A stretch of DNA of 64,000 nt, taken from the NCBI GenBank assembly GCA_002269645.1, contig NIVC01000368.1, positions 62,001 through 126,000 of the forward strand. Direction: 5' to 3'. The position numbers and the translations under genes were made by a program. Origin of the DNA: Macrostomum lignano. Lineage: Eukaryota. Shown piece after piece: positions 1-64,000 of the stretch; position 1 is the stretch's first letter, and every line of letters starts with the position of its first letter. The notes beneath the pieces are model-generated. The model did no database searches, was not told where the DNA came from, and saw nothing but the letters and a program-made list of their open reading frames with translations.

Positions 1-624
1 CTATATTATTATTTTGAACTGACTATGAGTGAGTCGTGCTATGCGTTAGCTGATTGACTAGCAATCAGCGCCCCCCGTTGGGAGCCAAAAAATGCAGTAC
101 AAGTTGTTTTAATAAACTACATGTAGCGTCTCTTTGAATTTTACTCCAGCAGTCCCTTGTAAGCCATGACATGTCAGCAATTCCCCCCACAAGCCTTAAC
201 ATATCAACTCCCCCCTTGACATCTCAACGATGCCCCCATAAGCCTTAAAATCTTAAAAAATCTGTCTACTTTCTAACCCTAGCCCTAACCGTAAAGCATT
301 GACATTTCAGTAATTCTCTCCAAGAGTCATTATAGCACTACTACAGTATTATAGCGATTACCTGCAAGCCTCGACATCGTAGGGATTCCCAAATGAATCT
401 CTTAACTTCGACATGAAGCTTCTTTTATTTTTTACATTACGCTTTTTCTATCAGCAATCCCTCCCGTGAGGAGCCAACAAAAAATGTAATAAAACGTTTT
501 TATTAAGCTATATGTAGCTTCTGACTTTAGCCTTGACATCTCATTTATTCCCACGTGAGCCTTGACATCTCAGCTATTCCCCCCGTAAGCCACACTATGC
601 CACACTTATGCCACACTCATTGGA

Positions 625-1117
625 TCTGTCACTAGGTCACTCTGTCACTAGGTCACTCTGTCACTAGGTCACTCTGTCACTAGGTCACTTTATCACTAGG
701 TCACTCTGTCGCTAGGTCACTCTGTCACTAGGTCACTCTGTCGCTAGGTCACTCTGTCACTAGATCACTCTGTCACTAGGTCACTCTGTCACTAGGTCAC
801 TCTGTCACTAGGTCACTCTGTCACTAGGTCACTCTGTCGCTAGGTCGCTCTGTCACTAGGTCACTGTCACTAGGTCACTCTGTCACTAGGTCACTCTGTC
901 ACTAGGTCACTCTGTCACTAGGTCACTCTGTCACTAGGTCACTCTGTCACTAGGTCACTCTGTCACTAGGTCACTCTGTCACTAGGTCACTCTGTCGCTA
1001 GGTCACTCTGTCACTAGGTCACTCTGTCACTAGGTCACTCTGTCACTAGGTCACTCTGTCACTAGGTCGCTCTGTCACTAGGTCACTCTGTCACTAGGTC
1101 GCTCTGTCACTAGGTCA
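625..1117. repeat. 16-bp minisatellite (CTCTGTCACTAGGTCA)n
   Basis: About 30 near-perfect tandem copies visible directly. Confidence 0.95.
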
Positions 1118-1312
1118 ATATGTTACTCTGCCACTCTGTTACTCTGTCAGCCTCTCACTAGATCACTCATAAAGTCACGCTCTCATAAATATAGATATAT
1201 CCTCAATACGTTACTAGGTCACCTCGTCAGTCTGTCATTAGGTCACCTCTTTACACATATACTAGACAGGCCCTAAGTCCAGACAGAATGGTCTCTTAAT
1301 TCAATTTCCAGC

Positions 1313-1493
1313 TGTAAACTGAGAGAAGGCGAGAGTTAAGCGAGACCAAAAACACACGAAGTGGCTAAAGCCACGCGCAACGATTTATATATTTGCAATG
1401 TACACCAATCAATGTACATCGCGATTATTTGCAGATGAATAACTCCGACCCAATAACAACCACACAACAGCGAAAACATTCACGCCTCTTACA
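1313..1493 (-). repeat. 3' LTR (181 bp)
   Basis: Identical to 6093-6273 except one base (1486 vs 6266). Confidence 0.95.
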
Positions 1494-1506
1494 TCACTCC
1501 TTCCCT
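1494..1506 (-). other. Polypurine tract AGGGAAGGAGTGA
   Basis: Purine-rich run on the minus strand directly before the 3' LTR. Confidence 0.85.
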
Positions 1507-1601
1507 AAATTGAGGATAATAAAAAAAACTGCGAAAATACAAAAGAGGCAGTAAAACCATGAGAATTAAAAATGCACGAATAGCAAAAATGAACCAGTAA
1601 A

Positions 1602-4600
1602 CTAGTTTTGCGCAGCATAAAAATCAGGCGGTCTTCGAGTCCTTGCCGAACGCCGAGGGCCGACTGCGGTCGGCTCATCCAGCAAGTCCGTCCAGGTCAG
1701 CCGCGGATCGACAGCCGGGCTGGGCGGTCGGCCGGCCTCTGCAGCGGGCGGAGTCGGGGCGGACTGCCAGGAAGCGGGCTGCGGCCGCCTGCGCACGAAC
1801 AGCTTGAGCCGGTCGTGATGCACCACCGTGCTTCGTCTCCGGCCGGCGGGTTTTGAGATCCGGTAGGTGACGGGGCCCAGCCTCTCCAGCACGCGGTACG
1901 GTCCCAGCCACCGCCGACGGAGAGCCTTGGACTGGCCCTTCAACACCGCCGGGTTGCTGAGCATCACCAGCTGCCCGACTTGGATCGGCGTGAAGTGCTG
2001 GCGCTTGTCGTACTGCTGCTTCCGTGACCGCTGTGTCGACTGCAGGCGCTGCCGCACGAGCTGCAAGCCGGTGCGAGCGTCTGCCAGCGTGTCCGTGACG
2101 AGCCTCCTTTCGCCGCCTGCAGGTAAACTGAGCTCTGCCGGGATCCTGGGGTCACATCCGTGAAGCACTGCGTAGGGCGACCTCTTGGTGGTGCAGTGTG
2201 CTGAAGAGTTGTAAGCCCAGATGACGTACGGCAGGAAGTCCGCCCATTTGTTCTGCTGTTCCATGCAGTACGCCGCCAGCATGTCGCCTAATGTTCGGTT
2301 GAACCGCTCGACTGCAGGGTTGCCGCTGGGATGGAAGGGTGTCGTTCTTGTCTTGCGAATATCCAGCAGGCGGCACAGCTCTTGGAAGATGTCACTTTCA
2401 AACTGACGACCCTGATCGGAGTGGATGACTTCGGGCGCTCCGTGGCGAAGAACGACACTCCTTAGCAGCGCATCCGCAACCGTCCGGGCCTCAATGTTGG
2501 ACACCGCGGTCGCCTCAACCCACTTGGAAAACACGTCCGTGAAGCAGATGATGTACCTGAGGCCGGCTTCAGTCTCTGGGAGGGGCCCTTTGATGTCCAC
2601 CTGCACCATCTCCCAAGGAGCTGATGGCACGGTGTTGTTCTGCAGCGGGGCCCTCTGGTGCTGATGCGGTACCTTGCGACGCTGACACACTTCGCAGCTG
2701 CTCACCCAGTGCTGGACGTCGTCCTTTAGGCCGGGCCACCAAGCTCTGCTGACGACTCTGGCCAGCGTCCTTTCGGTTCCGAGGTGCCCGCTTGCAGGAT
2801 CGTCGTGCAGCAGCTGCAGCAGGTCCTGGCGAAGCTGCCGCGGGATGACGGGTTGGCCACTCTTCTTGAGGACGCCATCTTCACCAAGGTCCAGCTTCTC
2901 TGTCCTCACCAGGTGTTCTGCGTCATCTGCAGCCTTGCCACGTCTTGGCCTTTGTCCGAGGAGCACTTGTCGAGCCGCCGCTAGCACTGGGTCGTCAGCC
3001 TGCGCTACACGGATGTCGTTGTCCGACCAGGCAGGGTGCAGCCGGGTCGCCGCTGCTCGGCTCAGTGCGTCCGCAACCACGTTTTCGCGACCAGGTCTGA
3101 AGAGCAGCTTGAAGTTGATCTCCTGCAGAAACGTAATCCATCTGGCTAGCCGGCCTTCTGGCTCCTTGGTGTTGAGCAGCCCTTGCAACGGCTTGTGGTC
3201 GGTGAAGACGAGAATTTCGCCAGCGGACGCCAAGTAGTTCCGGAAATGCTTCATCGCCCAGACCACCGCAAGAAGCTCTCTGTGGGTAGTCGAATAATTG
3301 CGCTCCGCTTTGTTCAGGACTCTCGACGCGTAGGCTACCGGACACTCGGCATCTTCGTGGAGCTGGCTCAGGACGCCGGCGATGGCCACTCCGCTGCTGT
3401 CACAACACAACCGGAATCCCTTGGAAAAGTCAGGCAGCTTCAGTACGGGTGGTGTCGACAGAGCTGACTTCAGCTTCCGCAGAGCGTCATCGCACTGAGT
3501 TGTCCATTGAAACTGTCGACTCTTCTGAGTCGCCTGATGAAGCGGATTAGCGATGCTGGCGAAGTGCGGAACGAAACGCCGGTAGAAGCCCAGCATGCCG
3601 ACAAGCCGGCGAACATCCTCAGCGCATTCGGGTATCGGGATGGACTGGATAGCGCTGACCTTGTCCTGAGTTGGTCGAATGCCTTCTGCCGAGATTTTGT
3701 GTCCTAGGTACTCAACCTCCTGGAAGCAGAAGTAGCTCTTGCGTTTGTTCAATTTGAGGCCAGCAGACTGCAGTCTTCCCAGGACCTGTTCCAGTGTTTC
3801 CGCATGCTTCTCGAAGGTCTGACTAAACAGAATCAGATCGTCCATGTACGTGAGCACCTCTGTCCAGTTCAGGCCGGCCATCGTTAGGTCCATCAGGCGC
3901 TGAAAGGTTGCCGGGGCGTTGCAGAGGCCGAACCCGAGTTTCCTGTACTGCATCAGGCCCTGCGTGGTGTAGAAAGCGGTCTTCTCCCGGTCTTGCTCTC
4001 GCAGCTCAACCTGCAGGAACCCTTGGCGGAGGTCAAGAGTGCTGAACCAACTGCTTCCAGTGAGCGCGTCCAGCGCAGCAGACAGCGGAGGCAGCGGGTA
4101 GGCGTCCTTCACGGTGCACGAGTTGAGGGCTCTCCAGTCGGTGCAGATTCGAATCTCGTTGTTTTTCTTTCGCACCACAAGCAGATTACTCGCCCATGGA
4201 CTGCAGGACGGCTCGATAATCCCGTGACGCCGCATCTCGCTAATTTTCTCGTCCACTTGCTGCCGGTAATTCAGGGGAACGGTCCGTTGCCTATGCTTGA
4301 TGGGGCGACTGCCGGGTTCCAGATTAATCTCGTGTTGCAGCAGGTGTGTTGTTCCCAGGTCAAACTCGTGCCTGGCGAATGCCTGCTCTGCCTGGCACAG
4401 CAAGGATTCGATGCGCTCGCGCTGCGACTCGCTCAGCTCCGGGTTGATGTTAAAGCCAGCTTCCTCTTCACCAGGTTCACCGTCTGCTCCGTTTACTTCT
4501 GCAGCGTCGAAGTTGCCGATTGCCTGGTTCTGGTAGAGCACCACCGGGTCGGCACTCACGTTGCAGACGCCCACTGGGAGATTTCCGTCTACGCTGGAGA

Positions 4601-5225
4601 CCACCAGAGCCCTGTTTGGCAGCAGGCCAGTCTTGTCGATAAAATCTGAGCTGGGCTCGAATAGACCCTGCTCGACAGACGATGGCACTTTGACTGGGAT
4701 GATGACGCGGCTGCGGGCTGGAATGGACACGGTGCTGGCAACTCTGGCAATCACGGCGGTGGGCACCACTCGGCAGGCCTGCGAGGAGCTCCTGTCCGGC
4801 AAGATCGAGATCCTGGTTGACCCCAGCTGGACAGAAGACGCCGGGAGATTGACGCTAAAACTTGAGCACATTTTCCCGATGGCGTCCATACCGAGCACGC
4901 ATTCCGGCTGAATCCCGGCAACCACCATTACCTGGTGCTCCACGGATGGCAGTCCCTCTAGCTGTATCGCTATCGTTGCACTCGCCGGAGACTCCAAGCG
5001 TCGACCATCGATTCCGACCGGAGTGCTGATAGGAGGATGAAGCTGAGCATCGACTCCTAGAACTCGAAGCAGCGCAGCTGAAACTAAAGTTACCTGTGCG
5101 CCAGTGTCGAACAGCCACCTGCAGGGCCGGCCAGCAATGCTGCCGGGCAGAAATATTGAGACGGTTTGGGCCTTGCTAGGCAGGGCTGGTGATGGCCCGC
5201 GCTCACCAGTCCTCAGAAGTTTCCC
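1602..5225 (-). CDS. pol: Gypsy Pol: protease, reverse transcriptase, RNase H, integrase (reached by -1 frameshift from gag)
   Basis: LFDTGA protease; STLDLRQGF and YMDD RT; CDSS...TDHKPL RNase H; HHCC (HDDPASGH...CEVC); D-D-E (QVD, HSDQG, VERFN); WLGPY GPY/F module. Uninterrupted ORF 1602..5360. Confidence 0.97.
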   Translation of the reverse strand, partial: GKLLRTGERGPSPALPSKAQTVSIFLPGSIAGRPCRWLFDTGAQVTLVSAALLRVLGVDAQLHPPISTPVGIDGRRLESPASATIAIQLEGLPSVEHQVMVVAGIQPECVLGMDAIGKMCSSFSVNLPASSVQLGSTRISILPDRSSSQACRVVPTAVIARVASTVSIPARSRVIIPVKVPSSVEQGLFEPSSDFIDKTGLLPNRALVVSSVDGNLPVGVCNVSADPVVLYQNQAIGNFDAAEVNGADGEPGEEEAGFNINPELSESQRERIESLLCQAEQAFARHEFDLGTTHLLQHEINLEPGSRPIKHRQRTVPLNYRQQVDEKISEMRRHGIIEPSCSPWASNLLVVRKKNNEIRICTDWRALNSCTVKDAYPLPPLSAALDALTGSSWFSTLDLRQGFLQVELREQDREKTAFYTTQGLMQYRKLGFGLCNAPATFQRLMDLTMAGLNWTEVLTYMDDLILFSQTFEKHAETLEQVLGRLQSAGLKLNKRKSYFCFQEVEYLGHKISAEGIRPTQDKVSAIQSIPIPECAEDVRRLVGMLGFYRRFVPHFASIANPLHQATQKSRQFQWTTQCDDALRKLKSALSTPPVLKLPDFSKGFRLCCDSSGVAIAGVLSQLHEDAECPVAYASRVLNKAERNYSTTHRELLAVVWAMKHFRNYLASAGEILVFTDHKPLQGLLNTKEPEGRLARWITFLQEINFKLLFRPGRENVVADALSRAAATRLHPAWSDNDIRVAQADDPVLAAARQVLLGQRPRRGKAADDAEHLVRTEKLDLGEDGVLKKSGQPVIPRQLRQDLLQLLHDDPASGHLGTERTLARVVSRAWWPGLKDDVQHWVSSCEVCQRRKVPHQHQRAPLQNNTVPSAPWEMVQVDIKGPLPETEAGLRYIICFTDVFSKWVEATAVSNIEARTVADALLRSVVLRHGAPEVIHSDQGRQFESDIFQELCRLLDIRKTRTTPFHPSGNPAVERFNRTLGDMLAAYCMEQQNKWADFLPYVIWAYNSSAHCTTKRSPYAVLHGCDPRIPAELSLPAGGERRLVTDTLADARTGLQLVRQRLQSTQRSRKQQYDKRQHFTPIQVGQLVMLSNPAVLKGQSKALRRRWLGPYRVLERLGPVTYRISKPAGRRRSTVVHHDRLKLFVRRRPQPASWQSAPTPPAAEAGRPPSPAVDPRLTWTDLLDEPTAVGPRRSARTRRPPDFYAAQN
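5166..5225 (-). promoter_or_regulatory. -1 programmed ribosomal frameshift signal (G GGA AAC plus stem/pseudoknot)
   Basis: X XXY YYZ heptamer GGGAAAC at 5225-5219 in the gag frame, 3 nt before the gag stop. The -1 frame is the pol ORF. Followed after 9 nt by a CTGGTGA/TCACCAG stem. Confidence 0.8.
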
Positions 5226-6055
5226 GAAGCCGGGGTCGGGCAGACCTCGGCCCGGTGTCCTCTGCCTGAGCAGCGGCTGCACATAGACGGCACAGCTGGA
5301 GCGACTTGCTTGCCTGGACACTGAGCAGCGAAATGACCGGGCTGAGCACAGTTGAAGCATTTTTCACGGGTGCTGCCTCTTCCACGAGCTGCATTCCTTC
5401 TCCCACCGCGCTGTCCTCCGCGGCTGCCAATGGTGGCGACTGTCGCAGCCAGATCCGCCAACTGCTCTTGCATTTGCTCCAGCCGGTCAGTCACTTGGCT
5501 GCTCACCGATGTCACTGCGACGCTTACCGGGGCTCCTTTGCTGCCGATGCTCTCCAGCGCTGTGGCGCGGTCTGCCAGCTGTTCAGGACTGCTGCTGTCA
5601 TAATCCGAAGCTTTCAACAGAGCCTCACGGATCTCTGTCGGCAGCAGAGCTAGCAGTCGGTGTCGCACTTCGCAATCTCTCACCGTTTGAGCGTGCTCCG
5701 GGCGTGCCTTTCGATACAGAAGCTTGAGTGCGTAGCACAGCTCCCTCAGCGACTCTCCTTGGCGTCGCTTCCGGCTCTCGAACTCAGACATAGCGCGAAA
5801 AGTGTTATCCTTGCCTCTGTAGAACTTGACGAGTTCGTCCTTTAAGGTCTTGTAGCTGCTCTGTTTGGCCGCTGGCAGGTCCCAGACGAACACGAGGGCT
5901 TCACCTGATAGAAGCAGCTTGATCTTGGATGCCATCTTGGTGTCGTTCCACTCAGAATCTGCTGCAAAGTCCTCAAACATCTGCAGCCACATGTTGATAT
6001 CGGTATCGTCTGAGCCAGAAAACTTTGGCGGTAAAAGTGCATTTGCGTGCGCCAT
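5213..6055 (-). CDS. gag: Gypsy Gag with two CCHC zinc knuckles (280 aa from ATG 6055)
   Basis: PPKFSG...W capsid N-terminal motif; CFNCAQPGHFAAQC and CSRCSGRGHRAEVC knuckles. The ORF-track start at 6073 is a TTG; the first ATG is at 6055. Confidence 0.93.
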   Translation of the reverse strand: MAHANALLPPKFSGSDDTDINMWLQMFEDFAADSEWNDTKMASKIKLLLSGEALVFVWDLPAAKQSSYKTLKDELVKFYRGKDNTFRAMSEFESRKRRQGESLRELCYALKLLYRKARPEHAQTVRDCEVRHRLLALLPTEIREALLKASDYDSSSPEQLADRATALESIGSKGAPVSVAVTSVSSQVTDRLEQMQEQLADLAATVATIGSRGGQRGGRRNAARGRGSTREKCFNCAQPGHFAAQCPGKQVAPAVPSMCSRCSGRGHRAEVCPTPASGNF

Positions 6056-6079
6056 GAGTGAGCCGGTTTGCAACTGAGG

Positions 6080-6091
6080 CCGCTGCCACCA
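6080..6091 (-). other. Primer binding site TGGTGGCAGCGG (tRNA-Leu type)
   Basis: 1 nt inside the 5' LTR. Complementary to the ...CCGCTGCCACCA 3' end typical of eukaryotic tRNA-Leu. Confidence 0.85.
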
Positions 6092-6092
6092 A

Positions 6093-6273
6093 TGTAAACT
6101 GAGAGAAGGCGAGAGTTAAGCGAGACCAAAAACACACGAAGTGGCTAAAGCCACGCGCAACGATTTATATATTTGCAATGTACACCAATCAATGTACATC
6201 GCGATTATTTGCAGATGAATAACTCCGACCCAATAACAACCACACAACAGCGAAAACATTCACGCTTCTTACA
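6093..6273 (-). repeat. 5' LTR (181 bp)
   Basis: Direct repeat of 1313-1493. Carries a TATATAAA-like box on the minus strand. Confidence 0.95.
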
Positions 6274-7092
6274 CAGCTTTCACTAGTTCCTAGTGTATTA
6301 TCAGTCTCGCTAGTTTTTTTGCCTAAAGTTATACCTCTTTTTGTCAGTCGCTTGACTTTTTACTGTATCACTAAGAATCCAGCTCATTCACATGGTTAAA
6401 AGCAGAAGAAGTATTAATATGTAGCTACGTGTACTCGAGTGGAAATGTAAAATGGCACAAGGGCAGATGGGTAGACAGGCAGGTGGGCTCAGTCTATACA
6501 GTCTATACAGACAGAGCTGGGTTTGCGCAGAAAAAAGTTTCACTTTAAACCTCTTGGCCTGGGGCAAGTTTAGATCTGGTTTTAGTTTAATCTAAAGTAC
6601 ATTAAACTAGCAGGCATAGGTTACAGCTTGCGGTTTTATGACCTTTGCCTTATCCGAGCCTATGTAGTCTCTCGTATAGGCTGCTGTCAGATTGCTTCTA
6701 GCTGATAAAAAATAAAAACGATATATTTTATTGCTGGTTCACTCGATCTTGCGCTGGTCCTTTCCTCTATTTGAATATAGCATGAAAGCGCCGCGTGTGT
6801 CTCGGTGTGTGTCCACTCGTTTACCAAGCCTTTAGGATTGTGTAGAGCCTTAACAATCAAAACGATTGGTTACAAATCTAAATATTCTCTCTTATAAATC
6901 TGAATACCCTATCTCCACTGTAGCACAAAATCACTGTTCGTTTGGAAGCAAAAGAAAAAAGATTCATTCAACAGAACATGCGACTGTACACTTCGCTTTA
7001 TCGGCCAGCTGTAAGTAGAGCGAACTCTTTGTTCAAGTATTTTTATCATTAGAATTGTCAGTCTCATAGTTTGAGTGATAGATTGATTAATT

Positions 7093-7206
7093 AAGACAGA
7101 CAACAGACAGATAGACAGACAGACAGACACACAGACAGACAGACAGACAGACAGACACACAGACAGACAGACAGACAGACACACAGACAGACAGGCAGAC
7201 ACACAC

Positions 7207-7241
<35 letters not shown>

Positions 7242-7312
7242 CACACACAGACAGACAGACAGACAGACAGGCAGACAGACAGACAGACAGACAGACGGAG
7301 ACAGACAGACAG
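7093..7312. repeat. (GACA)n/(CA)n microsatellite
   Basis: Seen directly; source of the CLSV ORFs. Confidence 0.95.
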
Positions 7313-8029
7313 GCCAAACATCATTGGTACGCTATATAGTAAAATATACTAGTTGCTTTAGTTAGATTCAAACAGAGTAATAAAAGTTGACACGGACAGG
7401 ACAAAAATGGCATCGGAAATTGCCGCAGTGGATGCATGAAAACCAGATTAAAGCCGATTGATAGCGACTATTACGTTGGCGGCCTGTATTGGAGGCCTGG
7501 GTTAAATATTTTTAGCTAATCGCGTGTTAGCTATCTGTAGATAGGCTGTAAAGTGTGAAATCGAGAAATGAAATGCCAGTCTATATTAAGTAGGCATCGT
7601 TTTCTGCGCAAAATTTTAAGGACCTTATTTTAGCGATCTTGTGTTCGGAACTACAAACCTTTTTTGTTAGATCTTTCTAGTAGAATTGTAATTATTGTTT
7701 TAAATTGTAATACAACCTGCGACCTATTTCTATCTGTAGATAGTCATTTCCCTTTTTTAAAAAGTTGAATACTGACTACAAAGTTGCAAAACGAGTATTT
7801 CTGATTAAAGAAAAGAAGTTCAAAAGATCAACAAATTCATTTCAAGGGTTCAAAGAGTTTCACTGCGCATTTAGTATCAGAAAATTGGTTGCATTGGTTG
7901 CCCCCGTTTTGCGTCTTCTGCTCTCTACAGTTTGCTTTAACTATTTCTCTTTTCGCTCTCTTCTCCCCTGTTCTCTCGACCCTTATTTTAGGCTCTACTC
8001 CTGTTTTCTGCTCTTAATTACTCCCCTTT

Positions 8030-8635
8030 TCCGCTCTCTACTCCTCTTTTCCGCTCTCTACCCCTATTTTCCGCTCTCTACTCCTCTTTTCCGCTCTCTA
8101 CCCCTATTTTCCGCTCTCTACTCCTCTTTTCCACACTCTACTTCCTTTCCGCTTTCTTCCTGCCCGTTCTCTACTCTCCTTTTCCCACGCACTCTACTCC
8201 CACTTTCGGCTCTCTACTTCCCTCCCCTTTTTTCTCGACTGTTTCCCTTTTCCGCTCTCTACCGGTACTTCCATTTTCCGCTCTCTACCCCCTTTTCCAC
8301 TCTCTACATCCCTATTCCGCTCCCTACTCCCCATTCCGCTCCCTACTCCCCATTCCGCTCTCTACTCCCCATTCCGCTCTCTACTCCCCATTTCGCTCTC
8401 CACTCCCCATTTCGCTCTCTACTCCCCATTCCGCTCTCTACTCCCCATTTTGCTCTCTACTTCCCATTCCGCTCTCTACTCCCCATTTTGCTCTCTACTT
8501 CCCATTCCGCTCTCTACTCCCCATTCCGCTCTCTACTCCCCATTTTGCTCTCTACTTCCCATTCCGCTCTCTACTCCCCATTTTACTCTCTACTTCCCTA
8601 TTCCGCTCTCTACTCCCCATTCCGCTCTCAACTTC
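8030..8635. repeat. Pyrimidine-rich minisatellite (TTCCGCTCTCTACTCCCCA-type)
   Basis: Tandem units of about 19-20 bp. Confidence 0.9.
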
Positions 8636-9764
8636 CATTTGCCACTATCGACTTTCCATTCTTGCTATCCACACAGTTCCGGCTGTGTGGAATAGAGAAC
8701 GAATCACCTTTTTCGTTCTCTATTATTTATACCGATTCCATTGTGCGCTTTTATCAAAACTTTTAGGTTTTAAGTCATTAAAATTGTACTGTATTGTATT
8801 GGTTTGTTTGTTTTTATCCCGAAAACAATTAAAACCAGTTAATTTTAAACAATCAATGTATACTACTGGGGACGAGAGTAGTTGAAAACTTTCTCAGGTT
8901 TCTGTTTGTACTTTTCTGAGCTAGACGGCTCAACAACAGTGTACGTATCAAACTAGTCAGTCGTATTAATCTTTTCTGTCTTCAGAGTTTATTCAAATTT
9001 CTTTTAATCTTCGTCTCCCTTTTGCTTCATTGGCAGTTTTGAGTGGAATGGATTGACTTCGTTTTCATTATAAGTCTGGCAAGGCCGCCCGGATGTTAGA
9101 AGAAGGAGTTTCCATGCTCTCGCTAGCTTCTCTGATCAGATTTCTTATCGGGATTGCCAAGCTTTTTTCCTGTGTATCAGCCGACAACTCATCGCGTCTT
9201 TTCAGTTTTTTCCTGAGAAAAAATCAAATAGGTCTCTTCTTATCCTGATTCGCATTGGTTCCACAGCAAAACAGTTTATTTCTGCGTGAGGTAGAAACAT
9301 CTCGAGCATCAGTCCTTAGATTATAAATAAATAATTATCCATAGATGGGGCTGAGGGCACCTTGGCCCATTCAGCTGACTCCTGAGGACACACGCTCACA
9401 CAGGGTGTACCGGGCCTTTGACTGTCTAATCGTCAGGCATGTACACTTCACTGTGCCTTGGCGGTTAGCCCTCATTTATGTGAATCGCGTGGCCACCCAG
9501 TGTGTCCAAGGGAACCTCCTGCAGGGCCCATCCAAGTAGTCATCTGTCACAAAACTAGAACACACGGACGCATTTTACCTGCCCAATTGCAAAGTGGAAC
9601 CTTCCCAGCTAAGAAACCGGTTTCAGCCGAAAGTCAGCACCGCTTCCAGTTTCACTGTCAGCATCATCCTTACACTGTCAGCATTGCTCTGTGACAAATA
9701 TTCCTGAGAATCATCAGATTAGTTATTGCCTCTACTCTCATTTTCCTCTTTACTGTTTCCCTCT

Positions 9765-10985
9765 TCTACTCTCTACTCTTCTTTTCAGCTCTCTACACCC
9801 CTTTTCCGCTCTCTATTCCCCTTTTCCGCTCTCTACTCCCCTTTTTCGCTCTCTACACCCCTTTTCCGCTCTCTATTCCCCTTTTCCGCTCTCTATTCAC
9901 CTTTTCCGCTTTCTACTCCCCCTTTCCGCTCTCTACACCCCTTTTCCACTCTCTATTCACCTTTTCCGCTTTCTACTCCCCCTTTCCGCTCTCTACACCC
10001 CTTTTCCACTCTCTATTCACCTTTTCCGCTTTCTACTCCCCCTTTCCGCTCTCTACACCCCTTTTCCACTCTCTATTCACCTTTTCCGCTCTCTACTCTC
10101 CTTTTCCGCTCTCTACACCCCTTTTCCACTCTCTATTCACCTTTTCCGCTCTCTACTCTCCTTTCAACTCTCTACTCCCCCTTTCCGCTCTTTACTCCCC
10201 TTTTCCGCTCTTTACCTGCCCCCCCTTTCTGCTCTCTACTCCCCATTTTCTGCTCTCTACTTCCATTTTCCGCTCTCTACTCTCCTTTTCAGCTCTCTAC
10301 ACCCCTTTTCCACTCTCTATTCCCCTTTTCCGCTCTCTATTCCCTTTTTCAGCTCTCTACTCAACTCCCCTTTTCCGCTCTCTACTCCCCTTTTCCGCTC
10401 TCTATTCCCCTTTTCCGCTCTCTACTTAACTCCCCTTTTCCGCTCTCTACTCAACTCCCCTTTTCCGCTCTCTACTCAACTCCCCTTTTACGCTCTCTAC
10501 TCCCCTTTTTCGCTCTCTACTCCCCTTTTCCGCTCTCTACTCAACTCCCCTTTTCCGCTCTCTACTCCCCTTTTTCGCTCTCTACTCCCCTTTTCCGCTC
10601 TCTACTTAACTCCCCTTTTCCGCTCTCTACTCCCCTTTTCCGCTCTCTATTCCCCTTTTCCGCTCTCTACTTAACTCCCCTTTTCCGCTCTCTACTCAAC
10701 TCCCCTTTTCCGCTCTCTACTCAACTCCCCTTTTACGCTCTCTACTCCCCTTTTTCGCTCTCTACTCCCCTTTTCCGCTCTCTACTCAACTCCCCTTTTC
10801 CGCTCTCTACTCCCCTTTTTCGCTCTCTACTCCCCTTTTCCGCTCTCTACTTAACTCCCCTTTTCCGCTCTCTACTCAACTCCCCTTTTACGCTCTCTAC
10901 TCCCCTTTTTCGCTCTCTACTCCCCTTTTCCACTCTCTACTCCCCTTTTCCGCTCTCTACTCCCCTTTTCCGCTCTCTACTCCCT
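9765..10985. repeat. Pyrimidine-rich minisatellite (TTTTCCGCTCTCTACTCCCC-type), same family as 8030-8635
   Basis: Tandem units of about 20-24 bp. Confidence 0.9.
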
Positions 10986-11894
10986 TGTCTGCTTCGGCTT
11001 CTGCTCTCTCTGCTTCCCTCTTTTAGCTCTCTGTCTGGCAGGCTGAGTGCAATAATTCCTAATCATGCAGCTAAACCATCGCTGAGAATTGTTTGTGCTA
11101 TCAGCTGGACACAGCTGCGTGGACACACAAACGCAACTCAAAGCAATGCTAAGCAATCACGATATGATTAAGGCAAAGCTTTAGGAAAATAAAAATTGGC
11201 GCATCTGCAAATGTGGTACTGAGCTCTGTTTAGTCTTGTTTGCGCAATCGGTGAGCACGAGCAAGAGTTTTTTCTTTTACTTTCCATCTTAGGTTAAGAA
11301 AAATATGGGAGATAAAACATTCTTTAAAGATGAAGAAGGTTCCTTGCTTCCCACGATTAATGTTGGACTGGGTGAGCTTTTGTTTGCCCCACAAGTCGCG
11401 ACAAAAATGTTCCAGACTTTTAAAAAGTGTACAGAAAAAGTCGCATGCTTTCTCATAATCTCAGTTGATAGTCCCTGCTGTTAGGGTGCAGAGTGTTAAT
11501 ATTGAAACTGATACAGTTTTCCAAGGGGGGCTGACTCAAGCCCTTTCAGTGTTGTGCCTATAGTTTAGTTAGCAAACTTAGACCTCAGTCATAGCCACAA
11601 TCCAATTGATACACTTGATACGGCCCGACTATTGGTGGCGTGAGAGCCATTTGAATGTACTTTTAACTGGACGGCGTGGCTTGCAAAGCTGGAGACTTTA
11701 TGAATGTCACATTTAGAGATTTTGTGAGAATTAAAAGGTCAAATATTTGTGAATGAAAAGTGTTCTGCCAAGTTCAATGATATGTGAATGTGAAGTTCAA
11801 GGATCAATGAATGTAAAGTTGAAAAATTAGTGAACGCGAAGATCATGTTCTTTGGATGTGAATTTTTAGAATAGGTGAATACGTAGTTGAAGAA

Positions 11895-12385
11895 TTGGTG
11901 AATTTGAATTTCAAGAATTGGTGAATTTTAATTGCAAGAAGTGGTGAATTTGAATTTCAAGAATTAGTGAATTTGAATTTCAAGAACTGGTGGATTTGAA
12001 TTTCAAGAATTGGTGAATTTGAATTTCAAGAAGTGGTGAATTTGAATTTCAAGAATTGGTGAATTTGAATTTTAAGAAGTGGTGAATTTGAATTTCAAGA
12101 ATTGGTGAATTTGAATTTTAAGAAGTGGTGAATTGGAATTTCAAGAGTTGGTGAATTTCAATTTCAAGAAGTGGTGGATTTGAATTTCAAGAGTTGGTGA
12201 ATTTCAATTTCAAGAAGTGGTGGATTTGAATTTCAAGAGTTGGTGAATTTCAATTTCAAGAAGTGGTGGATTTGAATTTCAAGAGTTGGTGAATTTCAAT
12301 TTCAAGAAGTGGTGGATTTGAATTTCAAGAAGTGGTGAATTTGAATTTCAAGAATTGGTGAATTTCAATTTCAATAATTGGTGAA
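11895..12385. repeat. 23-bp minisatellite (GAATTGGTGAATTTGAATTTCAA)n
   Basis: Period 23 seen directly. Confidence 0.92.
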
Positions 12386-13306
12386 TGTAAAGTTCAAGGA
12401 CTGGTGAGTGTGAAAGCTTAGGAAATGGTGAATGTATTTTGTGAGCGTGAATTTCAGAGATTCATGAGCATAGATTTTATGGATTCGACAATCCATGAAA
12501 TTAAAAGTAACTGAAATTTCAAATACCTATGCGCAATGTCAAATCCAAACGCTCTGTGCTTAGCTGCTTTGACTGGCAACTATTTCATTGGCTTGGATTT
12601 TTCGAGGCGAATTGAAGCCAAGCAATAAACCTGGCCTACAACCCCCCCCCATTCTCTTTCGGGGGCCTGTATGCCTCTGCCCTCCTTGGCCCTCTCTCTC
12701 CTCATCTCTGCTTTTTTCTTCCGACTAACTCTGCGACTGGACCGCGTGTCTGTCTGCCTGTCTGTCTGCCTCCTCAAACAGTCGGCAGCAATATTTTAAC
12801 TGCTCAGGCGTTGCCGTAACTAGCAGCTATAATTCTTTCTATCTTCATCTCTTGTTAGTCTCTCTTTGAAGAGAGAGATTTTTCTCTGTCTAAGGCGTTT
12901 AAGCACCTCGCTCTGGTTAGAGCTGTGCGACACTTTTTGAGAGCAGATAGCAAACAAATTTCAGTCTTCTGGTGTGCTTTTTTGTTTTATTTTAATGGTC
13001 CAAAACTTATAGCTATATATTATAGTGGTTAAAAACTTTTTTGGCGGTATTTGGACCATCGTTTGATAATTTTGTCGTTGCTATAAAACGAAATTCTGCT
13101 TGGTGAGTATTTTATATTCCAGCTATCAAAGCATTTTTTCTGCGTTGCTGGCCACAGTTTTCGTTTTTTTTGTACTGCCGTTTGAAATTCCGCTGAGTTT
13201 GGAATTTATTGCATTGCATTGTAGTCTTGGTGTGCTCGTTTAGTGGTTTCTGAGCTGAAGTGGGTTACTGGGGTTGGTCCTGGCTGTCATGCCTGCCTTC
13301 CCACTG

Positions 13307-13343
<37 letters not shown>

Positions 13344-13350
13344 GCCTGCC

Positions 13351-13387
<37 letters not shown>

Positions 13388-13440
13388 GCCTGTGTGTGTG
13401 TGTGTCTGTCTGTCTGTCTGCCTGTGTGTGTGTGTGTGTC

Positions 13441-13483
<43 letters not shown>

Positions 13484-13498
13484 GCCTGTGTGTGTGTG

Positions 13499-13559
<61 letters not shown>

Positions 13560-13614
13560 TAGTGTCTGTCTGTCTGTCTGTCTGTCTGTCTTAGTGTCTG
13601 TCTGTCTGTCTGTC

Positions 13615-13653
<39 letters not shown>

Positions 13654-13690
13654 GCCTGCCTGTCTGTCTGTCTGTCTGTCTGTCTATCTG
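13307..13690. repeat. (TCTG)n/(TG)n microsatellite
   Basis: Seen directly. Confidence 0.95.
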
Positions 13691-14631
13691 TCTATGTGCC
13701 TGTCTGTTTTGTGTATGTCTGTCTGTTTGTCCGCCTTGGCTTCTTTAGTGTCTCTGGGTCTGCATTCGGTCTGTGTCTGTCTATGCCCGCCTGTCTGCCT
13801 CAGTCTCTTAGTTCCTGTATGCACCTGTCTACTGGTATGGGCCTGTCTGTCTATCCAGGCCATTACCATTCGTCTCAAATTCTTTAGCTTCTATTCAGCC
13901 CTATGGTGGCCCATGTGCTTTTCTAAAAAATCCATTTCAGCATACTCGCATGTTTGTGCATCCATTAACGATAATTGTAACGATAATTGCCACTAACTCC
14001 AGCTGTAGTCAAATTTCACATATTTCACTGTAATTTATTCTCTAGACGTCTACCGTTGAAACGCAGTGTCTTGTCCTGCATTACTTGTTTTTATATAGCA
14101 TCTCTATCGCTTTTTTTCATCGTTTTCATCTTTGCCGACTTCGTAATTGTTATGCATTTTTGCAAAGGTGCCAAAACGTGGTTTAAAACGATAACATAGC
14201 AAAATTATGCTGGGCCTTTACTGTTCTGCCCAAGGAATTTCCAAGAATCTAAGTGGAAATGAGCCACTTTTTCTAGGAATGATTTGCAGGCTTTAGAAAT
14301 GAACGGCCGGACAATGGCGGCGTGGGAATGATAATTAATTATTCTTTTTTTCCCACCGTCTTGCCAAATTAAGTATGCAAACTCATCAACAATATTGTAT
14401 GGTTGCTGCAGTGAGTCCCTCTACAGCTGGGGGTATAACGATAAATATTATTATATATTTGTTGCTTAGTATTGATTGGGAAACGGTTGCTTTATAATTA
14501 GATTGAATTCAATGTGGCACTTTTTATCTGCTTAGGTTTTTTATTATTAGACTATAAATATGATTTTCTGTCTGAATTGGAGCCAGGTTTTCTAGGATAG
14601 CAAATTGTTAGGTGAGTTAACGGCTGGATTT

Positions 14632-16585
14632 CTTGTGTTGGAACAGGTGGGTTTCTGTGTTGGATTTGGAACAGGTGGGATTCTGTGTTAGATTTGGAAC
14701 AGGTGGGTTTCTTGTGTTGGATTTGGAACAGGTGGGTTTCTGTGTTGGATTTGGAACAGGTGGGTTTCTTGTGTTGGATTTGGAACAGGTGGGTTTCTGT
14801 GTTGGATTTGGAACAGGTGGGTTTCTTGTGTTGGATTTGGAACAGGTGGGTTTCTGTGGTGGATTTGGAACAGGTGGGTTTCTGTGTTGGATTTGGAACA
14901 GGTGGGTTTCTTGTGTTGGATTTGGAACAGGTGGGTTTCTGTGGTGGATTTGGAACAGGTGGGTTTCTTGTGTTGGATTTGGAACAGGTGGGTTTCTGTG
15001 TTGGATTTAGAACCGGTAGGTTTCTGTGTTGGATTTGGAACAGGTGGGTTTCTTGTGCTAGATTTGGAACCGGTGGGATTCTTGTGCTAGATTTGGAACC
15101 GGTGGGATTCTTGTGCTAGATTTGGAACCGGTGGGATTCTTGTGCTAGATTTGGAACCGGTGGGATTCTTGTGCTAGATTTGGAACCGGTGGGATTCTTG
15201 TGCTAGATTTGGAACAGGTGGGATTCTTGTGCTAGATTTGGAACAGGTGGGATTCTTGTGCTAGATTTGGAACAGGTGGGATTCTTGTGCTAGATTTGGA
15301 ACAGGTGGGTTTGTTGTGTTGGAACAGGTGGGATTCTTGTGCTAGATTTGGAATAGGTGGGATTCTTGTGCTAGATTTGGAACAGGTGGGATTCTTGTGC
15401 TAGATTTGGAACAGGTGGGATTCTTGTGCTAGATTTGGAACAGGTGGGATTCTTGTGCTAGATTTGGAACCGGTGGGATTCTTGTGCTAGATTTGGAACA
15501 GGTGGGATTCTTGTGCTAGATTTGGAACAGGTGGGATTCTTGTGCTAGATTTGGAACAGGTGGGTTTCTTGTGCTAGATTTGGAACCGGTGGGATTCTTG
15601 TGCTAGATTTGGAACAGGTGGGATTCTTGTGCTAGATTTGGAACAGGTGGGATTCTTGTGCTAGATTTGGAACAGGTGGGATTCTTGTGCTAGATTTGGA
15701 ACAGGTGGGATTCTTGTGCTAGATTTGGAACCGGTGGGATTCTTGTGCTAGATTTGGAACAGGTGGGATTCTTGTGCTAGATTTGGAACCGGTGGGATTC
15801 TTGTGCTAGATTTGGAACAGGTGGGATTCTTGTGCTAGATTTGGAACAGGTGGGATTCTTGTGCTAGATTTGGAACAGGTGGGATTCTTGTGCTAGATTT
15901 GGAACAGGTGGGATTCTTGTGTTGGAACAGGTGGGATTCTTGTGCTAGATTTGGAATAGGTGGGATTCTTGTGCTAGATTTGGAACAGGTGGGATTCTTG
16001 TGCTAGATTTGGAACAGGTGGGATTCTTGTGCTAGATTTGGAACAGGTGGGATTCTTGTGTTGGAATAGGTGGGATTCTTGTGCTAGATTTGGAACCGGT
16101 GGGATTCTTGTGCTAGATTTGGAATAGGTGGGATTCTTGTGCTAGATTTGGAACCGGTGGGATTCTTGTGCTAGATTTGGAACCGGTGGGATTCTTGTGC
16201 TAGATTTGGAATAGGTGGGATTCTTGTGCTAGATTTGGAACAGGTGGGATTCTTGTGCTAGATTTGGAACAGGTGGGTTTCTGTGGTGGATTTGGAACAG
16301 GTGGGATTCTTGTGTTGGAACAGGTGGGATTCTTGTGTTGGAACAGGTGGGTTTCTGTGTTGGATTTAGAACAGCTGGGTTTCTGTGTTGGATTTAGAAC
16401 AGGTGGGTTTCTGTGTTGGATTTAGAACAGCTGGGTTTCTGTGTTGGATTTAGAACAGGTGGGTTTCTGTGTTGGAACAGCTGGGTTTCTCTGTGTTGGA
16501 ACAGGTGGTTTCTTGTGTTGGAACAGGTGGGATTCTTGTATTGAAAAAGCAAACAGGTGGGTTCTCTGTGTTGGAACAGGTGGGT
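14632..16585. repeat. 28-29-bp minisatellite (TTGGAACAGGTGGGATTCTTGTGCTAGAT)n, about 2 kb, upstream of the nuclear receptor
   Basis: About 65 tandem copies; the variant core is more homogeneous than the flanks. Confidence 0.95.
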
Positions 16586-16759
16586 TATTTGTAAAGGCCA
16601 AGTGGATAGCCTATAGACTTTGTTTGCTCTAACGTGCAAGCTTTTAATAACGTGATGTTGCCTATGATAATTCTTCAATTGATTTGCTCTTTAGTTGCCG
16701 CATTCTATCCGTAAATATCCGATCAGGCAAAACGAAAGTCCACATCAACAACATCAGCC

Positions 16760-19700
16760 ATGTACTCTGCCTCAGTATCCTCTTCATCAACATCATCTTT
16801 GGTGTCTCCCGCCGCTGCCGCCTCCAACGCGACCTCCACCGCAGCCGCTGCCACCGGCGCCACTGCGGAAGACTCGCCGTTCTCGGCGTTCAATGGCACC
16901 GAACAAAGCACCGCTGCTGCTGCCGGTGCTAGTGGCCTTGGCAGAGCGTCTTCACCAGATACGAGCCAGTCAGCTTCCGAGTCGGCAGCTTCTGCGGCTG
17001 CGGACTCGGTCGTCGGGCCCAGATCTCCGCACAGGAAGCGCCGCTACAAGATGCAGCTAAGCCAGCCTCTCGACCAGTACAGGTGTCACGTTTGCGGCGA
17101 CAAAGCTCTGGGGTTTAATTTTGACGCGGTCACCTGCGAGTCTTGCAAGGCGTTTTTTCGGCGCAACGCGTTCAAGAATATGGTATGGATTGCTTTGATT
17201 GATTTGATTGATTTATTGATTGACAGCTGTTATATAGGAGTTACCAGCTTTTTTTAAGAATCAGGGATGCCGTAGCGTATGGTCACTGATGGATTAGGTA
17301 GGGGGTCATGGGAGGATCAGGGAGGGGTCACTGATGGATTAGAGAGGGGGTCACTGAAAAATCAGGGAGGGGGTCACGGAAGGATTAGGGAGGGGGTCAC
17401 GGAAGGATTAGGGAGGGGGTCACGGAAGGATTAGGGAGGGGGTCACGGAAGGATTAGGGAGGGGGTCACGGAAGGATTAGGGAGGGGGTCACGGAAGGAT
17501 CGCTGCAGTGGGTCATGGAAGGATCAGGAAGAGGATAGCATGAAAGATATACTGAGATTCTACTCTACCCATTCCAAGTCCAAGCCAGCTGTATAATGCA
17601 TTAACGTCGCGTATTTTCACTACCACCGCAGGATATGAAGTGCAATTTTAGCGGCAGCTGTTCGATCTCCATCAATACTCGAAAATTCTGCTCACCCTGC
17701 CGATTAAAGAAGTGCTTACCTTATCGGCATGAAGAAGGAGTTGATACTAAGTAAGACTTATTTATGATCTTTTAAAACAGTAACTATTTTTAGTTTTCTA
17801 AAAAGTTAAGTACGTGTTTACGTCGTCTCGGCTTCCTTCTACCCCTGATTATTTAGACTTAGACTCGACCTCCCTCTACCCCCTATGTACATTCCCTCTA
17901 CTCTGCTCTACCCCCTACCCCCAATGTACATTCCATGGACTCGCTTCCTCCTTCTACCCCCCAATATACATTTCCTAGACTCGCCCCTCACCCCCTATAC
18001 CCCTATGTACATTCCCAAGACTCGCTTCTCCCTTCTACCCCTAATGTACATTTCCTAGACTCGCCCTACCCCTTACCCCCAATGTACATTCCCTAGACTC
18101 GCCCCTACCCCTACCCCCGAATGGACATCCCTCGCCTCGCGTCTCCCTCCAACTCTACCCCTAATATACATTCCCTAGGCTCGCCTCTCCCTCTAACTCC
18201 ACCTACCCCTAATGTACATCCCCTAGACTTGCTTCTCCCTTTTACCCCCAGTGTACATTTCCGAGACCCTCTACCTGTGCCATGCACACCCCAATCGTCA
18301 CCCCATCGCCAATCGCAGACGAGTCGCAGCTGCAACAGCGCAGGCAGAAGACGCTCTGCAACCGCAATCGCCGCTACGTGACCACCGCAACGACAGCCTC
18401 GGCTTCGCCTATCAGTCGTCAGTCATCGACGACTGGCGATCCAGGACGGCGCTCTGTGTGCGCCTACAAACTCGAGGAGTCAAGCTTCTATCCGGACGAG
18501 ACGGCTTTGAGTGAGCCCAGCGTTGAGCCGCCTCAGCGGCCGACTGTGCTCACGCTGCTAGAAGAGTGCTCAGATGGATTAGCTTCATCTAGTAGCGAGT
18601 GCAGCTGGGACTTGTACCGCCCTCTGAGTGACACCTGCACCCAACTGATGGAGGGCATTCGAGTCAGCTTGGATAACGTTGTTAATAACGTTAACGAGAC
18701 CGACTCTGAGCAGATTAGCAGCACTGCTACCGACAAGGCCACTTCTTTGGAAATGCCCTTCACTATCACCCTGAGCTTTGTCCAGCGGTTTGTCAGCTTT
18801 GTGAAATGCCTGCCAGAGTTTAACTACATCGATATGGATGACAGGGTCAATTTGATAAAGGTGAGCTGCGTATGGTTGCGGGTTGTGATTGGCTAGATTA
18901 GCAATCCATGTTCTATTCCTATTAATCACCTGTAATTGACTAGATTATCAATCCATATTCTATTCCTATTAATCACCTGTGATTGGCTAGATTAGCAATC
19001 CATTATTCTATTCCTATTAATCACCTGTGATTGGCTAGATTAGCAATCCATATTCTATTCCTATTAATCACCTGTCATTGGCTAAATTAGCAATCCATAT
19101 TCTATTCCTTTTAATCATGTGATTGGCTAGATTAGCAATCCATATTCTATTCCTTTCAATTATGTGATTGGCTAGATTAGCAATCCCTATTTTTGTTCAC
19201 GGGCTCTCGTTGGAACAACTTGTTGTTGATCTGTTTTCATGTACATAATGTACTTTATACGAGATGCTAGGTTACGCCCAAATAGTGTTTTTCTATATGT
19301 AGCCCACATGCTGCCTCAATGCTTCAGTGCAAATTATGCATAACTGTAGCCTGTGCATGCAGATTTGCCCAATGACCACATGCTGCGTCTGTTATGCAGT
19401 TAATTGGCTTCTGTTCAATTCTGCCGCCTCAGCTGCTGCCCGCCTTATTTTGAGTCTGTCAAAGTCTCCCGCGCAGTTGCTGGGCTGCAAATTCTTCAAT
19501 CTTTAATCCTTTCTACTACAGCTCTTTGTGCTCAAGCTGTTTTGGGCGGGGGGGGGAATGAGCGATTTGCTTCTTGATTCTCTGCTTTGCTTTTTTGCAA
19601 TTTCTTTATTTATTTTCTTTCTGCTTGATGCCTGAGATCATCTCTTATCACAGCTTCTTTTACTTCTCCATCTTAATCTGTGCGCACCCTGGCGCAATTT

Positions 19701-19841
19701 TTGTCCAGGCGAGAGGCCCTGCCAGTTTGCGTCCTGTAGAATAAGTCTGACAGATCACACAAGTGTCTGTCTTTTTTTATCGTTTCGGTCTGTCTTTTGT
19801 GCGTCTTTCTGTCTGTCTGTCTGTCTGCCTGTCTGTCTGCC

Positions 19842-19890
<49 letters not shown>

Positions 19891-20892
19891 GCCTGTCTGT
19901 CTGCCTGTCTGTCTGTCCTGTCTGTCTGTCTGTCTGTCTGTCTGCCTGCCTGTCTGTCTGTCTGAGAGTCTGTCTGCCTGTCTGTCTGTCTGTCTGTCTG
20001 AGAGTCTGTCTGCCTGTCTGTCTGAGAGTCTGTCTGTCTGTCTGTCTATCCGTCCTTAGCGCAGCAGTAAATTGCTTTTACAGTACAATTTATTTTCAGA
20101 AATCTCAGCAAACTGCGCATTATCAATTTGCAATATTTTCGGGCCGACTGGCCAAAGAGGCCAGTCTGCTGCAGCACAATTTTGACTTGAAACCTGCGCC
20201 ATTTCTGTTGGTCATTTAGTGTCCCTTATTCATCTCTGGGTTGCTTTAACAACCCGAAAGCACATACGCCCAGAACCATCCCTTTAGCTTTTTTATCTAG
20301 TATAAGTTTAGAAGGTATAGTATATGATTATATCATTTCGGACTGCCCTAGAAGGTAAAAGTCCAGGAGTTTACAGATTTTTTTACTTCCAAACATGGAG
20401 GCGGCTGTCTGGGTGTCTGAAATATTCTGAGAGCTTTGTTATCAAGCAGAATATTTGTTTTCGTTTTTTACCCTTTGTCAATGCACTAATTTATTGTTTG
20501 CTAGCATAGGAATTCCCCGCGAAAATGATGTATATGAATGAATGTCTAACATTCGCAGCGCCTGGTGATTATTTACAACTGTCTGGTTGGGCAACACCTA
20601 ACTAAATTACTATCTAGAAAAGATTTCGAAATTTTTAACTGTTAGGAAAAGGTAGGGGGCGGAGAGAGATGAGGCAGCAGCTGCCCATGCCTCAGGCCGA
20701 CGCCTCTCTGCGAAAATCATGGCCGGCCCGTTTCAGATTTCCCTCACGTTGCCTTCGATTTTTGCTCTGTGTTTTTATTGCTGCTTTTTTACGGGACTGC
20801 CACTGCCCTTTTGAATTTGTGTCCGTCTGTCTGTCCTTCTGTCTGTCTGTCTGTCTGTCTGTCTGCCTGTCCGTCTGTCTGTCTGCCTGTAT

Positions 20893-20927
<35 letters not shown>

Positions 20928-20928
20928 T

Positions 20929-20962
<34 letters not shown>

Positions 20963-21091
20963 CTGCCTGTCCTTCTGTCTGTCTGTCTGTCTGCCTTCCT
21001 GTCTGTCTGTCTGTCTGCCTGTCCTTCTGTCTGTCTGTCTGTCTGCCTTCCCGTCTTTCTGTCTGTCTGTCTGTCCGTCTGTCTGTCTGTA

Positions 21092-21176
<85 letters not shown>

Positions 21177-21220
21177 GCCTTCCTGTCTGTCTGTCTGTCT
21201 GTCCGTCTGTCTGTCTGTCC

Positions 21221-21282
<62 letters not shown>

Positions 21283-21397
21283 AACTCTGTCTGTCTGTCT
21301 GTCTGTCTTTCCGTCTGTCTGTCTGTCTGTCTTTCCGTCTGTCTGTCTGTCTGTCTGTCTTTCTGTCTGTCTGTCGGTCTGTCTGTCTGCCTGTCTT

Positions 21398-21428
<31 letters not shown>

Positions 21429-23632
21429 TTCTGTCTGTCTCCCTGCCTGTCCTTCTGTCTGTCTGTCTCCCTGCCTGTCCTTCCGTCTGTCTGTCTGTCT
21501 GTCTGTATTTCTGTCTGTCTGTCTGCCTATTCGTCTTTCTGTCTTAGTGTCCGTTTATCCGTCCTTCTGTCTGTCTGCCTGTCTGTCTTTCTGTCTTAGT
21601 GTCTTTCTGTCTGTCTGTCTGTCTTCTCATCGTCGGGCAGTGTAGACACTTCTTAGTGTTGGGCCCTCCTCGCTTTTCGCATCTAGATTTAGTTCACTAT
21701 ACTACTTTTCCTGAACAGTAGTACGGTATGCAGTCACTGCCAATAAAGCTCCATACCAACACCCAGGGCGGCGTGTTCCACTTCATACTGATGCGCGGCG
21801 TTGCCATATACAATCCCGAGCTGGACAGCTTCACCTTCCTGTCCAAGGCGTCTAGCGGCCACCGGCACTCGGTGCCTCTGGCTGCCCTCACGCAGGCTCT
21901 GTCGGCCTACCCGAGCGGTCAGCAGCTGGTCGAGCGCTATCGACGCTTCATCATCGGCTATCATCGGGCCAGCTCTGGTGACCAGATGGCGCTCACCCTG
22001 CTGCAGCTGATTGAGTTCTATAATCCGTCCCGGCCTCTGCTGCGAAATATGCACCGGATTGACCGGATTCAGGCTGGCTATATAATGCTGCTGAAGAGGT
22101 GAGTGAGCGGGGGGGTTGTGAGTTCAGTGAATATGCGATTCACTGGGTGGACAAATTAGTGAATATGTGATTTAGTGATTCAGTGAGTGAACCTGTGATT
22201 CACTCACTGATTCACTCAGGGGTCTACGACAATTGACTGCCAACAAAATGACTGCCAGAAAAATGATGCTCCTAAAGTTTAGCACTCGTGAACTTGTGAT
22301 TGTGATTTATGATTCGTGAACTTGTGATTGTGATTTGTGATTCTTGAACTTGTGATTGTGATTTGTGATTCGTGAACTTGTGATTCGGTGAGTTAGTGAA
22401 CCTGTGATTCGGTGAGTTAGTAAACTTGTGATTTAGTGAGTTAGTGAACATGTGATTCAGTGTGTGAGTGAACATGTGATTCAGTGAGTTAGTGAACATG
22501 TGATTCAGTGAGTGAGTGAACCTGTGATTCAGTGAGTTAGTGAACCTGTGATTCAGTGACTGAGTTAGTGAACCTGTGATTCAGTGAGTGAGTGAACCTG
22601 TGATTCAGTGAGTTAGTGAATCTGTGATTCAGTGAGTGAGTGAACCTGTGATTTGGTGAGTGAGTGAACCTGTGATTCGGTGAGTGAGTGAACCTGTGAT
22701 TCGGTGAGTTAGTGAACATGTGATTCAGTGAGTTAGTGAAGCTGTGATTCAGTGAGTGAGTGAACCTGTGATTCGGTGAGTGAGTGAACCTGTGATTCGG
22801 TGAGTGAGTGAACCTGTGATTCGGTGAGTGAGTGAACCTGTGATTCGGTGAGTGAGTGAACCTGTGATTCGGTGAGTTAGTGAACATGTGATTCAGTGAG
22901 TGAGTGAACCTGTGATTCAGTTAGTTAGTGAACATGTGATTCAGTGAGTGAGTGAACCTGTGATTCAGTGAGTGAATGAACCTGTGATTCAGTGAGTTAG
23001 TGAACATGTGATTTAGTGAGTTAGTGAACCTGTGATTCAGTGAGTGAATGAACCTGTGATTCAGTGAGTTAGTGAACATGTGATTTAGTGAGTTAGTGAA
23101 CCTGTGATTCAGTGAGTGAGTGAACCTGTGATTCAGTGACTGAGTGAATGCTAGCAGCAGCCATCTCCAGCCGCAAGCCCCTGCTCGGCACCGCAGGCAC
23201 ATCGAGAGCGTGCAGCCCACCCAGCAGGCCCGCCGCGTGTTCTTCGACCTGATGAACCGGCTGAGCGAGCTGGACAGCATCGCCACGGACTTCAGCCAAC
23301 TCTGCCACGTTGTCGGCTTCCGCTGCGAAGAGCTGAACCCCCTGCTGTTGGAGATCTTCGAGCTGTCCAACGGCAGGCCCGGAGATTCCAGGCCATCGTC
23401 TCTGTTCGACCAGCCGCCTCCGCCTCCGCCGCCGCCGCCGCCGCCGCCCCCGCCTCCCTACACAATGCGGGACTTTCATCAGCACCATCAGCAGCTGTAC
23501 GCTGCGGCTGCGACCTTCTTTCATCAGCAGCAACAGCCGCCCCTACAGCCGGCGCCCCATCACCAGCCCCAGCATCATCGCCAGCATCAGAGAAGTCATT
23601 ATTTCAAATGCGAGCCAACTGTGCCCAGGTGA
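16760..23632 (+). CDS. Nuclear receptor, NR1J (HR96/DAF-12/NHR-8-like) group; 5 exons; 1-nt frameshift in exon 2 as assembled
   Basis: Exons 16760-17182, 17632-17750, 18319-18860, 21767-22098, 23197-23632, all GT-AG. Zinc finger 1 CHVC...[10 protein letters not shown] (ESCKA P-box typical of NR1J). Zinc finger 2 CNFSGSC...CSPCRLKKC, then [12 protein letters not shown] motifs [23 protein letters not shown]; AF-2 PLLLEIFEL. About 616 aa after correcting the indel. AATAAA right after the stop. Confidence 0.88.
17290..17525. repeat. 23-bp G-rich minisatellite in NR intron 1
   Basis: GGAAGGATTAGGGAGGGGGTCAC units. Confidence 0.88.
17860..18270. repeat. Degenerate C-rich minisatellite (CCCCAATGTACATTCCCTAGACTCG) in NR intron 2
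   Basis: Repeating cccaatgtaca core. Confidence 0.8.
18885..19190. repeat. 47-bp minisatellite in NR intron 3
   Basis: TTCCTATTAATCACCTGTGATTGGCTAGATTAGCAATCCATATTCTA, about 6 copies. Confidence 0.9.
19808..20050. repeat. (TCTG)n microsatellite
   Basis: Seen directly. Confidence 0.95.
20820..21625. repeat. (TCTG)n microsatellite
   Basis: Seen directly. Confidence 0.95.
22285..23146. repeat. 24-bp minisatellite (GTGAACCTGTGATTCAGTGAGTTA)n in NR intron 4
   Basis: Period 24; gives the FTHSPNHR repeat ORFs. Confidence 0.93.
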
Positions 23633-24024
23633 AATAAAAACATTAGCTGCAAACTATCATTTATCACTATTGATATCGTGTGTAAGAACTTGTTCATAAA
23701 ATCAACAACAACTTATAAAATTCGTATGTGTGGATCGATATTAATTGATTTTGTGTCCTGTGTCGTATTTTTGTAAATATTACTATACCGGTACATGCTA
23801 AATGTTGTTTCTAAGAACTAGCTTCTATATTCAGCTTTGTAATTGTAGTTTTAATATTATTAAATATCGCGGTAAATAACTTCTACCATTTTTTATTTTA
23901 GTCTGTCATACTTTGTTTTCTTTGTTGTGCAATTTTGTGTAGCTTTTTGCCGATTTATTTTGTTATAGTTTTTTGTTATATAGCTTGTAGTAGTATAGTT
24001 TGCGTACAATCTGCTGGCTTAAAG

Positions 24025-24420
24025 TACACCCACCCTCATCCAAACCTCTAACCTCCAATGTTACACTCACCCCCATCCAAATCTCTAACCCCCAATGTGC
24101 ACTCAACTCCCATCCAAATCTCTAACCCCCAATGTACACTCACCCCCATCCAAATCTCTAACCCCCAATGTACACTCACCCCCATCCAAATCTCTAACCC
24201 CCAATGTACACTCACCCCCATCCAAATCTCTAACCCCCAATGTACACTCAACTCCAGTCCAAATCTCTAACCTCCAATGTTACACTCACCCCCATCCAAA
24301 TCTCTAACCCCCAATGTACACTCAACCCCCTCCAAACCTCTAACCCCCAATGTACACTCACACCCTCAACCTCTAACCCCCAATGTACACTCGCCCTAAT
24401 CCAACCCTCTAACCCCAGTT
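24025..24420. repeat. 36-bp minisatellite (CCAAATCTCTAACCCCCAATGTACACTCACCCCCAT)n
   Basis: Period 36 seen directly. Confidence 0.92.
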
Positions 24421-26241
24421 CACACCAGCTTTTTTAAGTTAAAGATTTTGTTTTTTCGTATAATTTTTGACTTGGCGCCAACAGACGAAAAAAGTTATTG
24501 AATTTTTCGGTCAATTATTTTGACGGCCTCCTTCCAGACAAGCAAATTTCCCGTCAGAGTTCTTAGTTCGCTAAAAATGTAATGAAAACTTTGCATCAGT
24601 TTACTGAGTTGTTGTTGCTTAATTGAATTATTAATTAAAACTTGACTATGTCGAGTCGCTGTTTCAGTTTAGAATTATTCGGACAATTGTGCCACCAAGA
24701 CTACTTCTATTAGTGTCAATTGCATTATCTGTAACTTGAAGTTAATCGAATTCGCCAATCGCAGTATCGAATTCCGTTTACTTGTAAATTAATTTCAGTA
24801 GCTAATAGTATTCTTTTTCTTCTATCTCTACTGTTCTCAATGTATTTGTTTTTACTCGCCACTTCTGCCGGAATTCGCACTAAAAATAATCTTTCTCGCT
24901 ACTTATTAAGTAGTAAGTTTTATTCACAACAGTTACTAAATAAATTTCCCTCTCGTGATTGCTAACAGCAATTTTATATAACGAAATTTGTATTTTATTC
25001 AGTCAGGGATGAGCAGATGCTGATTTTCTACAGTATACGATTGCTAAATTGAAAATAGCATGACTTTCTATTAGGATTATTTTGTTTTATTTATCTAGCT
25101 CGCAACATTGCAGGCCACCCAGCAGCTATTTAAAATGTACAGCAACAATGTATTCGCGCATTGCCTACTTTCAGTAGAAATGTCAGCCTATGGCTTGCAC
25201 ACGCGTTTTTGTGTATTAAAATGATTTATCATCAGTCAATTGTCATATTATCTCTGATCTGTTGGATATCTTTAAAAGCCTGACTGCACCACACAAGCTT
25301 AGCCGGAAATATATAAATGTGCTAAACAACACGACCTCCCATGTTTTATAAAAGTTTATTGTTTCACGAACCTACGACTGCTTGTGTTTGAATTTCTGGC
25401 TTATTTTCTATTTTAATATCTAATATACAAATACTCCGCATAAAGCAATTTCCCATAGCTTCAGTCTAGCAACTTGAAAAAATAAAATAAACAAAGTATT
25501 AAAAATATACTGTTCAACGATTTACTTGGTAATACGGAAAATGAAAAGAAGTAATTGACATGCGTTCTCTATCTCTGTAACGATGAGCTCTTTGTATTTT
25601 TGTATTTTACAGTCCGACAAGCAGAAGTGTAGGCTATGTGAAGATTGACGGGAAGAATAATTAATAAACCGCTTCTTTAAAACAGATTCTACAGGGGTAT
25701 TCCTAGACGAGAAAATCGCGGGACAATGTCAAAAGGCGAATTCTAATTAGGGAATCCAAAATATTCCCGAAGAGGGAATCTTACAGAGAAAATTCCTAAA
25801 ACTATAAAATCGAAATCAAGGAATTTCCTAATTGTAGAATTCTATGGGAATTACAAGCATGGAAAATCCTAAGGGAATTCCCAAAAAAAGGAGAATCGTA
25901 GGGAAATCCCTAACTGGAGAACTCTAAGGGAATTCCCAGTAAGGAAACTTTAGGAAATTCCCAAAATGGAGAATCCCGGGGAAATTCCCAAATAGAGAAT
26001 CCTACAGGAATTCCTAAAACAGAAAGTCCCAATAGAATTCAAAATCGCGGAAAACATCAATCAGAGAACTACCCAATCGGGGAATCCCAGTCCTAGGGGA
26101 ATTACAAAATCGAAGAATTCTAATGAATTTCCGAATGAATGGGGATCCAAAATCCTAAGTCCTACACGGGGGATTCCCAATAGATAATAGCTGAGGGGAA
26201 TTCAGAAGGCAATCCCTAGCTAGCCATGCCAGGCCGCTTAG

Positions 26242-27012
26242 TCACTGGTTTTCATCGGCTCGAGTCCGCAAAGCGGCGTCCTCCGCCCTGACCAGCGCGT
26301 CGTAGCCGGCAAACAGGGCGTACGCGCACAGCGCCACCGCCGTTAGCGCCGTCAATCGGCGCCGAGAATTCTGCGCCGCCCGACTAGACGCGTCGGTAGC
26401 GCCGACAACGTCGGAAACTGGCTGGGCGCCGTCGAGCTCGTCGCTAACGACCGAATCGACGTGTTTCCGACGCAGCCGGCTCTGGTCGGCGACCATGGCT
26501 GGATAGCGGACCCGGTAGAACGCGTCGAAACTGGCCTGGATGTCGCGGACTCGAATGTCCACGTCGGCAACAGTAGAGTCGGCCGTCGATGAGGATTGAG
26601 AAGGCCGGCTGGTCCTGGCGGAACTGCTGTAGCGGCGAGAATTGCATCATCCATTGTTGATTGCATTATAAACAGAATCTATAGCAATAAATACCCCTCA
26701 CCCTTTCCGCTGACTGTCATCGAAGCTCCGCCTGCTGTTCTCATTCCCCAGCACTTTGTAGGCATTGGACAGGGCATTGAACTGTCTGGAGGCGTCTGGC
26801 GACTTGTTCACGTCTGGGTGCACCAGCTTGGACTTGGCGTAGAAGGCCGATTTAATCTCGCGTTGAGTTGCTTGGCGATCAACGCCGAGCACATCGTAGG
26901 GGCTGCTGCTGGACTGCCGACGGGACGAAGATAACGATGCGCTGCGGCGCTGCCTTCGAAGCTGCAGCCACGACTGCAGCTGGCAACAGTGGGGCCCGCG
27001 GCGACACAGCTG
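26242..27012 (-). CDS. DNAJC30: DnaJ/Hsp40 J-domain protein, DNAJC30-like (mitochondrial, C-terminal TM); 2 exons; no genomic ATG
   Basis: Exon 27012 (or 27009)-26702: J-domain PYDVLGV...EIKSAFY...HPD...AYKVLG. Intron GT at 26701 to a NAGNAG acceptor at 26627/26624, phase 2 matches. Exon 26626-26242 has FDAFYRVRY (recalled human DNAJC30 FDAFYQAHY) and a hydrophobic C-terminal helix. About 231 aa. Confidence 0.8.
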
Positions 27013-27094
27013 CTGCGGGGGTGGGGGGGGGCGTTTCAATGCCGATTCTATCCGGTGTCGCCTATGGAAGTCGAAACTATTAGAGGCGCATGGG

Positions 27095-27410
27095 AATCCC
27101 GATTTTTATTTGGGATTGGCTGGGGAATCCATATTTTTCATTTAGGATTGGCTGGGGAATCCATATTTTTCATTTAGGATTGGCTGGGGAATCCATATTT
27201 TTCATTTAGGATTGGCTGGGGAATCCATATTTTTTATTTAGGATTGGCTGGGGGAATCCATATTTTTCATTTAAGATTGGCTGGGGAATCCCCTTTTTTA
27301 TTAGCGATTGTCTCGGGAATCCAGATTTTTATTAGCGAATGGCTGGGGAATCCCGATTTTCATTTGTGATTTTCTGGAGAGTAATATTGATTTCTTACTT
27401 TGGGGAATCC
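27095..27410. repeat. 32-bp minisatellite (TTAGGATTGGCTGGGGAATCCATATTTTTCAT)n
   Basis: About 6 good copies plus degenerate ones. Confidence 0.88.
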
Positions 27411-28390
27411 CAAGTACTTAATTTGGGGTTGCCTGGGAAATCTAATTTATTGGTTCTCGAGCTTTATCTAGGAACCAGCTGGGGAAGTGCTGTCATTATT
27501 TTGCTGAAATATCGCATAAAATTCAAGTCGTTAATGCCAGGGTTCACTACAAAGCAGTCAGGGAATTCCGCAGAACACCTGTAGCAACGATCGCTAGTAT
27601 TTGACAAAAGAATCAAGTCAAAGTCTATGCTGAGACTGTGAAGCTGTCACTTTTATTACTTTCCAAAGATCAACGGGTTATGAATATAATATTAATGTCA
27701 AAATTAGGGAGACACTGCAAGGTCAAAGTATTACTATGCTAAATTCTACATAATACAAAATCTAGATATTTTCTCACGGCACCTATTCAAAACTACTGAA
27801 AGTAGCTAGATCAGTGAAAAATCTTTTAGTTTGGTCGAAAACGATAGAGAAAAAACGTTTTAAAAAAACTAAAGTGTAGAAAACATAGTATACTAGGCGC
27901 TATTAAAGTTATTTCTATATAGTCTACTCACTAAGAGCTTCAATAAATGTAATCAATAAAAATCTCAAGGCCATAACAGATCTGATTTTTTATGGTATGT
28001 GCAGCTACAACGCAGGTAAAAACTTGACGATATCAAAGCTAATGGATTTTTTATAGACAAGAAGAAAATTTTAGAAACGCTTTTCCTAGTTTTTCTACTT
28101 TGAGTAGTGCAATTCAGACTTGAAGTTTTATTTGATTTGTGTTCAGCTATAATTTAAGCCTTGAGAAATAGATTTTTCTGTAGGAAAAAATCAAATAACA
28201 AAAACTCATCATAAACACTAATTAGCAGTTATAATTATTGAATATACTTTATAATCTACAATTATATAGAAAACTACTATTCTAATGAAAAAAAGTGTTC
28301 CTATTTAACTTGATGCTACATGCGATTTGATCTTGTTGTTGGATAATGAAATGACACAAAAGGACGTCTTGTTGCCGCCTTTTTTCAAGT

Positions 28391-32646
<4,256 letters not shown>

Positions 32647-32949
32647 GACTTATGCTGGTAATTCAGTTCTTTGATTTATTTATCAAGTTTGAAATTAAGT
32701 ACTTCAAGCCTTGCTTCATAAGAGTGATAAGTTTGGTAGCGAATTACATCAAATTTAATCAAATAATGAAGTAAAAACTACAAAAAAAACAGCGCAAGAA
32801 CAAAGTTGTTTTTTTATAAATCTATTTCCAGTTTTCGAGAGTAGTGCATCTGCATCGATTCTGTAGCAATTTGCAAACACAAACCAACACAGGTTTCCTT
32901 AGCTGAGGACTGATAAGTGTTACGTGATGGGGGGGGGGTAACTTTACTA

Positions 32950-33500
32950 GTGTACATTGAGGGTAGAGATTCTCACGGGAGTGAGTGTACATTGGGGGTA
33001 GGGGTTCTCGCGGGAGTGGGTGTACATTGAGGGGTAGAAATTGTCACGGGAGTGGGTGTACATTGGGGGTAGGGGTTCTCGCGGGAGTGGGTGTACATTG
33101 AGGGGTAGAAATTGTCACGGGAGTGGGTGTACATTGGGGGTAGGGGTTCTCGCGGGAGTGGGTGTACATTGAGGGGTAGAAATTGTCACGGGAGTGGGTG
33201 TACATTGGGGTAGGGGTTCTCGCGGGAGTGGGTGTACATTGAGGGGTAGAAATTGTCACGGGAGTGGGTGTACATTGGGCGGTAGGGGTTCCCGCGGTAG
33301 TAGGTGTACATTGGAGGGTAGGGGTTCTCGCGGTAGTGGGCGTACAGTGGGGGTAGGGGTTCTCGCGGGAGTGGGCGTACAGTGGGGGGTAGGGGTTGTC
33401 ATGGGAGTGGGTGTACATTGGGGGATAGGAGTTCTCATGGGAGCGGGTGTACATTGGGAGTAGGGGTTGTCACGGGAGTGGTTGTACATTGGATGTAGGG
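32950..33500. repeat. G-rich 35-36-bp minisatellite between ZNF277 and UGP2
   Basis: GTGTACATTGGGGGTAGGGG units in two alternating variants. Confidence 0.9.
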
Positions 33501-33596
33501 ATTCTCACAGGAACAGTTGGGGTGGTTCTCAAGAAAAAGTGCGCATTAAAGACAGAAATACGCAAAAAAAGAATGGCAGAAGACTTGAGCAACAAT

Positions 33597-36224
33597 TTAA
33601 TCAGCATCATCGCACAAATCAGCCAGAGCAACTTCAGCTTCATTAGCAACTGGTCGTTCTGCATCAACTACTTGAGGATTATACTCAGCCGCTAATTTAG
33701 CTAGACAGTCGGGCGACTGATTCGAACGCCGCCGCCGAATAGAGACCAGCAAACGAAGACGCTGGTGAAAGTCTAAATTGTAACGCTTAGATAATTCTGG
33801 TAAATCAACTGAATGACTGGAGGATAGATGAGCCAGCAGCTGCCGGTCTGTGCCAGTCTGTTGGCACAGTGGACAGGTCAGATGTTCAGCAGCTTCGGTG
33901 GCAGCAGAGGCGGCATCTGCAGTCACTGACTCGGTTGCTGTTGGCAAAGGCCGATCGCAGTACAGTTCGATGTCGTCATCTGGTTGAGCATTCCTGGACA
34001 AAGGCAAAGAGCTGGAAGCGTTAACCCTACTATTATTATTAATTACACCTGCCCAAATACCTAATGGGCGCATCTGAAGGCTGCGTACGGCTGTTCAGTC
34101 CAAGGGGGGTCGCCACACACACCCTCGATTACCCCAGCTAATGCTGGCACCCATTTTACAGCTGGGTGAACTGAAGCAATGCAGAGTTAAGTGTCTTGCT
34201 CGAGGACACTAATTGTTTCGAGTGGGATTAGGAATCGAACCCCAGACCTTCACGTCGTGAGTCCGACGCTCTTAGGCCACAAGGTTGTAACAAAATTGAA
34301 ACAAACAAACCTTGACACGACGACATTTTCGACATCATCAGTCTCGCCAGCTTCCTCGCAGCTGTCTTCATCCTCTGATGAAGCCGCCACAGACGCGGCC
34401 CTGGAGCCGGCAGACGAGGACGGCGTTGCCAAAGAATTTGGATCGGCTCCAATCGATAGTCGAATCCGTTGAAATCCGTTCGGTTTTAAATAGGCGCTAA
34501 TAAAGTACTTGGCGTACTTGCTACTGTTGTCTGGCTTAATGCGACGATGATTGCGCTTGCGCATGTGCTCCTTGAGCACGAACCGGGTGCGGAACTCTTT
34601 CTCGCAGTAGAGACAGATTTGGCTGGATGTTTTGGCATGGCGAGTGGGTATGATATCCGTTTTCTTTAACAGACAATTGTTTTCGATACATATCGGCTCA
34701 TATACTTTTTCTAGTAGAAGTAGAAATTTATTTTAAATACATAACGGCTAAGACCTTCTTCTTGCAAAAATTCGTTTTCGATACATATCGGCTAATAGAA
34801 ATTTTCTAGTAGAAGTAGAAAGTTATTTTCGATACATATCGGCTAATAGACGTTTTTCTAGTAGAAATTTGTTTTCGTTACATATCGGCTAATAGACATT
34901 TTTCTTGTAGAAATTTGTTTTCGATGCATATTGGCTAATGGAATTCTTCTTTGTGAGAGTTGTTTTCGATACATTGGCAAATAAAACTTCTTCTAGGATA
35001 TAAAGCTATTTCGATACATTTGGAAGTAGTAAACTCTCTCTTTGTAGACATATTTATGATACATATCGTTCATAAATTCATTTACTTCAAAAATTTGACA
35101 CAGAACATTTCAAAACAGCCAATTGTACACAGCATAAATTAAAGCATACTTGGTAATCATATCGCCGAGACGCTGTAACAATTCGCCAACAAAGACCATA
35201 TTGTCCGGCTCGCCCAACCAGAAGCTGTGCTCCTCGGCTAGGTGCTCAAATATCTTCGTTCTGAAAGCGAAATACACAAAATTAAAACACCCAATATTCA
35301 AGTAATACAATTTTGAGAAAGCCAAAACTGTTAAAAAAAACCAACCGACTCAAGTTGACATCATTGCAAAAGATGCAAGGAAACTTTTCTAGCGATAATC
35401 GTTCCTTCTGATATAGTTCAAGAACTCGAGTCTAAAATTTTTACAAAAAATTAGTAAAAATACAGAAAAATGCGCATATTTCTACTGATACAGCTGAATA
35501 GTAGTATAAATCGGATAAAACGCGTACCAATCGATTTTCGTGAAGTTTATTGCGCAATTTAGCATCGTCTGGATTGTCATACGATAGGAATAAATATTCT
35601 TGCTTGGTCGTAGCAGTTGGGTCACTTTGGCTGCCTGGTGTATAGTGAATAGAGGGCGATTTTCTCAGCGAATAGAGGGCAATTTTCTCAGTGAATAGAG
35701 GGCGATTTTCTCAGCGAATAGAGGGCAATTTTCTCAGTGAATAGAGGGCGATTTTCTCAGTGAATAGAGGGCGATTTTCTCAGTGAATGAAGGGTGATTT
35801 TCTCCGTGAATTAAGGGCGATTTCTTAACGAATAGAGGGTGATATTATTGTTAAAATGACTAAATCACTATTAGACTTACCTTCAGCTTTATCAGTTTCA
35901 TTTCGAAACACAAAGCAATGTTGTGATGCGGTTTCGCTGCTAATTGACTTGCGCCAGTAAGACAGGTATCTAAAAAGTAATTATTAATTTTAATTTAATT
36001 TAATTTTTACATAACTTAGATAAATTTCAACTACTGATTCGTTTATAAAAAACAAAATCTACTTACTCAGGCAGCTCGGCAATATTATCAATAGCGTCAA
36101 TAACTAAACTATGTACCTCCATCAGATGCTGCTCTAAAACGGAAGTATCAAGGTTGCCACAGTTGCTATTGAATTCAAACGATTCATTGCAATCGTTAAA
36201 TAGACAGAGCACTTTGTTAGCCAT
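33597..36224 (-). CDS. ZNF277: C2H2 zinc-finger protein ZNF277 (NIRF4) orthologue, 7 exons
   Basis: Exons 36224-36067, 35969-35881, 35634-35528, 35431-35346, 35260-35150, 34622-34311, 33993-33597, all phases consistent. Motifs HLMEVH-SLVI, YLSYW, CIFC, EHLAEEHSFWLGEPDNMV, CLYCEKEFR...KEHMRKRNHRRI, CPLC...LAHLSSSH, LDFHQRLRLLVSIRR match recalled ZNF277. Confidence 0.9.
34030..34285 (-). mobile_element. tRNA-derived SINE with MIR/CORE-like central domain, in ZNF277 intron 6
   Basis: A-box-like GTGGCCTAAGAGCG, B-box GGTTCGATTCC (34241-34231), core GTGTCCTCGAGCAAGACACTTAACTCTGCATTGCTTCAGTTCACCCAGCTGTAAAATGGG (34209-34150), (TAA)n-like tail. Confidence 0.8.
35645..35840. repeat. 23-bp minisatellite (GTGAATAGAGGGCGATTTTCTCA)n in ZNF277 intron 2
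   Basis: About 8 copies. Confidence 0.88.
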
Positions 36225-36304
36225 TACGCCTGGCTGGTACTGATGTATATTCGCAAGAGCTGAAATTGAGTGTAGTTATTTTCGAAATAATAAAACTGCT
36301 GATA

Positions 36305-36680
36305 AGAGCGAGTGTTCATTGGGGTGGCTGAGGGGTAAGGGAAGAGCGAGTGTTCATTGGGGTGGCTGAGGGTAAGGGAAGAGCGAGTGTACATTGGGGT
36401 GGCTGAGGGGTAAGGGAAGAGCGAGTGTACATTTGGATTCTTAAGCGGTAAGGGAAGAGCGAGTGTACATTGGAGTGGCTGAGGGGTAAGGGAAGAGTAA
36501 GTGTACATTAGAATTGCTAAGGGGTAAGGGAAGAGCGAGTGTACATTTAGATTGTTATTAAGGGGTAAGGGAAGAGCGAGTGTACATTAGGATTGCTAAG
36601 GGGTAAGGGATGAGCAAGTGTACATTTAGATTGTTATTAAGGGGTAAGGAAAGAGCGAGTGTACATTTAGGTTCGCTGAG
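36305..36680. repeat. About 37-bp minisatellite (GGGGTAAGGGAAGAGCGAGTGTACATTGG) upstream of ZNF277
   Basis: About 9 copies. Confidence 0.88.
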
Positions 36681-37516
36681 AGTTAAGGTTGGTTCTAAAA
36701 AGCAGTTAGTTAAAATGATTTGACAAATGCAAATCAAGTTTTATTAATTATCAACCTGCTCTGGCACAGCAGCTTTAAGCGGAAATATGTATTTATAATA
36801 TGTATATTATTTTCGCTTCATCCACAACAATAATTAGCAATATAGAAATTAGTGATGCTTTATACATAATGTATGCACTTCTCTAATGACTGAGAGCTAA
36901 AAAAACTTAGAGAGTGGACAATAAAATTAACCATTCATTAATTGGCATGCACACAATTGTAAATAAATTCAACAGTTATATAAAAATAAATAGAAAAATA
37001 GTTCAAATTGAATAAAATAATTGGCATGCAATATTATAAATTCAATTAATTTTGACGAAGTAATTGGGATTTAAAAGCCTATTTTAAGCAGTAAAAATTG
37101 GCGGTCATACAAAAGCAATAGGGGAATTATTTAATAAGGATATTTACACGCCTCATGCAATTTCTAATTTTCAAAATAAATTAGAAAAATTCAACGATTG
37201 TAAATAAGAAAAATGCTCACATAGGAAAAATAGAGACAAACTAATGGCAGAAGCGATGTTATTTGGCAAAAAAAAATAATTATAAATAGGCGAAAAAGGT
37301 CTGTAAACAGGCTAAACTGAACCAATTGAGAATGCATTTTGATTTTGTGCTGCGGCAGAGGCTTCTGGTGAGTAAAAATGATGTGCATAATACTAGTAGT
37401 TACAGCAGCACGGAGCCGCAAGCTGACAAGATATATTTGTAAGAATAAATGAATTACATTGACTTCTTAATGTCCAACAATTCTTGTTAGTTTGTACAGT
37501 TGACTTAAGTTTAATA

Positions 37517-37547
37517 GACAGACAGACAGACAGACACAGAGACTAAA

Positions 37548-37590
<43 letters not shown>

Positions 37591-37591
37591 T

Positions 37592-37662
<71 letters not shown>

Positions 37663-37689
37663 GGAAGGCAGACAGAAAGACATACAGAC

Positions 37690-37720
<31 letters not shown>

Positions 37721-37765
37721 TACATACAGACAGACAGACAGACAGACAGACATACAGACAGACAT

Positions 37766-37800
<35 letters not shown>

Positions 37801-37801
37801 T

Positions 37802-37875
<74 letters not shown>

Positions 37876-37877
37876 CC

Positions 37878-37921
<44 letters not shown>

Positions 37922-37923
37922 CC

Positions 37924-38016
<93 letters not shown>

Positions 38017-38190
38017 GGAAGGCAGACAGAAAGACATACAGACAGAGACAGACAGACAGACAGACAGACATACATACATACAGACAGACAGACAGACAGA
38101 CAGACATACAGACAGACATACAGACAGACAGACAGACAGACATACAGACAGACAGACAGACAGACAGACAGACCCAGACAGACAGACACA
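37517..38190. repeat. (GACA)n microsatellite right after the CIP2A stop
   Basis: Seen directly. Confidence 0.95.
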
Positions 38191-38202
38191 GTCAGTCAGC
38201 GC

Positions 38203-41200
38203 CTAAGACTTAAACACAGCAGAGGCGGACATGAGGATATTCTTCAGCTGGTTATTCCTCTCGGCCATCTCCAGCTTCTCCCGCTCGGTCTGGTCCAGCA
38301 GGGCCTGCAGTCGCTCAGCATTCCGCTGAGCAGACTTCACCTCTTTCACCAGTCTGGCCTCATTTGCCGCTTTCTCGCGTTCAAGCACGCGCAGCGCCTC
38401 TTGCGCTTTTTCGGCGTCAGCCGTAGCGCCGCGTAGTTTGGCGCATTCCGCCTCCAGAGCGGCCGAGCGCTGAGCTTGGCGCCTAGCAACCGCTTGACAA
38501 CGGGACAGTGCGTCGGATTGAGCGGCGGCGTAGGCAATTAAAGATTCTTCGCTGAGTTGACAGGCTTGCAGCTTGGATTCGTACAGTGTGAGCAGGTCTG
38601 AGACTCGCGTGTCCTTCAGCTGTGCAAAAGTTTTTGTTAGAGGGAGGGGGTGGTTATGAATGCAAATGAAATGCTGGCGTCCTTAAAGTACCATTGATGA
38701 TTTTAAGAGTCTTCGGCGACAATGTCCCACAACTAGCTGGTACAGATGAAAGCAGTCAGGATGCTTACTGAGGACTCAGGGTGGTCACTGAAGAGACTCA
38801 GGGGAGTCACTCAAGAGACTCAGGGTGGTCACTGAAGAGACTCAGGGGAGTCACTCAAGAGACTCAGGGTGGTCACTGAAGAGACTCAGAGTGGTCATTC
38901 AGAGACTCAGGGTGGTCACTGAAGAGACTCAGGGTGGTCACTCAGAGACTCAGGGTGGTCACTCAGAGACTCAGGGTGGTCACTGAAGAGACTCAGGGTG
39001 GTCACTCAGAGACTCGGAGTGGTCACTGAAGAGACTCAGGGTGGTCATTCAGAGACTCAGGGTGGTCACTCAGAGACTCAGGGTGGTCACTCAGAGACTC
39101 AGGGCGGTCACTCAGAGACTCAGGGTGGTCACTCAGAGACTCAGGGTGGTCACTGAAGAGACTCAGAGTGGTCACTCAAGAGACTCAGAGTGGTCACTGA
39201 AGAGACTCAGAGTGGTCACTCAGAGACTCAGAGTGGTCACTCAGGGACTCAGGGTGGTCACTCAGAGACTCGGAGTGGTCACTGAAGAGACTCAGGGTGG
39301 TCATTCAGAGACTCAGGGTGGTCATTCAGAGACTCAGAGTGGTCACTCAGAGACTCAGGGTAGTCACTCAGAGACTCAGGGTGGTCACTCAGAGACTCAG
39401 AGTGGTCACTGAAGAGACTCAGGGTGGTCATTCAGAGACTCAGGGTGGTCATTCAGAGACTCAGAGTGGTCATTCAGAGACTCAGGGTGGTCACTCAGAG
39501 ACTCAGGGTGGTCACTCAAGAGACTCAGGGTGGTCACTCAAGACTCAGAGTGGTCACTGAAGACTCAGAGTGGTCACTGAAGACTCAGGGTGGTCACTGA
39601 AGACTCAGGGTGGTCACTGAAGAGACTCAGGGTGGTCACTCAAGAGACTCAAAATGGTCACTGAAGACTCAGGGTGGTCACTGAAGAGACTCAGGGTGGT
39701 CACTCAAGAGACTCAGGGTGGTCACTCAGAGACTCAAAATGGTCACTGAAGACTCAGGGTGGTCACTCAGAGACTCAGGGTGGTCACTCAAGAGACTCAG
39801 GGTGGTCACTGAAGAGACTCAGGGTGGTCACTCAAGAGACTCAGGGTGGTCACTGAAGACTCAGAGTGGTCACTGAAGACTCAGGGTGGTCACTCAAGAG
39901 ACTTAGGGTGGTCACTCAGAGACTCAGGGTGGTCACTCAAGAGACTCAGGGTGGTCACTCAGAGACTCAGGGTGGTCACTGAAGACTCAGGGTGGTCACT
40001 CAGGGACTCAGGGTGGTCACTGAAGACTCAGGGTGGTCACTCAGAGACTCAGGGTGGTCACTCAGAGACTCAGGGTGGTCACTCAAGAGACTCAGGGTGG
40101 TCACTCAGAGACTCAGAGTGGTCACTCAGAGACTCAGGGTGGTCACTCAGAGACTTAGGGTGGTCACTCAGAGACTTAGGGTGGTCACTTAGAGACTTAG
40201 GGTGGTCACTCAGAGACTCAGGGTGGTCACTCAGAGACTCAGGGTGGTCACTCAGAGACTCAGGGTGGTCACTCAAGAGACTCAGGGTGGTCACTCAGAG
40301 ACTCAGGGTGGTCACTCATAGACTCAGGGTCGTCTCTCAGAGACTTAGGGTGGTCACTCAGAGACTTAGGGTGGTCACTTAGAGACTTAGGGTGGTCACT
40401 CAGAGACTTAGGGTGGTCACTCAGAGACTTAGGGTGGTCACTTAGAGACTCAGGGTGGTCACTCAGACTTAGGGTGGTCACTCAGAGACTTAGGGTGGTC
40501 ACTCAGAGACTCAGGGTGGTCACTCAGAGACTCAGGGTGGTCACTTAGATACTCAGGGTGGTCACTCAGAGACTCAGGGTGGTCACTTAGAGACTCAGGG
40601 TGGTCACTCAGAGACTTAGGGTGGTCACTCAGAGACTTAGGGTGGTCACTCAGAGACTTAGGGTGGTCACTCAGAGACTTAGGGTGGTCACTCAGAGACT
40701 TAGGGTGGTCACTCAGAGACTTAGGGTGGTCACTCTTGGACGACTATTTTACGGTCTGCTATTCACGTGATGCGCTCGTGGTCAACAGTCGCCTCTCCGT
40801 CGCATCAGTCTAACGAGTCGTTAAAAAGATAAAAGAGTCGCCCAGGGTCACTACTTGAGGCAATTCGTCCCATTTCACTGACCCCTGAGCACATACCTGA
40901 GTTGCAATGAAAAAGAAACAGATTAGATAAAGCACTCACATTCAGCCTGTTTTTAACATCGTTAATCAGCTGATCCAGCTGACCGCTGCCCAGCTCGTGT
41001 CCACCGTTGACTGCACCGCCGCCGCCACCGCTGCTGCCGGCAGATGCAGACGTTGAAGTTGTCGAACCAACCGCGACACCGTGGCCGTTTATCAGTTCAA
41101 CGCCGAGACCGATGCTACCCGCATAGCAACCGTTGCTAGGCAACGCTGAAGGGCCGCTAGCGATACTATTATTGGCTGAGGCTAAAGCCAAGCGATGACG

Positions 41201-44200
41201 CTGAGACAATAGTGAGGCGAGTTCGCGGGAAACGCTGCAAACCAAGACAGTGGAAACAAAGACTATAAAGGTGACACTGCTGAACTTCTGTACCACAGAC
41301 CCTTCTGAAATTCTAATCTATCAATTAAGTTACATTTTTATTCGATTCCTCTTGATCCCTACTCAATCAGTGACACTTTAATCCCAAACACAATGATCCC
41401 TAATCCCTCAGTCGGCGACACTTTGATCCCAAACAAAATCCCTAATGCCTCAGTCGGCGACACTTTGATCCCAAACAAAATCCCTAATGCCTCAGTCGGC
41501 GACACTTTGATCCCAAACAAAATCCCTAATGCCTCAGTCGGCGACACTTTGATCCCAAACACAATCCCTAATGCCTCAGTCGGCGACACTTTGATCCCAA
41601 ACAAAATCCCTAATGCCTCAGTCGGCGACACTTTGATCCCAAACAAAATCCCTAATGCCTCAGTCGGCGACACTTTGATCCCAAACACAATCCCTAATGC
41701 CTCAGTCGGCGACACTTTGATCCCAAACAAAATCCCTAATGCCTCAGTCGGCGACACTTTGATCCCAAACACAATCCCTAATGCCTCAGTCGGCGACACT
41801 TTGATCCCAAACAAAATCCCTAATGCCTCAGTCGGCGACACTTTGATCCCAAACAAAATCCCTAATGCCTCAGTCGGCGACACTTTGATCCCAAACAAAA
41901 TCCCTAATCCCTCAGCCGGCGACACTTTGATCCCAAACAAAATCCCTAATGCCTCAGTCGGCGACACTTTGATCCCAAACACCCAAATGACACCTAAAAT
42001 TGAAATGATATATAAACACAGTTCATACTACTCACCTGGGTATAAGCTTCTGCCCAGCCAGGCACACTATACGAAGGGCACATTCCACAATCTGATCCCC
42101 GCAATAGTCGGACACGGCTGCGCCAGAGCCACCATTGCTGGCATTGCTATATGGTCCCCCAGAATAGCAATGATAGACGAGACCGCAAGCTAGTAGGCGA
42201 GCCAGGGAACACGATGTCGAAGATTGCTTTCGATGTTCGCCGTTACTACTAGTCTCAGTAGTATCAGTAGAAAGTCTAGCTTCAATCTGATTGGCTAAAG
42301 GCTTGTTACTATTGACGCCAAAATTGCTAATCCGGCACAATAGCCACAGCAAACGGATGCTGCACACTTGGCCAAAGTAGATCCAAGAGCGCCTGCGATA
42401 ATCTTGCGATCGTCCCACATAGCAGCACTTGCTCGCTAGCCAATCAAGTAGGTCGAGGCAGCGTTCAGTTACCAGCTGGCGACCAATCAGATCGCACCAT
42501 TGCGGCTGGTTGCACAGGTCTGCGGAATTGCACGATAATGGCGATCTGGGATTCTGGGAGAATGCTAGCTAATGGAGATTCTGGGAGAATGCTAGCTAAT
42601 GGGGATTCTGGGAGAATGCTAGCTAATGGGGATCTGGGAGAAATGTAGCTAGTGGGGATCTGGGAGAATTGTAGCTCATGGGGATCTGGGAGAACTGTAG
42701 CTAATGGGGATCTGGGAGAATTGTAACTCATGGGGATCTGGGAGAATTGTAGCTCATGGGAATCTGGGAGAATTGTAGCTAATGGGGATCTGGGAGAACT
42801 GTAGCTAATGGGGATCTGGGAGAACTGTAGCTAATGGGGATCTGGGAGAACTGTAGCTAATGGGGATCTGGGAGAATTGTAACTCATGGGGATCTGGGAG
42901 AATTGTAGCTCATGGGAATCTGGGAGAATTGTAGCTAATGGGGATCTGGGAGAACTGTAGCTAATGGGGATCTGGGAGAACTGTAGCTAATGGGGATCTG
43001 GGAGAACTGTAGCTAATGGGGATCTGGGAGAATTGTAACTCATGGGGATCTGGGAGAATTGTAGCTCATGGGAATCTGGGAGAATTGTAGCTAATGGGGA
43101 TCTGGGAGAACTGTAGCTAATGGGGATCTGGGAGAACTGTAGCTAATGGGGATCTGGGAGAACTGTAGCTAATGGGGATCTGGGAGAATTGTAACTCATG
43201 GGGATCTGGGAGAATTGTAGCTCATGGGAATCTGAGAGAATTGTAGCTAATGGGGATCTGGGAGAACTGTAGCTAATGGGGATCTGGGAGAACTGTAGCT
43301 AATGGGGATCTGGGAGATTGGGGTAGCTAATGGGGATCTGGGAGAATTGACACTTGAAAAAGCATTCTTACAGCCCAGCAGTTTGCAATAAGCGCCCAGC
43401 CGAACAACATTACGCTCGAAAGCTTCTGTAACGTGCTGATTAAACTGCAGACTATCCACGCTAAGCTGTGGCAACAGATAGTTGAGCACTAGTTCGAGTC
43501 TGTGCTTAGACTGGCACTGGGAATCCACATAATGCTTATATAGATCAGTTAACAGACGGACAGCTTTCACAGCGGAATCGCAGGAGTCTTGAGCGGCAGA
43601 CAGAATGGCTACGAAAGCTAAATTGCTATTCTTTAATTTGGCATCAGTGGTGTCGCTTTGCAGTGCTGAGTTTAATAGGATCTGATCGAATACTAACTTG
43701 CGACTGCGCTCGTGGTTGCATAGTACATGAAGTACTTCCAGGATCTGGTCAAAGGGGAAAGGATTATAGCGGTATCAAATTCTACTGAGAGTTTAGAAAC
43801 TGGGTGTATTAACAAAGGATAAAGCAGTTAAGGGATCTAGGAAATCAAGACCTAGGAAGAGAATGGGATTTGGGAAGCGAATGGGATTTGGGAAGATAAT
43901 GGGATCTGGGAAGCGAATGGGATATGGGAAGAGAATGGAATCTGGAAAGAGAATGGGATTCGGGAAGATAATGGGATCTGGGAAGAGAATGGGATTTGGG
44001 AGGAGAATGGGATTAGGGAAGAGAATGGGATTTGGGAGGAGAATGGGATTAGGGAAGAGAATGGGATTCGGGAAGAGAATGAGGTTTGGGAAGAGAATGG
44101 GATTCGGGAGGAGAATGGGATTAGGGAAGAGAATGGGATTTGGGAGGAGAATGGGATTAGGGAAGAGAATGGGATTCGGGAAGAGAATGGGGTTTGGGAA

Positions 44201-47200
44201 GAGAATGGGATTCGGGAGGAGAATGGGATTAGGGAAGAGAATGGGATTTGGGAGGAGAATGGGATTAGGGAAGAGAATGGGATTCGGGAAGAGAATAGGG
44301 TTTGGGAAGAGAATGGGATTCGGGAGGAGAATGGGATCTGGGAAGAGAATGGGATTTGGGAAGAGAATTGGATTAGGGAAGAGAATGGGATTTGGGAGGA
44401 GAATGGGATTAGGGAAGAGAATGGGATTCGGGAAGAGAATGGGGTTTGGGAAGAGAATGGGATTCGGGAGGAGAATGGGATCTGGGAAAATATTAGGATC
44501 TATGAAGAGATAGAATGGGATTTGGGAAGAGAGATAGAATGGGATTTGGGAAGAGAATGGAATCTAGGAAGATAATGGGATCTGGGAAGGTAAGGGGATC
44601 TGAGAAGGTAAGGGGATCTGAGAAGGTAATGGGTTCTGGGAAGAGAATGGGGTCTGGGAATTGAGAATGGGATCTGGGAGAATGGGAGTTAAGAAGAGAC
44701 AAGGATATGTGTGTAGAGGCAACTGGATGTCAGACGACACAGGGACAAACATTTCACTCACTTTGCCTTGAAGCAGCTTCTCCGCTGTCAGCTGATCCAA
44801 CAGCGGTCCCAAGCAGACTGGCAAATACTCATAAGTAGGCAACAAGTCCTGATTGAAGCCAGAAGTGGCAATATCAATAAGCAAATTAGCGGAATACAAT
44901 GGCGCCCATCTACTATTGCAACTGCCAGTCAGTAGTACGTGAAACACAGCTTGAATGCTCTGATAGGAATTGGTTGGACAGTTAAACAGCTGTTCACCAC
45001 ATCCACCAAGATAGTAGATTAGCGACATTGAATAAATAGTAATGCTTAATGACGGATTCTCCAAATTTTTCAATAGCTGCTTTTTTAGCCAGTGAAACTT
45101 GTCAGAATTGCGAACCAAATTCTGGCAGTCGGTATTGCCGCGAAGCAGAGAAGCGAGAATGCCAAGCGATGGTTCGTAGATTGCCATGTCCGAGTCGTTT
45201 CTGGGGAAGTTAAAATCATAAATAAATAAATGTCTATGATTGCTGTTCACGACACGCCCTGAATTCACTACTTAATTAATAGATTCAGTAATTAGTCGGT
45301 GTAATTTTTAAGCATATTATGTTTGTTAAACCCTGAAAATAGCTTTAATTAGGGTATTTTACAAAACTGTTTATAATAATTTGTGATATCAAGCCCTTCT
45401 TGAATCATGTGGATTACTAAACTTTCATCCTTTAAGTTTTACTAAATTACGAACCCTCCCTGAAGCTTTCTTAGACTACTAACCCCTCCCTGAAGTTTTA
45501 TCAGGCTACTAATCCCTCCCTGAAGTTTTATCAAGCTACTAACCCCTCCCTGAAGTTTTATCAAGCTAATAACTATTCTCTGAAGTTTTATCAAGCTACT
45601 AACCCCTCCCTGAAGTTTTATCAGGCTAATAACTATTCTCTGAAGTTTTATCAGGCTACTAACCCCTCCCTGAAGTTTTATCAGGCTAATAACTATTCTC
45701 TGAAGTTTTATCAAGCTACTAACCCCTCCCTGAAGTTTTATCAAGCTAATAACTATTCTCTGAAGTTTTATCAAGCTACTAACCCCTCCCTGAAGTTTTA
45801 TCAGGCTAATAGCTATTCTCTGAAGTTTTATCAAGCTACTAACCCCTCCCTGAAGTTTTATCAGGCTAATAACTATTCTCTGAAGTTTTATCAAGCTACT
45901 AACCCCTCCCTGAAGTTTTATCAGGCTAATAACTATTCTCTGAAGTTTTATCAGGCTACAAACCCCTACCTGAAGTTTTATCAAGCTAATAACTATTCTT
46001 TGAAGTTTTATCAGGCTACAAACCCCTACCTGAAGTTTTATCAAGCTAATAACTATTCTCTGAAGTTTTATCAAGCTACTAACCTTTCCCTGAAGTTTTA
46101 TCAGGCTAATAACTATTCTCTGAAGTTTTATCAGGCTAATAACTATTCTCTGAAGTTTTATCAGGCTAATAACTATACTCTGAAGTTTTATCAGGCTACT
46201 AACCCCTCCCTGAAGTTTTATCAGGCTACTAATCCCTCCCTGAAGTTTTATCAGGCTACTAACCCCTCCCTGAAGTTTTATCAGGCTAATAACTATTCTC
46301 TGAAGTTTTATCAGGCTACTAACCCCTCCCTGAAGTTTTATCAAGCTACTAATTCCTCCCTGAAGTTTTATCAAGCTACTAACCCCTCCCTGAAGTTTTA
46401 TCAGGCTAATAACCATTCTCTGAAGTTTTATCAGGCTACAAACCCCTACCTGAAGTTTTATCAGGCTACAAAACCCCACTTTGCTGTTTTATCATACTAC
46501 AAACCCCTCCCTGAAGTTTTTAGGCTACCCACCCCTCCCTGAAGCTATATTACAAGCCTACCTGAGATAGAACAGCAGCACGGAAACCACGGAGGCAACT
46601 GCCGCAGCCCTGTCACCGTCAGTCCAAGCGCCAAAATGATAATCAAAGCAGAGCGCCTGCAGCAAGCACAGGCCGTCAGTCAGCAACGGATGCGATGGAC
46701 GCTGGTGAAAGAACACTGGCAGACGATCTAAGCAGCTGTGCGATTCCAGCAGCGTCTCCTGCCACGCTCGACTACTTGCTGAAAATTTATGAGGAATGGG
46801 CAATAAATGTCTGTTATCATAAATCTCTTTTCGAATCACATAAATCCCTATTAAAATTTCATAAATCCCTATTATATTCACAGAAATTTCAATCAGAATC
46901 TCAAATAACTAAATTAGAATCGCATAAATACCAATTAGAAACTCATAAAATCCCAATTAGAAACTCAAAAATCTCGATTAGCATGATCTCATAAATCCCT
47001 ATTAGAATTCCATGAATCCCAATTAGAAACTCAAAAATCTCAATTAGCATGATCTCATGAATCCCTATTAGAATTCCATGAATCCCAATTAGAAACTCAA
47101 ATCTCAATTAGAATATCATAAATCTGAATTAGAATTTCATAAATCCGAATTAGAATCTCATTAAACTACCAATTAGAATTCCATGAATCCCAATTAGAAA

Positions 47201-48423
47201 CTCAAATCTCAATTAGAATATCATAAATCCAAATTAGAATTTCATAAATCCGAATTAGAATCTCATTAAACTACCAATTAGAATTTCATAAATCCGAATT
47301 AGAATCTCAAAAAAGCCCAATTATAATTTCATAAAAATCCCAATTAGAATCTATAAATTCGAATTAGAATCTCATAAAAATCTCTTGAATTAGAATCTCA
47401 TAAATCTAAGTTAAAATCTTATAATAAATCCCTTTAATAATATCATATAGATAACTATTTGAATCCGAAATCCCAATTATAATCTTAGTAGTCTTAAATA
47501 GAAACACGTAAGTTTTATCTAACGTAACTGAACTGAACTCACCCAGGTGGGTCAGTAGCTTTACGCATCTGCGCCGAACAGAGTGCGACACTCCGCTCCG
47601 CCCGGTGACAAGCAATTCCAGCAGCGCTTCCAGACAATCGCGAGTCACGACGGACTCCAGCTCCAGTTGTGACGGGTGCAGACCCAAGAAATGCTGAATT
47701 GTTGTGGAATTCAATAAATATAGATCAATATATCAATCAATATAAGCTATACAAGTGCCAAGGGAAGAAGGGAATAGGAACTGGGAAAAGAAAGAAAGGA
47801 ATCTGGGAAGAGTCTGGAATCCAAAAAAGAATGAGATCTGAGAAGAAATGGGATCTAGAAAGAGACTGGAATCTGAGAGTGAGAAGAGAGAATTTTGTAT
47901 GAGGTCTAGGAAGAGAATGGGATCTGGGAAGAGAATGGGATCTGGGAAGAGAATGGGATCTGGGAAGAGAATGGGATCTGGGAAGAGAATGGGATATGGG
48001 AAGAGAATGGGATCTAGGAAGAGAATGCAATCTGAGAAGAGAATGGGATCTGGGAAGATAATGGGATCTGGGAAGAGAATGCGATCGGGGAAGAGAATGG
48101 GATATGGGAAGAGAATGCAATCTGAGAAGAGAATGGGATCTGGGAAGAGAATGGGATCTGGGAAGAGAATGGGACCTGGGAACAGACTAGGATGTGGGAA
48201 TAAGATTTGCAAAAAGAAATGGGATCTAGGGATTCATATCTAAGAGGCATATCAGTTGACATTTGGCAAATGCAATTGAGGAGACAATTGGGTCTAGTAA
48301 ACAAAGACTTACATCAATTCGATGGGACAGCACCAGCTCATTGTTGCTGGCGCCACTGTCTTGCTGCTTACCACTACAACCAAGGTAGTGGTCAATTTCT
48401 GTCAGCAGGGATGAAAAGTCTGC
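38203..48423 (-). CDS. CIP2A: CIP2A (cancerous inhibitor of PP2A, KIAA1524) orthologue; 8 exons, about 835 aa; no genomic ATG in the first coding exon
   Basis: Exons 48423-48313, 47693-47543, 46778-46562, 45200-44762, 43744-43354, 42519-42036, 41234-40940, 38619-38203, all phases consistent (2505 nt). Armadillo-like motifs (EPSLGILASLL, SLSITIYSMSL, GEQLF, YSANLLIDI, YEYLPVCL, KILEVLHVLC) and QLDQLINDV-K...RVSDLLTLYESKL coiled coil match recalled CIP2A. Confidence 0.85.
38770..40737. repeat. 21-23-bp minisatellite (GAGACTCAGGGTGGTCACTCA)n in CIP2A intron 7
   Basis: About 90 copies. Confidence 0.95.
41365..41980. repeat. 42-bp minisatellite in CIP2A intron 6
   Basis: ATCCCTAATGCCTCAGTCGGCGACACTTTGATCCCAAACAAA, about 14 copies. 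Confidence 0.95.
42545..43348. repeat. About 27-bp minisatellite in CIP2A intron 5
   Basis: GGGGATCTGGGAGAACTGTAGCTAAT units with higher-order periodicity. Confidence 0.93.
43855..44690. repeat. 18-bp minisatellite (GGGAAGAGAATGGGATTT)n in CIP2A intron 4
   Basis: Period 18. Confidence 0.93.
45455..46550. repeat. 30-bp minisatellite (CTGAAGTTTTATCAGGCTACTAACCCCTCC)n in CIP2A intron 3
   Basis: Period 30, two variants. Confidence 0.95.
46820..47410. repeat. Degenerate minisatellite (CATAAATCCCAATTAGAA) in CIP2A intron 2
   Basis: Units of about 20 bp. Confidence 0.82.
47790..48230. repeat. 18-bp minisatellite (GGGAAGAGAATGGGATCT)n in CIP2A intron 1, same family as 43855-44690
   Basis: Period 18. 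Confidence 0.92.
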
Positions 48424-49949
48424 CTGGAAGTTAATTTAACTATAGCTTTAAAATCCAACCACTTTGTTCAATGCAATCATTACTCCTAGATATGTACTCT
48501 GATCAAAGCTAATGTATCAGAACCAGAGTCCAAAGAAATACTATGAAAATAATTTTTTTAAATATTGATACATACATTTTTTGCTTAATTTTCACCAAAA
48601 TGTAATGGTTAACACTTTCAGATTTTCAAGAGCCTAGAGAATTATATATACTGAAATTTTAAACAATTTTCTATCAAATAAACTACCAAGATAGCTTATG
48701 TAGATAGCAATAGTATTACATTAAATATAAACTTAATATTTGAGAAAAACTGAAATGAATGAATTGTAATAGAAAGTTTTATATTCTTTTAATGTTTTAC
48801 TGAAATCCAATAAAATTTTTTACTTAGTAACATCTATTAGAATTTAAAAAATAGGCTTTGTTTTATGATATCTTTGAAACTAGCCTAAAAAGTTAAATTT
48901 AAAGTTAGGCCTGGACAAGATTACAATATCAAAGTATTAAATTAATAGGTTTATTATTAATTAAATTGGTAAATAGATCCTAACCCTATTTCTATGATTT
49001 AGAATAAGAAGTTCAAGTCTAAGATCCTAACAAAAAGTAGAAGGCCAGTCTTATCTAATTCTAAAAAAATTGAATTTAAACACTAGAATTTAGATATTAT
49101 TATATATATGCACTAATATATTTTTTTGTAATTTCAATTAAGTTATATAGATTTATAGCTTGTTGACTAATAATATAGAAATAGGAATATTATCTTATTT
49201 TATGCGAGAATTCAATTTTGCCACTTTGGCAACTATTTATTTTGATTCAGCCAAATTGGTTTATAAACAATGGCAGCACCTCACAGGTGCCACAGCAAAG
49301 GGCTTAGCACTTCTAATTAGGTCCCTAAGGGGGAGGGGGTGGTTAAATGGTCAATCCTTTCTCCTAGCATTGTTAAAAATTAAAATAGGCCTTAGCCTTA
49401 GCATAGCACATTATACTCAAATTTCATAAAAATCATTGCATATAACAATCTTAATTCTTGTATTGTATTAAAACATTATGGTAGATCACCCTATCAAAGA
49501 ATAGGAAGATATTCCCTTAGCCTATTCATTACCAAAAAGAGATGGGGATAAGAGCCTAGGATGGTAATCATCTAGATCTAGGTCTTAGACTTTTAGCCCT
49601 TGTCATTTTGTCAATTGGCATTTTATAAACAGGCTATTTTGTCAACTCTCTTCTTACATTGTTGTTGTTTTAACTAGGCCTAGCCAATAAATAAAGCAGT
49701 CTCAAACATTGGTCACTTTGTCAACTGGCTAATGAGGACATACATGCGCAACAGTCGGCCGAGTCGGCCGATCCGGCCGACCGATTTGGCGGCCAACCAA
49801 GTAAGTCGCAAAATTGATTAACCGCCAAAAAAAACGAAAAAACAAAAGACGAAAAAGGGGAAAGGAAAAGGAAAAAACGAAAAAAAAGGGAGCAAAGAGA
49901 AAGAGAAAAACACAAAAAGAGTTGTAAGTGCTGTAAGTTGCAGCACTGA

Positions 49950-50860
49950 AGACAAGGTAAGTCGCACCGAGGGCGAGCTAAGTCGCACCGAGGGCAAGCT
50001 AAGTCGCAGCAGGACCGAGCTAAGTCGCATCGAGGGCGAGCTAAGTCGCACCGAGGGCAAAATAAGTCGCACCGAGCGAGAGCTAAGTCGCACTAAGTCG
50101 CAGCAGGACCGAGCTAAGTCGCACCGAGGGCGAGCTAAGTCGCAGCAGGACCGAGCTAAGTCGCACCGAGGGCGAACTAAGTCGCACCGAGCGAGAGCTA
50201 AGTCGCACTAAGTCGCAGCAGGACCAAGCTAAGTCGCACCGAGGGCGAGCTAAGTTGCAGCAGGACCGAGCTAAGTCGCACCGAGGGCGAACTAAGTCGC
50301 ACCGAGCGAGAGCTAAGTCGCACTGAGGGCGAGCTATGTCGCAGCAGGACCGAGCTAAGTCGCACTAAGGGCGAGCTAAGTCGCACCGAGGGCAAAATAA
50401 GTCGCACCGAGCGAGAGCTAAGTCGCAGTAAGTCGCAGCAGGACCGAGCTAAGTCGCACCGAGGGCGAGCTAAGTCGCAGCAGGACCGAGCTAAGTCGCA
50501 CCGAGGGCGAACTAAGTCGCACCGAGCGAGAGCTAAGTCGCACTAAGTCGCAGCAGGACCGAGCTAAGTCGCACCGAGGGCGAGCTAAGTCGCACCGAGC
50601 GAGAGCTAAGTCGCACCGAGGGCGAGCTAAGTCGCAGCAGGACCGAGCTAAGTCGCATCGAGGGCGAACTAAGTCGCACCGAGCGAGAGCTAAGTCGCAC
50701 TAAGTTGCAGCAGGACCGAGCTAAGTCGCACCGAGGGCGAGCTAAGTCGCACCGAGCAAGAGCTAAGTCGCACTGAGGGCGAGCTAAGTCGCAGCAGGAC
50801 CGAGTAAGTCGCAGCAGGGCCGAGGTAAGTCGCAGCAGGACTGAGTTAAGTCGCAGAGCA
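49950..50860. repeat. Subterminal tandem array of TAAGTCGCA motifs (putative transposase-binding sites)
   Basis: Dozens of CTAAGTCGCA(CCGAG/GCAGGACCGAG) units. The same motif recurs near the other TIR (about 56020-56060). Confidence 0.85.
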
Positions 50861-51205
50861 TCTTTAGGATTATTAGGATAGGATTAGTTTAGGATGAATT
50901 TAATGTATCACTTACTAGGGTGTAGGCTACGTGTGCATTAACGCATCAATTTGAAAAATTAAGAATTACGAAGCCAGAAATGGCTAAGGAATAGAAATAG
51001 GGATAGAATAACTTATAAGCAGTAATTTTTCAGCCCTATTACAATTGCAAATCATACTTTTAATAATATTTAATTAGCAAATTAAAACTGCAAGATTCTA
51101 ACGGTCTTATATATGAACTTAGAAGAACTGTAGTCTTAATGATTATGCATGTACCATTGTAATAATTGATTAAAATTGTAGCAAATTAAAACTGATAAAA
51201 AACTT

Positions 51206-54200
51206 TCAAAATAGTCCACTTAGCAAATCAGAATCAGAATCTTTAATTTCCTCGTCTACGTTGGATTCTTTTTGCCGTTGACCTCCAGGAGCATCAGAAC
51301 GCCAGTGTTTTTTCAGCCAATCATTGACATAAATATCTGGCTTAAATTTCATCAGCGGAGGCCCATTTATTCGAATCCGTAGTAGATGCTCCAATGTTTT
51401 TGGTGCCAAGCGTGTTCTCCTGTCATAGGCAATGTGCTTATAGATAGAAAACCCTCTTTCAGCCTCAGCTGATGATATTGGCAAAGTTAACACAACCATA
51501 ATTAGATTCTTTATTCTGGGCAGCCATTCAACAGTTCTTGTCTCTAGAAAGTGATAGAAAGTGACTCCAAAATTTCACCGGACCTTTGCCTTTGTAGGCA
51601 CAGAAGTCAACACTATGCGAAGTGATCAAACTTTTTAGGAGTAGACCGAACTGACCAGAGATTGTCCTTTCTGTAGCGCGTTCTGAAGCATCTGCATCTC
51701 TAGAGTCTGAATCAGAAAGATGGTCCTCTGTTTCAGATTCAGAGCTGTCATCTTCCATTCCAAACCGTCTAGCAAGAGGTATGATTCTCGAACTGTATGT
51801 AAAGACAGTATGTAATGTTTCAGCATTAGGCAATAACACTGGGTTGAGCACATTAAATATTGAGTAGTCATCCTCAGGAAAATAATTACGCAGCTGATCA
51901 ATTATGCTATCAATGATTCGACTGCGAATCTCATCCAGTGCTGGATAAGCTCCCATGTCAACAACACTGCCACGTCCACTAGCATCAAATAATCTATTTC
52001 TTAGAGATCTGTCTGCAGCAGAACCTGGTTGCTTCAACTCAAACCTCTCTGTTGGATCGCTGCTTCCAGGGCCAGAAGGACAAGCAAAGTTAGAATAAGA
52101 TAGGTCTCTTGTGTGACATCCTGAATGGTATTCCAGCTGCGGATATCCATCTGCAGTTCCCAAAACTCGACGACACTTGCAGGAAGCCAAAAAGTCCACA
52201 ATGCGAGGACCATTGTTCGTTTTTAAGGTTTCTAGTGAATGGATAAGGTTAGTGTGGCGTTCTTGCAAGCCAATAAATGTACCCTTGGCTCTTTGAAACT
52301 GCAAGGACTCAAATTCCAGTAATTTTAGAATGTCCATGAGAAATAGATGTAATGAATAATACCGGACATTTTGCAATGTTTTCAATAATCCAGAGGCAGT
52401 TGCTTTACTTTCGTCATCAAAGCCTGAGGAAGGTGATTTGATATTTTCTAAATTTGTCAGAAGCAAGTAGTACGACTTTCGAATCACATCAAGAGCAGAC
52501 ACTTCCGATGCAACCCACCTGATGCGATATATTCTTTTTAATTCATAGAAAACCAAGTTGAGTGCTTCCGAAGTTTGTGCCAAAGATGCCTTACCTTTAA
52601 CAGTGTGGCTCATATAAAATTTGTGTAGAGAATTTATATTCTTATCGAGATGTTGCATAAATGGGAAGATTTCAAAGGCATGATAGATTGAAAGTTCTAA
52701 CTTATGCGCTGCACAATGGTGCTGAAAAAATTGTTTGCTAGCCCAAGGCCTCAGTTGACTTATTAATCCCACTCGACTTCCTGTCATTACGGATGCACCA
52801 TCAGTTGTCACCCCCCATAGCCTTCGTTTGATTTCATCTTCTAGCTTGTCATCCGAAAATAAACGGATGAGAAGTTCATAAATGCTTCGTCCAGTCTCTA
52901 CTTCAGTCAGACGTTTAAACCGATAAAAAAACATCAAAGGTTGGCTGTTTTCAAGAACTCTGAAGTATGTCATGACGTAGCTGTTTGAATGAATATCAGA
53001 CGTTGTATCTAGTACAATAGAAATCGGAAGATTGTCAGCACTTTTAATGTAATTCACAAATGTCCGATGCATTGTATTACTGATTGATTCCACCATTGCT
53101 GCGGCACTTTTGCGATGCTTATGATGGCTCCCCATATCCAACCCATTTTTTACTTGTAAATCAATCATATTTGGATGAGCACTGAATGGAATATTAGATT
53201 TGACTTCGGCATAAACTGTTGTCAAAACTCGGGCTGTTATTTCATCTCGTTTAGTTTTAGCTAGTCTAGCGGCCTCATTCATCTGTTTGAGTTGCTTTGC
53301 AAGAACTGAAGTATGTTTTTCCTTCATCCACTTTATGGCGTCACTGTAAAGTGTATTTGATGAATGTTCCTATAGTTTTCTTCGTACGCTATCTTTTGCA
53401 TGACCTTTGGGAATGTAGCCTTGTTCTGTTGCAAAAGTTAACTTACGTTGGCTCTCTAGATTTGTCTCCTTTTTCTTATGTGCATTCAAAAATTTTCTGC
53501 AGATCCGACATTGTATTCCAGATCTTGATAGATCTTCGGTGTTTTGAACATATTGAAACCATGTCTTCATTTCTTGTGACACAAATTTTCTTGAAAATGA
53601 TCTGCAATGGTCAAATTAGAGAATATTTTGGGATTTGGACTATTTGTGAGTATCTAAAAGCAATATGCTAATAAGTGCAATACACAGTACACTATACATT
53701 AATTTACAGTTCGTCAGTTTCCATTTACTTACTGTGACTGGTGCATCTCCAAAGAATGTAACCACTCCTCTCAAAAACCAGATGTATCCTCCCAGTCCTT
53801 TTTAGGGAAAACTTCAATATTTTCGCCCATCATAGAGGAAGACGAGGGCTTTGATGCTGAAGTGGCTAGACATGCGTCTGCAGATGTGCTTATGCATGGT
53901 ATTTTTCTTTGCGATGGCCCTGCTTCTGCAGTATTTACTTGTACTATTTCAACATCACCTGAACCCCTTGAGTCGCTCGAATCTAAATCAACAATAGGAC
54001 TTTGGCAAAGTGATCGTTTCGTTGATTGTCTTTGAATATTTACTTGCCTAATAATTTCCACTTGTAGTTTGCTTGTTTGCTGGTCATTCTCCAACAACTC
54101 TCTTCTTTCCTGTACATTTGCAGCAGAGCAAAAATTAGAAGTTTCTGCAGCAGCAGTTTGAACAGCATGATCTCGATTAGCTGCTATTTGCTCTGAAAAT

Positions 54201-55360
54201 TCATAGGACCTGGCCAATTCACTACGGTGTGAGCTTTCAGAACATGGAGCTGGAGCAAGAGCTAGTCGCATTTCGATTCTTTCTGTTGCTGATGAAGCAG
54301 ATGCTAATGCTGAGTCTGCCAATGTACCTGCTTCTCTTGAAGGTGTATTTATGATGGCTTCAATATTGTCCTCTAAAATCCAATGAGCACCTGAGCAGTC
54401 ATTTTCTCTACCTGGAGTCAACTGTCCAAGTTTCCACCTTGTAAAAAGCAAAGGCTTTCGTAACTCACTGCCGGATTCAGGGCACCGGTTTATTGAATAG
54501 TCCTCATGACCAAGTTCATCCCATTCTCTTGCTGGCTTTAAGATGTAGTTGGGCTTGTCTCTTAGCCTACGATAAATGGACTCAAAAAATGTGCACCTGT
54601 TATTTTGCGTACTTCGTGCATAGATGATCATGTAATGCACATTGTTCCTAATAATTTCAGCTAATGAGTTATCAATGATAATTTTATCTTCATAAACAGG
54701 TCTTCTTTGTGTTGCATGCATTTTAGCTAGTTGCAGTTTTCCAATGCTACTGGCAGTTGTGGAACTTGAACTGTCCGATTCTGATCTAGAAAAGTCTCGT
54801 TGATACAAGAGAATAATGGCCATAGCACTTTTACCATTCCCATTCTTTAATGCATTTGGTTCTGTTGGAATTGTCTTACTAGCAGACTTGAAAAAATCAA
54901 TGATGGATGACTGCGATGATCCACTAGGAGCGGAACTTGGCAGCCCATGTCTAGTTTTTCCCTGATACCCAATAGATGTATCGGTAAAAAACATATCTGC
55001 TGCTTCCTGCTTCTCTTTTGATGCAATAACAAAGAAACTGCTGTCCGTTTTGAAGCCCGAGGACCGATAGAAGTCAGCAGAAAATGAAACCACAGGTCGT
55101 CTAAAATTGCCGCTATATTCTTGAACTCCAATCAGAAGAAAATCACGGAGTCTCACTGGCACTGATCCTAATAGCATTGCAGTTGTGGAACAAACTTTCT
55201 TCAGCTCAATGAACTCTGAAAATTCTTGAGATCCAATATTAGGCTCATCAGTATTTAACTCATTTATAACAATTGAGCACTCACTCTCAGCTAGAATACC
55301 ATTGATAGCTAGGATGCCACTTAGAATCAGTAGGCAAAGACAACTAAGGCTGTACATCAT
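51206..55360 (-). pseudogene. Signal peptide + LTD-like domain + TTF-type Zn finger + hAT DDE transposase fusion (about 1337 aa reconstructed), disrupted in this copy
   Basis: Exons 55360-53733 and 53601-51206 joined by a 131-nt GT-AG phase-2 intron. Transposase motifs SIVLDTTSD, GVTTDGASVMTG, HCAAH, IRWV, LPISSAEAERGFS. Lesions: TGA at 53773-53771, TAG at 53372-53370, 10-bp duplication at 51545-51564. Confidence 0.82.
53771..55360 (-). CDS. Intact 529-aa ORF: predicted secreted lamin-tail-domain-like protein (N-terminal part of the transposon gene)
   Basis: MMYSLSCLCLLILSGILAINGILA signal-peptide-like segment; IVINELN...EFIEL and YSINRCP...TPGRENDC motifs; paired cysteines. Acceptor CAG 1 nt before the ATG, with a 5'UTR intron at 55362-55455. 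Confidence 0.7.
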   Translation of the reverse strand: MMYSLSCLCLLILSGILAINGILAESECSIVINELNTDEPNIGSQEFSEFIELKKVCSTTAMLLGSVPVRLRDFLLIGVQEYSGNFRRPVVSFSADFYRSSGFKTDSSFFVIASKEKQEAADMFFTDTSIGYQGKTRHGLPSSAPSGSSQSSIIDFFKSASKTIPTEPNALKNGNGKSAMAIILLYQRDFSRSESDSSSSTTASSIGKLQLAKMHATQRRPVYEDKIIIDNSLAEIIRNNVHYMIIYARSTQNNRCTFFESIYRRLRDKPNYILKPAREWDELGHEDYSINRCPESGSELRKPLLFTRWKLGQLTPGRENDCSGAHWILEDNIEAIINTPSREAGTLADSALASASSATERIEMRLALAPAPCSESSHRSELARSYEFSEQIAANRDHAVQTAAAETSNFCSAANVQERRELLENDQQTSKLQVEIIRQVNIQRQSTKRSLCQSPIVDLDSSDSRGSGDVEIVQVNTAEAGPSQRKIPCISTSADACLATSASKPSSSSMMGENIEVFPKKDWEDTSGF

Positions 55361-57713
55361 TCTGTGAAAGATTAAGTCGAGTATATGATTTTGGTGATAA
55401 AATAAAATTGATTTATGAGTATTACTATATAAATAAAACATTTAAAAGCCCTTACCTTTACCAATTCATGTACAGAAAGTAAGTGTAAATACAACCAATT
55501 GCCTTGGTAGTTTAGTTATATGCTCGTATCAGATGCAGGCAGACAGCATAGGCTGCCAAGGTGCTATAAGTTAAGGTTAACTTTCACTATTTGGCTTTAC
55601 AGACTGCTTTTATCGCTGCATGCATTGGCTTAGCCTTAGCTTGTGCCATCATACTCATACAGCTATATATACATATGTATCTCTGCCACTCCCCACTTTT
55701 GCAACCTTACACTGTACAATCATGCCTAAAACACTCCGTGTCAAGTGTACTGTTCTAGTGCCACATGGGGTACAAATACGATTAGGAATGACAAGAGTCA
55801 AAACCATACATGCACAATAGTTGGCCGATATGGACGACTGATTTGGCGGCCAACCAAGGTAAGTTGCAAAAATGCCCACCCAAATAAATACCAAAGTAGT
55901 ATTAAGTAGCTGACGAAGCATTTTGCCTTAATAAAGACAGTCATATTTACTCCTGCCGTTTACCCAAAGTTGCGTTAATTTTGCTTTCAGGTTTTTTTCA
56001 TGTAAGTCGCATTTTTGGCCGAAAACTACGTCGCATTTTTGTTAAAACTAAGTCGCACGGCCGACCAAATTTTGGAGGTTGCGCATGTATGAATGAGGAG
56101 TAGGCTTACTCCAACCAACATTGGTCACTTCATCAACTGCCAATTTATTACCCATTGTGACTGCAAAAAAACTAAAAGGTAACTGGTCGTTTGGCCCATC
56201 AACATTTTGGCCATGGACATTTCACCCCCAGACCATTTCACCTATTAACTATTTTGGCCATGGACCATTTTGCCTACAATTTGCCTCCAACTGACCAACC
56301 ATTTACTTTTATACTTTATCACAATTTTACACTTTGTGCTTTGATTTTCAATTTTGGTGACAAATCTTATTTGTTTAGTATTTTTGGCTTTATCTTGCTT
56401 GTAACTGTGAAAGTGAAACCCTTTCTCACCCCTGGAGTTTGATTATACAAATTGGCTTTAATTGGATTGCACTTTTGAAAGGAATAACTTTAAAAAAACT
56501 TATAATAGGCCTAATTTACAATTGTAATAAACAAAATCGCAATAACGTAATAACACAATTGTTGTAGCAACAATTTATAGCATTTTTATTACACATTAAA
56601 ATTAAAAATTAGCATTGAAAACAAAGAAAATAAAGATACATGTATGGTTGTATCTCTAGTTAATACATAGGCCTAGGCCTAATCATTATTTTGGCCAAAG
56701 CAGTAAGCACCCATTGATTGCCAAACTGGTTTATGAGCAAAACAGACTATGGGAAAAATGGTCCGGGGGCAAAATGTCAATGGCCTGTGGCTGAAATAGT
56801 TTAGGCTAAATTAGGGGCGAAACAACCAGAATTCAACTAAAACTAGGCCTAAATCCTAAAGGCTGAAATGAAATGACTATTGACTAGGTATACTAATTAT
56901 TATAAATACCCTTCTGCACAACATCTGCCAGCAGCCAGCTTTGATTGATGTGTCTCTGACTAGCCTATATTAACAAACTATAGACCTAATGTCAATGACA
57001 AATGCACTCATGTGTTTGAAATGAATGCAGCAGGATAGGGATATCCCGTGTTACACATTTCTTGTCAAATTTTTGGATGTATAAATTCATTTATAATTAG
57101 GCCTAAGGAGTAGGCCTAGTTGATGAGCACTGGACCAAAGATATGATGCTTGAAATGGCACTAGTGGTAGTGCCCCTACGGCCTACTAGGCTATTAAAAT
57201 TTAAAAGGAGCTATTACATTACACTTACAGTATTAATAGGGCATATTAGGAAAACTAATCGTAAAAAACATAAGAAAACAACGGTTCAAACCAAAAAATG
57301 TTGACTGCCGACTCAAGTCTCACTCTTAGTAAGTAGCATGACAGTTAGGTCCGAGTTAGCAAAAATGGCACAACAGCACAGCACAATCCGCGGCCGCTGG
57401 TAAAAAAATAATAGAAAACGTCGTAGAAACTAGTCCTGATTTACCGTAAAAAAACTACCCTGTAAAACAAATATTTTTGTTTTATTTACTTTAAGTGTAT
57501 TTAAAACTATATTTTGTATACAAAAATAAAAAACACAAATTAATTTACACTTTAGTTATTTCTATACTGATTTTGTACTGTCGTAAAAGCGTTGTGCAAA
57601 TTTCAAATTTTACTTTTTCTAAGAAGCAAGTTTTCGTTTTCGGCTTAGGATTCGTGCTTATTCCACCGATGTCTTGAATTTTAAATTTAATACCAAAATA
57701 TACTTGATGTACT

Positions 57714-59743
57714 ATGTTTACCTTAACTATTTCAATTCCTAAATCTTCACGACACTCGAACCCAAATGAAGTCAGTTGGGAACTTGTGCATTCGTACTTC
57801 TCAGATCTTTTTTCGGAAGAATTTTTGTGTGTTGTCAAGCCTTTCAATGGGGACCACACATTGGCAAAATTGTATTTCAAGAACAAAGGTAAGTAATTCT
57901 GTTAATATTAACACTATTCCTCGGTGCTATGGTAATATCATTTTTGCAAACTTTAAGTAAGAATGCAATGAAGTAGTACTACTACTGACTTGCGATGCTA
58001 GCTACAATTTCAAATAGGAGGGCTAAGTTAAGTAGGCTAGCTAGATAGGAGCTCACACTCCAGAGTCTGGATCATGTGGTATACGCTCGAAAATTTGGGC
58101 ATGCATTGACCTTGCATGCAAAAAGTAGGCGTGCACAGCTGGCGTGCATCACAACTAAGAAAATAGTGTTCATGCACACCTGGTATGGTATGCACTTTAT
58201 AGAATAGAAATACAACCTTCTTGCACAATCATTGGCTTACAACTTTTAACTATACATGTTCAAGCTTGCGGTGCAGCATACAAAAGCATTGAAGTATGTC
58301 ATAATTATGTAAATTATGCAAAACAATTTTTGCTGTAATAAAATTAATTTTAAAGTTATGACAATAAATAAATTTATTTAAGATATATACTTGAAGTTTC
58401 TATAGTTACTAGTAAAAATACTAAAAACAATAGTATACATAACTATTTTGTTTTACTAATTGTTTCTATTTTTTAATTAATTTAGGTTTTGTTTTTTGCA
58501 GCAATTATTTGCTGTGTATCTATTGCTAGAGACTCCGGCGAGCTCCGAGTAGCGTGGTTGAAACTAGAAAAAACGTACATTTAGCACCTACTTCAAACAG
58601 AAAACTAAGATAGAAAAAATATGACTGTGTAAAAACTGAAATACACAATAAAAAGCACAATAAATGTACTTCAAAATGAGTGCTCAAACAGCTTCTAAAG
58701 TCGATCAGAGACAAAGTTATGGACAGTTAAAGTTTCATCATTTTTGCATTCCCATGCAAAATGAAGCCTATTTTACGGTAAAAATCGTGACTTTGGAAAG
58801 TCTAATTTTTAATAACGAAATGACCGTTTTAAACAAAAATAATCAATATAAAAGCAATCTAGGCATAATTAAGTATCATTTTATGTAAATTTCAGAAGAA
58901 AAAAATATTCCCTGTTGCCTACAGGGGTAGTCCAAATTTTTTTCTTCGATTTCTTTGTATCATCCGATTGCTGCACGGAATTCAAATGTAAATTTCTTTA
59001 TTCTTTGTTGCAAGTGGAAGGACATGCAGAAAACCGTTTGGGATTACCTAGTCGCGCATTGCTACTAAGTTGATTCAAAGATCATAGTAAAATCAAAGTA
59101 AATGTCTATTTAAAATATATTTTTTATTTTTTTTGAGAAAAAAAGAGACGCACAAATACAGTTGATATTGACTTTCATACATAATTGCATGACAAGTGTG
59201 AGGAATGAAAGTTCCTTCTGACAACTGACCGCGCACTTAGAAATATGAGCATCAATATGTTTCAGCGAGATTCAGGTAAACGGCAGGAGTAACTATGACT
59301 TTCAGTGCAAATGCAATTGCATCGTCACCTTATTAGTAGGAAAAATGAACATTTTTAAACTGTATTTTGTAAGTTAATTGCACTATGAAGTCAATACACA
59401 CTGTCTTGAAATTCATTTCCATGATAACCATTACAACTGCTGTCTTCAAGATGTGTACTCTTCTATTCTATGTACACATTGTACATGGGGGTCATATGAG
59501 AGGCTTCCGTTGGAAAGCTGCTGGATATCAGACCCCAGCATAGTGATCCCAACAAGCGACCCCTGGCATTCGTCTGGTCAACGATGCAAACTCTCAAAAA
59601 TGTATGGTATGTATGGTACAGAGTACCGTGGAACTGTTGCAATAGGTTTATGCCTGTGCAATAAAAGCAGGTAGGTGATTTTTTATATGGCATTGAAAAG
59701 CAGCCATTTTGTTTGAATGTCTTCTGACTTATGCAGCTACTGA
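57714..59743 (+). CDS. Possible small spliced gene (about 134 aa, RRM-like pattern), convergent with the second transposase
   Basis: Exons 57714-57888 (donor G|GTAAGT), 59451-59670 (donor AG|GTAGG) and 59737-59743; phases 1 and 2 match. No recognised homologue. Confidence 0.3.
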
Positions 59744-59930
59744 GTTAGCTAGATTCTTCATTGTAATAATGAGTGATTATTTTGGGTGCAAACTCTGAAG
59801 ACTTAACATGCAAATACTAGCCTAGGTGCTAATCTGTGTGGGAGATAGTACATAATATGAATCTCAGGCAACTACGTTTTGTGAACAGACCAAGCTGTGC
59901 TTGAAAAACTTTGTTAAACAATGAATACAC

Positions 59931-62900
59931 TTAGTCATCATCATCATCATAATCGTCATCGTCATCAGAGAGAACATTCAATTCGCCAGCCAGGTAGTCC
60001 TTGTTGAGGTCATAGGTGTACTCCCCTTCAAAATCATCGAACACAACCTTGAACTCCTGGCTGAGAATGTCCCTGCTCTGGCAGGTTGATGGCAGTCGCT
60101 GGAGGACGTGGCCTGGTATCCAGTCCTCCCCATCTGTGAAGCAGAACTTCATCTCGATTCTTCTGCTCACCAGATCGGGGAGGTTGGCCAGCGTCCGCTG
60201 ATTGGTGGTCTCGTCAATGGCGTCGCCCTCATCCTCGTGTCTTCTTCCTCGTCCTCGTCCTCGTCCTCCTCCTTGACCTCGTCCTCCTCCTTGACCTCGA
60301 CCTCGTCCTTGACCTCGACCTCGTCCTTGACCTCGACCTCGTCCGCGTCCGCGACCGCCGCCTCGTCCACCAAGGCCAGGCCCAGCTTGAGCAGCCACAG
60401 CTCCTGCATCTTGAATCCGTTGACGACGCTGCAGCCTGTCAGCAATGGCAGTGCGGACTCGCTCCTTGCGCTCGCGAGCATCCAGGAGGCCGGACGGAGG
60501 CACGGTGGGCGCATCGGCACCCTTTTGCTGGTCCTGTAGTTCCACTATCTGCAGAACTTCACGCAGTTGGCTTCGCAGTTGAGGCACACTGCGCTTGACA
60601 CCAGCCGCGGAGAAGTTGAGCAGGCTGGCCTTGTCCTTGGGCAGGTGGATCTCTACAAAATATTACATGAAACATAATTTTCATGCTAAGCAGTGAGCAA
60701 ACAGACACATTTTTCTGCCCACACGTACTGGTCGCTTTGTGCAGTTGCAGCTGTGCTTTGATGGCCTTCTCGTGCTGGTCAGGGGCTAGTTGGTGCAGCA
60801 CAGCGTCCATCCTGGAGATGGTTGGCCAGAGTCCGCCGTAGGCCTCGATGACACGGAGAATGGATCGGATGCTCTCGGCGTTCGAGTCCTTCTTGCGCTG
60901 CTTTTCAGCTAGCTTGGCGCGGAGAATCTCCTGGCGGCAGCTGCGCAAGGCGTCGGCGCTCTCCTTCCCTCGCTTTTCGAGCTGAGGGACCAGCTTCCGT
61001 GCCCTGGTAAGAAGGAGGTCCTTCTCGCGCTCCGTCTTGTCGGCCAGCCACTCGGACGTGCAGTTATAGCCGAAGAGCACAAGCGACTCGCGCGCAAGAG
61101 GGCGCATGTTGGGCCTGTCTGCGACGCACTTATCCAGCATCCCGAAGCCTCGCTCGACTGCTACGTTGTCCTTAGGCGCAGATGAGACAAGCTGGGCAAC
61201 TTCTGGCGTGAGCTGCCGCAGAGTGCCCCCAGGCAGGTGGTCACGCACCTCTCTCTCTAGCAACACAAGCATGTGTGTCGCCATGATCTGAAGTGGTGTT
61301 TTAAAGTATAAAAGCTACAATCTATACATTCGTTAATGTTCATTGATACTGTACTGTACTTTGTGACTAATCAGCGCATTCATAATTCAAAACCCATATT
61401 TACCTGCAGAGCCTGGCCGACAATCTCGTTCTCCAAGGCTGTCAGCTCAGACGTCAGCGCCGCCCAGATGTCCTGCAGCTGGATGTCCCGGAGAACCGTC
61501 TGGGCCAGTTCGGGAAATGGGCCAATCATGCTGCTGGCCACAGTAACGCCCTCGGACGATGACAGCTGGCGCAGCCAATTGCAAGCGCGCTCATAGCGTT
61601 CGTTCATGTCCGTGAGGGTCACGTCTCGGCAGCGCAGGAGCACCCACAGTGGCCGGATTAGCAGAACGTCAGCAATTCCGAGTGCACGGCAGCCACTCAG
61701 CAGCAAATCAGATGCCAAGTCAGCCTGCACTGCGATCAGCAGGCGGTTGCTGCAGGTGTACTCAGCCAGGAACTCGGACAGGCGGTCTCGCTGCCAGAAA
61801 ATGTTTCCCCCGTTGGGAAATGTGATGTAGGCGCGGTTGCCACGGAAGTCGTCCAAACGAAGGGACGGTGCGCCCTTCGACTCCAGATACGTTTGAAGCG
61901 GAATCGCAACGCCACACTGTTCACTGCCCAGGGCATGGAACGCCTTGCAGACGGTGCGGATTAGACGCTGCGTGCCAGATTCAGCTTGGGACGGGCGGAA
62001 GCCAGGGAGGGCAGCAGATCCGACGGCCTCTGCAGCCATGCAAGTCTCCCACTCGCGCAGCGCAGCTTCTGCGGCAGCAGCAAGATTTACAATCACATGC
62101 ATGCCGCAGAACAGTGCAGTCACAGGTGGAGGTGGGTTCACGCCTTGCTGGGTTGCCAGCTCCTGCCGCATCTCGTTGAGCAGTACGTTGAGGCACTTGT
62201 TGACCACGTGTCGGTCAGTCATTAGGAAGTTGACGCGTGCCAGTAGATTACACTTCAGGCGGCGTCTCTCTTCGTCGCTCGAGTGGGCAAGAACTACCGA
62301 GCAAAACAGATCGACCAGCTCTTCCACCGAGTAGTCCAGTTCGCGGGCGTAGATGTTCGCGGTGCCACCCTCGACCTCGCGAAGAGAAACAGCCATCGGG
62401 CGGCTGTCCCCAGTGTCAACCTATGAATGGTGCATATGTAATACAAAGCATATTGTGAATATAAAAGTTCATTCTTATTAACTAAAAGTTCTCTTTTTGT
62501 GAATATTAATAATAATAATTAATTATTAAATTCATTTCCTTCCTTTAAGTCCAATTATTTGTCAATATGCACGAAAATGCATTACTCAAGTTTACCTGGT
62601 AGGCGGCATAGTGTCGGCCCTTCTTGCTGGTAGCATCATGCAAGATCGTTATTGGTCGGTCCTCCTTTGCCCCCTGATGCAGCAGCTTCTCCATCGCGCT
62701 CGCCTTAGCTAGGCAGCTGCCAAGGCTGTAGCTCAAAGCACTGACCTGCGAACGCGACGGAAGCGCCAAGTTGCCGGCGTCGATGCCAACGAGGTCCGTG
62801 AGGACGCGTCGAATCGCTGGCTTGACGTGCTGCACAGGGACGTGGCAGTCCAGCACCAAGTGCATACAGGTGCTGATGACCTGGTTCGTGTACTGCTGTC

Positions 62901-63813
62901 CTCCACTCGGACGTGATGTCTTGGTGATGATGGAGCCCACACTCTGCTGTTGAAGCTTCTCGTTTGCTTCACAGATGAGGCCGTGCAAACTGCGGGTATC
63001 GGCTCTGAGCTCCTTCACTCTCTCAGTGGCGAGCTGACTTGACTTGCTACGGCTGTTGGCACGCCTCAAGCGCAGGTCACGCCTACGGCTGGCAGATGAT
63101 GCAAAGGCCTGCCGCTTGGCATGCTCAGCACGCAGCTTGTCGTATCTGCCTTGTAGCCGTCTGAGACGCTGATTCCAGACGCGAATTTCAGGCCGCTTGG
63201 CTAGCTTAGCCCTCAGTCGCCGGACTTCAGCTTTCTGCTCGGCCAGGGCGGCCTTCAGCTGCGCAACTTTGGCTTTGGCCTTGTGAACTCGCAGATCAAC
63301 AATGGCTGCCTCGATGCCGATCTTCTCTTCGACAGAGACACTCATGCCAGACTGCTTCGATTGGTCAAGCCTTGCTGGAGTCGGTGAGTTCGAGGCCATT
63401 GGCATTGGTGATGTTGACAAAGGCACAATCGGCATTGCCATTGGGTTCAACAGCTGTTGCAATGCCGCTGGAGGTTCGAATTCTCGTGCCAAATGGGCCT
63501 CATATGTCGAGATGCCATCACCAGACGCAGCCTCACGAGTGTGACTCTTCAGCAGAATTTGGGCTTCTCTCTCTAAATCCTTAATCCTTTTCAGGAGTGC
63601 CTTCTTCAGATTGTCAGAGACAAACTCCATCAAGTGAGAAGGTAGCCCAACCAGTTTCAGAATCGGCTGGGCCTTGTCAAGTCCTGTATGGGCCTGGCTG
63701 CTGGACTTGAGATGAGTAATCACCTGGCCATTGGTGACTGGGCGAATGGATGATCTGGACCTGCCACGAAGCCGAAGGTTGGGCTTGGTCTTGGGTGTGG
63801 AGGATGTGGCCAT
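59931..63813 (-). CDS. Intact hAT-like DDE transposase (about 1171 aa, 4 exons) with C-terminal RG repeat and Spindlin-like Tudor domain
   Basis: Exons 63813-62596, 62420-61404, 61287-60729, 60652-59931, GT-AG, phases 0/0/1, 3516 nt with no stop. Catalytic pattern LHDATSK (D), LMTDRH (D), CGMH (CxxH), NVAVERGFG (E). Element ends not identified; the 5' end probably lies beyond 64000. Confidence 0.82.
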
Positions 63814-64000
63814 AGATAGTATTGTTTAGTCAGTCAGTACTCCAGTAGTCTACTCCAGTGGCAGCTGGAATGGTAACATATTGATTGACTTACTGAGTTA
63901 CTCAGGTGATTCAGTGCCAAATAAGTATGAATATGTCTCATTATCAATAATGAGACATATAATTTATGTCTCAGTTATCAATAGTTTATAATATATTTGT

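Follow-up and report, generated by a model that had tools for sequence, protein, structure and literature searches.

A predicted spliced leader-donated start codon for CIP2A in the flatworm Macrostomum lignano

The CIP2A gene in a 64,000-nt stretch of Macrostomum lignano DNA (the window) almost certainly has its start codon encoded nowhere in its genomic sequence. The AUG is probably donated by spliced leader (SL) trans-splicing at a TTCCAG acceptor directly before the first homologous exon, and would serve as the initiator. Trans-splicing at this acceptor has indirect support from coding sequences (CDSs) annotated as 5′-partial from that site, from an imprint of the SL tail in a second gene copy, and from conservation of the junction in a divergent third copy. 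We infer that ribosomes would initiate at the SL AUG because there is no in-frame AUG before codon 165, the N-terminus is colinear with that of orthologues, and there is a precedent in Cheng et al. 2006.

The CIP2A gene and its missing genomic start

The window belongs to contig NIVC01000368.1 of assembly Mlig_3_7 (window position x is contig position x+62000), and comparison with GenBank found the NIVC01000368.1 sequence exactly in the window. The gene (BOX15_Mlig002101g10; CDS PAA84545.1) lies on the minus strand at 48423..38203 and is intact, with eight exons, 828 codons and no frameshift or stop, as given by exact mapping of PAA84545.1. The features, all on the minus strand, are listed below.

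48424..49738, minus: upstream flank, presumed outron and proximal promoter; about 94% identity with copy 2
48448..48480, minus: short in-frame upstream ORF from ATG 48480 (MIALNKVVGF*), in the presumed outron; trans-splicing would remove it
48436..48438, minus: in-frame TAA five codons upstream of exon 1, closing the frame; a second in-frame TAA is at 48450-48448
48424..48430, minus: predicted trans-splice (3′) acceptor cTTCCAG, AG at 48425-48424; fits [T/C]TNCAG (PMC8629364)
48313..48423, minus: exon 1, 37 codons in 111 nt (ADFSSLL...HRID); it begins and ends in phase 0, and its donor is GTAAGT
47543..47693, minus: exon 2 (exact PAA84545.1 mapping)
46562..46778, minus: exon 3 (exact PAA84545.1 mapping)
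44762..45200, minus: exon 4, with the first in-frame genomic ATG at codon 165 (NDSDMAIY); CIP2A_N profile positions 139-270
43372..43744, minus: exon 5 (exact PAA84545.1 mapping)
42036..42519, minus: exon 6 (exact PAA84545.1 mapping)
40940..41234, minus: exon 7 (exact PAA84545.1 mapping)
38203..38619, minus: exon 8, putative C-terminal coiled coil (by eye), TAG stop at 38205-38203

A first-pass annotation, made from the DNA letters, had named the gene CIP2A, and profile and structure comparisons confirmed the assignment. The protein matched Pfam PF21044 (CIP2A_N; E = 2.4e-17; score 63.2 bits, curated cutoff 26.3), with residues 51-418 covering profile positions 31-393, and it matched the human CIP2A structure 5UFL (chain 5UFL_A; E = 2.2e-17), with residues 50-418 aligned to human residues 49-412. 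The best non-self matches are named 'protein CIP2A homolog', and named CIP2A homologues come from many phyla. In common with animal CIP2A (human KIAA1524, PDB 5UFL; PF21044), the protein has a colinear N-terminus and, near it, the ARM-like domain (E about 1e-17), and it may share the C-terminal coiled coil. The exon 8 tail is heptad-like and rich in E, K, R and A, and its DQLINDVKNRLNLKDTRVSDLLTLYESKL resembles, again by eye, the human IEELIEKLQ...ISDIMDVYEMKL. The flatworm protein differs from its human counterpart in sequence (about 25% identity), in length (829 versus 905 aa), in an N-terminus shorter by about three residues and in a start codon that is apparently absent from the genome. 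A literature search of Macrostomum papers and supplements for CIP2A or KIAA1524 found nothing, and a word-based protein search returned as its sole match a scrambled UniProt model (P0001), for which no contig is recorded.

The start of exon 1 agreed with the first-pass description in each respect. The exon opens in phase 0 directly 3′ of TTCCAG (AG at 48425-48424) with GCA GAC TTT TCA... (ADFSSLLTEIDHYLGCSGKQQDSGASNNELVLSHRID). Upstream, the frame holds only four sense codons (INFQ), none of them ATG, before it reaches the TAA at 48438-48436. The likeness of the predicted N-terminus to animal CIP2A that had been described was also borne out: residue 50 aligns with human residue 49, orthologue N-termini such as MESTACLKSLLLSISQY are similar to [M]ADFSSLLTEIDHY, and exon 1 is colinear with animal CIP2A from residue 2 on. 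Exon 1 contains no in-frame ATG; after splicing, the first one to appear is codon 165, which exon 4 contributes and which falls within the conserved ARM domain. The gene apparently lacks a usable genomic start, as had been claimed.

The flank was then considered as a source of an upstream coding exon. Within 5.4 kb upstream of exon 1 there are 118 phase-0 combinations of an ATG with a downstream GT, and no phase-0 ATG is followed by a GT[A/G]AG donor (0/118). In M. lignano, some 35% of donors do not fit GT[A/G]AG (PMC8629364), so an unrecognized upstream exon could still exist. A Pfam scan of the upstream ORFs matched only an hAT transposase dimerization domain, and no same-strand upstream host gene was found near enough to suggest an operon.

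Spliced leader, acceptor and the copies of the gene

The first-pass annotation had relied on a known property of flatworm SLs, that they end in AUG. This applies to M. lignano, whose single 35-nt SL, CGGTCTCTTACTGCGAAGACTCAATTTATTGCATG, ends in ATG (PMC8629364). Between 30 and 39% of the genes in this species are trans-spliced (PMC8629364; PMC5730564), at acceptors with the motif [T/C]TNCAG (PMC8629364). The hexamer was dropped as evidence by itself, since YTNCAG occurs in the window at chance frequency (379 sites; 361 +/- 19 expected). The features that exceed chance are the location and phase of the acceptor, the fact that paralogous copies have kept it, and its agreement with the annotated 5′ end. 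Of the nearby AGs, only AG 48425-48424 gives an open frame after the SL AUG is joined to it. The junction reads ...GCATG^GCAGAC (^ marks the splice site), giving MADFSSLL in frame as proposed, and the frame ATG^GCA GAC TTT... remains open through 828 codons, with no stop between the SL AUG and the main ORF. No SL RNA gene or SL copy was detected in the 64-kb window by an Rfam scan and an SL search allowing up to 3 mismatches; the SL is therefore not supplied in cis, and exon 1 is not an SL-containing assembly chimera. The context of the SL AUG, with T at -3, is suboptimal.

In the proposed mechanism, CIP2A would be transcribed with an outron, which trans-splicing at TTCCAG (AG 48425-48424) would remove. 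The 35-nt SL would be joined in phase 0 to GCA GAC, so that the mature mRNA would start cggtctcttactgcgaagactcaatttattgcAUG^GCAGACUUU..., with the predicted SL-exon 1 junction ...TTATTGCATG^GCAGACTTTTCATCC. The terminal AUG of the SL would be the initiator of an 829-residue protein, MADFSSLL..., with the predicted N-terminus (Ac-)M/ADFSSLLTEIDHYLGCSGK.

Three copies of the gene were compared, with the window gene as copy 1. The PAA84545.1 CDS is labeled 'partial' and begins exactly at 48423, the first base after the acceptor AG, and GenBank gives both copy 1 and copy 2 a CDS that is 5′-partial from this base. An unspliced 5′ extension would add INFQ, yet these residues are absent from both CDSs. 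The TBONE annotation pipeline cuts transcripts at peaks of SL reads (PMC5730564), and 5′-partial CDSs starting at the acceptor are the expected TBONE output for an SL site. Exon 1 (111 nt) is 100% identical in copies 1 and 2, so SL-bearing reads are not assignable to the window copy; we infer that they come from it as well as, or instead of, from copy 2. Copy 3, though divergent, retains the TTCCAG^GCAGAC junction, which indicates that the acceptor is ancestral, and the first 164 codons are open and nearly identical across the three copies.

The same site in copy 2 carries an imprint of the SL. Its acceptor (NIVC01000031.1:423140-423145) reads aaaTGCATG^GCAGAC, and copies 1 and 3 read TTCCAG^GCAGAC. 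TGCATG corresponds to the 3′-terminal 6 nt of the SL, and the change from TTCCAG amounts to three clustered substitutions (-5, -3 and -2). The Mlig_3_7 assembly was Pilon-polished with RNA-seq reads, and for this reason the copy 2 acceptor appears to have been overwritten by SL-bearing reads during polishing. The acceptor of the neighboring zinc-finger gene carries the same SL-tail imprint in copy 3 (NIVC01000369.1:192723-192728). Across 40 TGCATG sites and 36 cross-copy comparisons, multi-base differences were found only at the copy 2 CIP2A and copy 3 zinc-finger acceptors, both of which are located at annotated 5′ ends. The copy 2 GenBank CDS begins after the ATG, which implies that this boundary was derived from SL reads. 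A J-domain gene is a candidate second case of SL AUG use; in copy 2, no AG marks the 5′ end annotated for it.

Other possible sources of the start codon

A cis-spliced upstream exon with an in-frame ATG could start the window copy, either instead of the SL or alternating with it, but we regard this as unlikely. The model would be copy 3, where PAA84525.1 is annotated as MLADFSS... with a 6-nt coding mini-exon (ATGCTG^GTATGT) cis-spliced to the same TTCCAG; the acceptor is thus apparently also usable in cis. Parasitic flatworms use many acceptors for both cis- and trans-splicing (PMC12582326), and the 118 phase-0 combinations upstream of the window copy offer candidate exons. However, none of these candidates has the GT[A/G]AG donor found in six of the seven CIP2A introns, and neither copy 1 nor copy 2 has a CDS extended into an upstream exon, both being 5′-partial at the acceptor. 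The copy 3 mini-exon sits in about 5.2 kb of copy-3-specific DNA (L003 5138-10382), for which no homologue was found in the window or copy 2, where the string ATGCTGGTA is also absent. The ATGCTG mini-exon was rejected as a model for the window, which has no homologue of it.

The three copies might instead start in three ways: copy 1 by the SL, copy 2 from a genomic ATG derived from the SL tail of a processed mRNA copied back into the gene, and copy 3 from a cis mini-exon provided by inserted DNA. This combination is quite improbable; if true, a single genome would show evolutionary interconversion between start codons donated by the SL and start codons encoded in the DNA.

It is very unlikely that the TGCATG of copy 2 is real in the simpler sense that copy 2 is the functional gene with a genomic ATG, leaving the window copy as a start-less and possibly non-functional duplicate. 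The deposited assembly of copy 2 does read ATG^GCAGAC, and large recent duplications are known in M. lignano DV1 (PMC5730564, PMC10468722). Against this, the three clustered substitutions match the SL tail to the letter, yet the 111 nt of exon 1 do not differ between the two copies; the assembly had been polished with RNA-seq, and an unrelated gene shows the same conversion at its acceptor in a different copy. TTCCAG, the ancestral form, persists in the divergent copy 3, the copy 2 CDS starts after the ATG at a boundary taken from SL reads, and the window copy itself is intact, its 8 exons and 828 codons being free of frameshifts and stops.

A start without any donated AUG, at Met165 or at a near-cognate codon of exon 1 (the CUGs of SLL), would produce a truncated or non-AUG-initiated protein and is highly improbable. 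The WormBase/UniProt model A0A1I8GSB4 does begin MAIYEPSL, which is Met165, and exon 1 has in-frame CTG codons. A start at Met165, however, loses 164 residues that align to the conserved N-terminal ARM domain of CIP2A, in all three copies these 164 codons remain open with hardly any differences, and the SL offers a perfectly placed AUG. A start at ATG 48480 (in frame, 57 nt upstream and followed by two phase-0 GT dinucleotides) through a 36- or 39-nt micro-intron (donor GTTGGA or GTGGTT), to give MIALNK(V)ADFSS..., has a negligible chance of being correct and was ruled out: neither donor fits GT[A/G]AG, all seven CIP2A introns are far longer (619-2320 nt), a 2-nt indel in copy 3 shifts the ATG out of frame (59 versus 57 nt), the GenBank model does not use it, and it would add 6-7 residues to an N-terminus already matching orthologues in length.

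Relation to known spliced leader start codons

Initiation at an SL-donated AUG, as favored here for the window copy, has precedents in flatworms (PMC12582326, PMC10468722). According to Cheng 2006, as cited in PMC9851317, the 3′-AUG of the SL is in frame in 28% of Schistosoma mansoni trans-spliced mRNAs, and more than 40 S. mansoni cDNAs need it. As far as this class of 'slORFs' is described there (Cheng, Cohen, Ndegwa & Davis 2006, J Biol Chem 281:733; PMC9851317), CIP2A resembles it in the AUG-ending SL, the phase-0 acceptor, the lack of another usable AUG, and orthologue homology that starts at the splice junction. The difference is one of organism and gene: the published class is from S. 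mansoni, and the present case is predicted use of the SL AUG by CIP2A in a free-living macrostomorphan. That the SL-donated AUG is an established mechanism in flatworms, known since 2006, and CIP2A one more, ordinary example of it is well supported. The M. lignano genes reported to carry the SL (Wudarski 2017, PMC5730564; Ustyantsev & Berezikov 2021, PMC8629364) share with CIP2A the same 35-nt SL, the [T/C]TNCAG motif and a boundary at the acceptor in the Mlig_3_7 annotation; ORFs dependent on the SL AUG were not analyzed in those studies, and GenBank labels the CIP2A CDS 'partial'.

An SL-supplied AUG would account for the 'partial' label of PAA84545.1 and PAA93250.1 and for the UniProt/WormBase models that lack everything before Met165 or are scrambled (A0A1I8GSB4, A0A1I8FH03); with the SL AUG added, the CIP2A protein would be complete. 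Gene finders that need a genomic ATG would systematically mis-annotate such genes in flatworms. Expression of CIP2A, a conserved proliferation and genome-stability factor, would rest entirely on trans-splicing, and this dependence agrees with a report that conserved genes and stem-cell genes of M. lignano are enriched for trans-splicing (PMC8629364). In Mlig_3_7, RNA-seq polishing apparently replaced some of the trans-splice acceptors by the SL tail; such overwriting could bias acceptor-motif statistics, and it could also be exploited to locate trans-splice sites.

Identity and structure of the CIP2A gene

In a sensitive search, residues 1-430 of the spliced model were 100% identical to the 828-aa GenBank protein PAA84545.1 ('hypothetical protein BOX15_Mlig002101g10, partial'), whose gene maps to NIVC01000368.1, a contig of the Mlig_3_7 assembly (GCA_002269645.1). 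The 30.2-kb locus around this gene matches the window exactly (58423..28203, minus strand; window x = contig x + 62000). A word-based database search with the protein returned a Macrostomum lignano protein as its sole match. The window protein scored 63 bits against Pfam CIP2A_N (cutoff 26.3; E 2.4e-17) and matched the human CIP2A structure 5UFL (E 2.2e-17); the next-best matches were named CIP2A homologues from starfish, Nematostella, nemertean, annelid, snail, lamprey and trematode. By sequence homology, the window protein is CIP2A. The gene structure is intact: the 828 residues mapped back onto eight exons, separated by GT-AG introns of 619-2320 nt, with six of seven donors fitting GT[A/G]AG.

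Exons of CIP2A in the window, from mapping of the 828 residues
48423-48313, minus strand, exon 1: 111 nt, encodes ADFSSLLTEIDHYLGCSGKQQDSGASNNELVLSHRID, ends in phase 0, followed by GTAAGT
47693-47543, minus strand, exon 2
46778-46562, minus strand, exon 3
45200-44762, minus strand, exon 4: holds the codon 165 ATG
43744-43372, minus strand, exon 5
42519-42036, minus strand, exon 6
41234-40940, minus strand, exon 7
38619-38203, minus strand, exon 8: TAG stop at 38205-38203

The introns and 3' flank are dense in minisatellites (47750-48200, 43800-44700, 42470-43350, 41360-42030, 38780-40750 and 37470-38200), exemplified by CCCATTCTCTTCCCAGAT, an 18-nt unit present in introns 1 and 4. An acceptor-like CCCAG or TTCCCAG occurs in every unit, so dozens of decoy acceptors lie within the introns.

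The 5' end of CIP2A

Across the junction, the minus strand reads ...gttaaattaacttccAG|GCA GAC TTT TCA TCC CTG CTG..., with the AG at 48425-48424. Continuing in frame 5' of exon 1 gives four sense codons (INFQ) and then TAA (48438-48436), with a second in-frame TAA at 48450-48448. The first-pass annotation had correctly described both this phase-0 TTCCAG acceptor and an upstream frame that closes within five codons with no ATG. The ATG at 48480 opens a 10-codon ORF only, and from exon 1 onwards the genome offers no in-frame ATG before codon 165.

The proposed correspondence of MADFSSLL to the start of animal CIP2A also held. Query residue 50 aligned to human residue 49 (5UFL) and residue 51 to position 31 of the CIP2A_N profile. 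Orthologue N-termini (MESTACLKSLLLSISQY, MDTASSLKSLLLAINQY and similar, versus [M]ADFSSLLTEIDHY in Macrostomum) are colinear through an SLL..I..Y motif aligned by eye; on this alignment the Macrostomum N-terminus is shorter by about three residues. On these alignments exon 1 is the true N-terminus: it lacks Met alone, and nothing substantial is lost upstream.

The acceptor hexamer YTNCAG occurs 379 times in the window against 361 +/- 19 expected and is therefore no evidence by itself. When the SL AUG was attached at each of the four AGs near the junction, the frame stayed open at one (48425-24, MADFSSLL...); the others stop within 4 to 31 codons. The GenBank CDSs of the window's gene (copy 1, PAA84545.1) and a second copy (copy 2, PAA93250.1, full-length, NIVC01000031.1) are both 5'-partial, and their first base is the base directly after the acceptor. 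TBONE, the Mlig_3_7 annotation pipeline, splits transcripts at peaks of SL-trimmed reads (PMC5730564). The GenBank boundary looks like such a cut; a transcript reaching further 5' would add INFQ or the codons of another exon. Older WormBase/UniProt models A0A1I8FH03 (P0001; 'DDT domain-containing') and A0A1I8GSB4 (P0028; 'DUF2428 domain-containing') are both wrong, because the CIP2A genomic ATG is missing. The former mixes reading frames and begins in exon 2; the latter begins exactly at internal Met165, illustrating how gene finders respond to an absent ATG.

Comparison of the three genomic copies

The acceptor is conserved between copy 1 (aacTTCCAG|GCAGAC) and the divergent copy 3 on NIVC01000369.1 (aaaTTCCAG|GCAGAC), whose flanks are ~82-85% identical. 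Copy 2, with a 111-nt exon 1 identical to that of copy 1, reads aaaTGCATG|GCAGAC (NIVC01000031.1:423140-423145; 9995-10000 in L002, the copy-2 locus; window homologue 48429-48424). TGCATG is the 3'-terminal hexamer of the SL and has three mismatches to TTCCAG (-5, -3 and -2). A survey of the three loci found 40 TGCATG sites, which allowed 36 informative comparisons between copies. These revealed six single-base SNPs; multi-base differences occurred at two sites only, the CIP2A acceptor and the 5' boundary of the adjacent zinc-finger gene, both annotated 5' ends. At the latter, copies 1 and 2 read caatTTCAG|CT versus caatGCATG|CT in copy 3 (NIVC01000369.1:192723-192728; 23237-23242 in L003, the copy-3 locus; window homologue 36265-36260). 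TGCATG is at background in the window (30 sites on both strands, 128 kb, vs ~31 expected). Because the multi-base differences are confined to two annotated 5' ends, the copy-2 TGCATG is interpreted as an imprint left by SL-joined reads exactly on the CIP2A junction. Mlig_3_7 was polished using Pilon with RNA-seq reads (PMC5730564). SL-bearing reads extending a few bases past the acceptor would produce such a 'correction', and replacement of TTCCAG or TTTCAG by TGCATG is most likely due to this polishing. If widespread, imprints would leave acceptor sites corrupted and could account for the [T/C]TNCAG motif being present at only 44% of the annotated trans-splice sites (PMC8629364).

For the zinc-finger (zf-C2H2_2) gene, too, the annotated 5' end falls directly after an acceptor, aatttcAG|CTCTTGCG (AG 36261-36260; window 36259-36224, minus strand). 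In contrast to CIP2A, an SL AUG joined here would not be in the gene's frame; it would open a 12-codon uORF (MLLRIYISTSQA and a stop), and the stop overlaps the gene's own start ATG (TAATG, MANKVLCLF...). Relative to copy 2, copy 1 carries a ~6.3-kb insertion upstream of CIP2A (window ~49738-56092) made up of tandem repeats at about 49.7-50.9 kb, an ORF for a transposase of the hAT family (51209-53369; Dimer_Tnp_hAT 4.8e-8) and a 556-aa ORF (53774-55441) with no Pfam match.

Source of the initiating AUG

To our knowledge, all reported flatworm SLs terminate in AUG. M. lignano has a single 35-nt SL, CGGTCTCTTACTGCGAAGACTCAATTTATTGCATG (PMC8629364); 30-39% of its genes are trans-spliced, and trans-acceptors are enriched in [T/C]TNCAG (PMC8629364; PMC5730564). 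The M. cliftonense/hystrix genome paper explicitly terms the last ATG of the Macrostomum SL a translation start codon (PMC10468722). As summarised by two later papers (PMC9851317, PMC12582326), Cheng et al. 2006 reported that the SL AUG can act as initiator and that, among trans-spliced Schistosoma mansoni mRNAs, it is in frame in 28% and needed by >40 cDNAs.

The first-pass annotation had proposed that SL trans-splicing probably supplies the CIP2A AUG. The lone open frame at 48425-24, the GenBank boundaries and the copy-2 imprint support this proposal, which we consider likely. With the SL joined at that acceptor, MADFSSLL... would be translated from the SL AUG. SL reads would come from the window's copy, whose exon 1 is indistinguishable from that of copy 2, and ribosomes would initiate in the context uugcAUGG (T at -3, G at +4).

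An ATG in a cis-spliced exon could instead supply the start, possibly coexisting as a minor isoform: copy 3 is annotated as MLADFSS..., using a 6-nt coding mini-exon (ATGCTG|GTATGT) ~600 nt 5' of the same acceptor, to which it is spliced. That mini-exon (PAA84525.1; L003 10001-10006) lies within ~5.2 kb of copy-3-specific DNA (L003 5138-10382) that lacks long ORFs and has no counterpart in copy 1 or copy 2; the mini-exon could be an alternative first exon derived from an insertion, or else an artefact of the annotation. In the window's upstream 5.4 kb, 0/118 phase-0 ATG...|GT combinations had a GT[A/G]AG donor. A cis start is unlikely. Still less probable is a real ATG in copy 2 with copy 1 a dead duplicate: copy 1 has an intact 8-exon ORF, the other imprint, at the unrelated zinc-finger gene, argues against a genuine copy-2 ATG, and the TTCCAG in copy 3 is the ancestral state. 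An internal or non-AUG start is highly improbable, since it discards or ignores 164 conserved codons open in three copies, and starting at codon 165 would cut away conserved ARM-domain sequence. Use of ATG 48480 via a 36- or 39-nt micro-intron is scarcely credible, given weak donors, a length far below any real CIP2A intron and an out-of-frame ATG in copy 3.

With its AUG supplied by the SL, CIP2A would operate like the SL-AUG-initiated mRNAs of Schistosoma, which it resembles in every sequence-level feature that defines the class. The mechanism is not new: it dates from 2006, and hints of it exist for Macrostomum. CIP2A, a conserved gene of the cell cycle and genome stability, would be a new example in a free-living macrostomorphan, of value mainly for annotation practice and for the SL imprints in Mlig_3_7.

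A J-domain (DnaJ) gene (window 27021-26701, minus strand) may be a second SL-AUG-dependent gene. Its first coding exon has no in-frame ATG before the J domain, and a C-rich tract ends CAG CAG in phase 0, followed by an Arg-rich presequence-like stretch, QLCRRGPHCC...RRQSSSSPYDVLGVD. The 5'-partial GenBank CDS of its copy 2 begins at a position other than an AG. Transposable elements probably account for a GC-rich (~59%), retroelement-like ORF of 1253 aa on the minus strand (window 1605-5363), and for several long ORFs at 59.9-63.8 kb that are GC-rich and have no Pfam match.

Follow-up and report, generated by a model that had tools for sequence, protein, structure and literature searches.

A hAT transposase with a signal-peptide-like leader and a lamin-tail-type domain, predicted from a decayed transposon of Macrostomum lignano

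Results and discussion

A hAT element with an unusual upstream reading frame

Eukaryotic cut-and-paste transposases are viewed as nuclear enzymes made up of a DNA-binding domain and a catalytic core. In the 64,000-nucleotide stretch of the Macrostomum lignano contig NIVC01000368.1 analysed here (the window), a reading of the sequence alone had placed an ORF that begins like a secreted protein directly upstream of a hAT transposase, within the same mobile element. This raises the question of whether the two halves are one protein or two, and what a transposase might do with such a start.

The element occupies positions 49739-56091 on the minus strand (6,353 bp). The earlier proposal that it is bounded by terminal repeats and a target-site duplication agrees with the sequence: the 14-bp terminal inverted repeats CATACATGCGCAAC match exactly (49739-49752 on the plus strand, the 3' end in gene orientation; 56078-56091 on the minus strand, the 5' end), and the 8-mer AATGAGGA can be read on both sides (49731-49738 and 56092-56099). 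The same perfect 14-bp repeat also flanks the loci L005, L006 and L007 as well as a free-standing MITE, each with an 8-bp duplication of its own (CTTGGGTT, AATTTAAA, TAACATCC and TCCAGAAA, respectively). The 5'-terminal 287 bp of the window element (55805-56091) form a complete repeat-to-repeat MITE-like unit, which constitutes the 5' end of subfamily-A elements and shows, from end to end, about 90% identity to this MITE (297 bp, L007 11122-11418). Near the other end lies an array of the subterminal motif TAAGTCGCA with a 21-bp period and 44 exact copies (49802-50855, plus strand), in which the Tandem Repeats Finder rows at 49958-50834 fall. The motif occurs 46 times in the window, where 0.39 exact copies are expected, and every copy lies within the element; the array is presumed to provide transposase-binding sites.

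Exon 2 (51206-53601, minus strand) encodes a BED-like zinc finger, a probable hAT catalytic core and a hAT dimerisation domain, as judged from translation and Pfam, and its product is 99% identical to M. lignano PAA56523.1. The dimerisation model PF05699 (Dimer_Tnp_hAT) matches at 51206-51499 with E = 2.6e-07 (30.8 bits, cut-off 21.4), and the intact family protein P0042 with E = 8.2e-08; the C-terminal region (51209-51553, minus strand, containing LPISSAEAERGFS) also aligns with the C-terminus of the Hermes transposase. The zf-BED hit in the window stays below its cut-off (E = 0.057, 13.9 bits, cut-off 20.6); the region shows a CxxC..H..H pattern, and its W(L/F)xY..CRxC motif is conserved throughout the family. 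A Pfam scan of the 599-aa ORF of the window gave no match, catalytic core included, and the Hermes alignment around the two aspartates falls below significance. The probable catalytic region carries the motifs ISIVLDTTSD, VTTDGASVM, HHCAAHKLE and SSAEAERGFS, and precomputed Pfam data assign PF27073 (FAM200-ZBED5 RNase-like) to the family proteins P0003, P0004 and P0042. Due to the terminal repeats and 8-bp duplications of the window copy, three further loci and the MITE, together with the dimerisation domain and the 99% identity to M. lignano hAT proteins, the element is identified as a recently decayed copy of an autonomous M. lignano hAT DNA transposon.

An 8-bp duplication, short terminal repeats, a candidate BED-like finger, a candidate RNase-H-like core, a C-terminal dimerisation domain and a MITE derivative are all shared with canonical hATs (Hermes, Ac, hobo, Tol2) and with Buster/Charlie-type relatives (ZBED5, FAM200, ZNF862, KIAA1586). 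Outside Macrostomum, the named proteins that come closest are ZNF862-like and KIAA1586-like, at 21-27% identity. Unlike these, the LTD-bearing (lamin-tail-domain-bearing) transposases described below have an additional 400-550 N-terminal residues (leader, lamin-tail-type domain, linker) and fall into a separate cluster; the N-terminal domain (N-domain) was found in 0 of the 21 nearest non-Macrostomum hAT proteins.

One polypeptide across a phase-2 intron

The coding part of exon 1 (53733-55360, minus strand) holds a 529-aa ORF, from the ATG at 55360 to a TGA at 53773-53771, which opens with MMYSLSCLCLLILSGILAINGILAESECSIVINELN and contains the motifs IVINELN..EFIEL and SINRCP..TPG..NDC. The coding part starts with the hydrophobic, signal-peptide-like leader MMYSLSCLCLLILSGILAINGILAESE (55280-55360), continues with a predicted lamin-tail-domain (LTD)-type beta-sandwich with conserved cysteines (54359-55279, ORF aa 28-334) and a linker, and ends in a conserved motif W-E-D-T-x-x-F-x-x-x-W..HQ (53735-53794). 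Apart from the single TGA, the frame is open: beyond it, the translation (EEWLHSLEMHQS) runs as far as CA|GTAAGT (donor G, 53732). A 131-nt phase-2 intron (GTAAGT...TTGCAG, 53602-53732, minus strand) follows, and at the acceptor TTGCAG|A (53602/53601) the frame is restored, CA+A giving Q, then SFSRKFVSQEMKTWFQYV..CRIC. The ORF with its TGA, the donor, the acceptor and the phase had all been noted in the sequence-only reading, the coordinates of which all agree with the sequence, and which had predicted this exon junction and a single protein.

Both predictions are borne out by an intact sister copy in the public genome, PAA51197.1 (P0042, at L007), which at the same time is the kind of stop-free, repeat-bounded copy that had been called for. 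It encodes 1,313 aa in the order hydrophobic leader, N-domain, linker, BED-like zinc finger and hAT transposase, and has one 104-nt intron at the same point as that of the window, with the exon junction HQSA|YFSRKF. The Mlig_3_7 annotation from which it derives was made from RNA-seq transcript assemblies (PMC5730564); the splice is based on comparative sequence and a public transcript-based gene model. Conservation of the TGA in all copies had been considered a sign of two separate genes. However, the TGA is private to the window copy; the other copies have CGA (L005, L001), CAA (L006/L007) or AAG (L004) at this position. Three lineages with a protein identity of only 52-67% have retained both donor and phase: the donor is present in L004, L005, L006 and L007 and the acceptor in L005, L006 and L007, that is in both lineages that cover the acceptor site, while the intron sequence diverges.

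The alternative would be two genes, with captured secreted-protein cargo upstream of an ordinary transposase and an annotated fusion that is an artefact of the gene model. hAT elements can carry captured host sequence, and most public M. lignano gene models of the family begin at the exon-2 ATG or later; trans-splicing is moreover common in this species (PMC5730564). Against two genes, in three lineages the exon-1 frame lacks a stop codon proper and is closed only by the TAA that the GTAAG donor contains. Coding constraint also reaches upstream of the exon-2 ATG, where FSRKFV is preserved despite three synonymous changes. In at least three distant relatives (three loci checked), both halves lie in one continuous ORF, of 3,402, 3,336 and 3,261 nt. 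The WEDT..W motif occurs in the Macrostomum-type sequences P0001, P0002 and P0042 and in 24 further family proteins (27 in total); in these 24 it leads directly to the W(L/F)xY..CxxC finger, the two lying within a single ORF. Finally, the transposase cores that bear an LTD-type domain form a clade of their own. We see hardly any room left for the two-gene explanation and consider it close to refuted.

A one-off capture had been named as a further possibility, but the LTD-like ORF is present in 4/4 repeat- and duplication-bounded copies examined, from both subfamilies. The suggested comparison of dN/dS between the two halves yielded 0.14-0.16 for the LTD-type domain, 0.22-0.25 for exon 1 (against three other lineages) and 0.14 for the transposase; purifying selection acts on the N-terminal half and the transposase half alike. 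It is very unlikely that the LTD-like ORF is simple passive cargo. From these sequence comparisons we conclude that leader, LTD-type domain and transposase form one predicted polypeptide, that the fusion is real, and that the ancestral two-exon gene encoded a single protein of about 1,310-1,340 aa.

The N-terminal domain is related to lamin-tail domains

In a profile-profile comparison (hhalign), a 39-sequence alignment of the family matched seven Pfam-verified LTD repeats of protein P0169 (LTD 313 bits) with 99.7% probability and E = 1.8e-25, over columns 2-234 of 243 against 3-187 of 191. The LTD homology suggested earlier is thereby confirmed at the profile level. The Pfam LTD model itself (PF00932) does not match the window protein at E <= 1 and reaches only 2 of the 39 family members, at an E of about 0.03. 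An AlphaFold2 model of the N-domain (pLDDT 80.7, pTM 0.84) is beta-rich with helical insertions. The proposed profile and structure checks differ in outcome: hhalign finds the LTD homology, Foldseek with the AlphaFold2 model gave no significant match to lamin-tail, other solved or viral structures. The best PDB matches were Ig-type domains at E of at least 0.07, with no LTD entries listed, and the N-domain sequence profile found no match among PDB chains. The five cysteines of the N-domain are conserved to 67%, 54%, 95%, 100% and 100%. On the strength of the profile match, the N-domain is assigned as a homologue of bona fide LTDs.

Its closest relative outside the transposon family is an amphioxus LTD-repeat protein (Branchiostoma floridae XP_035693005, "LTD domain-containing protein"), which was found at E = 4.4e-7 when a database of 1.8 billion proteins was searched with the N-domain profile. 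This protein also has a hydrophobic leader directly before VIINELN, and shares INELN..E(F/Y)IEL, NG..A, D..VYS, S..RC and TPG..N(D/N)C with the N-domain. It differs in consisting of eight tandem units of about 190 aa without a transposase, while the LTD-type domain of the transposon is longer (215-290 aa), with insertions and an extra conserved cysteine.

The same order of modules is known from bacterial extracellular nucleases of the Vibrio cholerae Xds type, which have a cleavable leader, an adjoining LTD, long unstructured linkers, a nucleic-acid-binding domain and a nuclease-type catalytic domain (PMC6746945). In Xds, however, the latter two are an OB fold and an EEP nuclease acting on extracellular DNA, and the LTD is dispensable for activity and localisation (PMC6746945). 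The present protein has a hAT transposase as its catalytic part, encoded in a mobile element with terminal repeats, and the two proteins have no sequence relationship except for the LTD class.

A deep clade of LTD-bearing hAT transposases

The same profile search returned 181 relatives of the N-domain at E <= 1e-3. About twenty of these are 1,000-1,250 aa long, and a hAT dimerisation domain is present in 7 of the 8 that were scanned with Pfam. The transposase cores of LTD-bearing proteins show about 30% mutual identity and about 22% identity to non-LTD hATs. A neighbour-joining bipartition separates the two groups with a bootstrap of 88/100, or 100/100 when two long branches are left out; in a Kimura-corrected tree, with saturated distances, monophyly of the LTD-bearing group is recovered in only 21/100. 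Three distant relatives showed no terminal repeats with a duplication in their flanks, and their mobility is putative. Taken together, the combination of leader, LTD-type domain and transposase marks a deep hAT clade, which we name LTD-hAT. The predicted protein is normally encoded by one uninterrupted ORF, to which the Macrostomum lineage has added a short phase-2 intron before the zinc finger. The sequence-only reading had known of no described hAT clade with this design, and we found none in the literature; nor did our look-ups return an informative name for any of the roughly 180 relatives. Both the N-domain family and the LTD-hAT clade appear to be undescribed so far.

Leader, linker and the fate of the protein

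A signal-peptide-like leader with a median length of 24 aa precedes the N-domain in 68 of 87 family members. This was assessed with a hydrophobicity heuristic (a 9-aa window with a mean Kyte-Doolittle hydropathy of at least 2.0 just before the domain), which is satisfied by 6% of random internal windows and by 5 of 21 N-termini of non-LTD hATs. The leaders begin with positive charge and are followed by a cysteine as the first domain residue, while their sequence drifts. By this heuristic, the signal-peptide-like start noted in the window recurs across the family. The leader is most likely a real ER-targeting signal. Between the LTD-type domain and the transposase lies a low-complexity linker of about 200 aa without a transmembrane segment. 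In 21 of 27 proteins, against a background of 25%, the linker contains a basic cluster similar to nuclear localisation signals.

Since the leader is likely to be a functional ER signal, products of the gene probably meet two different fates. We propose that a secreted LTD protein of an animal was the source of leader and LTD module, that the capture took place a single time, and that the module came under selection as an integral part of the transposase. The C-terminal two thirds of the protein would carry out ordinary hAT cut-and-paste on the terminal repeats and the TAAGTCGCA subterminal array. Most molecules would enter the secretory pathway; a minority would reach the nucleus via the basic cluster of the linker and perform transposition. 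Such molecules may have escaped translocation; in Macrostomum they may instead lack the leader, with translation starting at the exon-2 ATG (MKTWFQY). Unspliced mRNA would yield the leader-LTD-linker protein alone, because the GTAAG donor puts a TAA in frame. The P element of Drosophila is a precedent for a transposase gene that makes two products by splicing or intron retention, although its truncated product keeps the DNA-binding domain, which the unspliced LTD-hAT product would lose. Intronless relatives do not share the internal Met used by the Macrostomum gene models, and the idea of two fates thus finds no general support in the sequences. With an efficient signal peptide, the entire transposase would end up in the ER lumen, separated from DNA. 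We are highly confident of the anatomy of gene and protein as described and hold the two-fates mechanism only tentatively, at somewhat less than an even chance; as a whole, anatomy and mechanism together are a probable best explanation.

Alternatively, the leader may not be used for secretion, the LTD being an accessory module of a protein that is nuclear like any hAT, where it might bind DNA, chromatin or the nuclear lamina, or help to assemble the transposition complex. The lamin tail Ig-fold binds nuclear partners, a transposase must reach nuclear DNA, and both the conserved basic cluster and the purifying selection on the fusion as one unit are consistent with this explanation. However, an N-terminal hydrophobic stretch of this kind would bind the signal recognition particle, and leaders that are retained in most members while their sequence drifts behave as signal peptides do. 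The three nearly invariant cysteines, which match the leader-bearing amphioxus protein, likewise look like those of the secretory pathway. We regard a purely nuclear protein as possible but rather unlikely.

Signal peptide and nuclear localisation signal together are the signature of secreted effectors that act in the nucleus of another cell. In a more far-reaching scenario, the transposase would fold with disulfides in the secretory pathway, be exported, be taken up by other cells (from soma to germline, or between mating partners or individuals), be imported into their nuclei and mobilise resident copies there. The joint conservation of leader, cysteines and basic cluster fits such a route, as does the lack of a conserved leaderless start in intronless relatives. 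Still, there is no recognisable uptake or membrane-crossing module to bring a protein of 150 kDa across a membrane, the benefit to the encoding copy would be indirect, and no precedent was found in the literature or is known to us. Env-bearing gypsy-type retroelements and Mavericks with fusogens do use the secretory pathway between cells, but they do so with an envelope or fusogen protein that is distinct from the recombinase, whereas in LTD-hAT the recombinase itself would enter the pathway. We consider export improbable.

What a deep hAT clade retains under purifying selection is an N-terminal module resembling the start of a secreted protein. If the leader directs the protein to the secretory pathway, this pathway would contribute to how a DNA transposon completes its life cycle or is regulated, with a bearing on soma-to-germline and horizontal spread and on self-limitation of the transposase dose. 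A nuclear module would mean that an LTD of the extracellular type has found a new use in the nucleus, and export would mean that a cut-and-paste transposase acts in a cell other than its producer. The question is directly testable, as the intact PAA51197.1, the terminal repeats and a natural 297-bp MITE substrate exist, and M. lignano is amenable to transgenesis (PMC5730564).

Decay of the window copy

The window copy itself is dead: two premature stops and a frameshifting 10-bp duplication leave it without intact coding capacity. The TGA at 53771-53773 (minus strand) was recognised as a lesion by comparison with sister copies. In exon 2, a premature TAG (53370-53372, minus strand) replaces a CAG (Gln) of intact copies, which read RRKLQEHSS in P0036. 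Three-frame translation and the DNA sequence further reveal a tandem duplication of CACTTTCTAT (about 51554-51563, minus strand), which shifts the frame upstream of the dimerisation domain, where the intact copies P0003 and P0036 have KFWSHFLETRTVEW. The TAG and the duplication add to the lesions listed earlier, and PAA91696.1 carries the same 10-bp duplication as the window copy.

Structure of the window copy

The element lies on the minus strand at 49739-56091; it ends in perfect 14-bp terminal repeats, CATACATGCGCAAC, and is flanked by the 8-bp duplication AATGAGGA. Terminal repeats, an 8-bp duplication and a dimerisation domain make it a member of the hAT superfamily. Its N-terminal ORF of 529 aa runs on the minus strand from the ATG at 55360 to a TGA at 53773-53771. 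Past the TGA, the frame stays open for 13 further codons to CA/GTAAGT (donor G at 53732), and the acceptor TTGCAG/A at 53602/53601 restores it into SFSRKFVSQEMKTWFQYV..CRIC; exon 2 ends at the stop at 51206 (minus strand). The positions that the sequence-only reading had assigned to ORF, TGA, donor and acceptor proved exact in sequence and translation. Exon 2 carries an in-frame TAG at 53372-53370 and a 10-bp tandem duplication at about 51563-51554 (both minus strand), the latter shifting the frame just ahead of the dimerisation domain. This copy, the only one in the window, is dead.

The translation of exon 2 shares 99% identity with M. lignano PAA56523.1 and 70% with PAA88322.1, and the window therefore comes from M. 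lignano or from a very near relative. A further protein, PAA91696.1, has the same frameshifted tail, KFWSHFLSLSRDKNC, which results from the 10-bp duplication, but it has Gln at the position of the TAG; the duplication is thus either common to at least two genomic copies or older than the TAG. Near the 3' end of the element, a subterminal array with a 21-bp period holds 44 of the 46 copies of TAAGTCGCA in the window, and the remaining two are near the 5' end (0.39 expected by chance in the window). Pfam scans of the N-terminal ORF and of a 599-aa ORF gave no families, and an Rfam scan of the window gave no RNA family.

Exon 1 and exon 2 belong to one gene

Three other genomic copies (L005, L006 and L007), all with terminal repeats and a flanking duplication, were compared. 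They represent two subfamilies, with DNA identities of about 97.7% within and about 72% between subfamilies. In each copy the LTD-like ORF is found inside the element, directly upstream of the transposase exon, and not as the one-off capture that the sequence-only reading had considered. The TGA, which that reading would have taken, along with absent splicing, as a sign of two genes had all copies kept it, is private to the window copy: L005 and a further locus, L001, have CGA in its place, L006 and L007 have CAA, and locus L004 has AAG. In none of the lineages does exon 1 contain a stop codon of its own; its frame is ended by the TAA of the GTAAG donor, always in phase 2, and the intron sequence is not conserved between lineages. 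Between the acceptor and the first ATG of exon 2, FSRKFV is kept despite three synonymous differences, and this stretch is therefore translated from upstream. In L007 the gene is intact, with one 104-nt intron, and its product is PAA51197.1 (1,313 aa; junction HQSA/YFSRKF). As the annotation behind this protein was derived from RNA-seq transcript assemblies (PMC5730564), it suggests, indirectly, that the splice is used.

Relatives of the protein lead to the same result. The motif that ends exon 1, W-E-D-T-x-x-F-x-x-x-W..HQ, was found in 24 proteins beyond the three Macrostomum-type sequences, and in all 24 it is directly followed by the W(L/F)xY..CxxC finger, so that the Macrostomum intron splits a normally continuous coding region. 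Uninterrupted ORFs measure 3,402 nt in relative P0113, 3,336 nt in P0089 and 3,261 nt in P0126. The earlier proposal of one protein made of a secreted-type domain and a transposase is thus supported by the PAA51197.1 junction and the conserved phase-2 donor. Two separate genes, or a passive cargo, were rejected on the grounds of an exon 1 without its own stop and of the relatives' continuous ORFs, and we consider the two-gene alternative highly improbable. The two halves, whose comparison had been proposed from the sequence, have low dN/dS values between lineages (exon 1 0.22-0.25, with 0.14-0.16 for its LTD part; transposase 0.14); both remained coding sequence as the element spread.

The N-terminal domain is of the LTD type

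Pfam made no LTD call in the window protein and touched only 2 of 39 family members, with E values of about 0.03. The family profile matched the amphioxus protein XP_035693005 (E=4.4e-7), which has eight bona fide Pfam LTD repeats (313 bits in total). Alignment of the family to these repeats with hhalign covered the whole domain, with a probability of 99.7% and E=1.8e-25, which bears out the LTD homology suggested from motifs. The motifs in common are INELN..E(F/Y)IEL, NG..A, D..VY, S..RC and TPG..N(D/N)C. Conserved cysteines occupy profile positions 1 (67%), 30 (54%), 229 (95%), 266 (100%) and 295 (100%), and the last two correspond to those of the amphioxus repeats. With a 39-sequence alignment, AlphaFold2 delivered a confident, beta-rich model (pLDDT 80.7, pTM 0.84); a 3-sequence alignment had given an unusable one (pLDDT 33). 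From the hhalign homology and this predicted fold, we infer that the domain is an enlarged LTD-type domain of 215-290 aa. Foldseek searches with the confident model found no significant match in the PDB or among viral models, and the family profile had no match in PDB sequences at E<=10.

A clade of LTD-bearing hAT proteins

A profile of the N-terminal ORF was searched against 1.84 billion representative proteins, yielding 181 matches at E<=1e-3, 85 of which reached E<=1e-10. About twenty matches were 1,000-1,250 aa long, and seven of the eight proteins of this set that were scanned with Pfam had a C-terminal hAT dimerisation domain. When only the transposase was used as query, none of the 21 nearest hAT proteins (ZNF862-like and KIAA1586-like, 21-27% identical) had the N-terminal domain. 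LTD-bearing proteins are about 30% identical in the transposase core among themselves and about 22% to others. Neighbour-joining on p-distances separated them with 88/100 bootstrap support, and with 100/100 when two long branches were left out; the Kimura-corrected tree, in which distances are saturated, gave 21/100. We hold with moderate confidence that these patterns reflect one ancient capture of the LTD module followed by co-evolution.

It is the clade revealed by the window copy that matters, rather than the dead copy itself. Its N-terminal module sets the element apart from all hATs known to us or found here; hATx-6 of Hydra, of 674 aa, is a hAT of the ordinary kind. The element's closest analogue in architecture is Xds, a bacterial extracellular nuclease with signal peptide, N-terminal LTD, OB fold and EEP nuclease (PMC6746945). 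Literature searches for LTD with hAT or transposase, and for hAT transposase with signal peptide, found nothing relevant. Apart from the amphioxus LTD-repeat protein, none of the 20 relatives looked up had an informative name, and a further word-index protein search with the family alignment yielded four proteins, none of them named.

Distant LTD-hAT genes are present on three ENA metagenome-assembly contigs (L008, L009 and L010), each as a single uninterrupted ORF. A script that picked out the L007 element when this served as positive control detected no terminal repeats accompanied by an 8-bp duplication within 5 kb on either side of these genes. Their ends may be imperfect, or the genes may be decayed or immobile, possibly domesticated.

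Leader sequences and possible fates of the protein

Among 87 family proteins in which the Met start and the domain start are present, the median leader length is 24 aa. By a hydrophobicity heuristic (not SignalP), 68 of the 87 have a strongly hydrophobic 9-residue window directly before the domain, compared with 6% of random internal windows and 5 of 21 N-termini of hATs without LTD. Many leaders look like textbook signal peptides, e.g. MASRFFVFLFAFVALLLCFYAENC/K and MKVLKLIFIYLFFDILPNALTC/S. There is no Met at the domain start, and the leader must therefore be translated. Upstream of the WEDT motif, a basic cluster resembling a nuclear localisation signal (e.g. SPKKKRVC, SERKRPC) occurs in 21 of 27 proteins, against a background of 25%.

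Judging from family membership, the transposase part would be an ordinary hAT enzyme; it contains the catalytic motifs, which align weakly to Hermes. Leader and LTD resemble the beginning of a secreted LTD protein from an animal, which may have been captured once and now be required. A leader of this kind should direct the nascent chain to the ER. The most economical reading, which we put forward tentatively, is that the product of one gene has two fates: part of it would enter the secretory pathway and a small part the nucleus. The nuclear fraction could consist of protein that escapes translocation and, in Macrostomum, perhaps also of a leaderless product started at the exon-2 ATG, where most public gene models begin; this ATG is not conserved in intronless relatives. 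Unspliced mRNA would encode a leader-LTD-linker protein only. A purely nuclear role of the LTD, with a non-functional leader, has the basic clusters beside it and the hydrophobic leaders to account for; it appears rather unlikely. True export and uptake of the transposase, one of the options named in the sequence-only reading, we judge improbable. A type I topology, with luminal LTD and nucleoplasmic transposase, was rejected on reading the PAA51197.1 sequence, as no hydrophobic segment that would keep the transposase out of the lumen was seen in its linker. Where the protein goes in the cell is a directly testable question.

A MITE-like unit, the insertion site and other features

The 5'-terminal 287 bp of the element (55805-56091) form a complete repeat-to-repeat MITE-like unit with a counterpart at L005 7117-7402. 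This 287-bp unit shares about 90% identity, from end to end, with a 297-bp MITE that stands alone at L007 11122-11418 and has its own duplication, TCCAGAAA. Subfamily-A elements thus transpose as MITE-plus-gene composites; subfamily B has no inner repeat. The insertion is flanked by the 21-mer CATTGGTCACTTnnTCAACTG (49707-49727 and 56119-56139), which occurs nowhere else in the window (0 expected), and the element thus landed inside a short local repeat. The L001 copy corresponds to 92%-identical Logan contigs (SRR31628425, SRR31628403, SRR31628392) in which exon 1 is intact (576 aa); at about 2930-3045, the intron contains an expanded CCACT/CCCACT-type microsatellite that the window lacks.

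Elsewhere on the minus strand of the window, an uninterrupted 1,252-aa ORF at 1602-5360, in a GC-rich segment (58-59%), has protease, reverse transcriptase, RNase H and integrase domains of the Ty3/gypsy-type LTR retrotransposon pol kind. A 317-aa ORF at 31693-32646 matches UTP--glucose-1-phosphate uridylyltransferase (UDPGP, E=4.6e-107) and probably represents a large host-gene exon. Three consecutive ORFs of 241, 338 and 422 aa in a GC-rich stretch at 60559-63813 had no Pfam match. Between about 600 and 48200, over 25 distinct minisatellite arrays (units of 16-40 bp) take up a large part of the window, such as 14638-16468 (29 bp x 65), 38773-40735 (21 bp x 93) and 28636-29984 (23 bp x 59). 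Several (AGAC)n/(TGTC)n tracts are present as well, and these repeats account for the marked strand skews seen locally.
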